64,000 bases of DNA from a bacterium (GCA_043804925.1 JAZDIP010000047.1:14987-78986), one strand, 5' to 3'. Shown: positions 1 through 64,000, counted from the first letter of the stretch. Notes: generated by a model not told the origin, from the sequence alone. Translations and numbers: made by a program.

Positions 1-96
1 AATCTGTTGGTGTCCTGTAACAACCAAATCTCTGCTTGGCTTGGATACCAAGTAACTGATAACACTCGTTTCAATATATACTTTTTGCTTTTTCAT
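1..96 (-). CDS. N-terminal fragment of a gene running off the window start (MKKQKVYIETSVISYLVSKPSRDLVV...), possibly PIN-like
   Basis: Reverse-strand ATG at 94-96 with an open frame to position 1. The ETSVI motif resembles the first acidic strand of PIN domains. It is too short for a firm call. Confidence 0.25.
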   Translation of the reverse strand, partial: MKKQKVYIETSVISYLVSKPSRDLVVTGHQQI

Positions 97-536
97 TTTA
101 ATAAAAGACAACACTTACAATTTATTTTTCAAAATTATTATCTTAATTTATATGCTCTCCTATAAATTTTGTTTCATTAAATAATTTCAAATCTATTCAA
201 TATCTTATCGCATTCGCTGCTCTTAACACATTAATACTATCTTCATCTATGGAAACTTTTCCTGCAAGATTAAAGAAATCGGAATATTTTTTCTACTTTT
301 CTGATTCACTTTGCTCTTCACTAATTGTTATAATAACATTCTTACCTATAAACGGTTTTAATTCGTTAATTTCTATTCTCTTGGACCTTATTTGTCTTCT
401 TTAGGATACTGATAACATAGTTTTACCTCAATAAATTATATTAATTATTTTTAATTGCTTAAAAAATTTAAAGTTAAATAATTTCTAAATTAATCAATAT
501 TTCAATCATTTACAAAGTAAATCAATAGAAATTATT

Positions 537-2540
537 TCAATCCTCAAACCTGATATTATTGAAATTTCTTATTGATTCATTTACAAAACGGTTTGCAGGG
601 TCAATCTGGTATGCTTTTTCAAATGCAATTTTTGCTTCTACCTTTTCACCTTGCATTAAAGAGTACCTTCCGAGATTAACCAAACTGATAGCCGCCATTG
701 TTTTTATACCATCAACAAGATGACCTTCGTTTGTTTTAATTGATTCCACAAATTTATCAATGTTGATATCACTTGCCTTGACCTTTTTAGGTTCTTTATC
801 CCGGGAAAGTTTGAATGCAAAGCCACTTGCTACCTTTTCGTACCCTTGAAATGCATCAGGTACGGTTTCCAGTACATCGAGAGTTATATATATGGGATGT
901 TTTTCATAATTATTATCCACGAAACAATTCAATAAATTTATAAATTTTGACTGAATACTTGCGGGATTGTAATACTCCCCGGATTCGAATAATTCGAGGT
1001 CAATCATATAATCATTAATTTCTTTTTGGCAGACATTAATTTGTTTGGGATACCATCTTTTTAACTGTTCAATATACCATGTCCTACGCAACAATTCCTT
1101 ATCTATGATTATAACATCTTTACGAAAGCCGTCAACCCTTTGCTTGTACCATGAAGCTGAAAGCCAATAGTCCCATTGAGTTGATAAAATAATAGCATTC
1201 GGTTCAAGTTTGCCGAATACCATTTTTGTATATTCCGGAACTATGACGTCATCTGAACGGTCGTTGTATGAATAGTTTAAAGTCAAGGCGAACAGAGGAA
1301 GAACAAAGAAGGAATAAACAAATTGTGGAAATTGCTTTGCGAGATACAAAAGACCAATTGAGATAAAAATCAATATACCCACAAAAGCTGTAACAAAATA
1401 TGAATCTATATCATGAATTTGATAATTTATTGCATAAGAAATACAAGTCAAGATTAAAATCAATATTCCGTAAAACAAAAATTTAGATTTTCGGAATGCG
1501 GTATAAAGTCCATAAAAGAGAGGTAAAATACCAATCCATGCAATTTCATTTGGAATCATTTCAAAGAATTTAATTAAATTGTCTTTCCAAACTGTTGAAT
1601 CGGAAAACATCCAAACCTGATATTGCTTACCCGAAAAATGATACCAGAATTTATCAAATCCCCGTGAAACCCAGCCCCAGTTGAACTCGGGAAAACCCGA
1701 AGCCCTGATAGGAAGATATAAATACAAACTCAATCCCAATAAAAATGGAATAATCAGTATGAACAGAAGTTTTATATTACTGCCAAAATCCTGTCTGCTG
1801 TCTGATGTCTGCTGTCTACTGCCATCCTGAACTTGCCGTAGGATGTTTGATTGCCAAAAATATAACACAATAATCATTGGAACCAGTAAAACCGTTGTCA
1901 TGTGATTTGCAAAACTCAAACCGAGTAATAAAGTAGCGAACAGCAGATATCCCTTTCTGTTCTCATCTGATAAAATTCCTTTGAAGAAAAAGAAAAGTAC
2001 CAGATTCATCATCAACAAATGAAGTGAATATACTTCAATTGCAACTGCCTGTGCCCAGATAGTTCGGGCAAAAGCGTAAAGAAAAGCAACAATAATAGAG
2101 ATATTCTGTAAAACACTCTCATTTAAAATTTTTGTTTCTTTTTTTGCTTCAATACTTTTTGTGTCTTTTAATTCTTTTGTTTTTTTGTGCTTTTGTGCCA
2201 TAATTCTATTTTGCTTTTTCCTGTCAGGAATATTATTTATATATTTCAACAGAAATAAAACCGTATTGAAGAACACTACTACTGATATCGCAGTTAGAAA
2301 ACCTGCGAAAATATTTAATGAATAAATATTTGTACTAAAAAACGGCAGGTATGTCCAAAGATGTCCGAGTAAAATGAACAAAGGATATCCCGTAGGATGT
2401 GCAATTCCCAAAGTCGTGCAAACAGCCGCCAACTCACCGCTGTCTGTGAAAGTTAAATCTGGTGCTGTCGTTATGATATAAATGATAAACGAAAACAAAA
2501 ATGCTACGAATGGATATAACAATCTCTTATAGTTTTTCAT
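537..2540 (-). CDS. DUF2723-family polytopic membrane protein (glycosyltransferase family 39-like) with C-terminal TPR
   Basis: 667 aa ORF. The N-terminal TAPDLTFTDSGELAAVCTTLGIAHPTGYPLF signature matches DUF2723/PMT-like proteins. There are many TM helices and a C-terminal TPR-like tail. Confidence 0.7.
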   Translation of the reverse strand: MKNYKRLLYPFVAFLFSFIIYIITTAPDLTFTDSGELAAVCTTLGIAHPTGYPLFILLGHLWTYLPFFSTNIYSLNIFAGFLTAISVVVFFNTVLFLLKYINNIPDRKKQNRIMAQKHKKTKELKDTKSIEAKKETKILNESVLQNISIIVAFLYAFARTIWAQAVAIEVYSLHLLMMNLVLFFFFKGILSDENRKGYLLFATLLLGLSFANHMTTVLLVPMIIVLYFWQSNILRQVQDGSRQQTSDSRQDFGSNIKLLFILIIPFLLGLSLYLYLPIRASGFPEFNWGWVSRGFDKFWYHFSGKQYQVWMFSDSTVWKDNLIKFFEMIPNEIAWIGILPLFYGLYTAFRKSKFLFYGILILILTCISYAINYQIHDIDSYFVTAFVGILIFISIGLLYLAKQFPQFVYSFFVLPLFALTLNYSYNDRSDDVIVPEYTKMVFGKLEPNAIILSTQWDYWLSASWYKQRVDGFRKDVIIIDKELLRRTWYIEQLKRWYPKQINVCQKEINDYMIDLELFESGEYYNPASIQSKFINLLNCFVDNNYEKHPIYITLDVLETVPDAFQGYEKVASGFAFKLSRDKEPKKVKASDINIDKFVESIKTNEGHLVDGIKTMAAISLVNLGRYSLMQGEKVEAKIAFEKAYQIDPANRFVNESIRNFNNIRFED
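1791..1823. repeat. heptanucleotide tandem-repeat tract (ctgtctg-like units), in-frame inside the DUF2723 CDS
   Basis: ctgtctg ctgtctg atgtctg ctgtcta ctgcc shows period-7 degenerate units. It encodes the low-complexity loop ...SRQQTSDSRQD... Confidence 0.6.
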
Positions 2541-2646
2541 ATTTCACCTATTTTTTTCCGATAAAATTATTAATATGTATTATTAAAATGAAAAAATCAA
2601 AATATAAATTTAATATTTTTATCGTGAATGCAAAAAGAAATTTATA

Positions 2647-3189
2647 TTATTCTCCTGCAAGCCGGATTAAAAGTTCATCGGCTAGATTATATAAATACTC
2701 ATCATTTTGGATTTTTTCGATTATGTTATATTTGAATCTGTCATTTTGGTTTTCGGAAAATTCTTTATTGCTCTTCATGATTTTAATCAATTCGTTAAAG
2801 AGTTTCATTAAATTCTGTATGTTTTTTAACATCTGCTCGAAACTGAGTTTGTCAAATTGTTCTTCACTAATCATGAATTTCCGGTTAATGAGCTTCAAGG
2901 TTTTTTTAACCGATGAATAAAGATATTCGATGTCATTATTCGAAAAATCAGGTTGATAGTTTTGTTTGTAATTGCTTGTTTTAGATTGTGTTTTGTTGTT
3001 GTCCGAATCATATTTTTTTGCTCTTGTATCCCAATCCCATTTTTTTGACAGGTTTTTCAAAGATTTAACAGGAATACCGGATTCCCCGCTTAGTTTTTCA
3101 AGACTTCTTCGTTCGCCAAGTTGCAAATACTTTTTAAAAATATCAAATGATTTATTAGTTTCTCTTGTTTTTCTATCTATCATTTTCAT
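2647..3189 (-). CDS. hypothetical protein with N-terminal HTH-like segment
   Basis: The ORF is trimmed to the ATG at 3189, which is preceded by an AGGAG Shine-Dalgarno. The segment GERRSLEKLSGESGIPVKSLKNLSKKW looks like a helix-turn-helix. The protein is lysine-rich. Confidence 0.45.
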   Translation of the reverse strand: MKMIDRKTRETNKSFDIFKKYLQLGERRSLEKLSGESGIPVKSLKNLSKKWDWDTRAKKYDSDNNKTQSKTSNYKQNYQPDFSNNDIEYLYSSVKKTLKLINRKFMISEEQFDKLSFEQMLKNIQNLMKLFNELIKIMKSNKEFSENQNDRFKYNIIEKIQNDEYLYNLADELLIRLAGE

Positions 3190-3424
3190 AAAATTTCTCC
3201 TGAATATTTTTATGAAAAATAAGACATCAAATTGAAACCTAATAAAAATTATTTTAAATGGAAATTTTAATAATTGAGGATAATTGGCAATGGATAATAG
3301 ATAATTTTGAAGAAATCCGTTTTTGGGAAAACTTGTTTTTTTTTGCAATTTTTATAAAATCATATGCTTTTAATCTTCAAATGACTTATTTTTGGATTGT
3401 ATAGATTGATAATATACAAAAAAT

Positions 3425-3744
3425 ATGCCCGATAAATTAAAAGAATGCACAGGGATTGAATGGGATAAGTTCAACCTGAAGAAAAATTTGGAAAAGCACA
3501 ATGTGAAATTCACAGAATGCGAAGAATTATTTTTTTAATGAGCCGTTAATTATCAGTTTGGATGAAAAACACTCAGATGGAGGAAGAAAGATACTTTGCA
3601 CTCGGCAAAACTAACAATAACAGATTACTGTTTACAGTATTTACTGTCAGGGAAAACAAAATATGTGTAATTTCTTCCAGGGATATGAATAAGAACGAAA
3701 GGAAAATAAATAATGAAAAAGCTAAAGAAAATACTGAAGTTTAA
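3425..3744 (+). pseudogene. brnT: BrnT-family (DUF497) toxin gene disrupted by two +1 frameshifts
   Basis: Three consecutive frame pieces carry the BrnT signature: IEWDKFNLKKNLEKHNVKFTECEELFF / NEPLIISLDEKHSD / EEERYFALGKTNNNRLLFTVFTVRENKICVISSRDMNKNERK. Removing one T from the T7 run at 3530-3536 and one G in gatggagg at ~3577 restores a ~100 aa ORF. Confidence 0.6.
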
Positions 3745-3985
3745 ATCCGAAGCCGATGAATCAGAATTTTGGAGCAAAAATGATTCATCAGAATATGTTG
3801 ATTGGGGCAAAGCAAAAAAAATTGTTATGCCGGCACTAAAACCGACTACAAGAAGCATCTCGATAAGGCTTCCTGAAATCATGCTGAACAGTTTAAAATC
3901 CATTGCAAATAAAATGGATATTCCATATCAGTCATTAATCAAAATGTTTTTGCAGGAAAAAATCAGCAAAGAATTTAAAAGTTAA
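3713..3985 (+). CDS. brnA: BrnA-family antitoxin (ribbon-helix-helix)
   Basis: 90 aa. The KPTTRSISIRLPEIMLNSLKSIANKMDIPYQSLIKMFLQEK motif is typical of BrnA/CopG-like antitoxins. The gene overlaps the 3' end of brnT, as in brnTA operons. Confidence 0.65.
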   Translation: MKKLKKILKFKSEADESEFWSKNDSSEYVDWGKAKKIVMPALKPTTRSISIRLPEIMLNSLKSIANKMDIPYQSLIKMFLQEKISKEFKS

Positions 3986-4153
3986 AAATTGCAGAAAAAT
4001 CCATTGGTTGTATCAGAAGTTTTATTTTAATTGATAGGTTTTTGCTAATTTACTTCTCACTATATTTGTAATGAATTCATAAGCCTACTGAAACATTATA
4101 GAATGTTTTACGTTTATTCGTATATTGCATTATAATATTTGAGGATAACAAAA

Positions 4154-4873
4154 ATGAAAACTTTTTTAATTGCTTGTTTTACTGTTTCGATGATTTTAAC
4201 ATCTTGCTTCTTTTCAAGTATCATCTGCGAAAAAGGTTCGGGAAAGGTCATTAAACAAGAGATTTTTAAATCAGGATTTACAAGTTTAAATTTAATGAAC
4301 TCTGCAAATCTTTTAGTTACTCAAGGTAACGCAGAAAAAATAATAATTGAAACTGACGAAAATATTTTAAATTTTTTAGAAACTGAAATCAACAATGGGG
4401 AACTCATATTGAGTAATAAATTGTCAATTTGTCCGAGCAAGCTCAATTATTATATTACAATGAAAGACATTAAGGGATTTAAAATCTTAGGAGCAGGCAA
4501 TATAATTTCAAAAACACCTATTAAATCAGATGATTTATCACTTAACATACAAGGCTCCGGAGATATTAAATTTGATTCAGTTGATTTGATAAAATTACAT
4601 GTGAAGATTTTGGGTTCCGGCGATGTGAAAATTAAAGGTAGCACAGAAAAATTTGTTTCTGAAATTAACGGTTCCGGAGATATTTATGCTAACGGTCTTA
4701 CTTGTGATTATGCAAGAATCGAGACAAATGGTAGCGGTGATGTCAGAGTGATGGTTAACAAAGAGTTAATTGCCAATATTAATGGCAGCAGCGATATCTT
4801 ATACAAAGGGAATCCTGAAAATGTAAAAGTAAAGATTAATGGTTCGGGAAATGTCAGGGAGATTGAAAAATAA
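4154..4873 (+). CDS. DUF2807 (GIN-domain, putative auto-transporter adhesin head) lipoprotein
   Basis: ATG at 4154 preceded by GAGGA. Lipobox ILTSC. Repeated GSGDI/GSGDV motifs every ~20 aa are characteristic of the GIN domain. Confidence 0.65.
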   Translation: MKTFLIACFTVSMILTSCFFSSIICEKGSGKVIKQEIFKSGFTSLNLMNSANLLVTQGNAEKIIIETDENILNFLETEINNGELILSNKLSICPSKLNYYITMKDIKGFKILGAGNIISKTPIKSDDLSLNIQGSGDIKFDSVDLIKLHVKILGSGDVKIKGSTEKFVSEINGSGDIYANGLTCDYARIETNGSGDVRVMVNKELIANINGSSDILYKGNPENVKVKINGSGNVREIEK

Positions 4874-4910
4874 TTGGAGTATTGATAAAACAGGTTTTAG
4901 AACGAATAAA

Positions 4911-5417
4911 ATGATTTATGGATTATTTCATATAAACAATTTTAAAAAGTCTTTAATTTTATTATTGGTATTCATTATTATCGATATACCTTTGACTTAT
5001 TTAAGTTCTCAAAATCGGAAAGCCGGACAACCTTATATTGGGGAGTGGGAATCGACTTTTGAATTATTAAGTATTGGCATCTTTTTATTAACATTTATAT
5101 TATTTACAATTGTGAATTATCCGGGTAAAATGAGTCTAAAACTACTAACAGCTTATGTTTTCGGGATAATATTTCTTATTCCCTTGGGTGGATTTCTAAT
5201 AATGTTCTTCCATTTAGAATCAATTTTTGAGATACTGGTCATAGGATTATTTTTGCTATTAGTTATTTCGTCATTTGTTATTTCCGGTTTTCCTGAAGAA
5301 AGAAAACAAAAATATAAACTAATAATTGCTATTGGAGTCGGCTCGCTTTGGACATTCGGTTCTTGGGTAATAATTTATTTTTTAAATTGGCAAATTTTAT
5401 ATTATTTGTTTGATTAA
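4911..5417 (+). CDS. hypothetical integral membrane protein
   Basis: ORF with about 5 predicted TM helices and no recognisable motif. The start was chosen at the internal Met. Confidence 0.35.
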   Translation: MIYGLFHINNFKKSLILLLVFIIIDIPLTYLSSQNRKAGQPYIGEWESTFELLSIGIFLLTFILFTIVNYPGKMSLKLLTAYVFGIIFLIPLGGFLIMFFHLESIFEILVIGLFLLLVISSFVISGFPEERKQKYKLIIAIGVGSLWTFGSWVIIYFLNWQILYYLFD

Positions 5418-5617
5418 AAATTTTATGACTTAATAATAAAATTATAGAAGTATTTATGATAAGAAGTAATCAATCTGAAATTAAATCTATCACCGATTTG
5501 AAATATTTTTAGGTTGTCAACATAGGACATAATGAAACACCGATTACTGCTATTGTTCCGGTTTGGGTTCCACCATATTGAAAGACTTAAACCCAGATTT
5601 ATTAACCATAACTCATA

Positions 5618-6277
5618 TCAAAATTTCCCCGTTTTTCCAAAAATTACAGTAATTCCAAATCCTGTATTACTATCAATATTATTAAGCGAAAAAAATCCGC
5701 TGAATCCAAATCCTATCCAATTGGTAGGGCAATATAATAATTTTATTGAAAAAGGAACACTGAAATCATTTATTACGGTTGTTTTGCTGATATATTTGTG
5801 TGAATTATTATTGATGTAAGAAACTCTTTTCCTTGAGAAATAACCAATACCTGCTTCTAAAGAAAACTTTAGTTTTTCTTCTCCTAAGATTAAACCTAAC
5901 AGAGCTGAATATTCCGACGTATATAAATTATCATAACTGAAATTCAAACTCTTGTTCGAATTATCCTGAGTCTTATCGTAATAGTTAATTGAAAGCAAAA
6001 TCTTTTCGAAATTATAAGTTAAAAAATAGCAATACGACATTTCAGAGTTTGTAAATGGCAGCAACGATGCACCTATCCAATAGTTTCCTTCGGTTTCGTT
6101 AATATTTTCTTTCGATTTTAAAGGAACCAAAATAATAATAAAAAATAATAAAAACAGAAAACCTGATGATTTTATTCTTTTAAAAATTTTCTTATGTTCA
6201 TAATTGCTCTTTATTATTTTTGTTATTATCAAATTTGTCGAAAAATTAAAATAATTAAAAGAATCCGAATATTTCAT
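5618..6277 (-). CDS. hypothetical outer-membrane beta-barrel-like protein
   Basis: Signal peptide, alternating hydrophobic beta-strand pattern and a C-terminal aromatic residue (..GKTGKF), as in OMP beta-barrels. Confidence 0.4.
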   Translation of the reverse strand: MKYSDSFNYFNFSTNLIITKIIKSNYEHKKIFKRIKSSGFLFLLFFIIILVPLKSKENINETEGNYWIGASLLPFTNSEMSYCYFLTYNFEKILLSINYYDKTQDNSNKSLNFSYDNLYTSEYSALLGLILGEEKLKFSLEAGIGYFSRKRVSYINNNSHKYISKTTVINDFSVPFSIKLLYCPTNWIGFGFSGFFSLNNIDSNTGFGITVIFGKTGKF

Positions 6278-6477
6278 ATCTGAATGTAAAATTACTGATA
6301 AAAGTAAAAGTAAAAATTAACAAATTTCATTGTGCAACAGTTTTTTCCGTTCTGTCAGTTGTTAAAACTGACAGCAAAACTCCTTTGTACCAGAGAGCTA
6401 TCCACGACTTTTACTAGCCACGACTTTCAAGTCGTGGAATAAGGAACACCCCACCACTGGACTTCAGTCCAACAAAA

Positions 6478-6780
6478 CATCAGCGAAATCCAATAATCAG
6501 TGAAAATCTGCGATTCTGACAAATTATCCCAGCGGGATTTTATATCAGTAACCATGAAATATATAAAGCAGTTCTTATCCCGAAGGAATTATATATTAAA
6601 AAAAATACTCAATAAATATGTAATCCCTGACGGGATAAAAATCATTTGGCTTTCCGATTGTTACTGATATTTAATCCCTCTGGGATTAAGAAAAAAATCA
6701 GCGAAATCATTTTAATCAGATTCAATCAGTGGTTCTGACAACGGATAACTGATAACGGATTTAAAATAAAATCAAAATAA
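6478..6780. repeat. repeat-rich noncoding region with partially duplicated modules and atccc-N3/4-gggat mini-hairpins
   Basis: atcagcgaaatc...aatcag...ttctgacaa occurs twice (~6478-6540 and ~6694-6745). Three mini-hairpins are present: atcccagcgggat, atccctgacgggat, atccctctgggat. Heptamer-like ggataac units lie at 6735-6762. Confidence 0.5.
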
Positions 6781-7262
6781 AATAAATTACATTTCGCATC
6801 AATCTTGTAATTTCGTCCAGCTTGTTCTTTGTCAATTAATCTCGGTGCTAAATTGAATCACAGTCAATAAAACGTTTCGCGTTTCACGTTTTCGCCTTTA
6901 TACTATTTCACGAAAATTCAGAGTTCAGACTTTGGACTTCGGACTTCTGATTTATGTTTTTTACTTTTTTAAAAACTACGCAAAATGCGACAAATTCAAT
7001 TTTTACCGAACCAACTACTTGAAAACAGTTGATTTAACACAACTCATTTTTGTCCAGAGCATCACTGGAAGAACCGACACCGGCGACAAAACAAAAAACT
7101 CAAAATTACGGTGAAATTGGTGAAATATTCATTTTTCATCTTTATAACCCTTAGAAAAATCCATACATTACATAATCGCTATTTTGCACCGACCCTTTTT
7201 TGTTTAACCGGATTTTGCTATTTTACAATATTCGTATTGGGCAATTAGTAATTTGTTGAATT

Positions 7263-9416
7263 GTGAAAAAAATTTTAGCATTAGTGGAGCATAAAATGAT
7301 AAAAACTATTATCATACTATTTCATATAATAATTTTACAAAATGAAATATTTTGCCAAACTGTAAACTGGGAGAATTACCTGTCAAATGATGTTTATACG
7401 ATAATCGGGAAGGATGAAAATATTTGGGCAGGCGGTACCGGATTATTACAATTAAATAAAGATAATTACGAAAAGGTTTTTTATACAAAGGCGAATTCTC
7501 CTTTGCCAAGCAATTACGTCAGGGCTTTAAAATTTGATAATCAAAATAACTTATGGATATGCACTAAGGGTGGCGTTGCAAAATTTGACGGCTCGGAGTG
7601 GTCGGTTTTCACAACAAGAAATTCAAATTTACCTGACGACTTTGTCAAAGCAATCGAAATAGATTCTCAAAATAATATCTGGTTCGGCACATATTATGGC
7701 GGTCTGGTTAAATTTGACGGCACTCATTTTACAGTTTCTAATATGAATAATTCGGAAATACCGTCCAATAATATTCATTACCTGAAATTTCATAATGGCT
7801 GTCTTTGGGTATGTACATGGGATGGCGGATTAGCAGTCTATAAAGACAGTACATGGAACTTGCTCAATTCAAATAACTCGGAATTACCCGATGACGATGT
7901 GAACTTTATTGCATTCGATAAAGACGATAGAATGTGGATTGCAACTGATATGGGTGTATCCTTATTCGATGGTGAACTCTGGACACATCTAAACACCGGA
8001 AATTCTTTGCTCCCAAGTAACAGGATTTCATCTATTGTATTTGATAACGACGATGTTTGGTTCTCAACTTTTGATGCCGGTGTTGCCCGGTTAAGTAATA
8101 ATGAGTGGGCAATCTTCAATCAGGGTAATTCCTCAATTCCCGACAATTATGTCAACACTTTTTTGAGGGACGAAGACGGTTGCCTTTGGCTTGGTTCAGA
8201 TAATAACGGATTAGCGAAGTATGTTCAAAATTCATGGTCTTATATCAATCCTTCCAATTCAGGTCTTGTTAATAATGTCATAACATCAATTGTTACTGAC
8301 AGCAATGGAATAAAATGGCTTGGTACATACGATAAGGGATTAATGTCATGGAACGGAAATGACTGGATTTTGTACGATAAACAAAATTCTCTTTTGCCGG
8401 ATAATTCAATCACGTCACTATTATGTACTCCGGACAACAAATTATGGATAGGAACAAAATCCGGTCTTGCTACACTGAATAACGATATCTGGGAGGTTTT
8501 CACACCATCAAATTCCGAACTTCCCCATAATTACATAAATGATATATGCGTTGGTGAAAACGGAGTTTGGTTCGCCACATGGAAGGGCATTGCTTTCTAT
8601 GACAATCATCAATGGATTATATTCAATAAATCCAATTCCGGTGCAGATATAGATGTTGTGTCTCAAATCCTTTACGACGCTTCCGGGACACTGTGGTGCG
8701 GTACTTTAGGTTATGGTTTATACAAATATTCTTTATCTGAATGGACTAATTTTAACCTTTCCAACTCTCTTTTACCCGATAACAACATCATGGAAATAGC
8801 TTCCGACAAGACCGGCAGAATATGGATTGGTACGGACTTGCATGGTATTGCTTTTTATAATGGAACGGCATGGGAAGTTTTTGATAAATCTTTTACGGGT
8901 TTGCCCGGTAATCACATCAAATCAATAGATTTCGATTCCGGAAATAAAGCATGGATCGCTACATACTTTGGCATGGCTTCTTTTGATATGAATGATTGGG
9001 ATACATACAAACAAGATAATTCCGGTTTATCTGATGACAGAATAAACCAAATTTTTATTGATAAGAATGACAACAAATGGATATGTACAACCGGCGGATT
9101 ATCTGTATTCAACGAGACAGGTATTGTTTCCGTACCTGATGAATTTAGTATGGGAGAAGTCATTAATTGTTCTTTTTACCCAAATCCATTTAATAACAGT
9201 TCCTTGCTTCGGATTAAATTACCCGATGATGTTTACCTTAAAATTAATATCTACAACTATTTGGGTGAACAAATCTTGAATATAGCTGACGGATATGTTG
9301 AAGCAGGTGATTACGAATATAATTTGGATTTCAATTCTCAAGCTTCAGGTATATACTTTTCAACAATAAGCTATGGATTAAATACACATATCCTGAAACT
9401 TATACACATGAAATGA
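7263..9416 (+). CDS. secreted two-component-regulator-propeller (Reg_prop) repeat protein with T9SS C-terminal sorting domain
   Basis: 717 aa with repeated ~45 aa W..GT..G units of the Reg_prop/Y_Y_Y beta-propeller type. The C-terminal FYPNPFNNSSLLRIKLPDD...IYNYLGEQI segment is a Por_Secre_tail (T9SS type A). Confidence 0.75.
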   Translation: MKKILALVEHKMIKTIIILFHIIILQNEIFCQTVNWENYLSNDVYTIIGKDENIWAGGTGLLQLNKDNYEKVFYTKANSPLPSNYVRALKFDNQNNLWICTKGGVAKFDGSEWSVFTTRNSNLPDDFVKAIEIDSQNNIWFGTYYGGLVKFDGTHFTVSNMNNSEIPSNNIHYLKFHNGCLWVCTWDGGLAVYKDSTWNLLNSNNSELPDDDVNFIAFDKDDRMWIATDMGVSLFDGELWTHLNTGNSLLPSNRISSIVFDNDDVWFSTFDAGVARLSNNEWAIFNQGNSSIPDNYVNTFLRDEDGCLWLGSDNNGLAKYVQNSWSYINPSNSGLVNNVITSIVTDSNGIKWLGTYDKGLMSWNGNDWILYDKQNSLLPDNSITSLLCTPDNKLWIGTKSGLATLNNDIWEVFTPSNSELPHNYINDICVGENGVWFATWKGIAFYDNHQWIIFNKSNSGADIDVVSQILYDASGTLWCGTLGYGLYKYSLSEWTNFNLSNSLLPDNNIMEIASDKTGRIWIGTDLHGIAFYNGTAWEVFDKSFTGLPGNHIKSIDFDSGNKAWIATYFGMASFDMNDWDTYKQDNSGLSDDRINQIFIDKNDNKWICTTGGLSVFNETGIVSVPDEFSMGEVINCSFYPNPFNNSSLLRIKLPDDVYLKINIYNYLGEQILNIADGYVEAGDYEYNLDFNSQASGIYFSTISYGLNTHILKLIHMK

Positions 9417-9448
9417 AAAAAACACATAATCAATTTGGGATTGAAGAA

Positions 9449-9642
9449 TTTTCAATTTTTCAATTTTCAATCAATTTTTTCAATTATCAATTGGCAATTA
9501 TCAATTCTTTCCGTCCTTCGGTCCTTTCGCCTTCAGACTTTCCGTCCTTCAGACTTTCCGTCCTTCGGTCTTTCCGTCCTTCGGTCTTTCCGTGTTTCCG
9601 TCCTTCAGACTTCAGTCTTCTGACTTCAGACTTCTATTCTTC
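9449..9642. repeat. mosaic heptanucleotide tandem-repeat tract (ttcaatt / tccgtcc / gacttca unit blocks)
   Basis: About 27 consecutive period-7 units lie in the convergent intergenic space between 7263..9416 and 9652..11472. Spurious ORFs 9413..9646 and 9435..9623 are artefacts of this tract. Confidence 0.7.
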
Positions 9643-9651
9643 GTAAGACTC

Positions 9652-11472
9652 TTATTTTGCCGGAGCAGGAAGCTCCAACTCGATTGTCCAGCGGGCAGGT
9701 ACCTCCTTTTCTTCCTTTATTAAAATAAATGGTTCTGAATGCTCGAAAGGATATGCTTCGCCGTAGCTGTATTTTCCATTTCCATCAAAATCATAGTATA
9801 ATTCAAATTTATACTTACCTTCGGGCAATGACGGAATACTCCATTTTCCTGAATCTGCGGGAGATGTAACCATTTTGAAATTCGGATTGAATATTATTAT
9901 TTTCAAATTTGAATCCGGCTGATGCAAATCTTTGATTCTCCCTTTAATTCCGCCAAAATTCCTTGTATCCTGAATCCTGAATTTCAATCTTAATGTAGTA
10001 TCCTTGCCTTTAATTTCATTAGCAGCTTCAATCTCATTCATTCTGAAATTGATGATATACCATTTTAACGGTTCCAATTTATTTTTCGGTATGATTCTCA
10101 TTATATTATCAGACTTCCAATTAACATCAAAATTAATTTTTACCGAATCTCCATCCATGAAACTAATCGAATTATTTATATCGGATTTACTTAGTGGCAA
10201 GTTAAAAACAAAATTCAAATCAGGAATAACAGGAACATATAAAGAACTATCAGGATAAGGCATTTTCAATAATTCCGGCTGAATCTGATTTGGCGAGTTT
10301 TCAGCATAAAAATAAGCAAAGTTTGCTGTGTCGTTAATTAAATTTCCAACAGTATCTCTCAGTGAAAAATCCTTTTTTGGTATAGCCAAAATCTTCCATA
10401 ATATATTCGTATCGAGTTGTTCGGAACTGAACACCCAAATCTTATCAGGAGATTTTAAACTTAGCATTGCTCCCGAAACATCTGCTTTTTCTATGCCTGT
10501 ACTGTCCCATATCTCAAGAGCTTGTGATTTAACGAAATTTGTATCTAACCGCTCACTGAAGACTAATTCAATCAAATTCGAGTTTAATCCTTCTGCTGAA
10601 AAAAGCTGTGGTCCTGTATTATCTTTAGTAGGTCCTATTTTCAAATTCACAACAGGAACGGAATCCCCGGTTACTTCCACATCGAAAGGCGCCGCTCCAA
10701 AATCATCGAGACCTTCGTCATAAACTTCGTCTTTGAATTTATCCCTTATAGCAATTACTCTGTATTTACCTTCTTTCAAAGCTACCAAATCGAATTTTCC
10801 GTTTTGTCCCGACTGTGTTCTGTAGTTTGGTTTTGTTTGGGATGGATTTAAAGTATCGGGATTTATATTGTCAATCCTGTAAGCATATATATTTGTTCCT
10901 GTCGGTTTTGGGTCAATCAATGTTCCGGTTATCGAACAGCTATCCAAAAAAGAACCTGTCGAAAAAATAAGAGAAAATGATTCTGCCGGTTTGTTTCCTT
11001 TTAAATCGGAATACTCGGTACCCAAAGAAAAAACATAAGTAGTACTATCCTTCAACTCTTCTTCGAATTCAATTTCAAGTTCTTTACCACTCCAATCGAA
11101 TTTCATCTTAACTGATGGTGAAATAAAAATGTTTTCAAGAACTGTGTTTTTATTCATATATTTATTGAATTCAATCGTAATGCTTTTCTCTTTGTAATTA
11201 GTTGTCCCCTGAGCAGGTGCATATCTTGTAATAATCGGTGGTGATTTATCCGGTGGTCCACCCGAAGGCGGCTGGGGATTTGCACAAGAAAAAAGTAAAA
11301 CAGCAAACAGCAAACAAAATTTAATTGATAATTGATAATTGATAATTGATAATGAAGACTGACGACTAACGACTGACAACTGTCGACTGTTGACTATCGA
11401 CCGGCGACTAACGACTGACGACTGACGACTAACGACCAACGACCGGCGACTGTTGACTAATTTATATTTCAT
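9652..11472 (-). CDS. Ig-like-domain (SbsA/Big-like) lipoprotein; N-terminal 56 codons encoded by a heptamer repeat tract
   Basis: 606 aa. Lipobox LLFSC at about residue 64. All residues before it (VVSRQSSVVSRRSIVNSRQLS...IINYQLS) are translated from the repeat tract 11301-11458, so the true start may lie further downstream (non-ATG). Confidence 0.5.
   Translation of the reverse strand: MKYKLVNSRRSLVVSRQSSVVSRRSIVNSRQLSVVSRQSSLSIINYQLSIKFCLLFAVLLFSCANPQPPSGGPPDKSPPIITRYAPAQGTTNYKEKSITIEFNKYMNKNTVLENIFISPSVKMKFDWSGKELEIEFEEELKDSTTYVFSLGTEYSDLKGNKPAESFSLIFSTGSFLDSCSITGTLIDPKPTGTNIYAYRIDNINPDTLNPSQTKPNYRTQSGQNGKFDLVALKEGKYRVIAIRDKFKDEVYDEGLDDFGAAPFDVEVTGDSVPVVNLKIGPTKDNTGPQLFSAEGLNSNLIELVFSERLDTNFVKSQALEIWDSTGIEKADVSGAMLSLKSPDKIWVFSSEQLDTNILWKILAIPKKDFSLRDTVGNLINDTANFAYFYAENSPNQIQPELLKMPYPDSSLYVPVIPDLNFVFNLPLSKSDINNSISFMDGDSVKINFDVNWKSDNIMRIIPKNKLEPLKWYIINFRMNEIEAANEIKGKDTTLRLKFRIQDTRNFGGIKGRIKDLHQPDSNLKIIIFNPNFKMVTSPADSGKWSIPSLPEGKYKFELYYDFDGNGKYSYGEAYPFEHSEPFILIKEEKEVPARWTIELELPAPAK
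11301..11458. repeat. mosaic heptanucleotide tandem-repeat tract (cagcaaa x2, taattga x4, gactgac-like x~14)
   Basis: About 22 period-7 units (~158 bp) that stay in frame with the downstream lipoprotein signal peptide. Confidence 0.7.
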
Positions 11473-11571
11473 TATTAATCCGAATATTCTTATCTTGTTA
11501 AATTATTTTTGTCAAATTTAAGCAAAAGAGCGGAACTTTTAGAATTAACAACTAAAAATTAACATTGTCGT

Positions 11572-12540
11572 ATGAAACTTGAAATTAGGGATAAAGATAT
11601 AATCAGGGTATTGAACTTTCTTAGAATACGGAACAAATTCATTAAAAAAGTTGTTGCCGCAATTGAAACTTTGGTTGATAGGATTGACAGAAATCATTCT
11701 TTTTTACTAGCTGCAGGTATAGCTTTTAATATACTTTTATATGTTATTCCTATGCTTTTAGTAGCTCTTTATGTTGTTAATTTAAGCATAGGAGCTGACA
11801 AGATTTCTTTGTTCCTGACTGAGCTATTTGAGAAGATTATCCCTGAAAATCCAATGTTAAAGGATGTATTAACCGAAACAATTAATGAAGTTTATGTGAT
11901 TTTCCAAAAAAGCTCATTACTTGGATGGATTGGAATTTTTACTTTGCTCTGGCTCTCGTCTGCCTTACTAAGTTCGTTGAGAACCGGAATTAATACCGTA
12001 TTTAAAATAGCAACTCCAAAAACTTACTTCTTTTATAAAATACAGGATATATTTTTGATAATTGTCATATCTGTTCTGATTATGATAATGTCATTTGTTC
12101 AGCCGGTTATATCAATAGTTCAAAACTATATTGTACAATTTGCTCCTGAAGTTCTTGGTTCAATATTCAACAAAGTCTATGTTTTAGCTTTTTCGCTTAT
12201 CAACTCTTTCGTATTATTTTATCTTCTTTTCAGGTTTGTTCCGAATAGAAAAATGCCTCGTTTTATCCGCATGGTTAGCATAATATCCTGCGTGATTTTC
12301 GTGGAGCTTTCGAGGTACATATTTTCATGGTATATCAGCGGTGTGTCGGCTTATGGCAAATTCTACGGGACATATGCAATTATTGCTTCTATGGCAGTTT
12401 GGGTATATTACCTGACATTTATAATATTATTTTCGGCTGAACTGGGAAAATTTGTTTACGATTTGAAATATGGTGAAGACCTTGATGAATACATCAAAAA
12501 CGTAAATATTTCTCCCAAAGCAGATATAAGTCCCATGTAG
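11572..12540 (+). CDS. YihY/BrkB-family membrane protein
   Basis: 322 aa with 6 TM helices. The N-terminal RIDRNHSFLLAAGIAFNILLYVIPMLL region is typical of the YihY/virulence factor BrkB family. Confidence 0.7.
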   Translation: MKLEIRDKDIIRVLNFLRIRNKFIKKVVAAIETLVDRIDRNHSFLLAAGIAFNILLYVIPMLLVALYVVNLSIGADKISLFLTELFEKIIPENPMLKDVLTETINEVYVIFQKSSLLGWIGIFTLLWLSSALLSSLRTGINTVFKIATPKTYFFYKIQDIFLIIVISVLIMIMSFVQPVISIVQNYIVQFAPEVLGSIFNKVYVLAFSLINSFVLFYLLFRFVPNRKMPRFIRMVSIISCVIFVELSRYIFSWYISGVSAYGKFYGTYAIIASMAVWVYYLTFIILFSAELGKFVYDLKYGEDLDEYIKNVNISPKADISPM

Positions 12541-13231
12541 CTTTAACGTCCCTTAGGCAATATTCCGATATTTCCTTGATTTTACCATTAGCATAGAATT
12601 CCGGCACCTTCGAGCCGTCAATTCCTTCGCCTTTGGGTGAGGTCAAACCGAATGCTCTTGTGTAGAAGTCGAAATTAAACCGTTTTGTAGCTCCGTATCC
12701 AAAGGAAGGATTATAGAATGTTAGCTCGTCAATTAAATCGGTATGCATGCCATAATTGAATTTTGTACCTGACATAATATTCTTTGATGGTTTTAATCCC
12801 AAAAGTGCGGAACGTAACATCAGGAACGGAGCATCGAATCCCCTGCCATTAAAAGAAATCAAATGTACCGGTTCGTATTTGGTTATTGTTTTCCAGAATT
12901 TTTCCAATGCGGTTTTTTCATTATAGAAAAAGCATGGAGTTCCATCCGACAACTGGTCTTTTCTTTCTTCATTGTCATTCATCCCGTTATCTACAGCAAT
13001 GGCTCCATGTCTCAATGTCTTGTTTTCCCCTTTTTCATCCCGTTCAATTAGTTGTATTCCTATACAAACTACCTGGGCAGTAAGCGGGGTAAGCCCCATC
13101 TCGTTTTTCTTTTTTTGGATTTCTTCTTCGCCCGATGTTCCCCTGAGAATGTATTCCTGCTGTGATTCAGAAAACGATTCGAATGGAAGGGGTACTGTTT
13201 CTATGTCAAATACTAAAAATTTCATGTTCAC
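12494..13231 (-). CDS. predicted 3'-5' exonuclease, PolB-exonuclease-like (RNase H-like fold, DEDDy)
   Basis: Exo motifs are present: FDIET (Exo I), FNGRGFDAPFL (Exo II) and YCLRDVKAT (Exo III). Confidence 0.6.
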   Translation of the reverse strand: MNMKFLVFDIETVPLPFESFSESQQEYILRGTSGEEEIQKKKNEMGLTPLTAQVVCIGIQLIERDEKGENKTLRHGAIAVDNGMNDNEERKDQLSDGTPCFFYNEKTALEKFWKTITKYEPVHLISFNGRGFDAPFLMLRSALLGLKPSKNIMSGTKFNYGMHTDLIDELTFYNPSFGYGATKRFNFDFYTRAFGLTSPKGEGIDGSKVPEFYANGKIKEISEYCLRDVKATWDLYLLWEKYLRF

Positions 13232-13414
13232 CTAAATTGTTATTATCAAAAAACCAATATAAGAAATAAGGGAGAATTATCAATATGGAAATTTGAATTA
13301 CATTGGTGTCAATAATAAAAATAATAAATTCATGGTTAAGGCCAATGGCTTGTTTATTCTTTTTCAGCTTCGATGGGTGTAATTAATGTTTTTCTTTTTC
13401 CACCCCTCCCTAAT

Positions 13415-13463
13415 CCTCCCCGAAGGGGAGGGAATTGTCTTGCTTCCTCTCCTTTGGAGAGGG
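13415..13463. other. pair of GC-rich stable hairpins (cctcccc-gaa-ggggagg and cctctcc-tttg-gagagg) downstream of a minus-strand gene
   Basis: Two perfect 7-bp GC stems are conspicuous in ~30% GC DNA. Read on the minus strand, hairpin 1 carries a UUCG tetraloop. No U-run follows, so it is not a canonical intrinsic terminator. Spurious ORF 13373..13582 spans them. Confidence 0.5.
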
Positions 13464-13475
13464 ATGGGGTTGGTT

Positions 13476-14750
13476 TTATTTCAATATCTTCAGCACACTC
13501 CTTGAGCCATTACAATCTACAACTACCAAATATACTCCCGTTATCAGAAAGGCGACATCAACTTCAATTGATTGAACATTAATTTTAACATCCTCATCAG
13601 ATAAAGATTTTATTATTTTACCACTTATGTCGTATATGCTTATTATTGGTTTTTCGATTATTAAATCACCAAAATGTATTTTTAGTTTTTTATCATTTAT
13701 TGAATATTTAAGTTCATCTTCCTTTATATCTTTAACATCCGTTCCATTCCACTTTGGTCTAAGCAAAGTTAAATATCCGGAATGATTACCATATGCAGCA
13801 ATATAATCATCCTTTGAAACATCGATAGCTGTTTCTCCTGAATAAGGATATTCATAAACTAATGAGTCTCCTTCGATATTCCATACGATTATTTTATCAG
13901 GATCGTAGTCTTCGCTATCACGATACGCGAAGATTATGTTTTTTGAATCTCTTGAAAATCTGATGTGCAAGATTCCAAAATTTAGATTTAACAATCCATT
14001 AAATTTTATATTTTTAAAAAGTTCTAACTTTTTTAAATCCCATAAATAAATCCCATTTTGATAATAGTAACTTCCAAGGATTTCATTATTATAAGAAAAA
14101 ATATTTTGAGCTAAAGTGCCATCCGGAATTTCAAAAATCTTTATTTCTTCGTATGTAATCATATCAATTAGAATAACTGTATTATACGTTCCACGGAAAT
14201 CAGTAAAACTGAAATATTTTCCGTCGGAAGAAATCTGCGGATTACTTGCATAATAATACCTCCCGACAAAAGATTTAATAATCTCTTTTGTTGCGATGTC
14301 AATAACGAGAATCTGTGGCTCGTCAAGTCCTATTTTTCCTGTGGTTGCGATTATATGTTTGCCGTCGGGAGTAAATTGTGCTTCTTCACCATATTTTAAC
14401 GTAAAAATTGTGTCGCCAGTGTTTACATTCCATAACATTATCAAACCATTACCGGATACAATTAATGTATCTCCTGTTGGAGAAATGCTAAGATAATTCA
14501 ATAATGGTTTATTCAATGCAATTGTATCGAAAACCGCTCCGGTAGAAGTTTCAATTTTATAGACAAAGTATTTTCCAAACTCACCATGTTGAGCAAAAAC
14601 ATAATGTCCATCTGGACTAAATATTATGTCGTGTGCATTAGCAATTATTTTAGTCCAGACCGTGTCGGGAAGGGACTCTTGTGCTTTTGCATGCTCCAGC
14701 CCTGCGAGAGCGAGCAGAGATAAAAGTATTATTAACTTAGTTTTAAACAT
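13476..14750 (-). CDS. secreted beta-propeller protein with T9SS C-terminal sorting domain
   Basis: 424 aa with a signal peptide and WD40/PQQ-like repeats. The C-terminal ISIYDISGKIIKSL...GVYLVVVDCNGSRSVLKILK segment is a Por_Secre_tail. Confidence 0.6.
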   Translation of the reverse strand: MFKTKLIILLSLLALAGLEHAKAQESLPDTVWTKIIANAHDIIFSPDGHYVFAQHGEFGKYFVYKIETSTGAVFDTIALNKPLLNYLSISPTGDTLIVSGNGLIMLWNVNTGDTIFTLKYGEEAQFTPDGKHIIATTGKIGLDEPQILVIDIATKEIIKSFVGRYYYASNPQISSDGKYFSFTDFRGTYNTVILIDMITYEEIKIFEIPDGTLAQNIFSYNNEILGSYYYQNGIYLWDLKKLELFKNIKFNGLLNLNFGILHIRFSRDSKNIIFAYRDSEDYDPDKIIVWNIEGDSLVYEYPYSGETAIDVSKDDYIAAYGNHSGYLTLLRPKWNGTDVKDIKEDELKYSINDKKLKIHFGDLIIEKPIISIYDISGKIIKSLSDEDVKINVQSIEVDVAFLITGVYLVVVDCNGSRSVLKILK

Positions 14751-14856
14751 TTATAGCTCAAACATTTCTAAATTTAATCATGTTTCTTATACAATACTGA
14801 CTATTTGTTTTACCATAAAGGATTAATTTATCTTTTTAATTAAATCATTCAACAAC

Positions 14857-16173
14857 TCACTTCCTATTATTCCCATTATTTTTTTGATTTATTAATGCCT
14901 TAACAGGAGCCAAACCCAATGCACTGCCTTCGTGAATTGCCTTCAAAACTGCACCGCCACCTGTAAAGATGTAATATTGAGGACTGTCCAACGCAACAAT
15001 GTAAAGACCGGGCAACAATCTCTTCAGTTCCTGCATAGTATCGCCACCGCCATAAAGTTTGACGGCTTTCCTGTTGTGGTCAATGGTTTCATCCAAAGCA
15101 ATAGTGCCTTCGTTGAAATGAGGTACATATCCCATAACAGCATTGACAAAAATTGTTGTTGCTTTGGAGAAAATCTCTTTGATGTCTTCTGCCTGGAAAG
15201 ATTCTTTTGCAACATCAAGTACATAATTCAAAGAATCACCTTCTTTCAATTCCGTAACTTTATGCGTTCTGAATTGCCCTTCAAGTCTGCCTTCCATAGT
15301 ATCAGATTCAATGATATATGGCAGTTCAATTAATTTTCCTGGAAATCCTTTTGAATATTCAACGAATTCTTTTGCATATTTCAGGTCGTCATCGCTGATT
15401 CCTTTAATGGATATTCCGTATTTGGCAGCAAGGTATGCATTATACATTACACCACCGAGAACGAGGTAATCCGCTTTTTGTATTAATGTATAAAGGGATT
15501 CAATTTTTGTATCGAATTTTGAACCTGCGACGACAGCTATGAAAGGTCTTTCAGGGTCATAAATCCTGCCAAGATTTATTAATTCCTTTTGCATAAGGAA
15601 ACCGGCATACGATGGTAAATATTTCGAAACTCCAACTGTAGAAGCATGTGGTTGCCATGAACCGAAAGCATCGTTTACATATATATCAGCTAAGCCGGCA
15701 AGCTGATTTGCAAACCTATCCATCATCTCCTCATCACCTTCCTCGCCAAAAAACCATCGTGTGTTCGGCATATATATCCCGTCAATAGTGTGGTCGTTCA
15801 GGTCACGAATTAAGTGATTGACTGATGTTTCAATACCCAAATAGCCAAGATTCCCATGTGGAAAAAATTCGGGTATTTTCAAGGTTATATGTAACTTATT
15901 TTGAAAATAATTAACAATGGGTTCGACTGAAGAATCGTATGAAATATTAATATTTCCGGTCTTTTTGTCTTTGGGCCTGCCAACATGTGTCATTAATATA
16001 ATTTTACCGCCCTTTGCATTAATGTAGTACAGGGTACCAAGTGTGGCATCAATTCTATAAGGGTCATGAATTATCCCTTTTTTTACGACATTGTGGTCAA
16101 CTCTGACAAGCACAACCTTATTTTTCAGGTCAGCATCCTGAATCAATGGTATGTTCAAATCCCGAATATCCAT
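14857..16173 (-). CDS. pgk: phosphoglycerate kinase (divergent)
   Basis: The N-terminal VVLVRVDHNVV..., HVGRPKDKK and C-terminal GGGDT...TGGGA motifs follow the PGK pattern. 438 aa. Confidence 0.65.
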   Translation of the reverse strand: MDIRDLNIPLIQDADLKNKVVLVRVDHNVVKKGIIHDPYRIDATLGTLYYINAKGGKIILMTHVGRPKDKKTGNINISYDSSVEPIVNYFQNKLHITLKIPEFFPHGNLGYLGIETSVNHLIRDLNDHTIDGIYMPNTRWFFGEEGDEEMMDRFANQLAGLADIYVNDAFGSWQPHASTVGVSKYLPSYAGFLMQKELINLGRIYDPERPFIAVVAGSKFDTKIESLYTLIQKADYLVLGGVMYNAYLAAKYGISIKGISDDDLKYAKEFVEYSKGFPGKLIELPYIIESDTMEGRLEGQFRTHKVTELKEGDSLNYVLDVAKESFQAEDIKEIFSKATTIFVNAVMGYVPHFNEGTIALDETIDHNRKAVKLYGGGDTMQELKRLLPGLYIVALDSPQYYIFTGGGAVLKAIHEGSALGLAPVKALINQKNNGNNRK

Positions 16174-16380
16174 AAAAAACCTTTCTTTTAATTATTAATT
16201 ATTTCAAAACATTGGAAGAAAATCATATAAATATACCTAAAATTTACAAAATAAGAATAAATTTCTTAAAGATTATCGAAATATTTTTCCTGATATTAAT
16301 TGCATAGCATGGCAAATAAACCTAATTTTGTAGTTTATATTAATTTAACTATATATATTTTTGAATTAGGAGAAAAAAAA

Positions 16381-17721
16381 ATGGCATATATCCCGAATAC
16401 GGATGAAGAACGAAAGTTGATGTTAAAGAAGATTGGTGTTAATTCATTTGAGGAATTGATTAGCAATATACCTGAGCAAATCAGGTTTGAAAAATCATTG
16501 AATTTACCTCCGCAAATGTCAGAATTCGAGGTAATAAAACATATCAGGGGTTTGGCAGAAAAAAATGTGAATTCCAGCTCTCACATCAGCTTTCTGGGTG
16601 GAGGGGCTTATGACCACTTCATCCCCTCGATTGTTTTCAGCGTTTTGGAAAAACCCGAATTTAAAACAGCGTACACACCCTATCAGGCAGAGGTGTCTCA
16701 AGGTACTCTTCAGGCAATGTATGAATTTCAATCTATGATTTGTGCTTTAACAGGTATGGAAGTCTCCAATGCTTCGATGTATGACGGAGCATCTGCACTT
16801 GCGGAAGCATGTTTGATGTCGAATGCTCAAAACAGGAAAACGGAAATATTAATTGCTGGAACTTTAAATCCGAACTACAGGAAAGTACTTGAAACAACGT
16901 GCCGTGGAAGAAAAATCATTTTTAAGGAATGCGTTTTAGATGACGGAACTTGTGATTTTGGAATGTTGAAAAACTCGATTACGGAAAATACTTCAGGCGT
17001 TATCGTGCAACAACCGAATGCTTATGGCAATCTTGAAGATGTAATTGAAATTGAAAAAATAGCTCATTCAAAAGATTTGATGTTTATTGTATCTTTTGAC
17101 CCCATATCTCTTGGTTTGCTCTTAACACCCGGAGAATACAATGCAGATATAGCAGTAGCAGAAGGTCAGCCCTTAGGTATTCCTTTGAATTATGGAGGTC
17201 CCTATCTCGGACTGTTTACAGCAAAACAAAAATTTGTCAGGAAAATGCCCGGCAGGTTATCGGGAGTAACTAAAGATTCTGATGGCAACAGAGGGTATGT
17301 ACTTACTTTGCAAACACGCGAACAGCAGATTAAAAGGGAAAAAGCAACCTCAAACATTTGTACAAACCAGGGTTTGTTTATGCTCGCGGCAACGGTTTAT
17401 ATGTCAACGATGGGTAAGCAGGGAATTAAGGAAGTTGCTGAACAAAGTTTTCATAAAGCACATTATTTGGCAAAGAACATACAAAATATTACAGGATTTT
17501 CTTTGCTCAATGACAAACCTTTCTTTAGGGAATTTTTAGTAAAAACACCTATACTTCCGGGTGAAATTATCAAAAAGGGTGAGGAACAGGGATTTTTAGC
17601 AGGTGTGGACACATACAGATTTCCTGAATGCAAAAAAGGATTGCTTATTGCAGTAACAGAGAAACGCACAAAAGCTGAAATGGACAGCTTTATTGAATTT
17701 TTACGTCAATTTGCTAAATAG
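16381..17721 (+). CDS. gcvPA: glycine dehydrogenase (decarboxylating) subunit 1
   Basis: Start trimmed to MAYIPNTDEERKLMLKKIGV..., preceded by AGGAG. The sequence is highly conserved GcvPA throughout. Confidence 0.85.
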   Translation: MAYIPNTDEERKLMLKKIGVNSFEELISNIPEQIRFEKSLNLPPQMSEFEVIKHIRGLAEKNVNSSSHISFLGGGAYDHFIPSIVFSVLEKPEFKTAYTPYQAEVSQGTLQAMYEFQSMICALTGMEVSNASMYDGASALAEACLMSNAQNRKTEILIAGTLNPNYRKVLETTCRGRKIIFKECVLDDGTCDFGMLKNSITENTSGVIVQQPNAYGNLEDVIEIEKIAHSKDLMFIVSFDPISLGLLLTPGEYNADIAVAEGQPLGIPLNYGGPYLGLFTAKQKFVRKMPGRLSGVTKDSDGNRGYVLTLQTREQQIKREKATSNICTNQGLFMLAATVYMSTMGKQGIKEVAEQSFHKAHYLAKNIQNITGFSLLNDKPFFREFLVKTPILPGEIIKKGEEQGFLAGVDTYRFPECKKGLLIAVTEKRTKAEMDSFIEFLRQFAK

Positions 17722-17728
17722 ATTTATT

Positions 17729-18073
17729 ATGTCGGATTCATTTTCATTAGTAGAGATTTCTGAAAAGTTATCATCGCTGAAAATAAAAAGAAAAGCGTTG
17801 ATTACGGGAATAGTAATAGTTGTTGCCGCTACTTTTTTCTTGTTCTCTCCTTATGGAATAATTAAAAGCATTAAGCTTGCAAATCAAAGGGCTGATTCAT
17901 ATAATGAACTTCTTCAAATGAAAAAAACAAATGATTCTTTGAGGGAAAAAATCATTGAAATCCGAACCGATACTGTCGAAATAGAGAGAATCGCAAGAGA
18001 AAAATATGGAATGATTAAAAGAGGTGAAAAGGTTTATATCAGGAAAAAAGTAGTCACAGAAAACGAAGAGTAA
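17729..18073 (+). CDS. septum formation initiator (FtsB/DivIC-like)
   Basis: Single N-terminal TM helix followed by a coiled coil. The IERIAREKYGMIKRGEKVYI motif is typical of the FtsB/DivIC family. An alternative start at 17693 would overlap gcvPA. Confidence 0.55.
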   Translation: MSDSFSLVEISEKLSSLKIKRKALITGIVIVVAATFFLFSPYGIIKSIKLANQRADSYNELLQMKKTNDSLREKIIEIRTDTVEIERIAREKYGMIKRGEKVYIRKKVVTENEE

Positions 18074-18084
18074 TTCCGGTTATA

Positions 18085-19131
18085 ATGTATATTGGCATTG
18101 ATATAGGAGGAACAAATATTAAATCGGGTGTTGTTGACTCATCCGGTAATATTCTATTGGGCAATTCATTTAAAACAGGTACCAGTGAAGGTCCAACTGC
18201 GAATTTGATGCAAATAAAAAAATCAATATTTGAAATGATAAATAAATTTCCCTCAATCCAATCAATCGGTATCGGTGTACCTGGCATTATTGATAAATCC
18301 GGTGTTTTGAACGTTTCACCAAATCTTCCTGAATGGCACGGAATTAATATTCACGACGAACTAAAAAAAGATTTCAATTTGACAATTGCTGTTGATAATG
18401 ATGCAAATGCGGCGGCTATTGCGGAAATGGAAACCGGTGCGGGAAAAGATACCGAGAATTTTATTTATATTACTTTAGGAACAGGAATTGGCGGGGCATT
18501 AATAATCAATAAAAAAATATACAGAGGTTGTGAAGGCGGTGCAGGTGAAATTGGACACACAATCATTAATTATGATTTGATACGAAAGGGAATACCAACA
18601 TTCCGTCAGGGTATATTAGAAGAATTGGCAGGAAGAAAAGCAATAATTACTTATTACCAATTACTAATGACTAATGATAATTTTAGCAGTCAGCAGACAG
18701 CAGACGGCAAGCTGGATTTAATTACGAATTACAAATTACGAATTACGAATTACAAATTACGAATTACGAATGAAGACCTGGATTCCCAAAATGATATTTT
18801 AGGAATTGATTCTTTAGATGTTGAGGATATTGCTAATTCGGCAAAATCAGGTTTTCAACCTGCTGTTGATTGTCTGAACGAAACAGGAGAAATTATTGGT
18901 ATTGGTTTGGCATCTGCTATGAATCTGCTTGATATCCCTGTTGCCATAATCGGTGGAGGTATTTCACAATCAGGTAAAATACTGTTTGATTCCATACGAA
19001 AAACAATAAGGGAACGTTCTTTACCGACTATATCTGAAAGATTTGAGATAAGAGAAGCATATTTTAAAAATAATACCGGTATCATTGGTGCAGCTATGCT
19101 GGGTGCAAATAAAATGAGGGAACAATCTTGA
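18085..19131 (+). CDS. ROK-family sugar kinase (glucokinase-like) carrying an in-frame ~40 aa low-complexity insertion
   Basis: The N-terminus MYIGIDIGGTNIKSGVV and the GGGIS ROK motifs are present. Residues ~190-230 (LLMTNDNFSSQQTADGKLDLITNYKLRITNYKLRITNED) are encoded by the heptamer tract 18654-18776. Confidence 0.8.
   Translation: MYIGIDIGGTNIKSGVVDSSGNILLGNSFKTGTSEGPTANLMQIKKSIFEMINKFPSIQSIGIGVPGIIDKSGVLNVSPNLPEWHGINIHDELKKDFNLTIAVDNDANAAAIAEMETGAGKDTENFIYITLGTGIGGALIINKKIYRGCEGGAGEIGHTIINYDLIRKGIPTFRQGILEELAGRKAIITYYQLLMTNDNFSSQQTADGKLDLITNYKLRITNYKLRITNEDLDSQNDILGIDSLDVEDIANSAKSGFQPAVDCLNETGEIIGIGLASAMNLLDIPVAIIGGGISQSGKILFDSIRKTIRERSLPTISERFEIREAYFKNNTGIIGAAMLGANKMREQS
18654..18776. 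repeat. mosaic heptanucleotide tandem-repeat tract (ttactaa / gacagca / attacga units) inside ROK CDS
   Basis: The string attacga attacaa attacga attacga attacaa attacga attacga is period-7. The whole tract stays in frame. Confidence 0.7.
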
Positions 19132-19838
19132 TGAAGTTACTATCCAACATATTGATTTTATTAATGGCATTAATTACTAATTACCAATTACTAATTACTA
19201 ATGATTTTGAAGTTACTGATAACAGACAACGGATAACGGATAACCAATTCACTATTCACAATTCACAATTCATAATTAAAGATAACGCTAACTCTAAACT
19301 CTCATCTCTCAACTCTCAACTTTTTGCTCAAGTTGATAGTACCGAGATTGATGAAACTATCGCTGATACTGTTCAGTTGAAACCTTTGGATGACTTTGTT
19401 GCTGAAGTCCCGATTTCAAAAAAGTCATTTGAAATGGCAAAATCACCTACAAAAGCCGTATTATTTTCATTGCTTTTACCCGGACTTGGTCAGTATTATG
19501 TGGAGTCTTATTGGAAAATTCCCGTATTTGTAGGTGGTACCGGTGTTTTAACATATTTGATTATTGACAATCATAATAATTTCATTGCGGAGCAAGAAAA
19601 ATGGGAGAAAATGGATGACAATGACCCTAACAAGAGCCGTTCAAAAGTTATAAAAGAGTTTTACCGGGACCAGAGGGACCAGGATATTTTCTATCTTTCC
19701 GGTGTTTATATTTTAGCGGCAATTGATGCTTATGTCGGTGCCCATCTTTTTGATTTTAATGTATCAGATGATTTAACATTAAAGTTACAAACAGGATATA
19801 TGAATGGAGCCAGAGTTGGTTTTTCTTTGAGTTGGTAA
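19128..19838 (+). CDS. DUF5683-domain membrane protein; N-terminal ~60 aa encoded by heptamer repeat tract
   Basis: The LLPGLGQYY segment and following hydrophobic helices match DUF5683. The N-terminal ...LITNYQLLITNDFEVTDNRQRITDNQFTIHNSQFIIKDNANSKLSSLNSQLF is repeat-derived. Confidence 0.55.
   Translation: MMKLLSNILILLMALITNYQLLITNDFEVTDNRQRITDNQFTIHNSQFIIKDNANSKLSSLNSQLFAQVDSTEIDETIADTVQLKPLDDFVAEVPISKKSFEMAKSPTKAVLFSLLLPGLGQYYVESYWKIPVFVGGTGVLTYLIIDNHNNFIAEQEKWEKMDDNDPNKSRSKVIKEFYRDQRDQDIFYLSGVYILAAIDAYVGAHLFDFNVSDDLTLKLQTGYMNGARVGFSLSW
19171..19322. repeat. mosaic heptanucleotide tandem-repeat tract (ttactaa, ggataac, caattca, aactctc unit blocks)
   Basis: About 21 period-7 units. The ggataac block is related to 6735-6762. 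Confidence 0.7.
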
Positions 19839-19840
19839 AG

Positions 19841-22678
19841 CTACACTGCCTTTATTACGACAACCGTCATGTCGTCGAATTGAACTGAATCTGATGTGAA
19901 TTCCCTTAATGACTTCAAAATTTCATCACGAATTAATTCTGATGACTGACTCGAATTCTTCTTTAATATTTTCACGAGTCTCTCAAATTGAAATTCCTGA
20001 CCGTAAGAGTTACGTGCATCGAGAACACCATCAGTTACATATAAGAAAATATCATTTGTGTTGTAATGAATTTGCCTTTCTTCTATGTGCAAATCGAATA
20101 ATTTGCTTTTTGTCATTCCGAGTACAATTCCATTCGGTTGAATAACGGCAACATCTTTTATCTTACTGTTAAGGTAATATAATGGGAGATGCCCAGCCCT
20201 CGAAAATGTTATTGATTTATTCTTAGTATCAAATATCGAGCATATAGCAGTGATAAATGAGCTTTTTTCGAGGTATTTATATAAAAGACTGTTCGAGCGT
20301 TTGAATAATTCTTTAGGAGACAAATCAAATTCATGCAATGTTCTCATTATTCCCTGTGCTTTCGACATATAAAGTGCCGCAGATGTACCTTTGCCGGAAA
20401 CATCACCTACGATAACTGTTAATTGTCCGTTGTTAGGGAGATAGTCATAAAAATCGCCGCCTACCTCATGTGCCGGAATGGATATGCCCGATACATCCAA
20501 ACCCTCGATATAAGGAATATTTTTTGGGAGTGAAGCCAATTGAATTTTTCTTGCAAGTTCGAGTTCATGTTTGATTCGCTCCTGCTGTGTTAGTTCCTCA
20601 TATAAGAAAACATTTTCAACGGCGACGGATATTTGTCCTGATATTAGATTTAAAAATTCAATATCTTCTCTGTTGTAGGGGGATTCTGATAACTTATCCC
20701 CAACCATCAAAGCACCGACTATTTTATCTTTGGAACGAATTGGAATAACATAACGGAATTCGCATTTTTGATAAATTTCTCTCATAGGTTCATCGAGATA
20801 ATCAACCCTGAATTCCTTCTTGAATTGTTTGATACTGTTTATCTGTTTCGTAGCGGTTACACGGCAGTACTCTGTTATTGAATCATTAACATATCCATGA
20901 AAATAAGACGATAGAACGATTTCTTCGTTCTTGTAAAAGACTATTCCCGCTTTCTTCAGATAAACCAATTCAATCAATTCATTGATTACATTTTTCGATA
21001 ATTCATCTAATGTTATTGTTTTATCTAAAATTTCTGAAAACTCTGCCGAAGCCCTTCTGTAATCAAATCTTGTCCTGTAATACTTTCTGTCTAAGTATCG
21101 CTGTCCCCGCCTGTTAATAAATCTGAATATATAAGCACCTGCAAGTGATACGAGAATTATACAAATATTGCGATACATATCTGCCATTTCGGTTGATAAC
21201 GGCTTTTCCAATATTTCAATTGTTGTTCCGGTAAAATGCAGGTTAGGTATATCAATATTTAGTTTGGCGATTAATGTTATTATATAAATTATTACGGAAA
21301 TCAGAAATATTTTCCATAATGACGAAATGAAAATATATTGAATATTTTTTCTGATTTTGAACTCAAGATTTAATAATTTATACCTGCCAATCGTATAAAT
21401 AAAAGCCGCAGGAATTAGTACTAAGGAAATAAGATAAGGTAATGATGAAATTCTATCTACGAAAAGAATGAATGTTAATGTGAAAATAGCGACAGATAAT
21501 ACTAATAAAAATACTACATTAATTACTTTTGAAAGACTCGCTTCCTCTATTGAACGCGATTTTCTGAAGATTAATAAAACTACAAAATAGTAAATTAAGT
21601 AAAGGGGCATTGAATTTTGTAAAATTGTAAATAATACAACTTCAATTTGGTATGATTTTAAAAAGAAAATATGAATTATTACCGTAAGAGATAAAAGTAT
21701 GCCGAAAATATAGGGACCCCTGATAATCCATTTTGCATGTAACATGTCCAAACGTTCGCGCGGGAAGTAAACCAAAGCATGGATGAGTAGCGGGAAACCA
21801 TAAGCGGCACTTAAATAAAAAAGCAAATAGATATGATACTGATAAATACCGTATGTCCTGACAGGTATTAAAAATGCAGATATGTAATAACCTATCAAAA
21901 TAAAAGCCCCTCCCAACAGCCGGGCTGTTTTTATCTCCGGTCTGCTTTGTGATAACACGACACCAAAGATTAAATAAATAAGCCCAATTATAAATAGCAG
22001 TAAAAAATTAATGGATACCTGAAACCTGACAATTTGAATCTGGCATTCAAAGGTTTTATTATCTCTTAAAATTTCATACCTGAGATAAGACCCTTTCTCT
22101 CCCTTAATAATATAGTCATTAGCTTCTAAAGCGTTTTTAAATGATTCCCCATTCACTTTAACGAAATAATCACCTACTTTAACGCCTGCTCTTTCCGAAG
22201 CCCCATCTTTTTGGACATATCCGACAAAAACTGCGGAACTAAGATATCTTATAAAATCTTCAGGTATGTCCTTCTTATTTATTTTTGCTTTTTTGTAATT
22301 ATAAAAACCTCTTCTCGAAAAGTCTTTGTTAACATTTCTATTATCGGTAAAAATTATTTCGACGAAATCATTTTCTTTGTCTTTAAATATCAGGTCTCGA
22401 AAATTATTGCTGTCAGTTGGCATTTTTCCACTGACTTTAACTATAAGGTCACCGACATTAATTTGGGATTTGTTAGATTTTTTGGTTTTATAATCAAAAA
22501 CAAGAGCTTTAATAGGTTTTGTTACATAAAATCTCGAAGGTGGGTCAGCATAATAATTTTCATCGGTTTTGGTCGAAATCACCATGAAAAAGTTGCTGAT
22601 GTCCAAAGTTAAAAGGACAAGAGCCGCGATACCTATAGCAATTCTAAATAGAATTGTATTTGTTCTCTTCGTAAACAA
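19841..22678 (-). CDS. membrane-anchored PDZ/GAF/PP2C (SpoIIE/RsbU-like) protein serine/threonine phosphatase
   Basis: 945 aa. An N-terminal PDZ-like region and a multi-TM block are followed by a GAF-like region. The C-terminal PP2C motifs are GDVSGKG, AGHLP and DGV.EA. Confidence 0.75.
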   Translation of the reverse strand: MFTKRTNTILFRIAIGIAALVLLTLDISNFFMVISTKTDENYYADPPSRFYVTKPIKALVFDYKTKKSNKSQINVGDLIVKVSGKMPTDSNNFRDLIFKDKENDFVEIIFTDNRNVNKDFSRRGFYNYKKAKINKKDIPEDFIRYLSSAVFVGYVQKDGASERAGVKVGDYFVKVNGESFKNALEANDYIIKGEKGSYLRYEILRDNKTFECQIQIVRFQVSINFLLLFIIGLIYLIFGVVLSQSRPEIKTARLLGGAFILIGYYISAFLIPVRTYGIYQYHIYLLFYLSAAYGFPLLIHALVYFPRERLDMLHAKWIIRGPYIFGILLSLTVIIHIFFLKSYQIEVVLFTILQNSMPLYLIYYFVVLLIFRKSRSIEEASLSKVINVVFLLVLSVAIFTLTFILFVDRISSLPYLISLVLIPAAFIYTIGRYKLLNLEFKIRKNIQYIFISSLWKIFLISVIIYIITLIAKLNIDIPNLHFTGTTIEILEKPLSTEMADMYRNICIILVSLAGAYIFRFINRRGQRYLDRKYYRTRFDYRRASAEFSEILDKTITLDELSKNVINELIELVYLKKAGIVFYKNEEIVLSSYFHGYVNDSITEYCRVTATKQINSIKQFKKEFRVDYLDEPMREIYQKCEFRYVIPIRSKDKIVGALMVGDKLSESPYNREDIEFLNLISGQISVAVENVFLYEELTQQERIKHELELARKIQLASLPKNIPYIEGLDVSGISIPAHEVGGDFYDYLPNNGQLTVIVGDVSGKGTSAALYMSKAQGIMRTLHEFDLSPKELFKRSNSLLYKYLEKSSFITAICSIFDTKNKSITFSRAGHLPLYYLNSKIKDVAVIQPNGIVLGMTKSKLFDLHIEERQIHYNTNDIFLYVTDGVLDARNSYGQEFQFERLVKILKKNSSQSSELIRDEILKSLREFTSDSVQFDDMTVVVIKAV

Positions 22679-23306
22679 TTCCCTAAACCGTTTTGTTGAA
22701 GTTTTGCTTATTTATACTTAGACGAAATTAAGAATAAAAATGTTTCAATATTTTACTTATTTATTACTTTATTTGTTATTTTTTATCTAAAAGCAAGTCA
22801 AATCGCTTAAACGTAAAGCTATTTTCATGTCTATCACACAAATCACAGTTTAAACAATTATTAATCCTGTATTTCCCCTAAATCATACAAATCACAGTTT
22901 TGACTACTCCTCCAACTCAAACTTATTATATTCTTTTTCGCTTAATTGTTGTTCCCGGACAACTATCTTTGCTTCATTTAGAGATAATCGGTATAATTTA
23001 TAAATCAAAATATCAATTTTGTTTTGAATATTTTTTAAATAATTATTTGTCATTTTGAAATTTTAAAAGTTTTATTTGCCAGCTCAACATTTTTTTTGAC
23101 TTTAGTAATATCCGGGCATGGTATTTTGCAACATACTGTTCGTCAAATATTGTACTCCGTATAGCACAACTCTAAACAAATTTATAAAGTAGCCAAGCAA
23201 ATAATTTTGAATTGTTCAAAGCCAATAAAAATTTACAATCCATTAAAATAGTATTGTTACGTATAAAAAGCAACATTTTCTCTTAACAAACTTTCTACAG
23301 AAATAA

Positions 23307-24704
23307 CTATTTCAGCTTCATTCCCTCATCCAAAAGCTCATTGACCATACTTAAGGTTTTACCTTCAGAATAAAATCTTAACAATGGTTCCGTTCCCGAA
23401 GCCCTTACTAAAAGCCAGCCATCTTCGACAATAAACTTGAAACCGTCCTTATCATTAATAGTCAAAATATCAAATTTACCGATTTTAGCCGGTTTTTTCT
23501 TGCATGCTTTCAGAATTTGCTCTTTAAGTGCCGGAGTAACTTGTACATCCCTTCTCTGGAATTTATGAATACCAAATTCTTCATCCAGTTCGTCGCAAAG
23601 CTGTTTTAAGGATTTTCCACGTTCGGCCATAACTTCCATAAGAAGCAGGGCATTAAAAATTCCATCCCTTTCGGGAATGTGCAGGATTGTACCAAGTCCG
23701 CCGGATTCCTCACCTCCGATTAAAACGTTTTGCTCGCTCATTATCTTGGCGGAATGTTTGAAACCGACAGGAGTTTCGATTAACTGAATTTTATTCTTGG
23801 CACAGAACTTATCAACCATAGAAGTCAGTGATACTGTTTTTACGACTATACCCCTTTTCTTTCTTTCTTCGTAAAGATACTTTAGAAGTATCATAAAAAT
23901 TTTATGAGAGTCAACAAAATTGCCGTGCTGGTCAACTGCTCCCAATCTGTCTGCATCACCATCGGAAGCAATTCCAATATCATAATTATATCTACGAACA
24001 TTTTGGATGAGTTCCTTCAAATTTTCTGCAATTGGTTCGGGATGTTCAAGATTGCCGAAGGACGGATTATAATCGTTATGTAATTCGTCGGAATCAGGCA
24101 GAAGCTCTTTCATCAAGCCGATACCTGCTCCGTACATTGGGTCATACAATATTTTAAATTTTGCTTTTCGAATAGTGTCAATATCGATTTTCTTTTTAAT
24201 GTGTCTGAAGTATGATTCTTTTGGGTCGAAATAGGAAATTTTTTGCATTTTGATATAGTCAGAAAATTCCAAACATCTAATCTGAGGAGGCCTTTTGAAA
24301 ATTCGTTTCAATTCTGCTTCAACTTTTGCAATTTGCTCGGTTGTTGCGGGTCCGCCGAAACTTGCTTTCAGCTTGTAGCCATTATAAACAGGAGGATTGT
24401 GGCTTGCTGTTATGACAATACCCATGTCGGCTCCTTTTTGCTTGGTATGATAGGAAATTTCAGGAGTAGTAGCAATCCCGTTTGTTAATTGAACGCTTAT
24501 ATCTTTCCAAGCTAAGATTTTTGCTGTTTCTATTGCAAATTCTTTAGATAAAAATCTTGTATCATAGCCAATAACTACTCTTGGTTTCTTTCCGGCAGCT
24601 TTTTTTAAATAACTTGCTGTTGCCAATGCGACCAACTGTAGATTTTCAAATGTAAAATCGCGTGCTATGTATCCGCGCCATCCGTCTGTTCCAAAAGATA
24701 TCAT
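23307..24704 (-). CDS. phosphoglucomutase/phosphomannomutase (alpha-D-phosphohexomutase family)
   Basis: MISFGTDGWRG, the TASHNPPVYNGYK active-site loop and GDGDADR metal-binding loop are all present. Confidence 0.85.
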   Translation of the reverse strand: MISFGTDGWRGYIARDFTFENLQLVALATASYLKKAAGKKPRVVIGYDTRFLSKEFAIETAKILAWKDISVQLTNGIATTPEISYHTKQKGADMGIVITASHNPPVYNGYKLKASFGGPATTEQIAKVEAELKRIFKRPPQIRCLEFSDYIKMQKISYFDPKESYFRHIKKKIDIDTIRKAKFKILYDPMYGAGIGLMKELLPDSDELHNDYNPSFGNLEHPEPIAENLKELIQNVRRYNYDIGIASDGDADRLGAVDQHGNFVDSHKIFMILLKYLYEERKKRGIVVKTVSLTSMVDKFCAKNKIQLIETPVGFKHSAKIMSEQNVLIGGEESGGLGTILHIPERDGIFNALLLMEVMAERGKSLKQLCDELDEEFGIHKFQRRDVQVTPALKEQILKACKKKPAKIGKFDILTINDKDGFKFIVEDGWLLVRASGTEPLLRFYSEGKTLSMVNELLDEGMKLK

Positions 24705-24760
24705 ACTATTCCTAATATTGGTTATTACATTTTCTATTAATATATTTCCTATACCTTATC

Positions 24761-24775
24761 CCCTAATTGCCTTAA
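24761..24775 (-). promoter_or_regulatory. conserved motif ccctaattgcct(t)aa ~57 nt upstream of phosphoglucomutase start
   Basis: The same 14-15-mer recurs at 26142-26155 at a near-identical distance upstream of eno. Confidence 0.4.
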
Positions 24776-24790
24776 ATCCAAAATCCCTAA

Positions 24791-26101
<1,311 letters not shown>

Positions 26102-26141
26102 TTATTTTAAAAAATTATTCTCTTAGATTAACTATTTAATA

Positions 26142-26155
26142 CCCTAATTGCCTAA
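26142..26155 (-). promoter_or_regulatory. second copy of ccctaattgcctaa motif, ~59 nt upstream of eno start
   Basis: See 24761-24775. Confidence 0.4.
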
Positions 26156-26365
26156 TCGTCTAAATTGACAAGTATGAATCTGCTTAGCAAATAAAAACAA
26201 GTTCTTTAGTCCTTTAATAGCGCTAGTACAAAACGTTACTCTTACTTTGTTCCGGCAAAAAATCAATATGTCGGGATTATGGTCAAACTTTTTTGCAAGA
26301 AAACCATATTATTGCTTGTGGTAAATTTCCTGATTAACCATTTACAATTAACAATTGACCATTAA

Positions 26366-26689
26366 TTAAAGGTATTCGTTCAAACGGCTGATAATCTGGG
26401 CTTTTGGAACAGCACCGACAATTGTATCAACAACCTTGCCGCCTTTGAAAATCATAACGGTTGGAATAGACCTTATTCCTAATTGTACTGCAATGCTTTG
26501 ATTATTATCAACATCAACTTTGCATATTTTTGCTTTCCCTTCAAATTCACTTGCCATTTCTTCGATGGAGGGCGCAATCATTTTGCAGGGTCCGCACCAT
26601 GTTGCCCAAAAATCAATTACTACCGGTATGTTGGATTCCAATACTTCCGATTGATAAGTACTTTCCGTTATGTGTATCGGTTGTGCCAT
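26366..26689 (-). CDS. trxA: thioredoxin
   Basis: 107 aa with the WATWCGPCK active site. Confidence 0.9.
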   Translation of the reverse strand: MAQPIHITESTYQSEVLESNIPVVIDFWATWCGPCKMIAPSIEEMASEFEGKAKICKVDVDNNQSIAVQLGIRSIPTVMIFKGGKVVDTIVGAVPKAQIISRLNEYL

Positions 26690-26920
26690 AAAAACAAACT
26701 CCTTCTATACAAATTTTTAAAAAAATGATTATAAATAATCTGCAAAATTATAAAAATATTATGAATTCTTTGGTAAAATGAATTGAATTTTTTAAAGAAC
26801 TTGTGAAAAAACCTGTTTGGATGCGACAGTTGATAAAAAAAAGATTTTTTAGTCTACGAAGTAGTAACTTATTTTAAAGACTTTTTTGAATTGCCCAATT
26901 ATAATCAATGTTATAACGAA

Positions 26921-26973
26921 ATGAAGAATCCATGTTATTGTTTTCCGGATTCTTCATTTCGAAATGATTCATA
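26921..26973. other. perfect 12-bp stem hairpin (aatgaagaatcc...ggattcttcatt) downstream of glyA
   Basis: Seen directly in the sequence. A candidate 3' stabiliser or terminator for minus-strand glyA, though it lacks a clean U-run. Confidence 0.4.
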
Positions 26974-27031
26974 CAGGATAGTGATTCTACTAAATAATTG
27001 ATTTTTGATTCAATTCTTAGATATCAAATGC

Positions 27032-28333
27032 TTATCCTAAAAGTTCAGGATATAGTGGAAATTTAGTCGTAAATTCTTCCACATCTTTTCTTACTTCAGC
27101 AATAACAGAATCATTCTGATAGTTCGTAATAACCTTGTCAATAAAATAGCCAATTTGACGCATATCGTTTTCTTTCATACCTCTCGAAGTCATTGCAGGA
27201 GTACCCAAGCGGATACCGGAAGTAACAAGCGGAGGTCTTGTGTCGTAAGGAACAGCATTTTTATTACAGGTGATTCCTGCTTTATCCAAAGCAATTTCTG
27301 CGTCTTTTCCCGAAAGATTTTTATTGGTTAAGTCAATAAGCATTAAATGGTTGTCAGTTCCACCGCTTACAAGATCGTATTCCTTTTCCAACAATGTACC
27401 GGCAAGAGCTTTTGCATTTTTCATAACCTGAATAATGTATTCATCGAACTCATCTGTCAATGCCTCTCCAAATGCTACTGCTTTTGCTGCTATAACGTGC
27501 ATAAGAGGACCTCCCTGAACTCCGGGCATTACCCATGAGTCGAGCAATTCACTCATATTCTTAACACGACCGGATTTTGGGGCAACAAGACCGAATGGAT
27601 TTAGTTCATCTTTGCCAAGCATAATAATGCCGCCCCTGGGACCTCTCAATGTTTTGTGAGTTGTTGATGCAACTACATGTACATAAGGAAGAGGATTTGT
27701 TAAATGTCCCTTGGCAATAAGTCCTGCCGGATGAGCTATGTCTGCAAAAACAAATGCACCGATTTTATCGGCAATTTCCCTGAACGTTTTGAAATCAATA
27801 TCACGCGGATATGCAGAAGCACCTACCGTAATCATTTTCGGATTATGCTTTTTTGCCAAATCTTCAACCATGTTGAAATCAATTCTGCCGGTTTCTTTAC
27901 TCAATTCGTATGGTATAAAGTTAAATAATCGTCCTGAAAAATTAACAGGTGAACCATGGGTTAAATGTCCGCCATGTGCAAGAGATAATCCGAGAACAGT
28001 ATCCCCAGGTTTCAGATAGGTAAAATAAACAGCCATATTTGCCTGGCTTCCGCTATGGGGCTGTACGTTGGCATATTCAGCTCCGAAAAGTTTTTTGACT
28101 CTGTCTCTTGCTAAATCTTCAGCCATATCCACATATTCGCAGCCCCCGTAATACCTTTTACCGGGATAACCTTCTGCATATTTATTTGTCAGCACAGAAC
28201 CCTGGGCTTCCATTACAGACAATGATGTGAAATTTTCACTGGCAATCAGTTCAATCTTATTGTTCTGCCTGTTAAATTCTTTTTCCAAACAATCATATAA
28301 TTCTTTATCCGTTCTTTTTACTGTATTATACAT
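27032..28333 (-). CDS. glyA: serine hydroxymethyltransferase
   Basis: Start trimmed to [14 protein letters not shown]..., preceded by AGAAAGG. The PLP-site motif [17 protein letters not shown] is present. Confidence 0.9.
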
Positions 28334-28630
28334 ACATTGCCTTTCTATAAAATCAATAATTAATGTCATAATAAAGTCTGTCGCTTGTTACAAAGACAGA
28401 TTTTATCCATAAAACAAAAAACAAATTTGGTAAAAAAATCTGAAAGTACAAATTTAATTAATAAAAAAAGAGAATTGAGCTTGTTATTAAGTTATATTTA
28501 AATATAATTTATTATGGAAATCATTCCTATATTTTTTTCATATATTTGTTTCTGAAGAGACATTCACTTTTTTAATATTTACCCAAGAAGTAATTATTGA
28601 ATGTAATTTGATTAGTAAATTGAATCAATC

Positions 28631-29032
28631 ATGGGACTAAAAGGCAAAAAAGATACTTTAGTAGCATTGCTGAAAGACAGAGGTGACTACTACTATGCCG
28701 ATGTCGAGCATTGGTACAGAATACCATGCTCAACAAAAAGGATTCCTGATAGTATAAAAGATAAATCAATCAAATATATTTCATTTTATCTCACCAGCAA
28801 ATTTAAGGAACTTAAATGGTCTATCCTATGGTTTGCTGAAGTAAAAAAAATTAAAATAGTTAAAGGAAAAGACTTAATATACAAGAATGACCATCCAAAA
28901 TCTGAAGACAAATATTATAAAATAGAGATAGGTCAACTTGAAAAGCTTCCTTCTCCTATTCATGGAAGACGGGGGAGAAGGTTTCTTTTTATGGAAACAA
29001 CCGAAGAACGATTAAAAATTCAAAGGAATTGA
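28631..29032 (+). CDS. hypothetical protein (133 aa), first gene of a two-gene module with a DUF559 nuclease
   Basis: No recognised motif. Its stop overlaps the next start in ATGA, implying translational coupling with 29029..29448. Confidence 0.4.
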   Translation: MGLKGKKDTLVALLKDRGDYYYADVEHWYRIPCSTKRIPDSIKDKSIKYISFYLTSKFKELKWSILWFAEVKKIKIVKGKDLIYKNDHPKSEDKYYKIEIGQLEKLPSPIHGRRGRRFLFMETTEERLKIQRN

Positions 29033-29448
29033 ACGATTTATACATTGGTACTGATATTGAAGAAAAGATGTGGCATCAAATAAAAAAAAATGAAATTCAG
29101 GCAGAAAGAGAATTTTTTGTAAAAGTTGAAAACAAGTATTTCTTTTTAGATTTTGCATTGTTTTGTCAATCTGGAAAAATTGATGTAGAATGCGACGGCG
29201 ATGCTAATCACAAGAAAAGTGATGATGTAGAATACGACAAGGATAGGGATACTCTTTTAGAAAGTGATGGTTGGAAGACAATGCGTTTTACAAGTACTAA
29301 AATCAATGATAAAATTGATGAGAGTATTATTAGAATAAAAAAAGCTGTTGATAATTTTGGAGGATTACAAGTAATCCGCGAAGGGACATCTTATAAGTAC
29401 TTAATTAAAAACATGGATTCACAATTAAATTTATTTGAATCAAAATAA
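29029..29448 (+). CDS. DUF559-family (Vsr-like, PD-(D/E)XK) endonuclease-domain protein
   Basis: EEKMW..., YFFLDFAL..., IDVECDGDANHK, YDKDRDTLLESDGWKTMRF and ...IRIKKAV follow the DUF559 pattern E..LW...h.lDF...IE.DG..H....D..R...L...G..v.Rf. Confidence 0.6.
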   Translation: MNDLYIGTDIEEKMWHQIKKNEIQAEREFFVKVENKYFFLDFALFCQSGKIDVECDGDANHKKSDDVEYDKDRDTLLESDGWKTMRFTSTKINDKIDESIIRIKKAVDNFGGLQVIREGTSYKYLIKNMDSQLNLFESK

Positions 29449-29495
29449 AGTTTGTAAAATCCCCAAACAATCGTATTTTTGTATTCCCATTTTTT

Positions 29496-29570
29496 GGGCA
29501 GTTAGTTCAGCTGGTCTAGAACGCCTGCCTTACAAGCAGGAGGTCGGGGGTTCGACTCCCTCACTGCCCA
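29496..29570 (+). tRNA. tRNA-Val (anticodon TAC)
   Basis: Hand-folded cloverleaf. Acceptor GGGCAGT/ACTGCCC. Anticodon stem CCTGC/GCAGG with loop CTTACAA. T-arm GGGGGTTCGACTCCC. Confidence 0.85.
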
Positions 29571-29575
29571 CGGGT

Positions 29576-29692
29576 CTTAGAAGATAGGACATAGAAAATA
29601 GAAGATAGAAAGAAGAAAAGAAGAAATTAGATGAGGTGGAGATGTTTTTTTTGTAACTTTCTAATTTCTATGTTCTAATTTCTATTTTCTAA
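29576..29692. other. long imperfect inverted repeat (two ~36-nt arms, ~45-nt loop) filling the tRNA-Val/tRNA-Leu spacer
   Basis: ttagaagataggacatagaaaatagaagatagaaag pairs with the reverse complement of ctttctaatttctatgttctaatttctattttctaa, matching about 28 of 36 positions. Confidence 0.5.
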
Positions 29693-29696
29693 AATC

Positions 29697-29781
29697 GCAG
29701 AAGTGGCGGAACTGGTAGACGCGCTGGACTCAAAATCCAGTGGCCCTTAAAGCCGTGAGGGTTCGAGTCCCTCCTTCTGTA
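29697..29781 (+). tRNA. tRNA-Leu (anticodon CAA)
   Basis: Acceptor GCAGAAG/CTTCTGT (G1-U72). D-arm GTGGCGGAACTGGTAGAC. Anticodon stem CTGGA/TCCAG with loop CTCAAAA. Long variable arm. T-arm GAGGGTTCGAGTCCCTC. Confidence 0.85.
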
Positions 29782-29796
29782 CATATCAATAGTGTT

Positions 29797-29837
29797 AATC
29801 CTTGTAATATAAATTATTTGCAAGGATTTATTTTTGT
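29797..29837 (+). terminator. rho-independent terminator after tRNA-Leu
   Basis: Stem aatccttg ... caaggatt (8 bp, 16-nt loop) followed by tatttttgtc. Confidence 0.6.
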
Positions 29838-29909
29838 CTAACATACATATTACATACACTATTCGAGTTTTGCTTTTATATTATATTCTTTATTTTATGT
29901 AACATCGTT

Positions 29910-29983
29910 GTAACATTTCAGCAAGGAATGTAAACATTTCAGCAAAAAAAAATACATTTCTACAAGGAATGTAAACATTTCAG
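29910..29983. repeat. direct repeats caaggaatgtaaacatttcag (x2, plus partial gtaacatttcag) just 3' of the tRNA pair
   Basis: Copies at 29922-29942 and 29963-29983, with a partial copy at 29910-29921. att-site-like position next to the tRNA 3' ends. Confidence 0.5.
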
Positions 29984-30030
29984 GAATAAATGTATACATT
30001 TTATATTGGATTGTATCAGAATGGTTTTAA

Positions 30031-30399
30031 CTATTGATTATCAGCATTTGATATTAATTCATTTATTGTCAAATCTATTTTATTATCTAATTCTTTAATT
30101 AATTCAGATTCTTTTAAGTATTCAGATTTAATACTAAGCTCTGATAATATACTTTTCATACGGTAAATGTATTTGGGATTATCCAAATTATTTTTATTAC
30201 ATTCAATCAGATTCATAACAAAGAAGATACCGATAATCCAGCTTTCTGATGTTTCAGGAAACTTTGCTCTTATGTAATTCAATCTGTTTCCGTTTTTGCC
30301 TTGCAAAAATTTTCCTTCAATTGGTATTCGTTCCCGGTATTGTTTTTTTCGTTGCCCCTTTCTTTGTACAGTTGCTCTTTGTTTTCTTCTGTTCCACAA
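30031..30399 (-). CDS. hypothetical protein with highly basic N-terminus (possible mobile-element remnant)
   Basis: 122 aa. The N-terminal RKQRATVQRKGQRKKQYRERIPIEGKFLQGKNGNRLNY has no confident family match. Its position next to tRNA genes and direct repeats suggests an integrase or transposase fragment. Confidence 0.3.
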   Translation of the reverse strand: MWNRRKQRATVQRKGQRKKQYRERIPIEGKFLQGKNGNRLNYIRAKFPETSESWIIGIFFVMNLIECNKNNLDNPKYIYRMKSILSELSIKSEYLKESELIKELDNKIDLTINELISNADNQ

Positions 30400-30442
30400 C
30401 TTATTGATATTTCAATTTTTTGTGACTTATTGAGGTTGCACT

Positions 30443-30478
30443 ATTTAAATTTATTTCTGAAATATCTTAGATATATCA
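30443..30478. promoter_or_regulatory. 36-bp element tatttaaatttatttctgaaatatcttagatatatc containing 13-bp palindrome ATATCT-T-AGATAT; copy 1
   Basis: Lies 44 bp upstream of minus-strand gene 30031..30399. An identical element except for the palindrome centre base sits at 34009-34044. Confidence 0.5.
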
Positions 30479-30556
30479 TTTGATGTTGCAAACTCAAAAC
30501 TATCCAACATTTTTAATGCCATTTTCGTATGCTTTATTTTGAAGAGCTACTATTCA

Positions 30557-32179
30557 TTATTTCAAATATCTAACTCCAATTCTCTCAGCTTCTGAAAACA
30601 AGGAAATGATTTTTAATATTTGGCTTTCAGTTGACAATTTGTAAATATTATATTTAGTTTCCCCAAAATAAAATCGTATTATTTCTAATTTAATTAACAA
30701 TAGTATATTATTCTTATCATTCTCAAACTGGTTTTTATCAAAACCGTTAATCTTGCTTTGAAAAAAATTGCTTAAATCCTTGATGTCGAAGACAGTGAAG
30801 TTATAGTTGTTCATAAAACCGGATGGGTCATTTTTAATAATTTTTTCTAATTCATTCCGATGTTGAAAATAAAAAGAATAAGCAAAAGAATATATTAATT
30901 TTTTTGAAAATAAGGTTTTTAAAAAATCCGAATTATTATTTTCATTAATTATGAAATCAGGAGTAATACCACCCCCCCCATATACATTTCTACCATTAAC
31001 TGTTTTGAACACGAGTGGGAGAGATTCGGGATTAAGAGATTTTGTAATTGATTCTCCGTCCTTCTCGACATTAAGAAATAATCTTTGCTGTATTTTATCT
31101 CTAAATTGTGCGTAATCTTTCTTTTCTTTATTTGAACGATGAATACATCTTCCTGACCTTAAGTAAAATTTTGAAATTGTTAATTTAATTCGTGAACCGT
31201 CACCAACCTCGTATATTCTATCAATTGAGCCTCTTCCATATGTAATATTTCCAGCAATCAGTCCACGGTCCAAATCTTGAATAGCGCCAGCCATAATTTC
31301 GCTCCCAGCTGCTGAATTTTGATTAGCTATTATTGTTAGGGGAATAGTATTATACTTGCCATTCTCTTGACAAATATAGACATCATCAAATGATTCATTA
31401 CGGCCTTTAGTATAGCAAATGGTGTCCCCTTTGTTTAAAAATAAACTACTAACAAAATATACGGAATTTAAGTAACCACCTGGATTATTTCTTAAATCAA
31501 TTATAAGTTTTGTCATACCATTTTTAGACAAAGTGTCCAGCACATTTTTTACCTCATCTAAGGTTGTAGAAGAAAATCTATTGATTCTAATTACTCCGAT
31601 TGATGTTTTATCGATAATAAATGAGGCATCAATCGAATTTGATGGTATTTTTTCTCTTTTTATTTCGAAATCAAGTAATCCTAAAGTTCCTGGTCTTTTG
31701 ATGGATATTTTAACGATGCTTCCAAGGGGACCTCTAAGCATCTTTGGAATTGCATTATTATCAAGACCAATTATGTTTCTTCCATCAATAGCAATAATCA
31801 TATCACCTGAAATTAATCCCGCTTTTTCTGCTGGTCCTGAGCTATTAGGGCTAATAACAATCATTGTGTCATTTACAATATCGAATTGAATGCCAATACC
31901 TACTACTTCATCTGGCGAGTTCTCATTAATACTTTTCATTTCCTCCGGTGTATAATAGACAGAGGTTGAATCAATATCATTTAACATACCTTTTATAGCA
32001 TGATTTATCAGAGTTTCATAATCATGAACATCAGTATGGTTCTTGACTATTGTTTGAAGAATGAACTCAAATTTTTTAATACTAGTATAAGGATTCTGAC
32101 AATAAGTAGTATAATTTAAACTAAATAATGAAATGATATAAGTCAATAGGCAGATTAATAATTTCATAATAAACCTCAA
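30557..32179 (-). CDS. S41-family C-terminal processing peptidase with PDZ domain
   Basis: Signal peptide, a PDZ segment (GPAEKAGLISGDMIIAIDG) and the S41 catalytic region (IIDLRNNPGGYLNS ... K). Confidence 0.8.
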   Translation of the reverse strand: MRFIMKLLICLLTYIISLFSLNYTTYCQNPYTSIKKFEFILQTIVKNHTDVHDYETLINHAIKGMLNDIDSTSVYYTPEEMKSINENSPDEVVGIGIQFDIVNDTMIVISPNSSGPAEKAGLISGDMIIAIDGRNIIGLDNNAIPKMLRGPLGSIVKISIKRPGTLGLLDFEIKREKIPSNSIDASFIIDKTSIGVIRINRFSSTTLDEVKNVLDTLSKNGMTKLIIDLRNNPGGYLNSVYFVSSLFLNKGDTICYTKGRNESFDDVYICQENGKYNTIPLTIIANQNSAAGSEIMAGAIQDLDRGLIAGNITYGRGSIDRIYEVGDGSRIKLTISKFYLRSGRCIHRSNKEKKDYAQFRDKIQQRLFLNVEKDGESITKSLNPESLPLVFKTVNGRNVYGGGGITPDFIINENNNSDFLKTLFSKKLIYSFAYSFYFQHRNELEKIIKNDPSGFMNNYNFTVFDIKDLSNFFQSKINGFDKNQFENDKNNILLLIKLEIIRFYFGETKYNIYKLSTESQILKIISLFSEAERIGVRYLK

Positions 32180-32254
32180 AATATGAAAATTTAGTGTATT
32201 TGTTAAAATTAGTTACTATATAAATAAAATTTAAAATTGCTTTTCATTTCGGAA

Positions 32255-33895
32255 TTATTTTTTCCAGAGAATCTGATATTCAATTCTTCGATTCTTTGAT
32301 CTACATTCTTCATTATTACAGTTATTATATAAAAGTTTATCTGAACCAAAACCAAATGTTTTAATTCTTGATTTTTTAATTCCATTTATAACTAAATATG
32401 ACTTAACAGATTCTGCTCTTTTTTCAGATAATTTTAAATTATAGCTCCTGTCTCCCAAATCGCATGTATGTCCTTGCAAGATTATATCTGTCTGATTGTA
32501 TTTCATTAAAAAATTCAATAATCTGTTTAAATCATTTTGATATTTATTAATTTCTAATTTATCGGAGTTTTTATCAAATAGAACGTTTAATATAGGTTCT
32601 CTGGGATATAGGTTTGTATCAGCGGATAGATTTGGTGGCTTTTGAACGGGGATATTTCCATCTTGTAAATCTTGTTGATGGCATTTTTTTAAACAGGTAA
32701 GGATTAGATTTTCACTTGTTTCTCCATACTTTCCAATTGATGAGAGGTCAAGTTTTTTAGCTGTCCCAAAACAACTATCTGCTTCAGCATATACAATATA
32801 TTTTTTCCCGTATGGTAGGACAACTTTAAAGTTACCATTCTTCGAATTTGATGTAGCTCTTCCAACAATTCCTTTATCCCCTAAATATTCAAATTTTATC
32901 TTTGCTTTAACTGCTAAATTACAATTGTCAAATACTTGTCCACTAAGAATAATTGTTGGTGTTATTTTATGTTTTAGAGGTATAATCTTAATATCAGATT
33001 TACCAAGTGAGTTTTTATCTGATATAATATAAGCCGAATCTCCTCTTGCATCAAGAGAAATATATGCATCAAAACTCAATGAATTAATATCTCCACCTAA
33101 GTTTTCTACTTCTGACCAATTCATCCAGGTATCATCGAGCCGTACGCTTTTATATAAATCATAACTACCAAAGCCGCCAACTTTATTACTGGAAAAAAAT
33201 AAAGTTCTGTTATCAGGAGCTAAAAAAGGAGCATGTTCGGCGAATTTTGAATTAACGGTTTTTCCGATATTTATGGGTTCAGACCACTCTTCAGTTGTAT
33301 CATTAAGAAAGCATACGTATAAGTCATAATTACTTTGAGATGTATTCTCATTATTTTCACTAATTGACAAAAAAAGTATCGTATTGTTATTCGCTAAGTA
33401 TGCTTCTGCGAAATCTCCTTTTGAGATATTTTCATAATTTGGTATTTCAAGAGCTTTGGGTGTTTGCCATTCATCACCTTCTTTTTCACAAACAGAGAAA
33501 CCTAAAGTATAAGTTCCATCGATATATTTACCAACTATTAAAGCTGTATTTCCATCGGGAGAAATACTACATATGCCATTAATTGTACTTTCATTAAATG
33601 GCTTCTCCATTTTTTTTGCATCACACCATGAGCCATTTGATTTTTCAGAATACCATATATATTGAAAATATTCTTCTTTGCCATCAATTGTTTCAGAATA
33701 AGATCTTGTAAAATATAATGTTTTGCCATCTGGTGATATTAATGGGGCTAATTCATCTTCTTGAGAGTTAATATTGATTCCAAGATTTGTCTGAGTATAA
33801 CCTAAGAACTGAGAAATTGCCGGATGAATAAATATCATGAAAAAAATTATTGAAATAAATAAGGATTCAATAATTCTAATTGATTTTGTTTTCAA
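32255..33895 (-). CDS. PD40 (TolB-like beta-propeller) repeat protein with C-terminal OmpA domain
   Basis: Repeated SPDGKTLYFT/SPDGNTALIVG PD40 units. The C-terminal LQGHTCDLGDRSYNLKLSEKRAESVKSYL...NRRIEY segment is OmpA-like. Paralog of 56209..57759. Confidence 0.8.
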   Translation of the reverse strand: MKTKSIRIIESLFISIIFFMIFIHPAISQFLGYTQTNLGININSQEDELAPLISPDGKTLYFTRSYSETIDGKEEYFQYIWYSEKSNGSWCDAKKMEKPFNESTINGICSISPDGNTALIVGKYIDGTYTLGFSVCEKEGDEWQTPKALEIPNYENISKGDFAEAYLANNNTILFLSISENNENTSQSNYDLYVCFLNDTTEEWSEPINIGKTVNSKFAEHAPFLAPDNRTLFFSSNKVGGFGSYDLYKSVRLDDTWMNWSEVENLGGDINSLSFDAYISLDARGDSAYIISDKNSLGKSDIKIIPLKHKITPTIILSGQVFDNCNLAVKAKIKFEYLGDKGIVGRATSNSKNGNFKVVLPYGKKYIVYAEADSCFGTAKKLDLSSIGKYGETSENLILTCLKKCHQQDLQDGNIPVQKPPNLSADTNLYPREPILNVLFDKNSDKLEINKYQNDLNRLLNFLMKYNQTDIILQGHTCDLGDRSYNLKLSEKRAESVKSYLVINGIKKSRIKTFGFGSDKLLYNNCNNEECRSKNRRIEYQILWKK

Positions 33896-34008
33896 TATTT
33901 TCCCCTACCTAAATATATTTAATTGTTGAATTTACTTATTATTTAATTCTAATTCTTGATTTATTCGATAATGTTCTAAAATAAAGAAAAATATTAAAGA
34001 AAACAAAT

Positions 34009-34044
34009 TATTTAAATTTATTTCTGAAATATCTAAGATATATC
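34009..34044. promoter_or_regulatory. 36-bp palindromic element, copy 2 (ATATCT-A-AGATAT core)
   Basis: Lies 113 bp upstream of minus-strand gene 32255..33895, in the same orientation as copy 1. Confidence 0.5.
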
Positions 34045-34413
34045 GGCTGAAGATGACGAGGGTAATGAATTTGAATTGAATATTACAGTAACAAAGGAGA
34101 TGATGCAAAAAACTTTAGGTTCGATTTTTCTAAAAAGCAATTGATATTTGTAAGGACTTCTTAAAAGAAATAATATCGACCGAAATTCTTTAGATTCCTT
34201 AATACTTGTTGGAAGTCCGACTTATTCGCCAACCTGTTTTCGTAATTGGGGCACCCTAAAATATTTTGCAATAATTTCATAAAGTTCTGTTTGTTCCTGA
34301 TACAATTAATAAATATTTATTTTTATTCTTGATGAAATTAATTATATTTACATGTCCTAATTATTGAGAATAATTAACTAAAATAAATTTCTTATTATAA
34401 AATTGGGATAATT

Positions 34414-35445
34414 ATGAGTTTTTCTGAACTTTGCATCAAATTATGTGATGTCGAATTGTCGTTACTTGACGATTTGAAAAAATACAGCACAACAAATAAT
34501 GAGTTATTATATCAATTGGAAAATCTGAAGGAAACTGCTACCAAAACATTGAATGAAGCTGAAATTCAAATCAAAAACCGCCAGAACGAACCTGAAACTT
34601 ATAATTTCTTAATTTCCTATTTAAAAGAAACTAAAATTATTACTGAGTTAATTAATAAGAATAAAAAGCACTTAGCCAACTTTTTTAATAGCAATAGAAA
34701 ATCCGTTGAAATTGAAGAGCTTATACAAAAAAAAATATTTTCACTACTAAATTCGAGATTTTTAATTATTACACAACGTAGGGTGTTGAAGTCTGGTGTA
34801 GATTTCGAAGAATTAAAAAAAGATAAGGAAGATATTGTTCAAAACGCTATGTTAAAAATCTCAAAAAATTATTTAAAAATCAATTATAAAATTGGTTTTT
34901 ATTATTGGGCTCTCAAGGTTCTATATAATAAAACAGGTGATTATTATCGTGAACGATTAAAGTATAGTTATTTTAATGATAACGTTGTAGAAATTTTAAC
35001 ATCAATTGATGATGCAATCAGCTATAAAGAAATAGAAAATGTGATAGAAGTTCTTGAAGGAAATAGAAACACTGTAATTTTCTCAATTCGCGATTGTATA
35101 CTAAAGTGTTTAAAAAAGTTAAATAAAGATTGCCAAAGATTCTTCAGGTTATTTCTTGATGAGGGATTAGATAAATGGGAAATGTGTGTTGCTTTTTATA
35201 GTATTTTTAATCCTGATGATTATTCGAAAGAACAGCAGGAGAAAATTATAGATAAATTTAATTCAAAAAAATCTTATTGTAAAAGTTTATTCTTAGAATT
35301 ACTTCAAAAAGCAAAATGTGTTGAATTAAAAGAAAACAAAAAAGATAAAAAGAAAAGTAAAAAGGTTAAAAAAGGAAATAAAAATGGGAAGAAAAATAAT
35401 AAAAATATTATACTGGCTGACTACATTGAGGGAGAAGCAAAATGA
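34414..35445 (+). CDS. divergent ECF-type sigma-70 family factor with N-terminal extension and lysine-rich tail
   Basis: A region-2-like segment (DIVQNAMLKISKNY...GFYYWALKVLYNKTGDYYRERLK, compare ...WLy.IarN...d..R...) and a region-4-like segment (CLKKLNKDCQRFFRLFLDEGLDKWEMCVAF). Confidence 0.5.
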   Translation: MSFSELCIKLCDVELSLLDDLKKYSTTNNELLYQLENLKETATKTLNEAEIQIKNRQNEPETYNFLISYLKETKIITELINKNKKHLANFFNSNRKSVEIEELIQKKIFSLLNSRFLIITQRRVLKSGVDFEELKKDKEDIVQNAMLKISKNYLKINYKIGFYYWALKVLYNKTGDYYRERLKYSYFNDNVVEILTSIDDAISYKEIENVIEVLEGNRNTVIFSIRDCILKCLKKLNKDCQRFFRLFLDEGLDKWEMCVAFYSIFNPDDYSKEQQEKIIDKFNSKKSYCKSLFLELLQKAKCVELKENKKDKKKSKKVKKGNKNGKKNNKNIILADYIEGEAK

Positions 35446-36416
35446 GCTGTATTAATGATAAAATCGGAAACAAATTGGAATTTTATCTTTTCAATAAATT
35501 AACAGAATCTGAAAAATTGGAGTTTGAAGAACATTTATTTGAGTGTAAATTCTGTTATGAACAGTATCGCGAGTTGTTTCCAGCGATTCAAACTATGCTT
35601 GAAAATACAGAATTTTTCAGGGCTGAGCTCGATAAATCAATTAATATTTTAAAAAAAAACGAAGATGTTTCGACAGAAAATACTGTTATAGGTTCACCAA
35701 TTGAACGACAAAATATCATTAAAAGAATCTTATCCAATAAGCTTACTTACTATTCAGCGGCTGCATCCGTTATTTTAGTTTTTGGTTTATATCTCACATA
35801 TCAAATTGGATATTTCTACGGGAAGGATGATAGTTATCAAAATAATAGAATTGCAGAACGTGGGGAAAGACTTTGGCATCATGAAAATTTTGGTGATACT
35901 GTTAATAATCCTTTGGGACCAGATAGTCACCGGATAAGAGAATCCCAACCATTGCCAGATGAGCAAATAGCAAGTATTGATTTGAGTTCCTTACCCGATG
36001 ACTCAAGAAATCCATGGGTATTATCTACTCAATTTAGTACAGATAGACCGGCAACAAACGAAAAATTTGAATCAGCTTTAAGAATTTACCGGGAGGGTAA
36101 TAAGTATTCACATGCATTGGAAAAATTCTTGAGCTGTGAGAGAAACGAAACTTCTAACTTTTATATTGCAATGTGCTATCTATACTTAGGTGAATTCACT
36201 TCTTCGATTCATATAATTAATCAAATGGGGAAAATTACAAATAGCGATATTAAGGATTTAGTTTATAAAGCTCTTGCTCATAATTTAATAAATATTAGAA
36301 GGCAGGAAGGAATTAATCGTATTAGTTTAATGAGAAATTTTTTAAATAATAATTATAGTAGAGATGAAATTCAATCCTTAGAAAATACAATAAATAATAT
36401 AAATATTGAAAATTAA
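35442..36416 (+). CDS. putative anti-sigma factor (zf-HC2 zinc finger, single TM helix)
   Basis: The HLFECKFCYEQY motif is an H-x3-C-x2-C zinc finger at the N-terminus, with one TM helix (LTYYSAAASVILVFGLYLTYQIG). Its start overlaps the sigma gene stop (ATGA). Confidence 0.5.
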   Translation: MSCINDKIGNKLEFYLFNKLTESEKLEFEEHLFECKFCYEQYRELFPAIQTMLENTEFFRAELDKSINILKKNEDVSTENTVIGSPIERQNIIKRILSNKLTYYSAAASVILVFGLYLTYQIGYFYGKDDSYQNNRIAERGERLWHHENFGDTVNNPLGPDSHRIRESQPLPDEQIASIDLSSLPDDSRNPWVLSTQFSTDRPATNEKFESALRIYREGNKYSHALEKFLSCERNETSNFYIAMCYLYLGEFTSSIHIINQMGKITNSDIKDLVYKALAHNLINIRRQEGINRISLMRNFLNNNYSRDEIQSLENTINNINIEN

Positions 36417-36447
36417 TATATCAACCATAAATTATTCGGAGAGCCAT

Positions 36448-39267
36448 ATGAAGACTTTTAGACTATTTTTTATTCCATTCATTACCTTTTTTTTAATTAT
36501 AGTAAATCTTTTTTCACAAATTAATACTACTAACTTTGATGAAATAAGAAACAGATATTCTTCAGCTGTTGTTGTAGTAAAGGTTATTAATAATCTTAAT
36601 GAAGAATTTCACGGGAGTGGAATTGTATTAGATTCTACAGGTTATATTGTAACCTGTAATCACGTTATTGCAGGAAGTAAAGAAATTAAAGTAATTTTTA
36701 ATGACAAAAAAGAGTATAATGTAGTATCATTTTGCAATGACCCGGTTAATGATATTGCTTTGCTAAAGATAAATGCTGGAGAATTGGAACATGTCGTGTT
36801 CAATCAATTAGGTTGCAATAAAGGAGAAAGTATTTGTGTCTTAAGTAATCCCGGAAATTTACGGAATATATTAGCTGTTGGGACAATTAGCAATTTTAAT
36901 ACATCGGGTTCTATAGTACTTGATGTAATAACTGCAAGAGGTTCATCGGGAGGGGCAGTTTTTACAACAAGCGGTAATGTTATAGGTATGATTGTATCAG
37001 GCGATGAAACACGAAGTATCACTAATGCCGTACCAATTCAGAAGATTGCTTCATTAAGGCAAAAGGGAGAATTTAAAACTTTGCCTACTACAATTCCCTT
37101 TCTAGATTGCAATCAGCTTTTAAATGAAGCTATTGATTCAATTAATAGTGGAATAAATTCTTATCATAGTGCCTTTAATCTGCTGTCCTTAATAATGAAT
37201 AGTTGTCCTGATAATCCCGGGGCTATATATTGGATGGCTTACATGTATTATAATTTGGGGAATTTTACAACCGCACTTAGTTATTATAACAGGGCATTAG
37301 AAAACAGGGATGCATTGCTTAAAATTAAAATGCTGCATGATGCTTATTTTGAGCGAGGCATTACATTAGTTGAACTTGATATGTATAGGAAAGCGATACC
37401 TGATTTCAAAGAAGCCCAGCAAATTTATCCTGTTTACAAAAACAAATGTTATTTTAATATATATTCATGTTTTTACAATCTTGACCAATGCGATAGTGCT
37501 ATCTTTTATTTCTTTAAAATTCCTTTGGAGGAAGCAAAAAACATGATTCTTGTCCGAAATACATGGGAAAATGTCATAACTTGTTTGGAAAAAACAAAAG
37601 GAGCGAATTATAAAGAAAGAATTGAATCCATTCGCAAGATTGTTGAATCATTACCTCCGCTAAATCCTGATTTTTATTTAAAAGAAGCATTGAAGTTGTA
37701 TAAATCAGGGAAATTGCAGGAAGCCAATGACTATTTGTTAGAAGGTATTTCAAAATATCCCGGAAATTATGATTTGAATTCAACGTTGGGATTGATGTTT
37801 TTTGAGCAGGGTATTCAAAGGGATGATAATAATAATTATAATTCAGCTTTACGATATTTTAACACTGCTTATAAGGTCAACGAAAGAGCAGATTTAGGCA
37901 ATAATATTGTTACTACATACTATTTGATGGCAAAATCACATTACTTATCAGCAATAGATTATTATAATCAATTGGTGATTGCAGATAATTGGGATGACCA
38001 TAAAGAAATTACAAAATTTCTTGATTCATCGAATTCTTATATAAGGAAGGCAATGCAGGATAGATATTTTAACAAAAATAATGCATCTAAATCAATTCTA
38101 TCTTTAGATACCAATATTAAATTGATGACTGCTCAAATATTAAGACAAAGAGAGAAATACAGAGAAGCACTCGATTCACTGGAGAAATATTTTGTTGACC
38201 CGAATAAATGTGAAATTCTATTTGAATTTGCAATGAATGAATTCAAATTAAAACAAAATAATAATGCTTTAAACTATATAAACAGGGCAATAGAGAATGG
38301 CAATGATTCAAAATGTCTTTGTAATATCCGGAATTTAAAAATTAATATTCTTACGAATTCAGATAATAATAAAGAAGCCTTACAAGAAGCTATGACTTTA
38401 AAAGATTTGGGATGTAAATCAGCTGGAGAACAAATGTGTTATACATTAGATAATTTTCTTGTTGATAAGTTCATTAAGAAAGAATATGATGATATAATAG
38501 ATTTTTTCATGGGTAATGACGAACTATTGGATATTTGTCCTTGTGCTAATTGGTTTTTGAGTGCTTCTAATTACAGAAAGGGAAGACTTGAGGACGAGAA
38601 GTTAAAAACAGATAGAAATCAGGCAGTTGCCAGCGAAACGAATATCCAAAATGTTTTGGAGTATTATAAACGTGCATTGACAAACTTATCAAAAGCACGT
38701 TCAATGGGATGCCAACGTAAGGATTTTTGTCTGGAATCAGCAATTCATAATTCCATGGGATTAATAATTGCGAACAATGGTAATTATATTGATTCCAGGA
38801 TAGATTACATGACTGCGAAGAAGTTTGCATCGGATAGATATGAACAGGAAGAACCTTGTAAAGGAGAATTGTTGGAAACTTATCTTCATTATGCGAATTT
38901 ATATGTATCTGATGTTGTACAAAATTACGATTCCTGCATAATTGTATGTAATGAAGGTTTAAATATATTCCCCAATAATTGTGAATTATCGTATTATTCG
39001 GCGTTTAGCTACTATAAATTATTTATTAGAGGTCAAAGCAATGAAGATTATTTATTAAGAGCTAACCAAATCGTCAATAAATTACTGGAATTTTGTCCAA
39101 AACATGTTGGTGCTTTAAGATTAGGTGTTGAGATTAATGTTCTTATGAAACAATATAAAAAAGCATGTGAATATTGCAGAAGTTTAATGAGGGAGGGGGG
39201 AGATAATCCTGATGTACCATGCTTAAAATGGTTAAGAGATAATTATCAGATTGACTGTCCTGAATAA
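36448..39267 (+). CDS. secreted trypsin-like serine protease (S1) domain fused to a ~750 aa TPR-repeat region
   Basis: Signal peptide. The catalytic-triad context (TCNHVIAG (His), NDIALLKI (Asp), RGSSGGAVF (Ser)) is followed by multiple TPR-like repeats. Start trimmed to MKTFRLFF after a GGAGAG SD. Confidence 0.65.
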   Translation: MKTFRLFFIPFITFFLIIVNLFSQINTTNFDEIRNRYSSAVVVVKVINNLNEEFHGSGIVLDSTGYIVTCNHVIAGSKEIKVIFNDKKEYNVVSFCNDPVNDIALLKINAGELEHVVFNQLGCNKGESICVLSNPGNLRNILAVGTISNFNTSGSIVLDVITARGSSGGAVFTTSGNVIGMIVSGDETRSITNAVPIQKIASLRQKGEFKTLPTTIPFLDCNQLLNEAIDSINSGINSYHSAFNLLSLIMNSCPDNPGAIYWMAYMYYNLGNFTTALSYYNRALENRDALLKIKMLHDAYFERGITLVELDMYRKAIPDFKEAQQIYPVYKNKCYFNIYSCFYNLDQCDSAIFYFFKIPLEEAKNMILVRNTWENVITCLEKTKGANYKERIESIRKIVESLPPLNPDFYLKEALKLYKSGKLQEANDYLLEGISKYPGNYDLNSTLGLMFFEQGIQRDDNNNYNSALRYFNTAYKVNERADLGNNIVTTYYLMAKSHYLSAIDYYNQLVIADNWDDHKEITKFLDSSNSYIRKAMQDRYFNKNNASKSILSLDTNIKLMTAQILRQREKYREALDSLEKYFVDPNKCEILFEFAMNEFKLKQNNNALNYINRAIENGNDSKCLCNIRNLKINILTNSDNNKEALQEAMTLKDLGCKSAGEQMCYTLDNFLVDKFIKKEYDDIIDFFMGNDELLDICPCANWFLSASNYRKGRLEDEKLKTDRNQAVASETNIQNVLEYYKRALTNLSKARSMGCQRKDFCLESAIHNSMGLIIANNGNYIDSRIDYMTAKKFASDRYEQEEPCKGELLETYLHYANLYVSDVVQNYDSCIIVCNEGLNIFPNNCELSYYSAFSYYKLFIRGQSNEDYLLRANQIVNKLLEFCPKHVGALRLGVEINVLMKQYKKACEYCRSLMREGGDNPDVPCLKWLRDNYQIDCPE

Positions 39268-39308
39268 ATAATGAAAATCAGTTAAGAAATAATTATTATA
39301 AATAAATT

Positions 39309-39342
39309 TTTCGAGATTTTCCATTTTTCCGCAACATAGTAT
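39309..39342 (+). promoter_or_regulatory. conserved promoter-like motif TTTCGAGATTT-N12-CAACATAGTA, copy A (upstream of 39383)
   Basis: One of three copies (also 43720-43752 and 49123-49154) with near-identical flanks and spacing, each 40-50 nt upstream of a plus-strand start codon. Confidence 0.55.
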
Positions 39343-39382
39343 TTAAAGTTTATGTTGTTAATATTTTTAAAAGGAAAGAAAA

Positions 39383-39649
39383 ATGGAAAAGACAGACAAA
39401 ATTCCTTGCCCCAGATGCAAGGGTAAAAGTGTTAGTATTGGTTCACCCAATACATTTAAAGTTCTAAAATGGTTTCTGATTATTTTGGTTGGTGGTTCTG
39501 TTTCATCAGTATTGTCATATCTTACGGAAGTCAGGGCAGTTGGAATAATATCATTTTTTGTTATAGCTTTTATTGTAAAGACATTTCCAAATATGGTAAT
39601 GTTAAAATGTAACAGTTGTGGTAAAAGTTGGTTCCAGCCATATATTTAG
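39383..39649 (+). CDS. small membrane protein with split zinc-ribbon (CPRCKG...CNSCG)
   Basis: 88 aa with two CxxC pairs flanking two TM helices. Starts MEK, like the peptide at 43799. Confidence 0.45.
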   Translation: MEKTDKIPCPRCKGKSVSIGSPNTFKVLKWFLIILVGGSVSSVLSYLTEVRAVGIISFFVIAFIVKTFPNMVMLKCNSCGKSWFQPYI

Positions 39650-39718
39650 AAGCATTAAAAAACATTATTTTTTTTTAAAAGAAATTCATTATTGTCATAT
39701 TTTACTCAGGAGACTCAA

Positions 39719-40216
39719 ATGAAAAAATCATATTTAATTTTTCTTTTTATAAGTTTATTTTTATTTACAAATGTTTTTGTGAAAGCTCAAAGTAAAAGCT
39801 TAATAGACTGCTTGGAATCACTTCATTATTCTTCCATTCAATTAACACCGAATATGTACGGACATTTTGAAATGGAGGCAATGCTTGACGGTAAACATCC
39901 AATTGTACTAATTGTAGATACTGGTTCCAGCATGTCATTACTTAGCAAATCTCTTTTAGATTCCGTTGGCTACGTTACTCATCCTGTACCTGACCCTGAA
40001 GGCAGAGAATTGTGGAGAGTCCGCGTTGACAGTCTGACATTCGGGAAAGCTAATACCGGTCGTAAAGAATTAATTGTAGGTAACCTCGACGAATTATTTC
40101 CGGGATTTGATGCTTACGGTAAAAGAATACATGGATTAATCGGTTCAGATTTACTTTCAAGGTATTCTGCCCTTATAGACATTGAATGGTCAAGATTATA
40201 TTTACTTGTTAGATAG
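39719..40216 (+). CDS. secreted retropepsin-like (clan AA) aspartic protease
   Basis: Signal peptide and the VLIVDTGSSMSLL active-site D-T-G-S motif of bacterial retroviral-type aspartyl proteases. Start trimmed to the ATG after AGGAG. Confidence 0.6.
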   Translation: MKKSYLIFLFISLFLFTNVFVKAQSKSLIDCLESLHYSSIQLTPNMYGHFEMEAMLDGKHPIVLIVDTGSSMSLLSKSLLDSVGYVTHPVPDPEGRELWRVRVDSLTFGKANTGRKELIVGNLDELFPGFDAYGKRIHGLIGSDLLSRYSALIDIEWSRLYLLVR

Positions 40217-40249
40217 AAACAATCTTTAAACAAATTTTTGGAGGTTAAA

Positions 40250-40948
40250 ATGAAAAAAGCTAATATTCTAATTGCATTAGCTTTACTTGTTATAGCAAAT
40301 AGCAATCTCTTTTGTGGGAAATATTCGGATACTGTAGAAATCAATGTTTTTGCAGAATTAATTGATTACGAAGTTCCTGCTGACACTAATTATATATATG
40401 GAGGAGCAGCATTAATGGAAGGTGATGTTAATGTAGGTTTATCAAAAAAAGGACTTGATTCTGCTCATCTTATTTTTATACAAGCTTATTTCAATATGGG
40501 ATTTGGGAAAATTAAAAATACAGGACAATCTGAAATAATATTGAATTGTGATGATGAACTTAAATCATCTGTAAGAAAACAAGTTGATGGGAGTCAGTCA
40601 TCTTCAGCAGATTTAAGTTTGATAACTTTGTCAAAAAGTGATTTTGATGTCATTTTTCCTGAGTCTATTTTAATCCGATATGATAAATTCAATTGGATGG
40701 TTGTAGATAATTTCAACTTTAATAAAGAAGATTTAGATTTACTCCTCAAAGAAAAGAAAGGGGAAAATAATACAGGGATATTAGCTGAAGATTATAAAAT
40801 GCAGATAAGACCTGAAGTTGCCACAATGAAAGCTATAAGAAGTAAGGAATGGAAAATAAAAATTGGCGCGACATTGCATATTAAAGAAAATCAAGAATCA
40901 GGGGAATATACAGGGCTTTGCCGTGTAATTGTAAAATATAAGGATTGA
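40250..40948 (+). CDS. hypothetical secreted protein
   Basis: Signal peptide and no recognised motif. Start after GGAGG. Confidence 0.4.
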   Translation: MKKANILIALALLVIANSNLFCGKYSDTVEINVFAELIDYEVPADTNYIYGGAALMEGDVNVGLSKKGLDSAHLIFIQAYFNMGFGKIKNTGQSEIILNCDDELKSSVRKQVDGSQSSSADLSLITLSKSDFDVIFPESILIRYDKFNWMVVDNFNFNKEDLDLLLKEKKGENNTGILAEDYKMQIRPEVATMKAIRSKEWKIKIGATLHIKENQESGEYTGLCRVIVKYKD

Positions 40949-40990
40949 GAAAAATATACGGAATTATTAAAAAATATAAATGGAAGATAA

Positions 40991-41551
40991 ATGAAAAATT
41001 TTAAAATAACAAATTATATATTTTTTGCTTTTTGCTGTTTATTGTTTTTGGTATCATGTGATAACGATGAACCATCAGAGAAGTTAAATAAATATTACAA
41101 AGATATGGAAAACAGATATTATCCACTTAAAGATATATCCTTTGAAATGGCAAGCTTTCAACTTAATTGGGTTTTATTGCATCTTCAAATAGCTGAAATA
41201 TGTCCTAAAGATTGTAAAATCTCTTGTTATACTAATAAGCAAAAAGAAAGATTTCTTAAATCTTATTATACTGGGAAGTTGTATAAACAAATGATGAATA
41301 ACAGATATTTTCTTGAATCCATATTAACTCTGAAGAAAGCAAGTATAGATTCACTAAATGATTTAATTTTTAAGCTTAGAAATTATCGAACATATGTTAG
41401 TGCTGATGAAAATAAAAGCGGAGATAAACGAATTACAACTGAAGCCGGTTGTCATGTAGAATTAAAAATTGACTCAATATTTTCACAAATAATTATTGAC
41501 TTCATTAAACTCGATGAAAAAAGGATAAGGTCAATATGGAGAAAGGAATAA
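40991..41551 (+). CDS. hypothetical lipoprotein
   Basis: Lipobox LVSC. No recognised motif. Confidence 0.4.
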   Translation: MKNFKITNYIFFAFCCLLFLVSCDNDEPSEKLNKYYKDMENRYYPLKDISFEMASFQLNWVLLHLQIAEICPKDCKISCYTNKQKERFLKSYYTGKLYKQMMNNRYFLESILTLKKASIDSLNDLIFKLRNYRTYVSADENKSGDKRITTEAGCHVELKIDSIFSQIIIDFIKLDEKRIRSIWRKE

Positions 41552-41701
41552 TATATCCAAAATTGGTTGATATGTCTTTACATTGAATTATAAAACATCT
41601 CTGAAAAAGATTAGATTATATTGTTAAGAGTGGATGCAATGGATTATTTCTAAAATAATAAATATAATTTTTATATAATAATATTATCACAGGAGTATAA
41701 A

Positions 41702-42838
41702 ATGAAAAAATTAATTACTTTACTTAGCATTATCCTCGCTTTTGCAGGATGTAAAACGGTTGAGATTTGTCCACCGGTGATTTACTCACCTACTTATGTT
41801 ACTTGTTTCGATAAAGTACCGGCTGTTTTTGAGTTTGCCATATCACCTTATCATGGCAATGGGATTAATGTAGTAGTAGGAAAAGTTCTGGATATGAAAG
41901 GTGATTCTGTTGCTACACTAACATGCATTCCCTTATACCAAATTGCTGATGTTATGGCTTATCCTCCAACACCATATGGTAAACAAGAATGGAGAGGAAC
42001 AGTTGATAAAATTTTACCTGAAGGAAAATACAAAATTGAATTATCACATGAATGCCATGAATTATTTACCATGAGTGCTTCAATACTTGAAATATTTAAA
42101 ACAGGTTTGATTAATGCAGATGAGCTTGACAGGAATTTGAATTTCCTGACAGTTTATGGTAGTAGATTAAGTATAAATGCTCAACCATTTTCAGGTAGCA
42201 AAATAATTGCTGATCAATTCAGAATCTATTTAAGTACTGACGTTGATAAACTAAGTCCACCTTTCGCAGGATTGTACATGGATGAAACCATAGAAATTGG
42301 TGCTAAAGCAAATAATGTTACATTAGAAGTTGTGTGGATTCAACCTTACACGAATAAAGAGGTAGTACTTTTTCAAGAAAAGAACTATTCAATAAAACAA
42401 AAACAACCAACAATCAATACTAGGAATCAAAGAGTTATTGCAGATTCGGAGGATGGTAAAAAAATCAGTATTGTTTCTCAGAGTTTGGAAATCTTTTATC
42501 CTCCAATCGGTACTTTGGATGAAAGCAGTTCAAAAAAAGCAGAAATTAAAATATCAGCCAAAAACGGAACTGTCAATATCAATGGTGGAACTTATGAATT
42601 TTCATCGGACCCTCAAATAGAAACTGAATTTGATGAGAACTCAATAAGAGTAAGAATCTTTACTGAACTTACGGGCTCTTTGGACAAAGGTCAAAAATCA
42701 ATAGAGGGAACAATCTCTTTGGAATTAAGAGCTACTGCCATAAATCCAATTAACGGAAAAGCATCAGATATCAAAAAGGAACCGATTACAGTACCCATTA
42801 ATATTTCCATCGATAAATCAGGTAAAGAAAAAAAATAA
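41702..42838 (+). CDS. hypothetical lipoprotein
   Basis: Lipobox FAGC. Beta-rich. No recognised motif. Confidence 0.4.
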   Translation: MKKLITLLSIILAFAGCKTVEICPPVIYSPTYVTCFDKVPAVFEFAISPYHGNGINVVVGKVLDMKGDSVATLTCIPLYQIADVMAYPPTPYGKQEWRGTVDKILPEGKYKIELSHECHELFTMSASILEIFKTGLINADELDRNLNFLTVYGSRLSINAQPFSGSKIIADQFRIYLSTDVDKLSPPFAGLYMDETIEIGAKANNVTLEVVWIQPYTNKEVVLFQEKNYSIKQKQPTINTRNQRVIADSEDGKKISIVSQSLEIFYPPIGTLDESSSKKAEIKISAKNGTVNINGGTYEFSSDPQIETEFDENSIRVRIFTELTGSLDKGQKSIEGTISLELRATAINPINGKASDIKKEPITVPINISIDKSGKEKK

Positions 42839-42893
42839 GTAAATAAAAATAAAAATCGAAATAAACATTTTAAAATTAATTTTTGAGGGAAAT

Positions 42894-43706
42894 ATGAAAA
42901 ATCAAAAACTATATTGGCTTTTACTAATAATTTGTTGTGTTTTTATTGGTAATAGTATAATGAATGCACAAACCTACAAGGAAATGGAAATAACCGTTGA
43001 GGTCGAAGTTACGATTGAGCCGGACCCAAATCCTGACACTCTACCTTTGCCACCTCCAATTTATATTAATCTGCTTGCTGATGTTGAATCTCCAAGTAAA
43101 GACACAACAGGTAAAACATATATTTCCGGTAATGCAATAGAAGGGGAAAGAATATCTGTAAAAAGTAATTTGATTTCCTCAGATATTAATCAATATATAA
43201 TTGAAAAAAGATTGTTTAAAACTTTAGCTTCGAGTCATTCGGGTTATTGGAAATATTATATTGACAGTAGTGTTTCGATGGACTTTGGAGTATTATATTC
43301 AACCGATAAGGCAGGTTTGGCAGTACTAAATATGGATAGCACTAAGACTGTACTTGGAGGTATAAAATTTAAAAATGACTTATGTAGACCGGCAACAGTA
43401 ATTCTGAAAATGAAAGATTTCAATAAAGATAACTCTAAAGAAAAGAAAGTTAAAATAGACCTGGATACGATTTATTTCAAGATTGAACTCCCCAAAGAAG
43501 GAATGTTAAAGAACGATAAAGGCGACATGATGAGAATCAATTATCTAACATCTTCAAAAGAAATTTGGCATGTCAAAAAGGATGAAAATTCTAAAATTAA
43601 GATTACAGGTGCTATTGAATTAACAGCAAAACAGCCAAAAGGCACTTATCGGGGAAAATTTACTTGCAAAGTAATTTTCGTTTTACCGGATATAGTTGTG
43701 AGATAA
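42894..43706 (+). CDS. hypothetical secreted protein
   Basis: Signal peptide. No recognised motif. Confidence 0.4.
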   Translation: MKNQKLYWLLLIICCVFIGNSIMNAQTYKEMEITVEVEVTIEPDPNPDTLPLPPPIYINLLADVESPSKDTTGKTYISGNAIEGERISVKSNLISSDINQYIIEKRLFKTLASSHSGYWKYYIDSSVSMDFGVLYSTDKAGLAVLNMDSTKTVLGGIKFKNDLCRPATVILKMKDFNKDNSKEKKVKIDLDTIYFKIELPKEGMLKNDKGDMMRINYLTSSKEIWHVKKDENSKIKITGAIELTAKQPKGTYRGKFTCKVIFVLPDIVVR

Positions 43707-43719
43707 AATAAAAAATATT

Positions 43720-43752
43720 TTTCGAGATTTTACCATTTGTCTCAACATAGTA
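43720..43752 (+). promoter_or_regulatory. conserved promoter-like motif TTTCGAGATTT-N12-CAACATAGTA, copy B
   Basis: Followed by AGGAGG and an ATG at 43799. Confidence 0.55.
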
Positions 43753-43798
43753 GTCGTAGTTAATAAATAGTTTTAGAAAATTTTTATAGGAGGCAATA

Positions 43799-43903
43799 AT
43801 GGAAAAGCACGATACAGTTACATTCAGAAAAGTCAAGGATACAATATACTGGTTTGTATTCTTTTTGTTAATGCTTTTGGTTTGTTTACCATTGGCTTTT
43901 TAG
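43799..43903 (+). CDS. small hydrophobic peptide (34 aa, MEKHDTVTFRKVKDTIYWFVFFLLMLLVCLPLAF)
   Basis: Strong AGGAGG SD 7 nt upstream and a single TM helix. Missed by the >=60 aa ORF track. Sits directly downstream of motif copy B. Confidence 0.35.
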   Translation: MEKHDTVTFRKVKDTIYWFVFFLLMLLVCLPLAF

Positions 43904-43945
43904 TAGGGAATTATTATATCAATAATTATTATAAGAGGTGAAGTA

Positions 43946-44581
43946 ATGTTAGTATTTGAGAATGAAGATGGAAAACAAAAGACAGTAGAAGAGGGTTGGT
44001 CATGGGTTGGTTTCTTTTTCCCTCACATCTGGGTTTTTGTAAAAGGACTTTGGGAAATTGGATTCCTGTTTGTACTTTTTGTTGCTATACAAATTCTAAC
44101 AATTGGTATTCAGGAACTTGGAATTGTCTACTGGATTATCAGTATTGTTGCAAGATTTATTATCGGTGCTAAGGGTAATAAAATGGTTGTAGATAACCTT
44201 ATAAAAAAAGGATATTATCAAACTGGTGGTGTTACTAATATTGAAGAATATATCCAAAGAGCTGAGCGTCTTATTGAGATAGAGAATTACGAGGGAGCAA
44301 TTAGAAATTATTCATTCTACATTGAAATCAATGATAGCAATCCGGAAGTGTTTTTAAATAGAGGAATGGCACATTTCGATATAAAGAATTACAGTGAGGC
44401 TTTATCTGATTACAACACAGCTTTAAATCTAAATCCAAAATATTCAGATGCACTTTACTGCCGTGGTGAAGTCAAAATCGAATTTGAGGATATTGAAGGT
44501 GCTTGTAAAGATTTTTTCAAAGCACAAGAATTGGGCGACAAAGATGCTGATGAAATGATTGCAAAATATTGTAGTGCATGA
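43946..44581 (+). CDS. membrane-anchored TPR-repeat protein
   Basis: Two N-terminal TM helices, then three TPR units (AIRNYSFYIEINDSNPEVFLNRGMAHFDIKNYSEALSDYNTALNLNPKYSDALYCRGE...). Confidence 0.55.
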   Translation: MLVFENEDGKQKTVEEGWSWVGFFFPHIWVFVKGLWEIGFLFVLFVAIQILTIGIQELGIVYWIISIVARFIIGAKGNKMVVDNLIKKGYYQTGGVTNIEEYIQRAERLIEIENYEGAIRNYSFYIEINDSNPEVFLNRGMAHFDIKNYSEALSDYNTALNLNPKYSDALYCRGEVKIEFEDIEGACKDFFKAQELGDKDADEMIAKYCSA

Positions 44582-44665
44582 TTTCAAGTAACACTTATTG
44601 AATAATGAATATCATTGATATTATTAAATTTTAAATGATTGTTTACCTTATAAAAAGGAGGTTTT

Positions 44666-44974
44666 ATGTTTAAAAATCCATTTTCTTTCAAAGGTCGCAT
44701 TCGTCGCAGCGAGTACGGAATTAGCTTCATAATAAGTTTCATCTTACAAATCTTATTTAGAATTTCTGAGTTAGAGATAGAACCATTAGTGATATTATTT
44801 TTATATATTCCGGTTTCTTGGTTTATGCTAGCACAGGGTGCAAAAAGAGCTCATGATCTTGACTCAAGTGGATGGATACAAATTATTCCATTTGTTGTGT
44901 TATGGTTGATATTTGGAAAAGGTAATGTTGGGAAAAATGATTATGGGCCTGATCCTAAAGAAATATCCGGATAA
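44666..44974 (+). CDS. DUF805-family inner-membrane protein
   Basis: FKGRIRRSEYGISFI ... AKRAHDLDSSGW matches the DUF805 pattern (GRI.R.eYw...ikRlHD.g.sgw). Confidence 0.6.
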   Translation: MFKNPFSFKGRIRRSEYGISFIISFILQILFRISELEIEPLVILFLYIPVSWFMLAQGAKRAHDLDSSGWIQIIPFVVLWLIFGKGNVGKNDYGPDPKEISG

Positions 44975-45037
44975 AGATATTTCATGAGTATAAAATAAAG
45001 CATAATAATTATTAACAATAATAAAGAGGAATAAGCT

Positions 45038-46192
45038 ATGGAAAATAATAATACAACATTTAAGCAAAAGTCAATTTACTATCAAGATGCTTCAGATAGG
45101 ACAAAAGAAAGTGGTATAAATTCAGCTCTGAGTATCATAGGATGGTCATTTATAATTGGCTCTGTTGGATTTATAATTTGGATTATCTCCAGAACATTTT
45201 TCTCAACCATCGGTTTTCTTGTTACTATAGGTGGAGTTATTGGTATAATAGTTGGACTTATAAGAACAATAATTAACATTGTTCGTAAAACAAAGAGGAT
45301 AAAATGTCCGAAATGCAATACTGAAGTAAATGTTTATGGCTCAGTAAAAAAGTATATGTGTCTCAATTGTAGGAGTTTACTGCTTTTAGGCAAAGATAGT
45401 ACTTTAAATTTAAAACCTAAAAAATGTCATTATTGTGGACATGAAACATTTGTAACCGAGGACCATGGCAATTTCTTATGCTCCGATTGTGGTATCATTT
45501 TGCAAAGCAATACATCTTCATATAAAAATAAGGACGAGAGGGAAATTAACAATCTCATTAACTGCCCCAATTGCAATAAACAAGTTCCCAAAACAGTAAT
45601 TTATTGCAAATATTGTAATGAGATATTAATAAATGAATTTGAATTATGTAGTGTCAGTGACCAATTACGATATGACCTAGATTGGAAAATCGGTAAAAGT
45701 TCATTAGGTCATTTTAATTATGCAAGAGCAGTTCTTAAAAATATTCGAGTTTTAATTTTAAAAGCGGAAAATCTTTGGGCTGTTCGAAATTTAAAATGGA
45801 AACTTGAAACTGTTTTTATCTCTTTAGAGGAAGCTATTACAGATCATAAGTTATATCAAGAAATAGGAAATTTACTACCTGAGATTGATTTACTTTATTC
45901 TGATATTTTAGAGCAGGAACTGAAATTTGTAAAAAGATTTGATCAAAAGATAAAATATCCTAAAGATGAATTCTCATTGATAACTTATGAGCCACAAATA
46001 CAAATCCGAAGAAAAATTGAATCTATCTTTGGTTCCAGACTCGAAGCGATTGGCTCTGTTGGTGTATGGGGAAATAATCTTGTCGAGATTAAAGAATTCG
46101 ACAAAAAAGCAAGATTAGAAAGTTATTCAAACTTAGAATCAGAAGTTGAACGGTTCTTAAAATGGAAATCAAAACATAAAGAAACGAATTAA
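45038..46192 (+). CDS. membrane protein with three zinc-ribbon modules and a C-terminal cytosolic domain
   Basis: Two TM helices, then CPKCN..CLNCRS, CHYCGH..CSDCG and CPNCNK..CKYCN. Confidence 0.45.
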   Translation: MENNNTTFKQKSIYYQDASDRTKESGINSALSIIGWSFIIGSVGFIIWIISRTFFSTIGFLVTIGGVIGIIVGLIRTIINIVRKTKRIKCPKCNTEVNVYGSVKKYMCLNCRSLLLLGKDSTLNLKPKKCHYCGHETFVTEDHGNFLCSDCGIILQSNTSSYKNKDEREINNLINCPNCNKQVPKTVIYCKYCNEILINEFELCSVSDQLRYDLDWKIGKSSLGHFNYARAVLKNIRVLILKAENLWAVRNLKWKLETVFISLEEAITDHKLYQEIGNLLPEIDLLYSDILEQELKFVKRFDQKIKYPKDEFSLITYEPQIQIRRKIESIFGSRLEAIGSVGVWGNNLVEIKEFDKKARLESYSNLESEVERFLKWKSKHKETN

Positions 46193-46233
46193 ATAAATAC
46201 TAGATGTTCCATATAAATTTAGAATATAAAAGA

Positions 46234-48399
46234 ATGAAAAAAATAGTAACAACATTAGTAATTTTATACTCTACGTTTTTTGCAAACCTCTTTTCTCAAG
46301 ATAGCTCAAATGTGCCCTGCAAAGTTTTGGGCTTCGGAAAATTACATGATATTGCTATAAGTCCCGACAGTAAGAAATTAGCTAGTGCTTCATCAGCTAT
46401 GATTGTGATATGGGATTTGGAGACTGGAGATTCACTAAAAACTCTATCTGGAAATTCAGATTATATAAGGTCCATCAGTTGGTCACCAGATAGTAAAATC
46501 CTTATTGGTGGGAGTAATAATGGGACAATATTTTTTTGGAATATTTCCAGCGGTAAAATAATCAGGACCATCAAGGCATATTCACATGGTTATGTTTGGT
46601 CTGTTAGCTGTTCACCAAAAGGGAATATTCTTGCAACCGTAAAATCGGATAAGACAATAAAAATATGGGACATTTCCAGCGGTAAAGAAATCATAACTTT
46701 AAAAGGGCATACTGATTGGATATGGTCGGTCAGTTGGTCCCCGGACGGCAAAAGACTAGCCAGTGTGAGTGCGGATAAGACAATAAAAATATGGGACATT
46801 TCCAGAGGTAAAGCAATCCGAACACTTGAAGGACATACTGATGATGTAGGATCAGTCGCATGGAGTCCTGACGGCAAAAAGTTGGCAAGCGGAAGCTTGG
46901 ATAATACAATAAAGTTATGGGATATAGAGAACGTCAAAGAACTGATGACTCTCAAAGGGTATGCTTATTCACAAAATTCTGTAAGTTGGAGTCCCGATGG
47001 CAGCAAACTGGCAAGCGGAAGTTTGGATATGACTATCAGAATATGGGATGCAACAAGCGGCAAAAAACTGAAAAAACTTGAAGGGCATACAAAAGGGATA
47101 CATTCAGTCAGTTGGAGTCCCGATGGTACAAAACTAGTAAGCGGAAGTGGAGATGGAACAATTAGGATATGGTATTTAGAACCGGAAGAAGAAAAAGAGA
47201 GAATTAAAATTCCACCGATTGCCTTGTCTTTTTCAGGAGTTTTTATTCCAATTATTGTTCGGGAGTATGAAGGTGTTCAATCAACCAACAAAAATGTTGA
47301 CACATATTTATCTCCGGAAATGATGCTAAAAGTAAATGTATATGACAGGTTCAGTTTTTGGGTAAACTACACAAAGCCATTTATTACTTCATCCTCGTCC
47401 ATTAATGAAAAGAAAATTTTTAGCGAATGGAACGGAAATGCTTTTGGCTTTGGAATTGGTTACAATATTTTCAATCCCGAAAACAGATGGGGATTAAATG
47501 CATATCTCGGCTGGCTGTATTACGATAGTAAAGCAGTATCGGAATACAACAGCCAAAAGATGAACGGTAGAACGATTTGGCGGGCTTTTTCAATTGGTGC
47601 TGAATTAACCTACAGACCAATCGAGAGCTTTCCCGGATTGCAATTAACATTCAGACCTACTTTAAATTATTCATTAAATGAAGACCTGGTATTTAATATT
47701 TCTAATAATCCAATTATTATTGGACATAGCTTAGCGAATATAAATTTAGGAGTTAGGTATACTTTTGATTTGGGATTTACTTCAGAATCAAAAGCTGAAA
47801 CTGAGGAAATTGTGAAAAGAGAAGAGATAGAAGAAGTTAATATATGCGACCAAATCTGGATGAAAAAAAATCTCGATGTTGAGCATTATCGAAACGGTGA
47901 CTCAATTCTGTATTGTGAGACGCAAGCAGAATGGAAAGAAGCATATAATAACAAAGAAGGTGCTTGGTGCTATTGTAATAACGACTCAACAAACGGGAGA
48001 ATTTACGGTAGACTTTATAATTGGTATGCAGTAAACGACTCAAGAGGACTTGCTCCCGAGGGCTGGCATGTGTCCACATTTGATGAGTGGACTGAATTAG
48101 TTAACTGTCTTGGAGGAAAAGATGTGGCTGGAGGTAAGCTAAAAGAAGCAGGAACGACTCATTGGAATAGTCCAAATACTGGAGCCACTAATGAAAGTGG
48201 TTTTACTGCTCTTCCGGGAGGTGCCTGTGCTACTAATGGCAATTCTGGAGATAATGGTATTCATGGCAATTGGTGGGTGTTAAATAAAAAATTTTCTAAT
48301 AATAAAATTTGGAGCTTTTACTTAAATTATAAATCAGTCTCTATAAAGAGTTTCGATTTTAAGGATATGGGTTTTTCTGTTCGCTGTGTAAAGGATTAA
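46234..48399 (+). CDS. WD40-repeat / beta-barrel / Fibrobacter-succinogenes-major-paralogous-domain (Fib_succ_major) fusion protein
   Basis: Signal peptide. Seven WD40 units (GH..WSVSWSPDGK.LASGS.D.TIKIWD). A central region has an alternating beta-strand pattern. The C-terminus matches TIGR02145 closely (ICDQIWMKKNLDV...GRLYNWYAV...EGWHVSTFDEWTELVNCLGG...ESGFTALPGG...GFSVRCVKD). Confidence 0.75.
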   Translation: MKKIVTTLVILYSTFFANLFSQDSSNVPCKVLGFGKLHDIAISPDSKKLASASSAMIVIWDLETGDSLKTLSGNSDYIRSISWSPDSKILIGGSNNGTIFFWNISSGKIIRTIKAYSHGYVWSVSCSPKGNILATVKSDKTIKIWDISSGKEIITLKGHTDWIWSVSWSPDGKRLASVSADKTIKIWDISRGKAIRTLEGHTDDVGSVAWSPDGKKLASGSLDNTIKLWDIENVKELMTLKGYAYSQNSVSWSPDGSKLASGSLDMTIRIWDATSGKKLKKLEGHTKGIHSVSWSPDGTKLVSGSGDGTIRIWYLEPEEEKERIKIPPIALSFSGVFIPIIVREYEGVQSTNKNVDTYLSPEMMLKVNVYDRFSFWVNYTKPFITSSSSINEKKIFSEWNGNAFGFGIGYNIFNPENRWGLNAYLGWLYYDSKAVSEYNSQKMNGRTIWRAFSIGAELTYRPIESFPGLQLTFRPTLNYSLNEDLVFNISNNPIIIGHSLANINLGVRYTFDLGFTSESKAETEEIVKREEIEEVNICDQIWMKKNLDVEHYRNGDSILYCETQAEWKEAYNNKEGAWCYCNNDSTNGRIYGRLYNWYAVNDSRGLAPEGWHVSTFDEWTELVNCLGGKDVAGGKLKEAGTTHWNSPNTGATNESGFTALPGGACATNGNSGDNGIHGNWWVLNKKFSNNKIWSFYLNYKSVSIKSFDFKDMGFSVRCVKD

Positions 48400-48456
48400 T
48401 TCTTTTACTTTTTTCAGAACTTTTAACTTTTATAAATTTATTTGGGAGGTATAAAG

Positions 48457-49047
48457 ATGAAAAAAATATTATTAATCATGTTATTATTAACTGGGATAAT
48501 ACTTTTATCATGTGGAAAATCCAAAAAAGTACTTGTTCGGAACACGTATCGAACGAATGCAGGTATAGAAGGAGACGTGTCAGGTTTTGTAGAATATAAA
48601 TATGGAATAGACAGAGTTGATGAAGATATTAAAGAAAAAATTCAATTGACAACGGATTTTAGTATTACAGTTGAAAACGAATGGTGCACGGAAATTCCAC
48701 GTTTCAGAGGAGATACTTTTAAAATAAAATCAAAAAACTCCAATGATCCAAAGAATTTCGATTTCTTAGTTAATTTTTACTCTGTCTGGAAAAAGAAAAA
48801 ATTATTTGGTAGTTATCTTGATCCATATTTTAAAATTAAGGAGATATGGGAAGTGATAAATATTAAGGACACAACAAATAAAAAATATTGGGAAATTAAT
48901 TATCAGCTTGATAAGATTGAACTCAACTCTGGTATTCAAAAGTATGATTCAGATATCCAAATAAAGATAAATGAAATTATTTTACCGTTAAGAGCTCCGA
49001 TAATAAAAGAAATAAGGGAATTTATAAATGAGCATTCGAATAAATAA
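48457..49047 (+). CDS. hypothetical lipoprotein
   Basis: Lipobox LLSC. Start after GGGAGG. Confidence 0.4.
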   Translation: MKKILLIMLLLTGIILLSCGKSKKVLVRNTYRTNAGIEGDVSGFVEYKYGIDRVDEDIKEKIQLTTDFSITVENEWCTEIPRFRGDTFKIKSKNSNDPKNFDFLVNFYSVWKKKKLFGSYLDPYFKIKEIWEVINIKDTTNKKYWEINYQLDKIELNSGIQKYDSDIQIKINEIILPLRAPIIKEIREFINEHSNK

Positions 49048-49122
49048 ATAGCACTTAAAATTCAGAAATGAACAGGGATAATAAATGGTGTTCAGAAAAA
49101 ATAAATAATTAATAAAAATTAT

Positions 49123-49154
49123 TTCGAGATTTCTTTGATTCCTCCAACATAATA
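49123..49154 (+). promoter_or_regulatory. conserved promoter-like motif TTTCGAGATTT-N12-CAACATAATA, copy C
   Basis: Lies 43 nt upstream of the ATG at 49197. Confidence 0.55.
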
Positions 49155-49196
49155 CGTAGAATTAAATTTTGTTTTACAAATTATCTGGAGGATACT

Positions 49197-50570
49197 ATGA
49201 AAAAGTTTACTTACCTTTTTGCAATAATTCTATTGCTTTCGTCAAGCAATATTTTATGCCAATATGCAGATATTTCAGCAAGTCCAACCTCTGGGAGTGC
49301 ACCTTTAAAAGTAAGTTTTAGGGCAACTTTTACAGGTGCAACTTGTTTTTCCTCATATTGGAATTTTGGAGATGGATATACATCAACATCAACCTCTCCA
49401 ACACATACATATACTAAACCCGGTAAATATACTGTGCAGGCAGAATTTGAGATAATGACAAATGATTATCCGATTCCGATAACATGTCGTATTACAAGAA
49501 TTGGATATATAAATGTTACTCAAACAAATCCGACTCCCAATTTAGTTGTTTCTGATAAGACGATGTATTTTAGTGGTCCTATCCAAACGGATACATTTCT
49601 CTATAATAATCTAAAAAATTCTAATTATGGTTATTACTATTGGAAACCTGGTACTAAAATGGCAATGGCAATGCATCCGAAGGGTTCATGTAAAATTCAA
49701 GCAATCCAGGTGTATTGCAGCGATAAAACACAAAATTTTAAAATCGGCATTAATAATTTGAATGAAAATCCCGATAGCGAATTGTATGAATCTCAAGTAT
49801 TAACTTCTACTCAAAAAGGATGGTATGAACATAATGTAGAAAATAAAAATATTAGCATTAATGGTAATTTTCTAGCTTCTTTTAATATGATTGATACTAT
49901 AGCTTCTTTAGGTTATAACAAAAATTATTGTGACAGAGCATGGGATTTTGATGGTTCAACTTGGTCAAAGTATAATGAGACCTACTTTATTAATGCGATT
50001 GTGAAGTACCATAAACCAGTGAGTCCGGAAGGAAATATAGTACTTAATAATTTAGGCGGAAATAATCTTGTAATTAGTGAAGTTATTCCTAATAACGACT
50101 GGATCATTAATATTTCACCCGACACTTTAGTCGTTCCATATAATGTGCAAAAAAGTATCAAATTTTCTTTCGATTATTCAAAGATGTCCTATGGGATTAA
50201 CAGTGGAACTATTACCATATTCTCTAATGATCCAAATAAGTCTCAATTCGATGTTTATATTACTTCTGAAAGATTGATTACTGATGTTGCGGAAAAAAGA
50301 ACATTTTCAAATCCAGTATTAAATATTTTCCCAAATCCAGTTAAAGATAAAATGATAATTCAATATCATTTAAACCAAATCCAAAATGTAGAGTTATCAA
50401 TAACAAATGACTTGGGAATTGAGTGTGCCAAATTCACAAACTCAGCTAAAATATTTTCGAATGATAATACAATTGAATTTGATACAAATCACTTAGCTTC
50501 GGGAGTATATTTTTGCACACTTAGATGTGAAGATTATGTTGAAACAATTAAGTTTTTTGTTATCAGGTAA
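49197..50570 (+). CDS. PKD-domain secreted protein with T9SS C-terminal sorting domain
   Basis: Signal peptide. The N-terminal PKD-like segment ends ...WNFGDGYTSTSTSPTHTY. The C-terminal NIFPNPVKDKMIIQY...GVYFCTL...KFFVIR is a Por_Secre_tail. Confidence 0.65.
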   Translation: MKKFTYLFAIILLLSSSNILCQYADISASPTSGSAPLKVSFRATFTGATCFSSYWNFGDGYTSTSTSPTHTYTKPGKYTVQAEFEIMTNDYPIPITCRITRIGYINVTQTNPTPNLVVSDKTMYFSGPIQTDTFLYNNLKNSNYGYYYWKPGTKMAMAMHPKGSCKIQAIQVYCSDKTQNFKIGINNLNENPDSELYESQVLTSTQKGWYEHNVENKNISINGNFLASFNMIDTIASLGYNKNYCDRAWDFDGSTWSKYNETYFINAIVKYHKPVSPEGNIVLNNLGGNNLVISEVIPNNDWIINISPDTLVVPYNVQKSIKFSFDYSKMSYGINSGTITIFSNDPNKSQFDVYITSERLITDVAEKRTFSNPVLNIFPNPVKDKMIIQYHLNQIQNVELSITNDLGIECAKFTNSAKIFSNDNTIEFDTNHLASGVYFCTLRCEDYVETIKFFVIR

Positions 50571-50617
50571 AGAATAATATTTGTTAAAAATAATTAGAAA
50601 CGTAAAGGGAAAATACC

Positions 50618-51223
50618 ATGCAAGAAAATTTAATTGAATATTTGCGGTCAATAACTGTTGCCAGTTATATAGTTCTTATCAATCCTTTAAAACGTGTACC
50701 AAGAAGGATAGGTGGTAATGCAATGCGTCACTCACTTTCCTGTTTTAATATACTTCTTGACTATGAGATTTACGATTCTTTAGCTTTAAAAATTGGTTTA
50801 TGTCATGATTTATTAGAGGACCATCCCGACAAGGACTGGAATTATGACGGAATTAAAAAGCAAATATATGATGCGGATGAAGAAGGACATCAGGTACTAG
50901 AGAGAGTTGAAGAAATTACAAAAAGATTTGATGAATCTAAAGAACAATACTTGAAACGTCTGATTAATTCACCTTTTGAGCGGGTTAAAATTGTTAAGGG
51001 TGCTGATAGAATAGCAAATCTAACGGATTTAAATACCGATTTTACTGATTTGGATAAAATAAAACAGACTATTATTCAAACCCGTGATTTGGTAATTCCT
51101 ATATTAGGTACAGTGAAAAATGAATATAAGACACAGGCAAATTTTATGATAACTGAATTAACCGATTTAATCAGCAACAGAATGAGTATTGTTGAAAAAT
51201 TTGAAAATAACAAGAAAGAATAA
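50618..51223 (+). CDS. HD-domain protein of the RelA/SpoT (p)ppGpp-hydrolase type (small alarmone hydrolase-like)
   Basis: MRHSL..(His), GLCHDLLEDH (HD..ED) and IVKGADRIANLTDL (compare the SpoT motif vKLADRLHNMRTL). About 200 aa and single-domain. Confidence 0.55.
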   Translation: MQENLIEYLRSITVASYIVLINPLKRVPRRIGGNAMRHSLSCFNILLDYEIYDSLALKIGLCHDLLEDHPDKDWNYDGIKKQIYDADEEGHQVLERVEEITKRFDESKEQYLKRLINSPFERVKIVKGADRIANLTDLNTDFTDLDKIKQTIIQTRDLVIPILGTVKNEYKTQANFMITELTDLISNRMSIVEKFENNKKE

Positions 51224-51226
51224 TTC

Positions 51227-51868
51227 ATGATAATTTTGCATGACAGAAAATATTTTGCCTGTCCTTGCTGCGGGTATCTTAAGCGGGGAATGGAATACAG
51301 GTCCTTTAATACATGCGGATTCTCCCAATGGTCAGATGGTGTTAATTTGTATCCGATGTTTCCTTCATTTCCTGCAATATTTAAATGCCATTTTTGTGGA
51401 ACATTTTTTTGGTCAAAGGATAAGATTGAGTTTGATATTAACCCTTACTCTGAATTATCAGGGAAAATTTACAAACATACAGACAGTTTATTGGAATTAA
51501 CTGTTCACGAGTATTATGAAGCAATTGAAAGCAATTTATGTAATTCAAAAGAAATCGAAAAAATGTTGAGAATTCAGGCATGGCATAGATGGAATGATAC
51601 ACTTCGTGGCAATGGAGACAAAACTGTTTTCACGATTCCGAAAAGAGTCCAACACTGGAGATATAACTTAAATACTTTGTTGAATCTTCTCGATGAAAGT
51701 AAAGAAGAAGAATGCCTTATTAAAGCTGAGGTACTTCGCAATCTAAGAAGATATCGGGAAGCAAAAGCACTTCTTTTTAAGGTACACGATAATAAACATC
51801 AAGAATTTATTAATAAGTTGATTTTCTTTTGTGAAAAAGAAGAATGGGAAGTTAAAAGAATAAAGTGA
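51227..51868 (+). CDS. hypothetical zinc-ribbon protein (paralog A)
   Basis: CPCCG..(x30)..CHFCG. Shares WSDGVN, RWND and EC(L/M)(I/M)K(A/G)E(V/I)(L/C)RNL motifs with 52004..52693. Confidence 0.5.
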   Translation: MIILHDRKYFACPCCGYLKRGMEYRSFNTCGFSQWSDGVNLYPMFPSFPAIFKCHFCGTFFWSKDKIEFDINPYSELSGKIYKHTDSLLELTVHEYYEAIESNLCNSKEIEKMLRIQAWHRWNDTLRGNGDKTVFTIPKRVQHWRYNLNTLLNLLDESKEEECLIKAEVLRNLRRYREAKALLFKVHDNKHQEFINKLIFFCEKEEWEVKRIK

Positions 51869-52003
51869 AATTAATTACTTTAAATTATATTTAAATTTAG
51901 TGTAATAATATCAAAGGTAATTATGTGATACTTGAATTGACGGATTTGACAAACAACAGATTGAGTGTTATTTAATATTTTAACATTAAAACGGGATAAG
52001 ATA

Positions 52004-52693
52004 GTGATTTTAGATGAAGAATATAGTTTTATTGCTTGTCCATATTGCGGACATCCAAAAAAAATTATGACGATGATATCCGGTAATTTTTGCTGGTATT
52101 CAAGATGGTCTGATGGTGTCAATATTTTCCCAATGCTACTTTCATATCCAACAGTACTGAAGTGTAAAGGTTGTTGTGCTTTTTATTGGTTCGAAGAAAG
52201 AATAGAAATTGAAGACAGGGAATTTACGGAATTTGGTAGAAAACTATCAAAAATTGCTGATAAATTAACAACATTGTCTGTTGAGGAATACTACGAAGCT
52301 ATTAATAATAAAGTATTTTGTTTTAATGCAGAAATAGAAAAAAAACTTAGAATTTTAGCTTGGCGACGCTGGAACGATAATTTTCGCGGAAATGCTAATA
52401 AAATCCAAGTTGAATTTCCTGATAGAACTGAACAATGGATTGGTAATGAATTCCTATTTGATTGTTCCGACAGGACAAAACAATGGACAGATAATTTGAA
52501 TGTACTAAATAATTTGCTCAACGATAATGATGAAACGGAATGTTTGATGAAAGGAGAAATTTGCCGGAATCTTGGCAGGTTTCAGGAAGCAAAAGGAATA
52601 CTGATGAAATTAAATAATCCAAAATATCAAAATATTATTTCACAATTGATTCGCTTTTGCGATATGCGGGTAACAGAAGTTAGAGCAATTTAA
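52004..52693 (+). CDS. hypothetical zinc-ribbon protein (paralog B); preceded by a relic of the HD-gene 3' end
   Basis: About 35-40% identical to 51227..51868 over the full length. GTG start chosen by alignment with paralog A. The ORF track start (51965) runs into the relic. Confidence 0.45.
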   Translation: MILDEEYSFIACPYCGHPKKIMTMISGNFCWYSRWSDGVNIFPMLLSYPTVLKCKGCCAFYWFEERIEIEDREFTEFGRKLSKIADKLTTLSVEEYYEAINNKVFCFNAEIEKKLRILAWRRWNDNFRGNANKIQVEFPDRTEQWIGNEFLFDCSDRTKQWTDNLNVLNNLLNDNDETECLMKGEICRNLGRFQEAKGILMKLNNPKYQNIISQLIRFCDMRVTEVRAI

Positions 52694-53099
52694 TAAACCG
52701 TTCTTAATGTTTTTATTGGAGAAGTTGTTTCATTTACTTTGCTCCGAACTATTAATATCCAATAGGAGAAGGTTATCCGGATTTTTCTTTCAGCCAAGAG
52801 ATTATAAGAAACACCGGAATAAAAAATTCAGTATTTGTTCTTGGAGATTGTCTGACAATGCATTTTAAGTTCCTTGAAGAATTGATTTTATGTTCGAAAA
52901 ATTAAACATTGACATTAAGATTATTATTAATTATATTTGAAAATGATACTTTTCCAATATTGAAGAAATTTACAAAAAAATTATATATAGAAAATATTAT
53001 TTTTGAAACATTTTTAGAATTACCGGGATATAGGTAATAAGTATTTCTTAGCAATTTTGATAAGAAAATAAGTAGTTTATTAAATAAATTGGAGGTATC

Positions 53100-53306
53100 A
53101 TGAGAACTTTAATATTCTTTCTTGTCGCTGTATTATTCTTCTTTATAACAATATCTAATAATATTCTTCCCTCTGAAGAATACTGGCGTGTTTATAACAC
53201 TGATAATTCATCCATACGTTCAAATCGAATTCAGTGTCTGAATATTGATAAAAATGGTAAGATTTGGGTAGGAACAGATAATAATATCAACATTAACAAA
53301 TTATAA
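53100..53306 (+). pseudogene. truncated N-terminal fragment of a Reg_prop beta-propeller gene (signal peptide plus one repeat)
   Basis: The 68-aa NSSIRSNRIQCLNIDKNGKIWVGTDNNI matches the repeat unit of 7263..9416 (NSPLPSNYVRALKFDNQNNLWICTKGG), then stops. Confidence 0.35.
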
Positions 53307-53318
53307 GGAAAAACCAAA

Positions 53319-53939
53319 ATGGCACAATTTATTAATAATGTTTGGGATTATATTATTCTAAGATGTAACGATACACCTTTTTTTAAAATTATTTGTATAT
53401 TATTCGGATTACTGATTGTTTTACTAATACTAAATATCATATCAATTAGACGTAAAGGACTACCTTCATTGTATTCAATATTAATAACATTTATATTTCA
53501 GCCGTTTTACTATTATGGATTTTTGTTATGTACTCTTCCTTTCATAATTGGTTATATAACAGGTCGTTCTACTAAGAAACAAATAGATCCAGGAGATATG
53601 TTTTCTAAAAGAATAAAATTATCTGATGCTCAGTATTTAAACTTTGTTAATCAAGTATTAAACTTACCAAATTCAATAGCTGGCAGAAGATTGATTGTAA
53701 ATGGACCAAGTAACGTTAAGCAGAGTTTAATGTGGCATTCGTTTGATGCGTTTTTATTCAAAATTTCACCTTTTATTTCAATTCTTATTTCACCAGGTTT
53801 TTTCTATTATTGGCACTTATCATACCTAACAGGTGAATTGTGGAATCAATATTCATTGACATTAATTTTTGGAAGTTGGGCTTATGGAACTGGCATTGGC
53901 TATCTGGTGAAATATTACAAAGCTAATAAATATTATTAA
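53319..53939 (+). CDS. hypothetical integral membrane protein
   Basis: About 5 TM helices. No recognised motif. Confidence 0.4.
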   Translation: MAQFINNVWDYIILRCNDTPFFKIICILFGLLIVLLILNIISIRRKGLPSLYSILITFIFQPFYYYGFLLCTLPFIIGYITGRSTKKQIDPGDMFSKRIKLSDAQYLNFVNQVLNLPNSIAGRRLIVNGPSNVKQSLMWHSFDAFLFKISPFISILISPGFFYYWHLSYLTGELWNQYSLTLIFGSWAYGTGIGYLVKYYKANKYY

Positions 53940-53958
53940 TATAATTTTAGGTACAATC

Positions 53959-55674
53959 ATGGTTTTATTTTACATATCACTATTTATGAGATTACTTGGT
54001 GTAGTTTGTCTTTTCAGCTTGATTGGGCATTCGATTGTTTCGATTAATGGATGGATAAAGAAAGCAATACTATTAATTTTATTTATTTTTGGTGGATATT
54101 ACTTTTATTTTGAGCAAATCGATATGCTGGAAGAAAGCTTTTCATCTTTCCCATACTGGATTAGTATAGTGCTATTAATTTTATTTGTTTTATTCTTTTT
54201 ATCTGGATTTAGAAAAGATTATGATATTAGAGCAAATACTAAGAAGCTTAGCTTATTATTTTATATTTATATTACTATTGCAATTATTAAATTCTTCATA
54301 ACATCATCAAATGAATTTGTATGGTCTAAATTCTTCAATATTTTTGGATTTTATGGCGCACAATTATTTCTTACTTTCTTGCTCTGGCTAATTATTTATT
54401 TAATAATGCGAATATTTAAAATAAGAAACAAAGAACTAGCTCTTGTCATTTCGATAGCTTTAATTGTAATTAATTTTAGTGGTTTTTATGATGTATCCAA
54501 GTATTATATTTTCCCTTATTTAGGACTTCACATAAACCAAAGGTATTTAATTGCTTTATGTATATTATCAGGAATATGGCTTGGAAAACAAGGTTATGGC
54601 TTAAGAACAAATCAACAAGTATCAATGCTAGAATTTAAAAATACTTTTAATGGATTGATAGTATTTATCTTTAAATATTATTTTTGGTTTGCGATGATGA
54701 TTAACTTTATGCGGACAACTACTTTTCAATATAATCCTTTTTATCGTGGTTATAATCCTTTTCATCCGGGTGGTTATGATAATTCACCACAATACTTTAA
54801 AATAGATGAGTTAAACTTTTCAGAATTAATAATCTTTCTTCCTTTAATAACTTTTAGTTATGGCCTTTTAGCTGGCTTTTTACTTTATTATAAAAAAAGG
54901 GAAGATGGAAATATTGTAATGGAATCACTTAACAAGAATAAAGAAAGCTGGCTTCAAAGAAAAATGAGAGAATCGCAAGAATTGGCAAAAACCGAAGAAT
55001 CAAAGAGAATAATTAATAAAGTAAATGGTTCTGAAGATAATTATGAGAAAGATAAAGAATATTTCATCGATGAAAACAAAAAAATTGCTGCCCAAATATT
55101 TATAAATAAAGCTGTTTATTGTATGGATAAAAATAACTTTAAAAAAGCCCTAAAATTTTTTAATAGAGCTACTACCTATGACCCAAAAAATGAAAAAGCA
55201 TGGTTTGGCAGTGCCTTAAGTAAATCCTCACTAAAAGATTATACCGATTCAATTAAAGATTATGATGAAGCAATAAAAATTGATTCAGGCAATGATTTAT
55301 TTTATTGTAAAAGGGGAATATCAAAAAAGTACATTGGTGATATTGACGGTGCAATAAATGATTATAATAAAGCTTTAGAATTAAATCCTTTGAATGACGA
55401 TGGATTTTATTGTCGAGCTATTGCTAAAAAGAGTTTGGGAAAAATTCAAGAAGCTATCTTCGATTACGATAAAGCCATTGAATTAAATCCAAATATTTCT
55501 CAATATTATTTTAATAGAGGTAATGCTAAGCGTGAAATAGGATATGATCATGAAGCATTATCTGATTATAAGGAAGCTGTTAGACTAGATCCAAATAATT
55601 TAAGCATGAGAAATAACCTTGATGCATTAGAAATGGATCTCAAAATGTATGGAAGAAGTAAAGAAAATTATTAA
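53959..55674 (+). CDS. polytopic membrane protein with C-terminal cytoplasmic TPR repeats
   Basis: About 9 TM helices, then five TPR units (AWFGSALSKSSLKDYTDSIKDYDEAIKIDSGNDLFYCKRG...). Confidence 0.55.
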   Translation: MVLFYISLFMRLLGVVCLFSLIGHSIVSINGWIKKAILLILFIFGGYYFYFEQIDMLEESFSSFPYWISIVLLILFVLFFLSGFRKDYDIRANTKKLSLLFYIYITIAIIKFFITSSNEFVWSKFFNIFGFYGAQLFLTFLLWLIIYLIMRIFKIRNKELALVISIALIVINFSGFYDVSKYYIFPYLGLHINQRYLIALCILSGIWLGKQGYGLRTNQQVSMLEFKNTFNGLIVFIFKYYFWFAMMINFMRTTTFQYNPFYRGYNPFHPGGYDNSPQYFKIDELNFSELIIFLPLITFSYGLLAGFLLYYKKREDGNIVMESLNKNKESWLQRKMRESQELAKTEESKRIINKVNGSEDNYEKDKEYFIDENKKIAAQIFINKAVYCMDKNNFKKALKFFNRATTYDPKNEKAWFGSALSKSSLKDYTDSIKDYDEAIKIDSGNDLFYCKRGISKKYIGDIDGAINDYNKALELNPLNDDGFYCRAIAKKSLGKIQEAIFDYDKAIELNPNISQYYFNRGNAKREIGYDHEALSDYKEAVRLDPNNLSMRNNLDALEMDLKMYGRSKENY

Positions 55675-55712
55675 CTGGCTTTAGAACAAATCAGAATGAA
55701 AAAAAAGATATT

Positions 55713-56171
55713 ATGACAGCACAAGTTAGAGAAATATTGATAATAAAAGGCGAAAAGCATGGTCTGTCATGCGTGCCTGCTATTCTTGAAAATGCGGAAT
55801 ACTTAGAAAAACTTGAACCTGATAAAGGGAAAAAGTATTATTCAGGGATTTTTGGTTCTACGGCTTGTTGGAGAAGGTATAGAGCTACTTGGGAAATCAA
55901 AGAGGATAAATTTTATTTTGTGGATATCGAAGGAGCATATAGAAAGAAAAACATGGAGCCAATATTCGCAGAGTGGTTCTCGGGTATAATAAAATATCCG
56001 CAAGGAAAGTTACTGAAGCGTGTTCATCTTGGCTTCTTCTCTGTTTACGAAGAAGAAGTTCTCATAAGAATAGAATCCGGTGTTGTTCTATCAATAGAAA
56101 TTATTGACAACCGGAAAAGGTACTTTGACGAATGGACATTTCGATTTTGGGATAGATGGCAATTGCAGTGA
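55713..56171 (+). CDS. hypothetical protein, uncharacterised ~150 aa family (paralog 1)
   Basis: Shares CWRRY, TWEIK.DK, DIEG.YRK.N.EPIFA.W.SG and PQG.LLK..HLG motifs with 57770..58225 (about 40% identity). Confidence 0.5.
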   Translation: MTAQVREILIIKGEKHGLSCVPAILENAEYLEKLEPDKGKKYYSGIFGSTACWRRYRATWEIKEDKFYFVDIEGAYRKKNMEPIFAEWFSGIIKYPQGKLLKRVHLGFFSVYEEEVLIRIESGVVLSIEIIDNRKRYFDEWTFRFWDRWQLQ

Positions 56172-56208
56172 AAATAATTTTTTTTATAATATAAAGAAAG
56201 GTACTATA

Positions 56209-57759
56209 GTGAAAGCAAAATTATTCAACTTATTATTTATCAATATAATAATATTTACATTATCAGTCTTTGCACAGAATGAAACCCAAATTAAAATTAC
56301 AAAAGACATACAATTCATAGGAAAACCTGAAAATCTTGGTAGAAATGTAAATTCCATTTATCCTGAAAATGTTCCTATAATATCTCCGGATGGGAAAACA
56401 TTATTTTTTGCTCTGAAAAATCATCCCGAAAATATTGGAGGATTAAACACCGGTTATGATATTTGGCTAAGCAAATTGGGTATAGATGGGAAATGGCAAA
56501 CAGCTTATAATATTGGGAAGCCATTAAATACTGAAAGTCATAACTTTGTATGTTCAATTTCTCCCGATGGAAACACACTTCTTTTGGGAAATACTTATGG
56601 TCACGGCGAAGGAGTTTCAATTAGCCATAAAACAAAAGACGGCTGGTCATTTCCGGAAAAACTTATAATTGATAGCTTTTATAATAGGGGTGGTCATGTA
56701 TCTTGTTTTTTAGCAAATGACAATAAAACTCTTTTAATGGCTGTTCAAAGAGATGATAGTTATGGTGAACAGGACATATACGTCAGTTTTCTTGAGGATG
56801 ATGATTCTTGGTCAGAGCCGATGAATCTGGGTAAAACGGTAAATACATCATCGGTAGATGGATGTCCTTTTTTGGCTTCTGACAGTAAGACTTTGTTTTT
56901 TTCTTCTAATGGTTACCCCGGGTATGGAGGTCGTGACATTTATATGACAAAAAGATTGGATGACAGCTGGCAAAAATGGTCTGAACCAGAAAATTTAGGT
57001 AATCAAATAAATTCCGCAAAGTCTGAAATATACTTTACTATTCCTTCATCCGGGGATTATGCTTATTTTTCATCAGATGAAAACAGTTATGGTGAAAGTG
57101 ATATTTTCAGGATTAAAATGAAAACAAAGGCAAATAATGTTTTGATTTATGGAAAAGTATTTAATAAAAAAACAAATAAACCGATTACAGATAAGACAGT
57201 TATAATAAGATATGAAAGATTATCCGATGGCAAAGAAGTTGGGATGGCAAGGACTAATCCGGCAAACGGAGAATATAAAATAACATTGCCTCATGGTGAG
57301 TTATATGCTTTCAGGGGAGAATCAGTTGGATATTGGGGTATAAGTGAAAACATGGATTTAAGAGCCGATTCCTTACGTAATTATAATGAAATTGAAAAAA
57401 ATTTATCTCTTTCACCTTATGACACACTTAAGGTCAATGTGTTCTTCGATTTAAATTTATCAGAGTTAAGACAAGAATCGTTCCCCGATTTGAATCGTGC
57501 AGCAAAGCTTATAAATGATAATCCAAGATGGAATGTCAAAGTTGAAGGGCATACCTGTGATAGAGGGACAACACCTTTTAATAAAAAATTATCCAAGGAT
57601 AGGGCAAAATCTGTAGAGGATTATCTTACAAGGGAAGGGATTGACATTAAGCGAATTAACTCAGAAGGATACGGAGAAAGCAAGCGAATTTGTCTTGATA
57701 CCTTAGAAGTATGTCGTGAAAAGAACAGGCGTGTTGAGATTATTATTGATAAGAAATAG
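56209..57759 (+). CDS. PD40 repeat protein with C-terminal OmpA domain (paralog of 32255..33895)
   Basis: Signal peptide after a GTG start at 56209 (the ORF track start at 56104 overlaps the upstream gene). SPDGKTLFFA/SPDGNTLLLG PD40 units. C-terminal EGHTCDRGTTPFNKKLSKDRAKSVEDYL...NRRVEI is OmpA-like. Confidence 0.75.
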   Translation: MKAKLFNLLFINIIIFTLSVFAQNETQIKITKDIQFIGKPENLGRNVNSIYPENVPIISPDGKTLFFALKNHPENIGGLNTGYDIWLSKLGIDGKWQTAYNIGKPLNTESHNFVCSISPDGNTLLLGNTYGHGEGVSISHKTKDGWSFPEKLIIDSFYNRGGHVSCFLANDNKTLLMAVQRDDSYGEQDIYVSFLEDDDSWSEPMNLGKTVNTSSVDGCPFLASDSKTLFFSSNGYPGYGGRDIYMTKRLDDSWQKWSEPENLGNQINSAKSEIYFTIPSSGDYAYFSSDENSYGESDIFRIKMKTKANNVLIYGKVFNKKTNKPITDKTVIIRYERLSDGKEVGMARTNPANGEYKITLPHGELYAFRGESVGYWGISENMDLRADSLRNYNEIEKNLSLSPYDTLKVNVFFDLNLSELRQESFPDLNRAAKLINDNPRWNVKVEGHTCDRGTTPFNKKLSKDRAKSVEDYLTREGIDIKRINSEGYGESKRICLDTLEVCREKNRRVEIIIDKK

Positions 57760-57769
57760 AAAATAAGAT

Positions 57770-58225
57770 ATGACTACACAAATAAAAGAAATATTAATTT
57801 TGAATGGTAAAAAGACTATTATGTTAAGTGAACCGGACATCCCTGTGGATTCTGAGTTCATCGAGGATTTACTAAAAGAAGATGGAATTGAGAGTCTTCC
57901 TGATAAGTTTAAGTTTTCGGATTGTTGGAGAAGGTATCTGGGCACATGGGAAATAAAGGGTGATAAATTATTTTTGATAGATATTGAAGGGAGTTATCGA
58001 AAAAATAATAAAGAACCAATATTCGCCGATTGGTATTCCGGGACAATTATTGTTCCACAAGGTAGATTGCTCAAAAATATACATCTAGGTTATAAACAAA
58101 TTTACGAAGAAGAAATTCAAATTGAGATTGAGCAAGGGTTTGTTCAATCAATAGCGGTAATTGATAACAGAGGAAAAAAAGATGTATCGAATTTTAAAAT
58201 ATGGGATTGGCGGAAGTTGGAATGA
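57770..58225 (+). CDS. hypothetical protein, uncharacterised ~150 aa family (paralog 2)
   Basis: See 55713..56171. The two paralogs bracket the PD40-OmpA gene. Confidence 0.5.
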   Translation: MTTQIKEILILNGKKTIMLSEPDIPVDSEFIEDLLKEDGIESLPDKFKFSDCWRRYLGTWEIKGDKLFLIDIEGSYRKNNKEPIFADWYSGTIIVPQGRLLKNIHLGYKQIYEEEIQIEIEQGFVQSIAVIDNRGKKDVSNFKIWDWRKLE

Positions 58226-58305
58226 AAAAAAACATTTCCTGCTTAGTTCATTTAAATAAGAATTAGAAAAATAATGAAAAGGAAACAGCAATCGATAAAA
58301 AACTG

Positions 58306-58851
58306 TTGATATTAGACCTTGATGAAACTTTAATTCATGCTTCAACAATCACCAATAAAAATGGTAATAAGCATGATTTTATGTTTGAAAGATATTATGT
58401 TTATAAAAGACCTTTTCTCAAACAGTTTCTGGAATATTGTCTGGTTAATTTTCAGGTGGCAGTTTGGTCTTCTGCCTCGGAGGAATATGTTGAACATATA
58501 GTCAGAGAGATTTTTCCTAATCCTGGAGAACTTATTTTTATATGGGGAAGAAATAAGTGTACAAACAGAATTTCAGAAAAAGACAGATACAGTTCTTATT
58601 TCTCAGGACCTATCCAATTAAAAAACCTGAGAAAGGTTAAAAGAAAAGGGTATGACTTAAGAAAAGTTATTGTTATTGATAATACATTGATTTGTCACCA
58701 AAAAAATTATGGAAATTTGATTCATGTTGAAGATTACGAAGCCAATCCTGATGATAAAGAGTTGATTTATCTTATGAAATATCTCGAGCTGATTAAGGAT
58801 GAACCAAATATCCGGGCAATTGAGAAAAGAGGATGGAGAAGTCAGGTTTAA
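58306..58851 (+). CDS. NIF/FCP1-like (CTD-phosphatase-like, HAD superfamily) phosphatase
   Basis: (L)ILDLDETLIHAS is the DxDxT signature of NLI-interacting-factor-like phosphatases. TTG start. An upstream ATG (58274) is out of frame by one A in an A6 run. Confidence 0.6.
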   Translation: MILDLDETLIHASTITNKNGNKHDFMFERYYVYKRPFLKQFLEYCLVNFQVAVWSSASEEYVEHIVREIFPNPGELIFIWGRNKCTNRISEKDRYSSYFSGPIQLKNLRKVKRKGYDLRKVIVIDNTLICHQKNYGNLIHVEDYEANPDDKELIYLMKYLELIKDEPNIRAIEKRGWRSQV

Positions 58852-58890
58852 ATGGAAATTGAAAAGAATTATTAAATGAGATTATAAACA

Positions 58891-59400
58891 ATGATAACTT
58901 TAACAGGTGAAAATTGCAAAATATTCGAAACGTACTTACAAAGTACTATATCACAATTAGGATATGATTTGCTCAAGGATAAATGCTCAGATACGAGTAT
59001 CCATCAATACCGGTTTATTTGGGATCGCTCGTTTCACGATTTGATAATAATAACAATAAATATAAAAGAAAATGATTTTGGAGAATTGCATTTTCAAAAA
59101 TTTAACAAAGAAAAACCTATAACTGAAGATAGTATTGTCATTGACAGTCATCTTAAACTTTTTCCGGCTAATATTTATAATTTATTTAATGTAATTGATA
59201 AATATGATTTTTGGAATACTCCTTCCGGTAATCCATATTTTATGGGCTTAGACGGTTCAATGTGGATAATCGAAGGATTAAGAGACGGCATATACCATTA
59301 CATTGAAAGATGGTGGCCATTACAGCATGAAAATGTAGCATCGGGTATTGGATTAAAGATGCTTGGATTGAGTAGGATTAAGATTGATATAATATATTAG
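58891..59400 (+). CDS. hypothetical protein (copy 1 of a near-identical duplicated gene)
   Basis: Residues from HQYRFIWDRSFHD to the C-terminus are about 95% identical at the DNA level to 60755..61207. Confidence 0.5.
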   Translation: MITLTGENCKIFETYLQSTISQLGYDLLKDKCSDTSIHQYRFIWDRSFHDLIIITINIKENDFGELHFQKFNKEKPITEDSIVIDSHLKLFPANIYNLFNVIDKYDFWNTPSGNPYFMGLDGSMWIIEGLRDGIYHYIERWWPLQHENVASGIGLKMLGLSRIKIDIIY

Positions 59401-59563
59401 TAGATTCAAAAATCTGGACCTAATGTGCAATGAATATTATTTTTTATTTCATTTGAAGATACTTAAAATTGATACATTTATTCAATGTAATTAAAATTAC
59501 TTTAAAATCAGCTTATTGCTTTTATTAGGAAGGAATAGCTCATTACAGCATTTATGTATAAAG

Positions 59564-60355
59564 TTAGATTTCATTGAGTAATTTCATCCAATAATCTGTT
59601 TTTTTTTCATCGCCAATTTTCCGATAAGCTTCAGATAAATTTTTGATAACATTTATTGAATAACTTGGATTGTACTTTTTAAAATATTTCCAACTTTTTT
59701 TAAAATATCTTAAAGCATCTTTTGGATTATTCTCTAGTAAAAGAAATTCACCATAATTATTATCTAACTCTGCAATAGATGATTTTTTGCCTTTTAGCAA
59801 ATATCTTGCGGATTCAAAACTGAGAATAGCACTATCATAATCAAGTATATAAGTATACAACCTAGCCCTTAACATAGAAATAATTCCGAGTCCGAAGTTA
59901 TCATTAATATCTTGAAAGTATACTAAATATGGTAATCCATCTGCATCTAATTTTTTTAAAGCCTCATTATATTTTCCTTGCAGAATCAATGAAGTTATCA
60001 ATATTGAAAAAGCTTGAGCTTTGACTATAAGATTAACATTAGAATCTAGTATTTCATCAATGAGTAATTCTGCCTCGTTAAAAAGAGATATCTTAATCAT
60101 ACTATCAGCTTTGTGTACTTTCATCTTACCAGCACTATTTAAATCATTAAATTCTATACAAATATTAGTTGCTTTTTCGTAATTTTCAATTGCCAATGAA
60201 TGTTCTGATAAGCAATCGTAACTTAGCCCAATATGGTTGTAAGAGTCTGCGTTGTTTGGATTTTTTTCAATAGACTTCATAAAAGCATCAATTGCTTGAT
60301 GAAATTTTCCCTTTTGGAAGAATTTTAAACCATTGATAAATTCCAAATTATTCAA
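59564..60355 (-). CDS. TPR-repeat protein
   Basis: 263 aa of tandem TPR-like helices. Inverted relative to, and sandwiched between, the duplicated genes. Confidence 0.55.
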   Translation of the reverse strand: MNNLEFINGLKFFQKGKFHQAIDAFMKSIEKNPNNADSYNHIGLSYDCLSEHSLAIENYEKATNICIEFNDLNSAGKMKVHKADSMIKISLFNEAELLIDEILDSNVNLIVKAQAFSILITSLILQGKYNEALKKLDADGLPYLVYFQDINDNFGLGIISMLRARLYTYILDYDSAILSFESARYLLKGKKSSIAELDNNYGEFLLLENNPKDALRYFKKSWKYFKKYNPSYSINVIKNLSEAYRKIGDEKKTDYWMKLLNEI

Positions 60356-60754
60356 ATGTTAAATTTCAAATTATAAGAAAAAAAAAGATAATTCTTGATA
60401 CAAAAATAAAAAAAATTGTTAGTAAAACCAATATTACAGACTTTTTATAAAAATATCATGAAAATCTAATGAAAATAAGTAAAAACTTCAATATTTTAAC
60501 TTATTATAATATAGGCTAGTTACATTAATATTATTATTTTTCAAATCCAACCAAATCAAAAAAGAATAAAGAAGTGGTATTACGGTGTATGCCTTTACTA
60601 GGGGGTATTCATCCATACTTATTTTCTCATTTAACACAATTTAATATTATTCAACATAATTTTACCTTAGTTAAAACATCAGACTGAGAATCCGGATGCA
60701 ATACTTCCCTGAAAATATAACAGACAGTATATTTGAAAAATTTCATTCTACTTT

Positions 60755-61207
60755 TTGTCAAAATTAAATCAGAAATCAATATTTGAAGAAATGTCTGATA
60801 GCAAAAAACATAAATACCGGTTTATTTGGGACCGTTCTTTTCATGATATGATAGTAATAACAATTAATGTCCTGGAAAATGATTTTGGAGAATTACATTT
60901 CCAAAAATTCTGCAAAGAAAAACCTATAACTGAAGATAGTATTGTCATTGACAGTCATCTTAAGCTTTTTCCGGCAAATATTTATAATTTATTTAATGTG
61001 ATTGATAAGTATGATTTTTGGAATACTCCTTCCGGTAATCCATATTTTATGGGCTTAGACGCTTCAATGTGGATAATCGAAGGATTAAGAGACGGCATAT
61101 ACCATTACATTGAAAGATGGTGGCCATTACAGCATGAAAATGTAGCATCGGGTATTGGTTTGAAGATGCTTGGATTGAGCAGGATAAAAATTGATATTAT
61201 ATATTGA
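60755..61207 (+). CDS. hypothetical protein (copy 2 of duplicated gene)
   Basis: About 95% nucleotide identity with 58990-59400. Only the N-terminal ~20 aa differ. Confidence 0.5.
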   Translation: MSKLNQKSIFEEMSDSKKHKYRFIWDRSFHDMIVITINVLENDFGELHFQKFCKEKPITEDSIVIDSHLKLFPANIYNLFNVIDKYDFWNTPSGNPYFMGLDASMWIIEGLRDGIYHYIERWWPLQHENVASGIGLKMLGLSRIKIDIIY

Positions 61208-61552
61208 ATAAATTTACTGGATAATTACTACTTTCTTGCCAATTCCCTATTTTTTCCCCTCAATCCTTCTATTTTTCTCTCTCTAACCTCACTTCCATTT
61301 GTTAAAATTTTACTCATCTCCATAAAATCCTCAATTTTTTCTCCGGTTTCTTGCCCAACTCCATAATTTTTCTATTTTTTCACGAAAAATTCAGTGTAAA
61401 AAACCAGAATTTCAAAAAATTTATTCAGTTTTAGCACTTGACAAAACAATTTCCAATGCCTTGAACGATGTCAACTTTCTGAAAATTGTTTAAAACTATT
61501 TTTATGATTATATCTACAAAATTTATATTTTGATGTTTTAATAATTTTATTT

Positions 61553-62323
61553 TTGGAAAATATTTTTATGTATTCGGAAATAGTAAAAAGATTATACGAA
61601 GCCGGTAAAATCGTAATATTGACCGGTGCAGGAGTTTCTGCCGAAAGTGGTATTCAAACCTTCCGTGACCCGGATGGCTTGTGGACAAAGATGAATCCTA
61701 TCGAGCTTGCAAGTCCTGAAGGTTTTATGGCTAATCCCGAACTTGTTTGGGAATGGTACCGGCACAGGCGTGAAATTATGGGGAGTAAAAAGCCGAATCC
61801 CGGGCATTATGCCATTGCCGAAATGCAAAAATTAATTCCTAACGTTCTATTATTTACCCAGAACATTGACCGTTTGCATCAGTCTGCAGGTTCTGAAAAT
61901 GTCTACGAGCTTCATGGCAATCTTGTGGATAACCACTGTATGGATTGCAAGAAGCCCTATATAGATGAGGTAGTTCAGTTTTCCACATCGCCTCCGGTTT
62001 GTCCACATTGCGGTGGAAAAGTCAGGCCTTCTGTTGTTTGGTTTGGAGAGATGCTACCCTATGAAGTCTTAATGAAAGCACAGGAATCTGCAGAAACCTG
62101 CGATATTTTCTTTAGTGTCGGAACCTCTGCTGAAGTGTTTCCCGCTGCGGATTTACCGCTCATTGCGCTACGTAACGGTGCATATGTTGTTGAAGTCAAT
62201 CCAAATGAAACCGTAATCAGCAGTCATGTTCATGCTAAACTGAATGCTCCTTCCGGTGTGGCATTTCCCGCTTTAATTGAAGAATATAAAAAATATGCAA
62301 ATGAGGTCGAAAATTTACTTTAA
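61553..62323 (+). CDS. cobB: NAD-dependent protein deacylase, Sir2/CobB family
   Basis: GAGVSAESGIQTFRDPDGLW, the Zn module CxxC...CxxC (CMDC ... CPHCGG) and FTQNIDRLH. Confidence 0.85.
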   Translation: MENIFMYSEIVKRLYEAGKIVILTGAGVSAESGIQTFRDPDGLWTKMNPIELASPEGFMANPELVWEWYRHRREIMGSKKPNPGHYAIAEMQKLIPNVLLFTQNIDRLHQSAGSENVYELHGNLVDNHCMDCKKPYIDEVVQFSTSPPVCPHCGGKVRPSVVWFGEMLPYEVLMKAQESAETCDIFFSVGTSAEVFPAADLPLIALRNGAYVVEVNPNETVISSHVHAKLNAPSGVAFPALIEEYKKYANEVENLL

Positions 62324-62337
62324 ATATGAGGATATAA

Positions 62338-62712
62338 ATGATAGTCGGAATAGGAACGGATATAATCGAGATAGAAAGAATTGAAAAATCAATTGGGCAA
62401 TACGGCGAAAGGTTTTTAAAAAGAATCTTTACCGACACCGAAATAAATTACTGTGAGCAATTCAAGGAAAAAAAATATTTGCACTATGCGGCACGCTTTG
62501 CCGCAAAAGAATCATTCAGCAAGGCAATTGGCACCGGCATTACGGAAGGATTTAAATTTTCTGAAGTAGGAGTTAAGAATGAACAAAGCGGAAGACCAAA
62601 AATAGAGTTGTTCGGTGGTATGGCAAAGCAATGGGGAGATTGCATAGTACTTGTAACGCTATCACATACAGACAAAAACGCAACAGCTTATGTTATAATA
62701 GAGCAATGCTGA
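62338..62712 (+). CDS. acpS: holo-[acyl-carrier-protein] synthase
   Basis: MIVGIGTDIIEIERI ... ESFSKA ... LSHTDKNATAYVII is canonical AcpS. 124 aa. Confidence 0.85.
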   Translation: MIVGIGTDIIEIERIEKSIGQYGERFLKRIFTDTEINYCEQFKEKKYLHYAARFAAKESFSKAIGTGITEGFKFSEVGVKNEQSGRPKIELFGGMAKQWGDCIVLVTLSHTDKNATAYVIIEQC

Positions 62713-62824
62713 GAGAAATTGTAGGAGTTGCAAGAAAATATATACAAGATTATTTCTTTGAATTTTCAAGCATAAAACAAATCAGGATTTAATTTTGACT
62801 TGTGAAAATTTAAAAAATTTATTG

Positions 62825-63994
62825 TTAATTTGTCTCTGTCTGCTGTATTTGAGATAAATTCACTTTGTAAAATTCATTATTGTTGAGATACTCTATTAAC
62901 TCTTCGTCCGATTTATTAAATGAAGATTTGAACTCTGTTATAAAATCAGGTGGAGCACTTGCATTTTTCAGTAAATCGGTTATATACTTTTTATCTTCTT
63001 TGGTTAAAATATCAAATCCGCTCCAAATGCTAAAATAATTCATAATTTTATTTTTTAGCTCGTTATCCAGTTTTTCTTCAAATGTAAAAGTGTGGAATTC
63101 CTTTTGGCTTATATAGAACAAATTTATTTCATCATTTGTTATAGGTTTTTTACGGATGTAATATTTTATTTCATTCTTTTTGTCATCTTTTGTATTAGCA
63201 ATGGATATAATTTGAGTACAATCATCCTTTTTTATTGTATTGCCAATATAATTCCGGAAATTTATTTCGGAATAATATGCAAATTTATTTTCCATAAAAT
63301 CGAGACTAGCTAACAAAGGAACATTTGGAGAATAAGAATATTGTTCTTTCAGCTTCGTGAATTCTATTACAAAAAATAGAAAATCTTTAATATTCAAATC
63401 TTTTAGTAAAGTATCGGATTTTTGGCAAATAATCGAATCCCCGGACACTATTAATGATAACGAAATTTGTCCTGATTCCTTTTTATTCATGGTATAAGAG
63501 TAAAAGTTATTTATCCTTTCAATAGCATTATTTTTATCCATCTCTTTTAAGTCGAGGATTATCTTAAAAATCCCTGTCAAATCATTACTGCTTTCCTTTT
63601 GGCTTATCAGCGACTTTATCTCCTTATCCGTAACAACAATAAATTTTACAATTGATGTTCTCATCATTGTATCGATTTGTACTTCGAGTGAATCCAGAAT
63701 ATCATTTTGAGCACGTCTTACTTTCAGCTGGTTGTAATATTCAAGTTCGTTTTCGAGCAGTTTAAATTGTAAAGTATAACAATATTTCTCAGTCTTAACA
63801 AGTTCGTCTTTGTTTTTCTTAAATACCTCGTAATGGGAAAATACATTGTTGAGTTCATTTAAAAATTCATCATTAACATTACATACTTCCATCGCACTTT
63901 GAAGAGCCCTGTATTTATCGTAGTATGAACCGGAAAATACCAATCTTTGTAATTTTTGGTTAACATATTCTACTTCGTTCAATTGAACTTCCAA
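62825..63994 (-). CDS. hypothetical protein
   Basis: 389 aa ORF with no recognised motif. Starts 6 nt from the window end. Confidence 0.4.
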   Translation of the reverse strand: MEVQLNEVEYVNQKLQRLVFSGSYYDKYRALQSAMEVCNVNDEFLNELNNVFSHYEVFKKNKDELVKTEKYCYTLQFKLLENELEYYNQLKVRRAQNDILDSLEVQIDTMMRTSIVKFIVVTDKEIKSLISQKESSNDLTGIFKIILDLKEMDKNNAIERINNFYSYTMNKKESGQISLSLIVSGDSIICQKSDTLLKDLNIKDFLFFVIEFTKLKEQYSYSPNVPLLASLDFMENKFAYYSEINFRNYIGNTIKKDDCTQIISIANTKDDKKNEIKYYIRKKPITNDEINLFYISQKEFHTFTFEEKLDNELKNKIMNYFSIWSGFDILTKEDKKYITDLLKNASAPPDFITEFKSSFNKSDEELIEYLNNNEFYKVNLSQIQQTETN

Positions 63995-64000
63995 TGCTTT

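Follow-up and report, generated by a model that had tools for sequence, protein, structure and literature searches.

A repeated bipartite promoter-like motif in the locus of a divergent ECF-type sigma factor

ECF (group IV) sigma factors with a co-encoded anti-sigma factor were classified by Staron 2009 and Casas-Pastor 2021 (PMC7826278), and ECF promoters have spacers of 14-17 bp (PMC6061681). In Myxococcus xanthus, four DdvS promoters are spread over the locus adjoining the sigma/anti-sigma pair (PMC6061681). The locus described here was analysed within a 64-kb window, that is, the whole stretch of bacterial DNA under study. It resembles ECF group IV in that a two-domain sigma2/sigma4 factor is encoded beside a zinc-finger transmembrane anti-sigma gene, and in that the candidate promoters are bipartite with a 14-17 bp spacer, are strongly conserved between sites and would serve targets adjoining the sigma gene. 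Unlike in that group, the common AAC and CGT cores are missing from the boxes (TCGAGATTT / CAACATA), and a motif copy was found inside the sigma gene with none upstream of it. The sigma factor also differs from most ECFs in its ~95-aa N-terminal extension, which is rare among ECFs (PMC7826278), and its Lys-rich tail.

The DdvS/DdvA system of M. xanthus likewise combines an ECF sigma factor, a transmembrane anti-sigma factor with a CHCC zinc finger and TPR/protease modules (PMC6061681, PMC11506125), and in both cases several ECF promoters of the same type extend across an adjacent multi-operon locus as a local regulon. DdvA, however, carries its TPR-CHAT module on the anti-sigma polypeptide itself, while the trypsin-like/TPR protease here is a distinct protein encoded downstream. 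DdvS promoters carry AAc/cGT and one of them lies upstream of ddvS; neither feature was seen at the intergenic copies here. The Escherichia coli sigmaE/RseA/DegS pathway is similar in that an ECF sigma factor and a single-pass anti-sigma factor are genetically linked with a trypsin-fold envelope protease of the HtrA family. In contrast to that pathway, the protease gene here is part of the sigma operon and its product has TPR arrays in place of a PDZ domain, the anti-sigma factor belongs to the ZAS and not the RseA type, and the targets are orphan surface and membrane proteins where those of the sigmaE pathway are chaperones and proteases. Purely by analogy, we infer that the TPR protease may cleave the anti-sigma factor. 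The locus most likely represents an ordinary type of bacterial circuit in a new and very divergent form.

The sigma, anti-sigma and protease genes

The initial annotation had recognised a sigma/anti-sigma/protease operon, which was borne out by an ECF family profile, an HxxxCxxC zinc-finger motif and trypsin-like/TPR protease matches. The three genes are as follows.

34414-35445, + strand: divergent ECF-type sigma factor, 343 aa (NCBIfam, HMMER, PDB profile search)
35442-36416, + strand: transmembrane zinc-finger (ZAS/CHCC-type) anti-sigma factor with a TPR-like C-terminal domain (motif, weak profile matches)
36406-39267, + strand: secreted or membrane-anchored trypsin-like (HtrA/DegS-like) serine protease with long TPR arrays (Pfam, NCBIfam)

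The sigma ORF, annotated by NCBI in a 309-aa version, is composed of a helical N-terminal extension (~95 aa), sigma2 (~aa 96-197), sigma4 (~aa 225-299) and a disordered Lys-rich tail. The NCBIfam profile sigma70-ECF (TIGR02937) matched aa 128-252 with E=4.5e-10 and 39.4 bits, slightly short of its 42.9-bit cutoff, and the Pfam Sigma70_r2 match was weak. When the sigma family profile was searched against the PDB, only ECF sigma factors were obtained, with both domains covered (SigW 3.9e-14, SigH 8e-13). The helices of the AlphaFold2 model fit sigma2 and sigma4, and the top Foldseek matches of the model were sigmaE and AlgU, with E-values that were not significant. The sigma lineage is almost unique, with a single relative, a 1.1-kb sequence (L061), so that comparison with other genomes lends little support; the HMMER search against 1.84e9 representatives returned 26 matches, the remainder being ECF-like sigma factors of ~190 aa. 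No close relatives were found in JGI metagenomes or viral contigs, and a search of 18 loci from distant members of the family revealed no repeated motif of two boxes. ORF 34414-35445 is a very divergent member of an ECF sigma family, and no ECF group was given to it.

The start of the anti-sigma gene overlaps the sigma stop codon (ATGA). Its product carries the zinc-finger motif MSC...EEHLFECKFC (Cys3 + H-x3-C-x2-C) and a single hydrophobic transmembrane segment at ~aa 100-126, while the matches to Pfam zf-HC2 (E=1e-3) and NCBIfam antisigma (E=2.9e-4) were both below cutoff. The same N-terminal signature directly follows the sigma relatives in nine loci (L067, L071-73, L078-80, L082 and L083). 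The protease, whose translation probably begins with the Met codon at 36445, matched Pfam Trypsin_2 (5.5e-20) and TPR_2 (1.2e-18) and, partially, NCBIfam degP_htrA_DO (5.8e-21) and DegS (7.7e-14); its His, Asp and Ser motifs are TCNHV, NDIALL and GSSGGAV. The distant relative L067 also has the three-gene layout of sigma, anti-sigma-TPR and TPR-protease, its protease being a separate TPR-CHAT protein.

The bipartite motif and its four copies

Scanning of the 64-kb window gave three exact + strand occurrences of TTTCGAGATTT-N12-CAACATA, each directly 3' of the stop codon of the previous gene. These copies and the transcription units that follow them are listed below, with distances to the ATG counted from the last base of CAACATA.

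39309-39338, + strand: promoter-like copy 1, situated 42 nt past the stop codon of the protease gene; the ATG at 39383 follows after 45 nt, and transcription is predicted to start at ~39345
39383-43706, + strand: transcription unit 1, encoding an 88-aa zinc-ribbon membrane protein, a retropepsin-like Asp protease, two DUF4402 proteins and two lipoprotein-like orphans
43720-43749, + strand: promoter-like copy 2, situated 14 nt past the previous stop codon; the ATG at 43799 follows after 50 nt
43799-49047, + strand: transcription unit 2, encoding a 34-aa membrane peptide, a DUF2628+TPR protein, a DUF805 protein, a membrane protein with multiple zinc ribbons, a WD40+Fib_succ_major protein and a lipoprotein-like orphan
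49122-49151, + strand: promoter-like copy 3, situated 75 nt past the previous stop codon; the ATG at 49197 follows after 46 nt
49197-50570, + strand: first gene of unit 3, whose product has a PKD domain and a C-terminal sorting domain for type IX secretion
34751-34780, + strand: intragenic copy 4, ATTCGAGATTT-N12-CAACGTA, matching 16/18 positions, in the same orientation as the others

Three intergenic copies had been proposed earlier. The starts at 39309 and 43720 were reproduced, while the third copy begins at 49122, one base before the 49123 originally given. The claims of identical boxes with a fixed 12-nt spacing (three exact 18/18 matches) and of a position 40-50 nt upstream of plus-strand start codons (see the distances above) agreed with our measurements. 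The statement that all copies lie downstream of the sigma operon held for the three intergenic ones and had overlooked copy 4 inside the sigma gene. In a graded scan of both strands, these four sites scored 18, 18, 18 and 16, and every other site in the window reached at most 14 of 18.

The extended downstream box reads CAACATAGTA, CAACATAGTA and CAACATAATA in copies 1, 2 and 3, respectively. An alignment of the flanks showed that identity is restricted to the two boxes, so that the copies are not duplicated segments, and the 12-nt T-rich spacer is unconserved. The boxes have neither dyad nor direct-repeat symmetry, all copies are oriented like the genes (on the coding strand), and an AGGA/GGAGG Shine-Dalgarno sequence precedes the ATG at 3/3 intergenic copies.

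Copy 4 is the one unusual feature of the locus. It is written in the codons of N-S-R-F-L-I-I-T-Q-R-R, in the first sigma2 helix of the sigma ORF, and its two mismatches are the attainable minimum for this peptide, so the codons fit the motif as well as this amino-acid sequence permits. Given the peptide and the codon usage of the window, the probability of two or fewer mismatches was 0.0015; the rare codons TCG (8.8%) and CGT (12%) are used. L061, the only relative, has the same two boxes and the same codon at all 7 box positions (P about 0.05). Among the four copies, the CGT core is present in the -10 box of copy 4 alone (CAACGTA), the intergenic copies reading CAACATA. As in the alternative-promoter isoforms of Streptomyces sigmaR and Mycobacterium SigH and in BldN with its N-terminal pro-sequence (summarised in PMC7826278), the sigma factor combines an N-terminal extension with a second, own-gene site of the sigma-dependent promoter type. 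In sigmaR, however, the sigma-dependent promoter lies upstream and gives rise to the longer isoform, whereas here the site falls within the first sigma2 helix, so a shorter functional sigma factor is impossible from there.

Proposed promoter assignment and rival explanations

We consider that the three intergenic copies are promoters for an ECF-type sigma factor, most probably the product of 34414-35445, and assign this reading, including the circuit proposed below, a probability of about 0.68. Two asymmetric boxes at a fixed distance around an unconserved T-rich spacer have the anatomy of a sigma-70-family promoter. The motif spans 30 nt, and its effective spacer is 14-16 bp depending on the hexamers chosen. 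This spacer, together with the lack of TAnnTTTG at the three sites, favours the ECF type over sigmaA, as had been suggested. Promoters of the Bacteroidota-like housekeeping type do occur in the window: TTTG-N19-TATTTTTG was found before a tRNA at 29496, and TAnnTTTG (-7) with a TTTG (-33) element before 8/30 genes tested. No TAnnTTTG was present in the 150 nt upstream of 39383, 43799 or 49197. At the intergenic copies the -35 box TTTCGAGATTT has no AAC and the -10 box CAACATA no CGT; the missing cores, which are not common to all ECF groups, weaken the ECF claim without excluding it. As no site of at least 14/18 was found upstream of the sigma gene (34100-34413), the classical autoregulation signature for an ECF promoter assignment is absent.

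In the proposed circuit, the upstream box (T)TTCGAGA(TTT) would be the -35 element read by sigma4 and CAACATA(G/A)TA the -10 element read by sigma2. Transcription is predicted to start ~6-8 nt past the -10 box, which would give ~40-nt 5' leaders ending in the Shine-Dalgarno sequence. On the model of sigmaE/RseA/DegS and DdvS/DdvA, the sigma factor may be kept at the membrane in the resting state by the zinc-finger anti-sigma factor (35442-36416). An extracytoplasmic signal received through the TPR domains could then cause the trypsin-like/TPR protease (36406-39267) to begin degradation of the anti-sigma factor, and the sigma factor thus freed would turn on the three adjacent units, with ~13-16 membrane, lipoprotein and secreted (type IX) proteins. 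Copy 4 would probably give sigma-dependent transcription of the remainder of the operon, the anti-sigma factor and the protease, and may act as a negative-feedback arm that substitutes for the autoregulatory promoter normally located in front of a sigma gene. A stronger version, which we put forward only tentatively, holds that the sigma gene carries a working promoter for its own product within its codons, that TCG and CGT were chosen for the motif, and that this promoter drives the anti-sigma and protease genes from within while the three perfect copies switch on an accessory island for surface and membrane proteins. If true, this would be negative feedback without positive autoregulation, an ECF wiring variant undescribed in any classified group.

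Chance recurrence in AT-rich intergenic DNA was the least probable of the explanations considered and can practically be dismissed. The G+C content of the window is low (~30%), and single matches occur in 60 unrelated genomes among 185,579 species representatives, where they were ascribed to chance; however, when up to 3 mismatches were allowed, 4 matches were counted in the window where 0.26 would be expected, 0/100 shuffles reached 4, and three matches are exact at all 18 positions with identical spacing and orientation. The shuffle test and the graded scan had thus already refuted this candidate. Also very improbable is an origin as recombination or mobile-element sites (cassette boundaries, att-like sites or ends of miniature elements) bounding three cassettes in an accessory island. 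This would suit direct repeats every 4.4-5.4 kb, each just past a stop codon, an orphan-gene cluster beside two tRNA genes, and a relative with a 92%-identical enolase that shares no synteny on the enolase side facing the sigma cluster. It is opposed by the unconserved spacer, by the lack of inverted repeats and target duplications, and by the motif being present in-frame in a conserved sigma-gene helix and in L061. Moreover, no integrase, recombinase or transposase domain was detected among the cluster ORFs scanned with Pfam, none of the 185,579 species representatives had more than one motif copy, and no multi-copy motif was found in viral contigs. The probability that the conserved sequence acts as RNA, for instance at the 5' ends of the units as a leader, small-RNA or processing signal, is slightly lower again. 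The motif does lie within untranslated gaps, and CAACATA of copy 1 can pair with TATGTTG 12 nt downstream, but this hairpin is missing from copies 2 and 3, no Rfam match was obtained, the leaders folded no better than shuffled sequences (z = -0.8, +1.5, +1.7) and shared no fold, and bipartite conservation with a free spacer is unlike an RNA helix.

Unlikely, yet with a larger share of probability than these, is that the motif serves another regulator as its operator or activator site, or is a promoter for an alternative sigma factor encoded outside the window, in which case the units would be co-regulated by something other than the 34414 protein. The lack of canonical AAC/CGT cores and of a copy upstream of the sigma gene fits such a reader, which could be encoded elsewhere, as the 64 kb scanned belong to a contig of at least 151 kb; weak TAnnTTT-like strings between the motif and the ATG at copies 1-3 also leave some room for a downstream housekeeping promoter. 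Against another regulator, the boxes are asymmetric, the copies are oriented like the genes, and both the span and the spacing from the start codon are promoter-like. No other sigma factor or classical transcription factor was found in or beside the cluster (scanned window ORFs, most of those of at least 120 aa), and copy 4 sits within the sigma/anti-sigma operon with a codon choice tuned to the motif. We retain recognition by the 34414 sigma factor as the preferred reading.

Content of the three units

The gene content listed in the initial annotation was mostly supported by Pfam, which gave Asp_protease_2, two DUF4402, TPR+DUF2628 and DUF805, as well as zinc ribbons, WD40+Fib_succ_major and PKD+Por_Secre_tail. 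The label of an envelope regulon is plausible only, the targets being a mixture of membrane, lipoprotein and secreted orphan proteins. PADLOC returned domain-level matches only (RT-protease trypsin domain, retropepsin PDC-M08B, WD40) and no recognisable anti-phage system (CRISPR-Cas, CBASS etc.) in the regulon, whereas the DdvS regulon is made up of CRISPR-Cas and CBASS defence genes. The bolder idea that the island may be a defence or surface-variation module controlled by the sigma/anti-sigma/protease genes, like DdvS/DdvA, found no positive support.

The first gene of unit 3 matched Pfam PKD (2.3e-9) and Por_Secre_tail (1.6e-9) and NCBIfam TIGR04183, and this unit may continue into 50618-52693. 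Unit 1 is interrupted by a 150-nt gap (41552-41701), which may contain another promoter.

A repeated two-box motif and its placement

The initial annotation had described three copies of a two-box element 40-50 nt before start codons. All three were recovered exactly, with identical boxes and an N12 gap, at 45, 50 and 46 nt from the respective ATGs, and a fourth, intragenic copy was added to them:

39309-39338, + strand: motif copy 1, exact TTTCGAGATTT-N12-CAACATA
43720-43749, + strand: motif copy 2, exact TTTCGAGATTT-N12-CAACATA
49122-49151, + strand: motif copy 3, exact TTTCGAGATTT-N12-CAACATA
34751-34780, same strand as the sigma ORF: motif copy 4, intragenic, ATTCGAGATTT-N12-CAACGTA

The extended downstream box was CAACATAGTA in copies 1 and 2 and CAACATAATA in copy 3. 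Copies 1-3 are each located directly 3' of the stop codon of the preceding + strand gene, in intergenic gaps of 115, 92 and 149 nt, respectively, and an AGGA or GGAGG Shine-Dalgarno sequence precedes each of the three downstream ATGs. In copy 1 only, CAACATA forms an inverted repeat with a TATGTTG 12 nt downstream (39332-39357), which is absent from copies 2 and 3.

A graded motif scan was performed on both strands over 18 positions, with spacers of 11 and 13 also permitted. The best sites in the window matched at 18, 18, 18 and 16 positions and the remainder at ≤14 on either strand, and this gap sets the true sites cleanly apart from the background. With ≤3 mismatches, four matches were obtained against 0.26 expected, and 0 of 100 dinucleotide-preserving shuffles gave four; together with the clean score gap, these counts exclude a chance recurrence. 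The 10-mer TTCGAGATTT, for which about 0.1 occurrences were expected in the window, was found five times, and all four + strand occurrences have CAACRTA exactly 12 nt downstream. The fifth exact occurrence (22529-22538, - strand) is close to the start of a SpoIIE/PDZ/GAF phosphatase gene (19841-22678, - strand), with no CAACRTA box at the right distance.

When 160 nt around each of the four copies were aligned, identity was limited to the two boxes, and the spacer and flanks were merely AT-rich in general. Since identity is confined to the boxes, the copies are not duplicated segments or mobile-element ends; judged from this alignment, each is a separately maintained instance of an asymmetric two-part signal. 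An origin as recombination or mobile-element sites is also unlikely because no recombinases were found among the scanned ORFs, the spacer is not conserved, one copy is within a conserved coding helix, and neither viral contigs nor other genomes gave multi-copy matches. A phage or mobile origin was thus rejected on the viral-contig searches and the lack of a recombinase. The reading of the motif as an RNA element was tried as well and rejected as unsupported.

The sigma/anti-sigma/protease operon

Copy 1 lies just 42 nt downstream of the end of the operon listed below, which makes the adjacent sigma factor the obvious candidate reader of the motif:

34414-35445, + strand: sigma ORF
35442-36416, + strand: anti-sigma ORF
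36406-39267, + strand: protease ORF

The sigma ORF is hypothetical protein V1779_07925 at NCBI, called there as a 309-aa version (P0001). Pfam gave Sigma70_r2 alone, sub-threshold, and the NCBIfam sigma70-ECF model matched aa 128-252 (E=4.5e-10), scoring 39.4 bits where the cutoff is 42.9. When 1.84 billion cluster representatives were searched exhaustively with HMMER, just 26 matches were obtained, which comprised P0001, a 55%-identical fragment (P0002) and sigma-like proteins, mostly of ~190 aa (range 118-328 aa), whose own residue ~20 onward aligns to query residue ~104. The family profile matched ECF sigma factors exclusively in the PDB, covering both domains (SigW 3.9e-14, SigH 8e-13, SigE, AlgU and E. 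coli sigmaE). In the AlphaFold2 model (mean pLDDT 70.6), aa 3-92 form three helices at the N-terminus, aa 96-197 a bundle resembling sigma2 and aa 225-299 one resembling sigma4, and the Lys-rich tail is disordered; the best Foldseek matches of the model in the PDB were sigmaE and AlgU, with non-significant E-values. The product of 34414-35445 is a very divergent ECF-type sigma factor with an N-terminal extension of ~95 aa, a feature that ECF sigma factors rarely carry (PMC7826278).

The sole relative of this sigma factor was encoded on L061, a 1,094-bp ENA contig that ends before the first intergenic motif, and it shares both the helical N-terminal extension (34414-34700) and the ~40-aa Lys-rich C-terminal tail (35310-35445). 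An apparent frameshift or indel at ~436-460 (region 430-500) interrupts the L061 sigma gene: the upstream ORF ends with YYREKSIIIMIM and a stop, and P0002 restarts at 501, reflecting either an assembly error or a pseudogene. Close sigma relatives were found neither in JGI metagenomes nor in viral contigs (IMG/VR). Among 185,579 species-representative genomes (the source genome not among them), none contained more than one copy of TTCGAGATTT-N12-CAACRTA, and the 60 single matches, in unrelated taxa, were at chance level. In public data, the window lineage stands nearly alone. Across 18 metagenomic loci of distant family members and L062-L069 (further loci with sigma relatives), no 6+6 bipartite motif was seen to recur, no window-like motif was found upstream of the sigma genes of L062, L063, L064 and L067, and a relative whose enolase is 92% identical did not share the sigma-side neighbourhood.

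The anti-sigma ORF overlaps the stop codon of the sigma gene, and its N-terminus (MSC...EEHLFECKFC) carries the CHCC/ZAS zinc-finger signature, followed by a single hydrophobic segment and a C-terminal half that resembles TPR. The signature M.C..P.IG.L..YEF..LS..EK..FE.HLL.C..C was located directly after sigma relatives at nine independent loci, and the two proteins therefore form a conserved cognate pair. The protease ORF encodes a signal-anchor, a trypsin-fold domain with intact His/Asp/Ser motifs (Trypsin_2 5.5e-20; DegP/HtrA and DegS models matched in part) and long TPR arrays. At L067 (217-5502), the genes after a distant sigma relative encode a zf-HC2+TPR anti-sigma factor and then a 1,289-aa TPR-CHAT (caspase-like) protease; the layout of sigma factor, ZAS-TPR anti-sigma factor and TPR-protease thus recurs with another protease fold, which suggests a module in which one protease fold can replace another.

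The copy inside the sigma gene

The fourth copy is in frame with codons N-S-R-F-L-I-I-T-Q-R-R of the first sigma2 helix, and the protein motif (A/S)RFL...Q(H/R)R is kept across the sigma family. In AT-rich relatives (P0003, P0005) the default codons already read AGATTT-N12-CAACATAGA, which is absent in GC-richer relatives, so that the family-wide resemblance is mostly a codon-usage effect. DNA conservation throughout the family was accordingly discarded as explained by the AT-rich codons of the RF...QHR helix, and retained for the window lineage only. Of the synonymous encodings of this peptide under local codon usage, only 0.15% come as close to the motif as two mismatches, the lowest number attainable, and two codons in the copy are rare ones, TCG (8.8% of Ser) and CGT (12% of Arg). 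The L061 and window sigma genes have 72% nucleotide identity overall and identical boxes, with a different spacer that alters two amino acids. All 7 of the 7 box codons are unchanged in L061, where the background identity of synonymous codons is 66% (P about 0.05), and the 20-nt identical run over the -10 box is equalled but not exceeded in length elsewhere in the gene. The pattern suggests that selection may act on the DNA motif.

A functional shorter sigma factor cannot arise from the fourth copy because the site lies inside sigma2. Most plausibly, it would direct sigma-dependent transcription of the downstream anti-sigma and protease genes and provide negative feedback. The motif scan of the window gave no copy upstream of the sigma gene, and the classical signature of positive autoregulation is therefore missing. 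If confirmed, the fourth copy would be a small but new case of regulatory sequence laid over protein-coding sequence.

Promoter reading, candidate target genes and lineage

By its anatomy, the intergenic motif is most likely a sigma-70-family promoter: two asymmetric boxes are separated by a fixed gap within a 30-nt span, the sites are near-perfectly identical, and all have a single orientation matching the genes, with ribosome-binding sites close by. Near-perfect site identity is typical of ECF regulons, whose sigma factors tolerate little deviation. The ECF-type spacing proposed earlier was borne out, since TTCGAG or CGAGAT as -35 hexamer and CAACAT as -10 hexamer give a spacer of 14-16 bp, inside the 14-17 bp of ECF promoters (PMC6061681).

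The ordinary promoters of this organism look different. TTTG-N19-TATTTTTG (29452-29487), the form taken by the Bacteroidota housekeeping promoter type, precedes the first tRNA gene, and TAnnTTTG was present within 150 nt upstream of 8 of the 30 genes tested. It was absent in the 150 nt upstream of 39383, 43799 and 49197; the repeated motif is therefore not the standard promoter, in agreement with its proposed distinctness from the sigmaA consensus. The examined DNA is 64 kb only, which leaves a different regulator, or a sigma factor encoded elsewhere, some room as the reader of the motif, and we give this a low but not negligible probability. The preferred reading, ECF-type promoters served by the 34414 sigma factor, is supported as far as sequence analysis reaches, from anatomy and context in one window and one 1.1-kb relative.

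In the proposed circuit, the envelope TPR protease would start breakdown of the anti-sigma factor and free the sigma factor, by analogy with DegS/RseA/sigmaE and DdvA. In M. xanthus, DdvS/DdvA, an ECF sigma factor and a CHCC-zinc-finger anti-sigma factor with TPR-CHAT, governs four look-alike promoters across an adjoining multi-operon locus (PMC6061681, PMC11506125). This is a close precedent for several similar promoters in the locus beside a sigma/anti-sigma pair. Overall, the data support a candidate divergent module of ECF sigma factor, anti-sigma factor and protease that serves a local regulon through a non-canonical recognition sequence. The architecture is well-formed yet ordinary and leaves current concepts unchanged; its unusual features are limited to the intragenic copy and the N-terminal extension of the sigma factor.

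The genes downstream of copies 1-3 were as follows:

Unit 1, + strand, first ATG 39383: 88-aa zinc-ribbon membrane protein, retropepsin-like Asp protease, two DUF4402 proteins, two lipoprotein-like orphans
Unit 2, + strand, first ATG 43799: 34-aa membrane peptide, DUF2628+TPR, DUF805, multi-zinc-ribbon membrane protein, WD40+Fib_succ_major, lipoprotein-like orphan
Unit 3, + strand, first ATG 49197: PKD protein with type IX secretion tail; further genes may follow

The earlier label of an envelope regulon is fair for the location of these proteins and says nothing on their function. PADLOC gave no convincing matches for defence-system membership. If the regulon is confirmed, about 15 orphan envelope and secreted proteins would fall into one stimulus-response unit, and a promoter/sigma/anti-sigma triplet would be available from a poorly known Bacteroidota-Chlorobi lineage (Kapabacteria/Ignavibacteria-like). 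The recognition sequence, unlike the classical ECF consensus, would then make the triplet useful as an orthogonal switch for expression and informative on how sigma2 and sigma4 specificity diversifies, and a TPR-bearing trypsin-like protease would be tied to anti-sigma control.

Housekeeping genes in the window included enolase, PGK, SHMT, GcvP and phosphoglucomutase, and the best named enolase relatives were a Bacteroidetes/Chlorobi-group bacterium (87%), Kapabacteria (77-78%) and Ignavibacteria (76%). Several window proteins carry type IX secretion sorting domains. Strong GGAGG/AGGAG Shine-Dalgarno sequences were observed at many cluster genes (39360-59000, + strand starts); classical Bacteroidia largely lack such sequences, and their presence fits a Kapabacteria/Ignavibacteria-like lineage.

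The spacer between the two tRNA genes (29580-29695) is a long imperfect inverted repeat, tagaaaatagaag...ttctattttcta. Starting 4.6 kb past these tRNA genes, 34000-59400 comprises ~25 kb of genes solely on the + strand, mostly for orphan proteins; its GC skew is strongly positive, and G+C is about 28-31% across most of its length. The run is a possible accessory island, and its scanned ORFs included no integrase. Two paralogous small-gene pairs, 51227/51965 with a CPCC-type Cys-rich N-terminus (within 51227-52693) and 55713/57770, whose products of 152 and 151 aa match nothing in Pfam (within 55713-58225), are interleaved with TPR, OmpA/PD40 and NIF-phosphatase genes, a pattern that resembles arrays of immunity-type genes.
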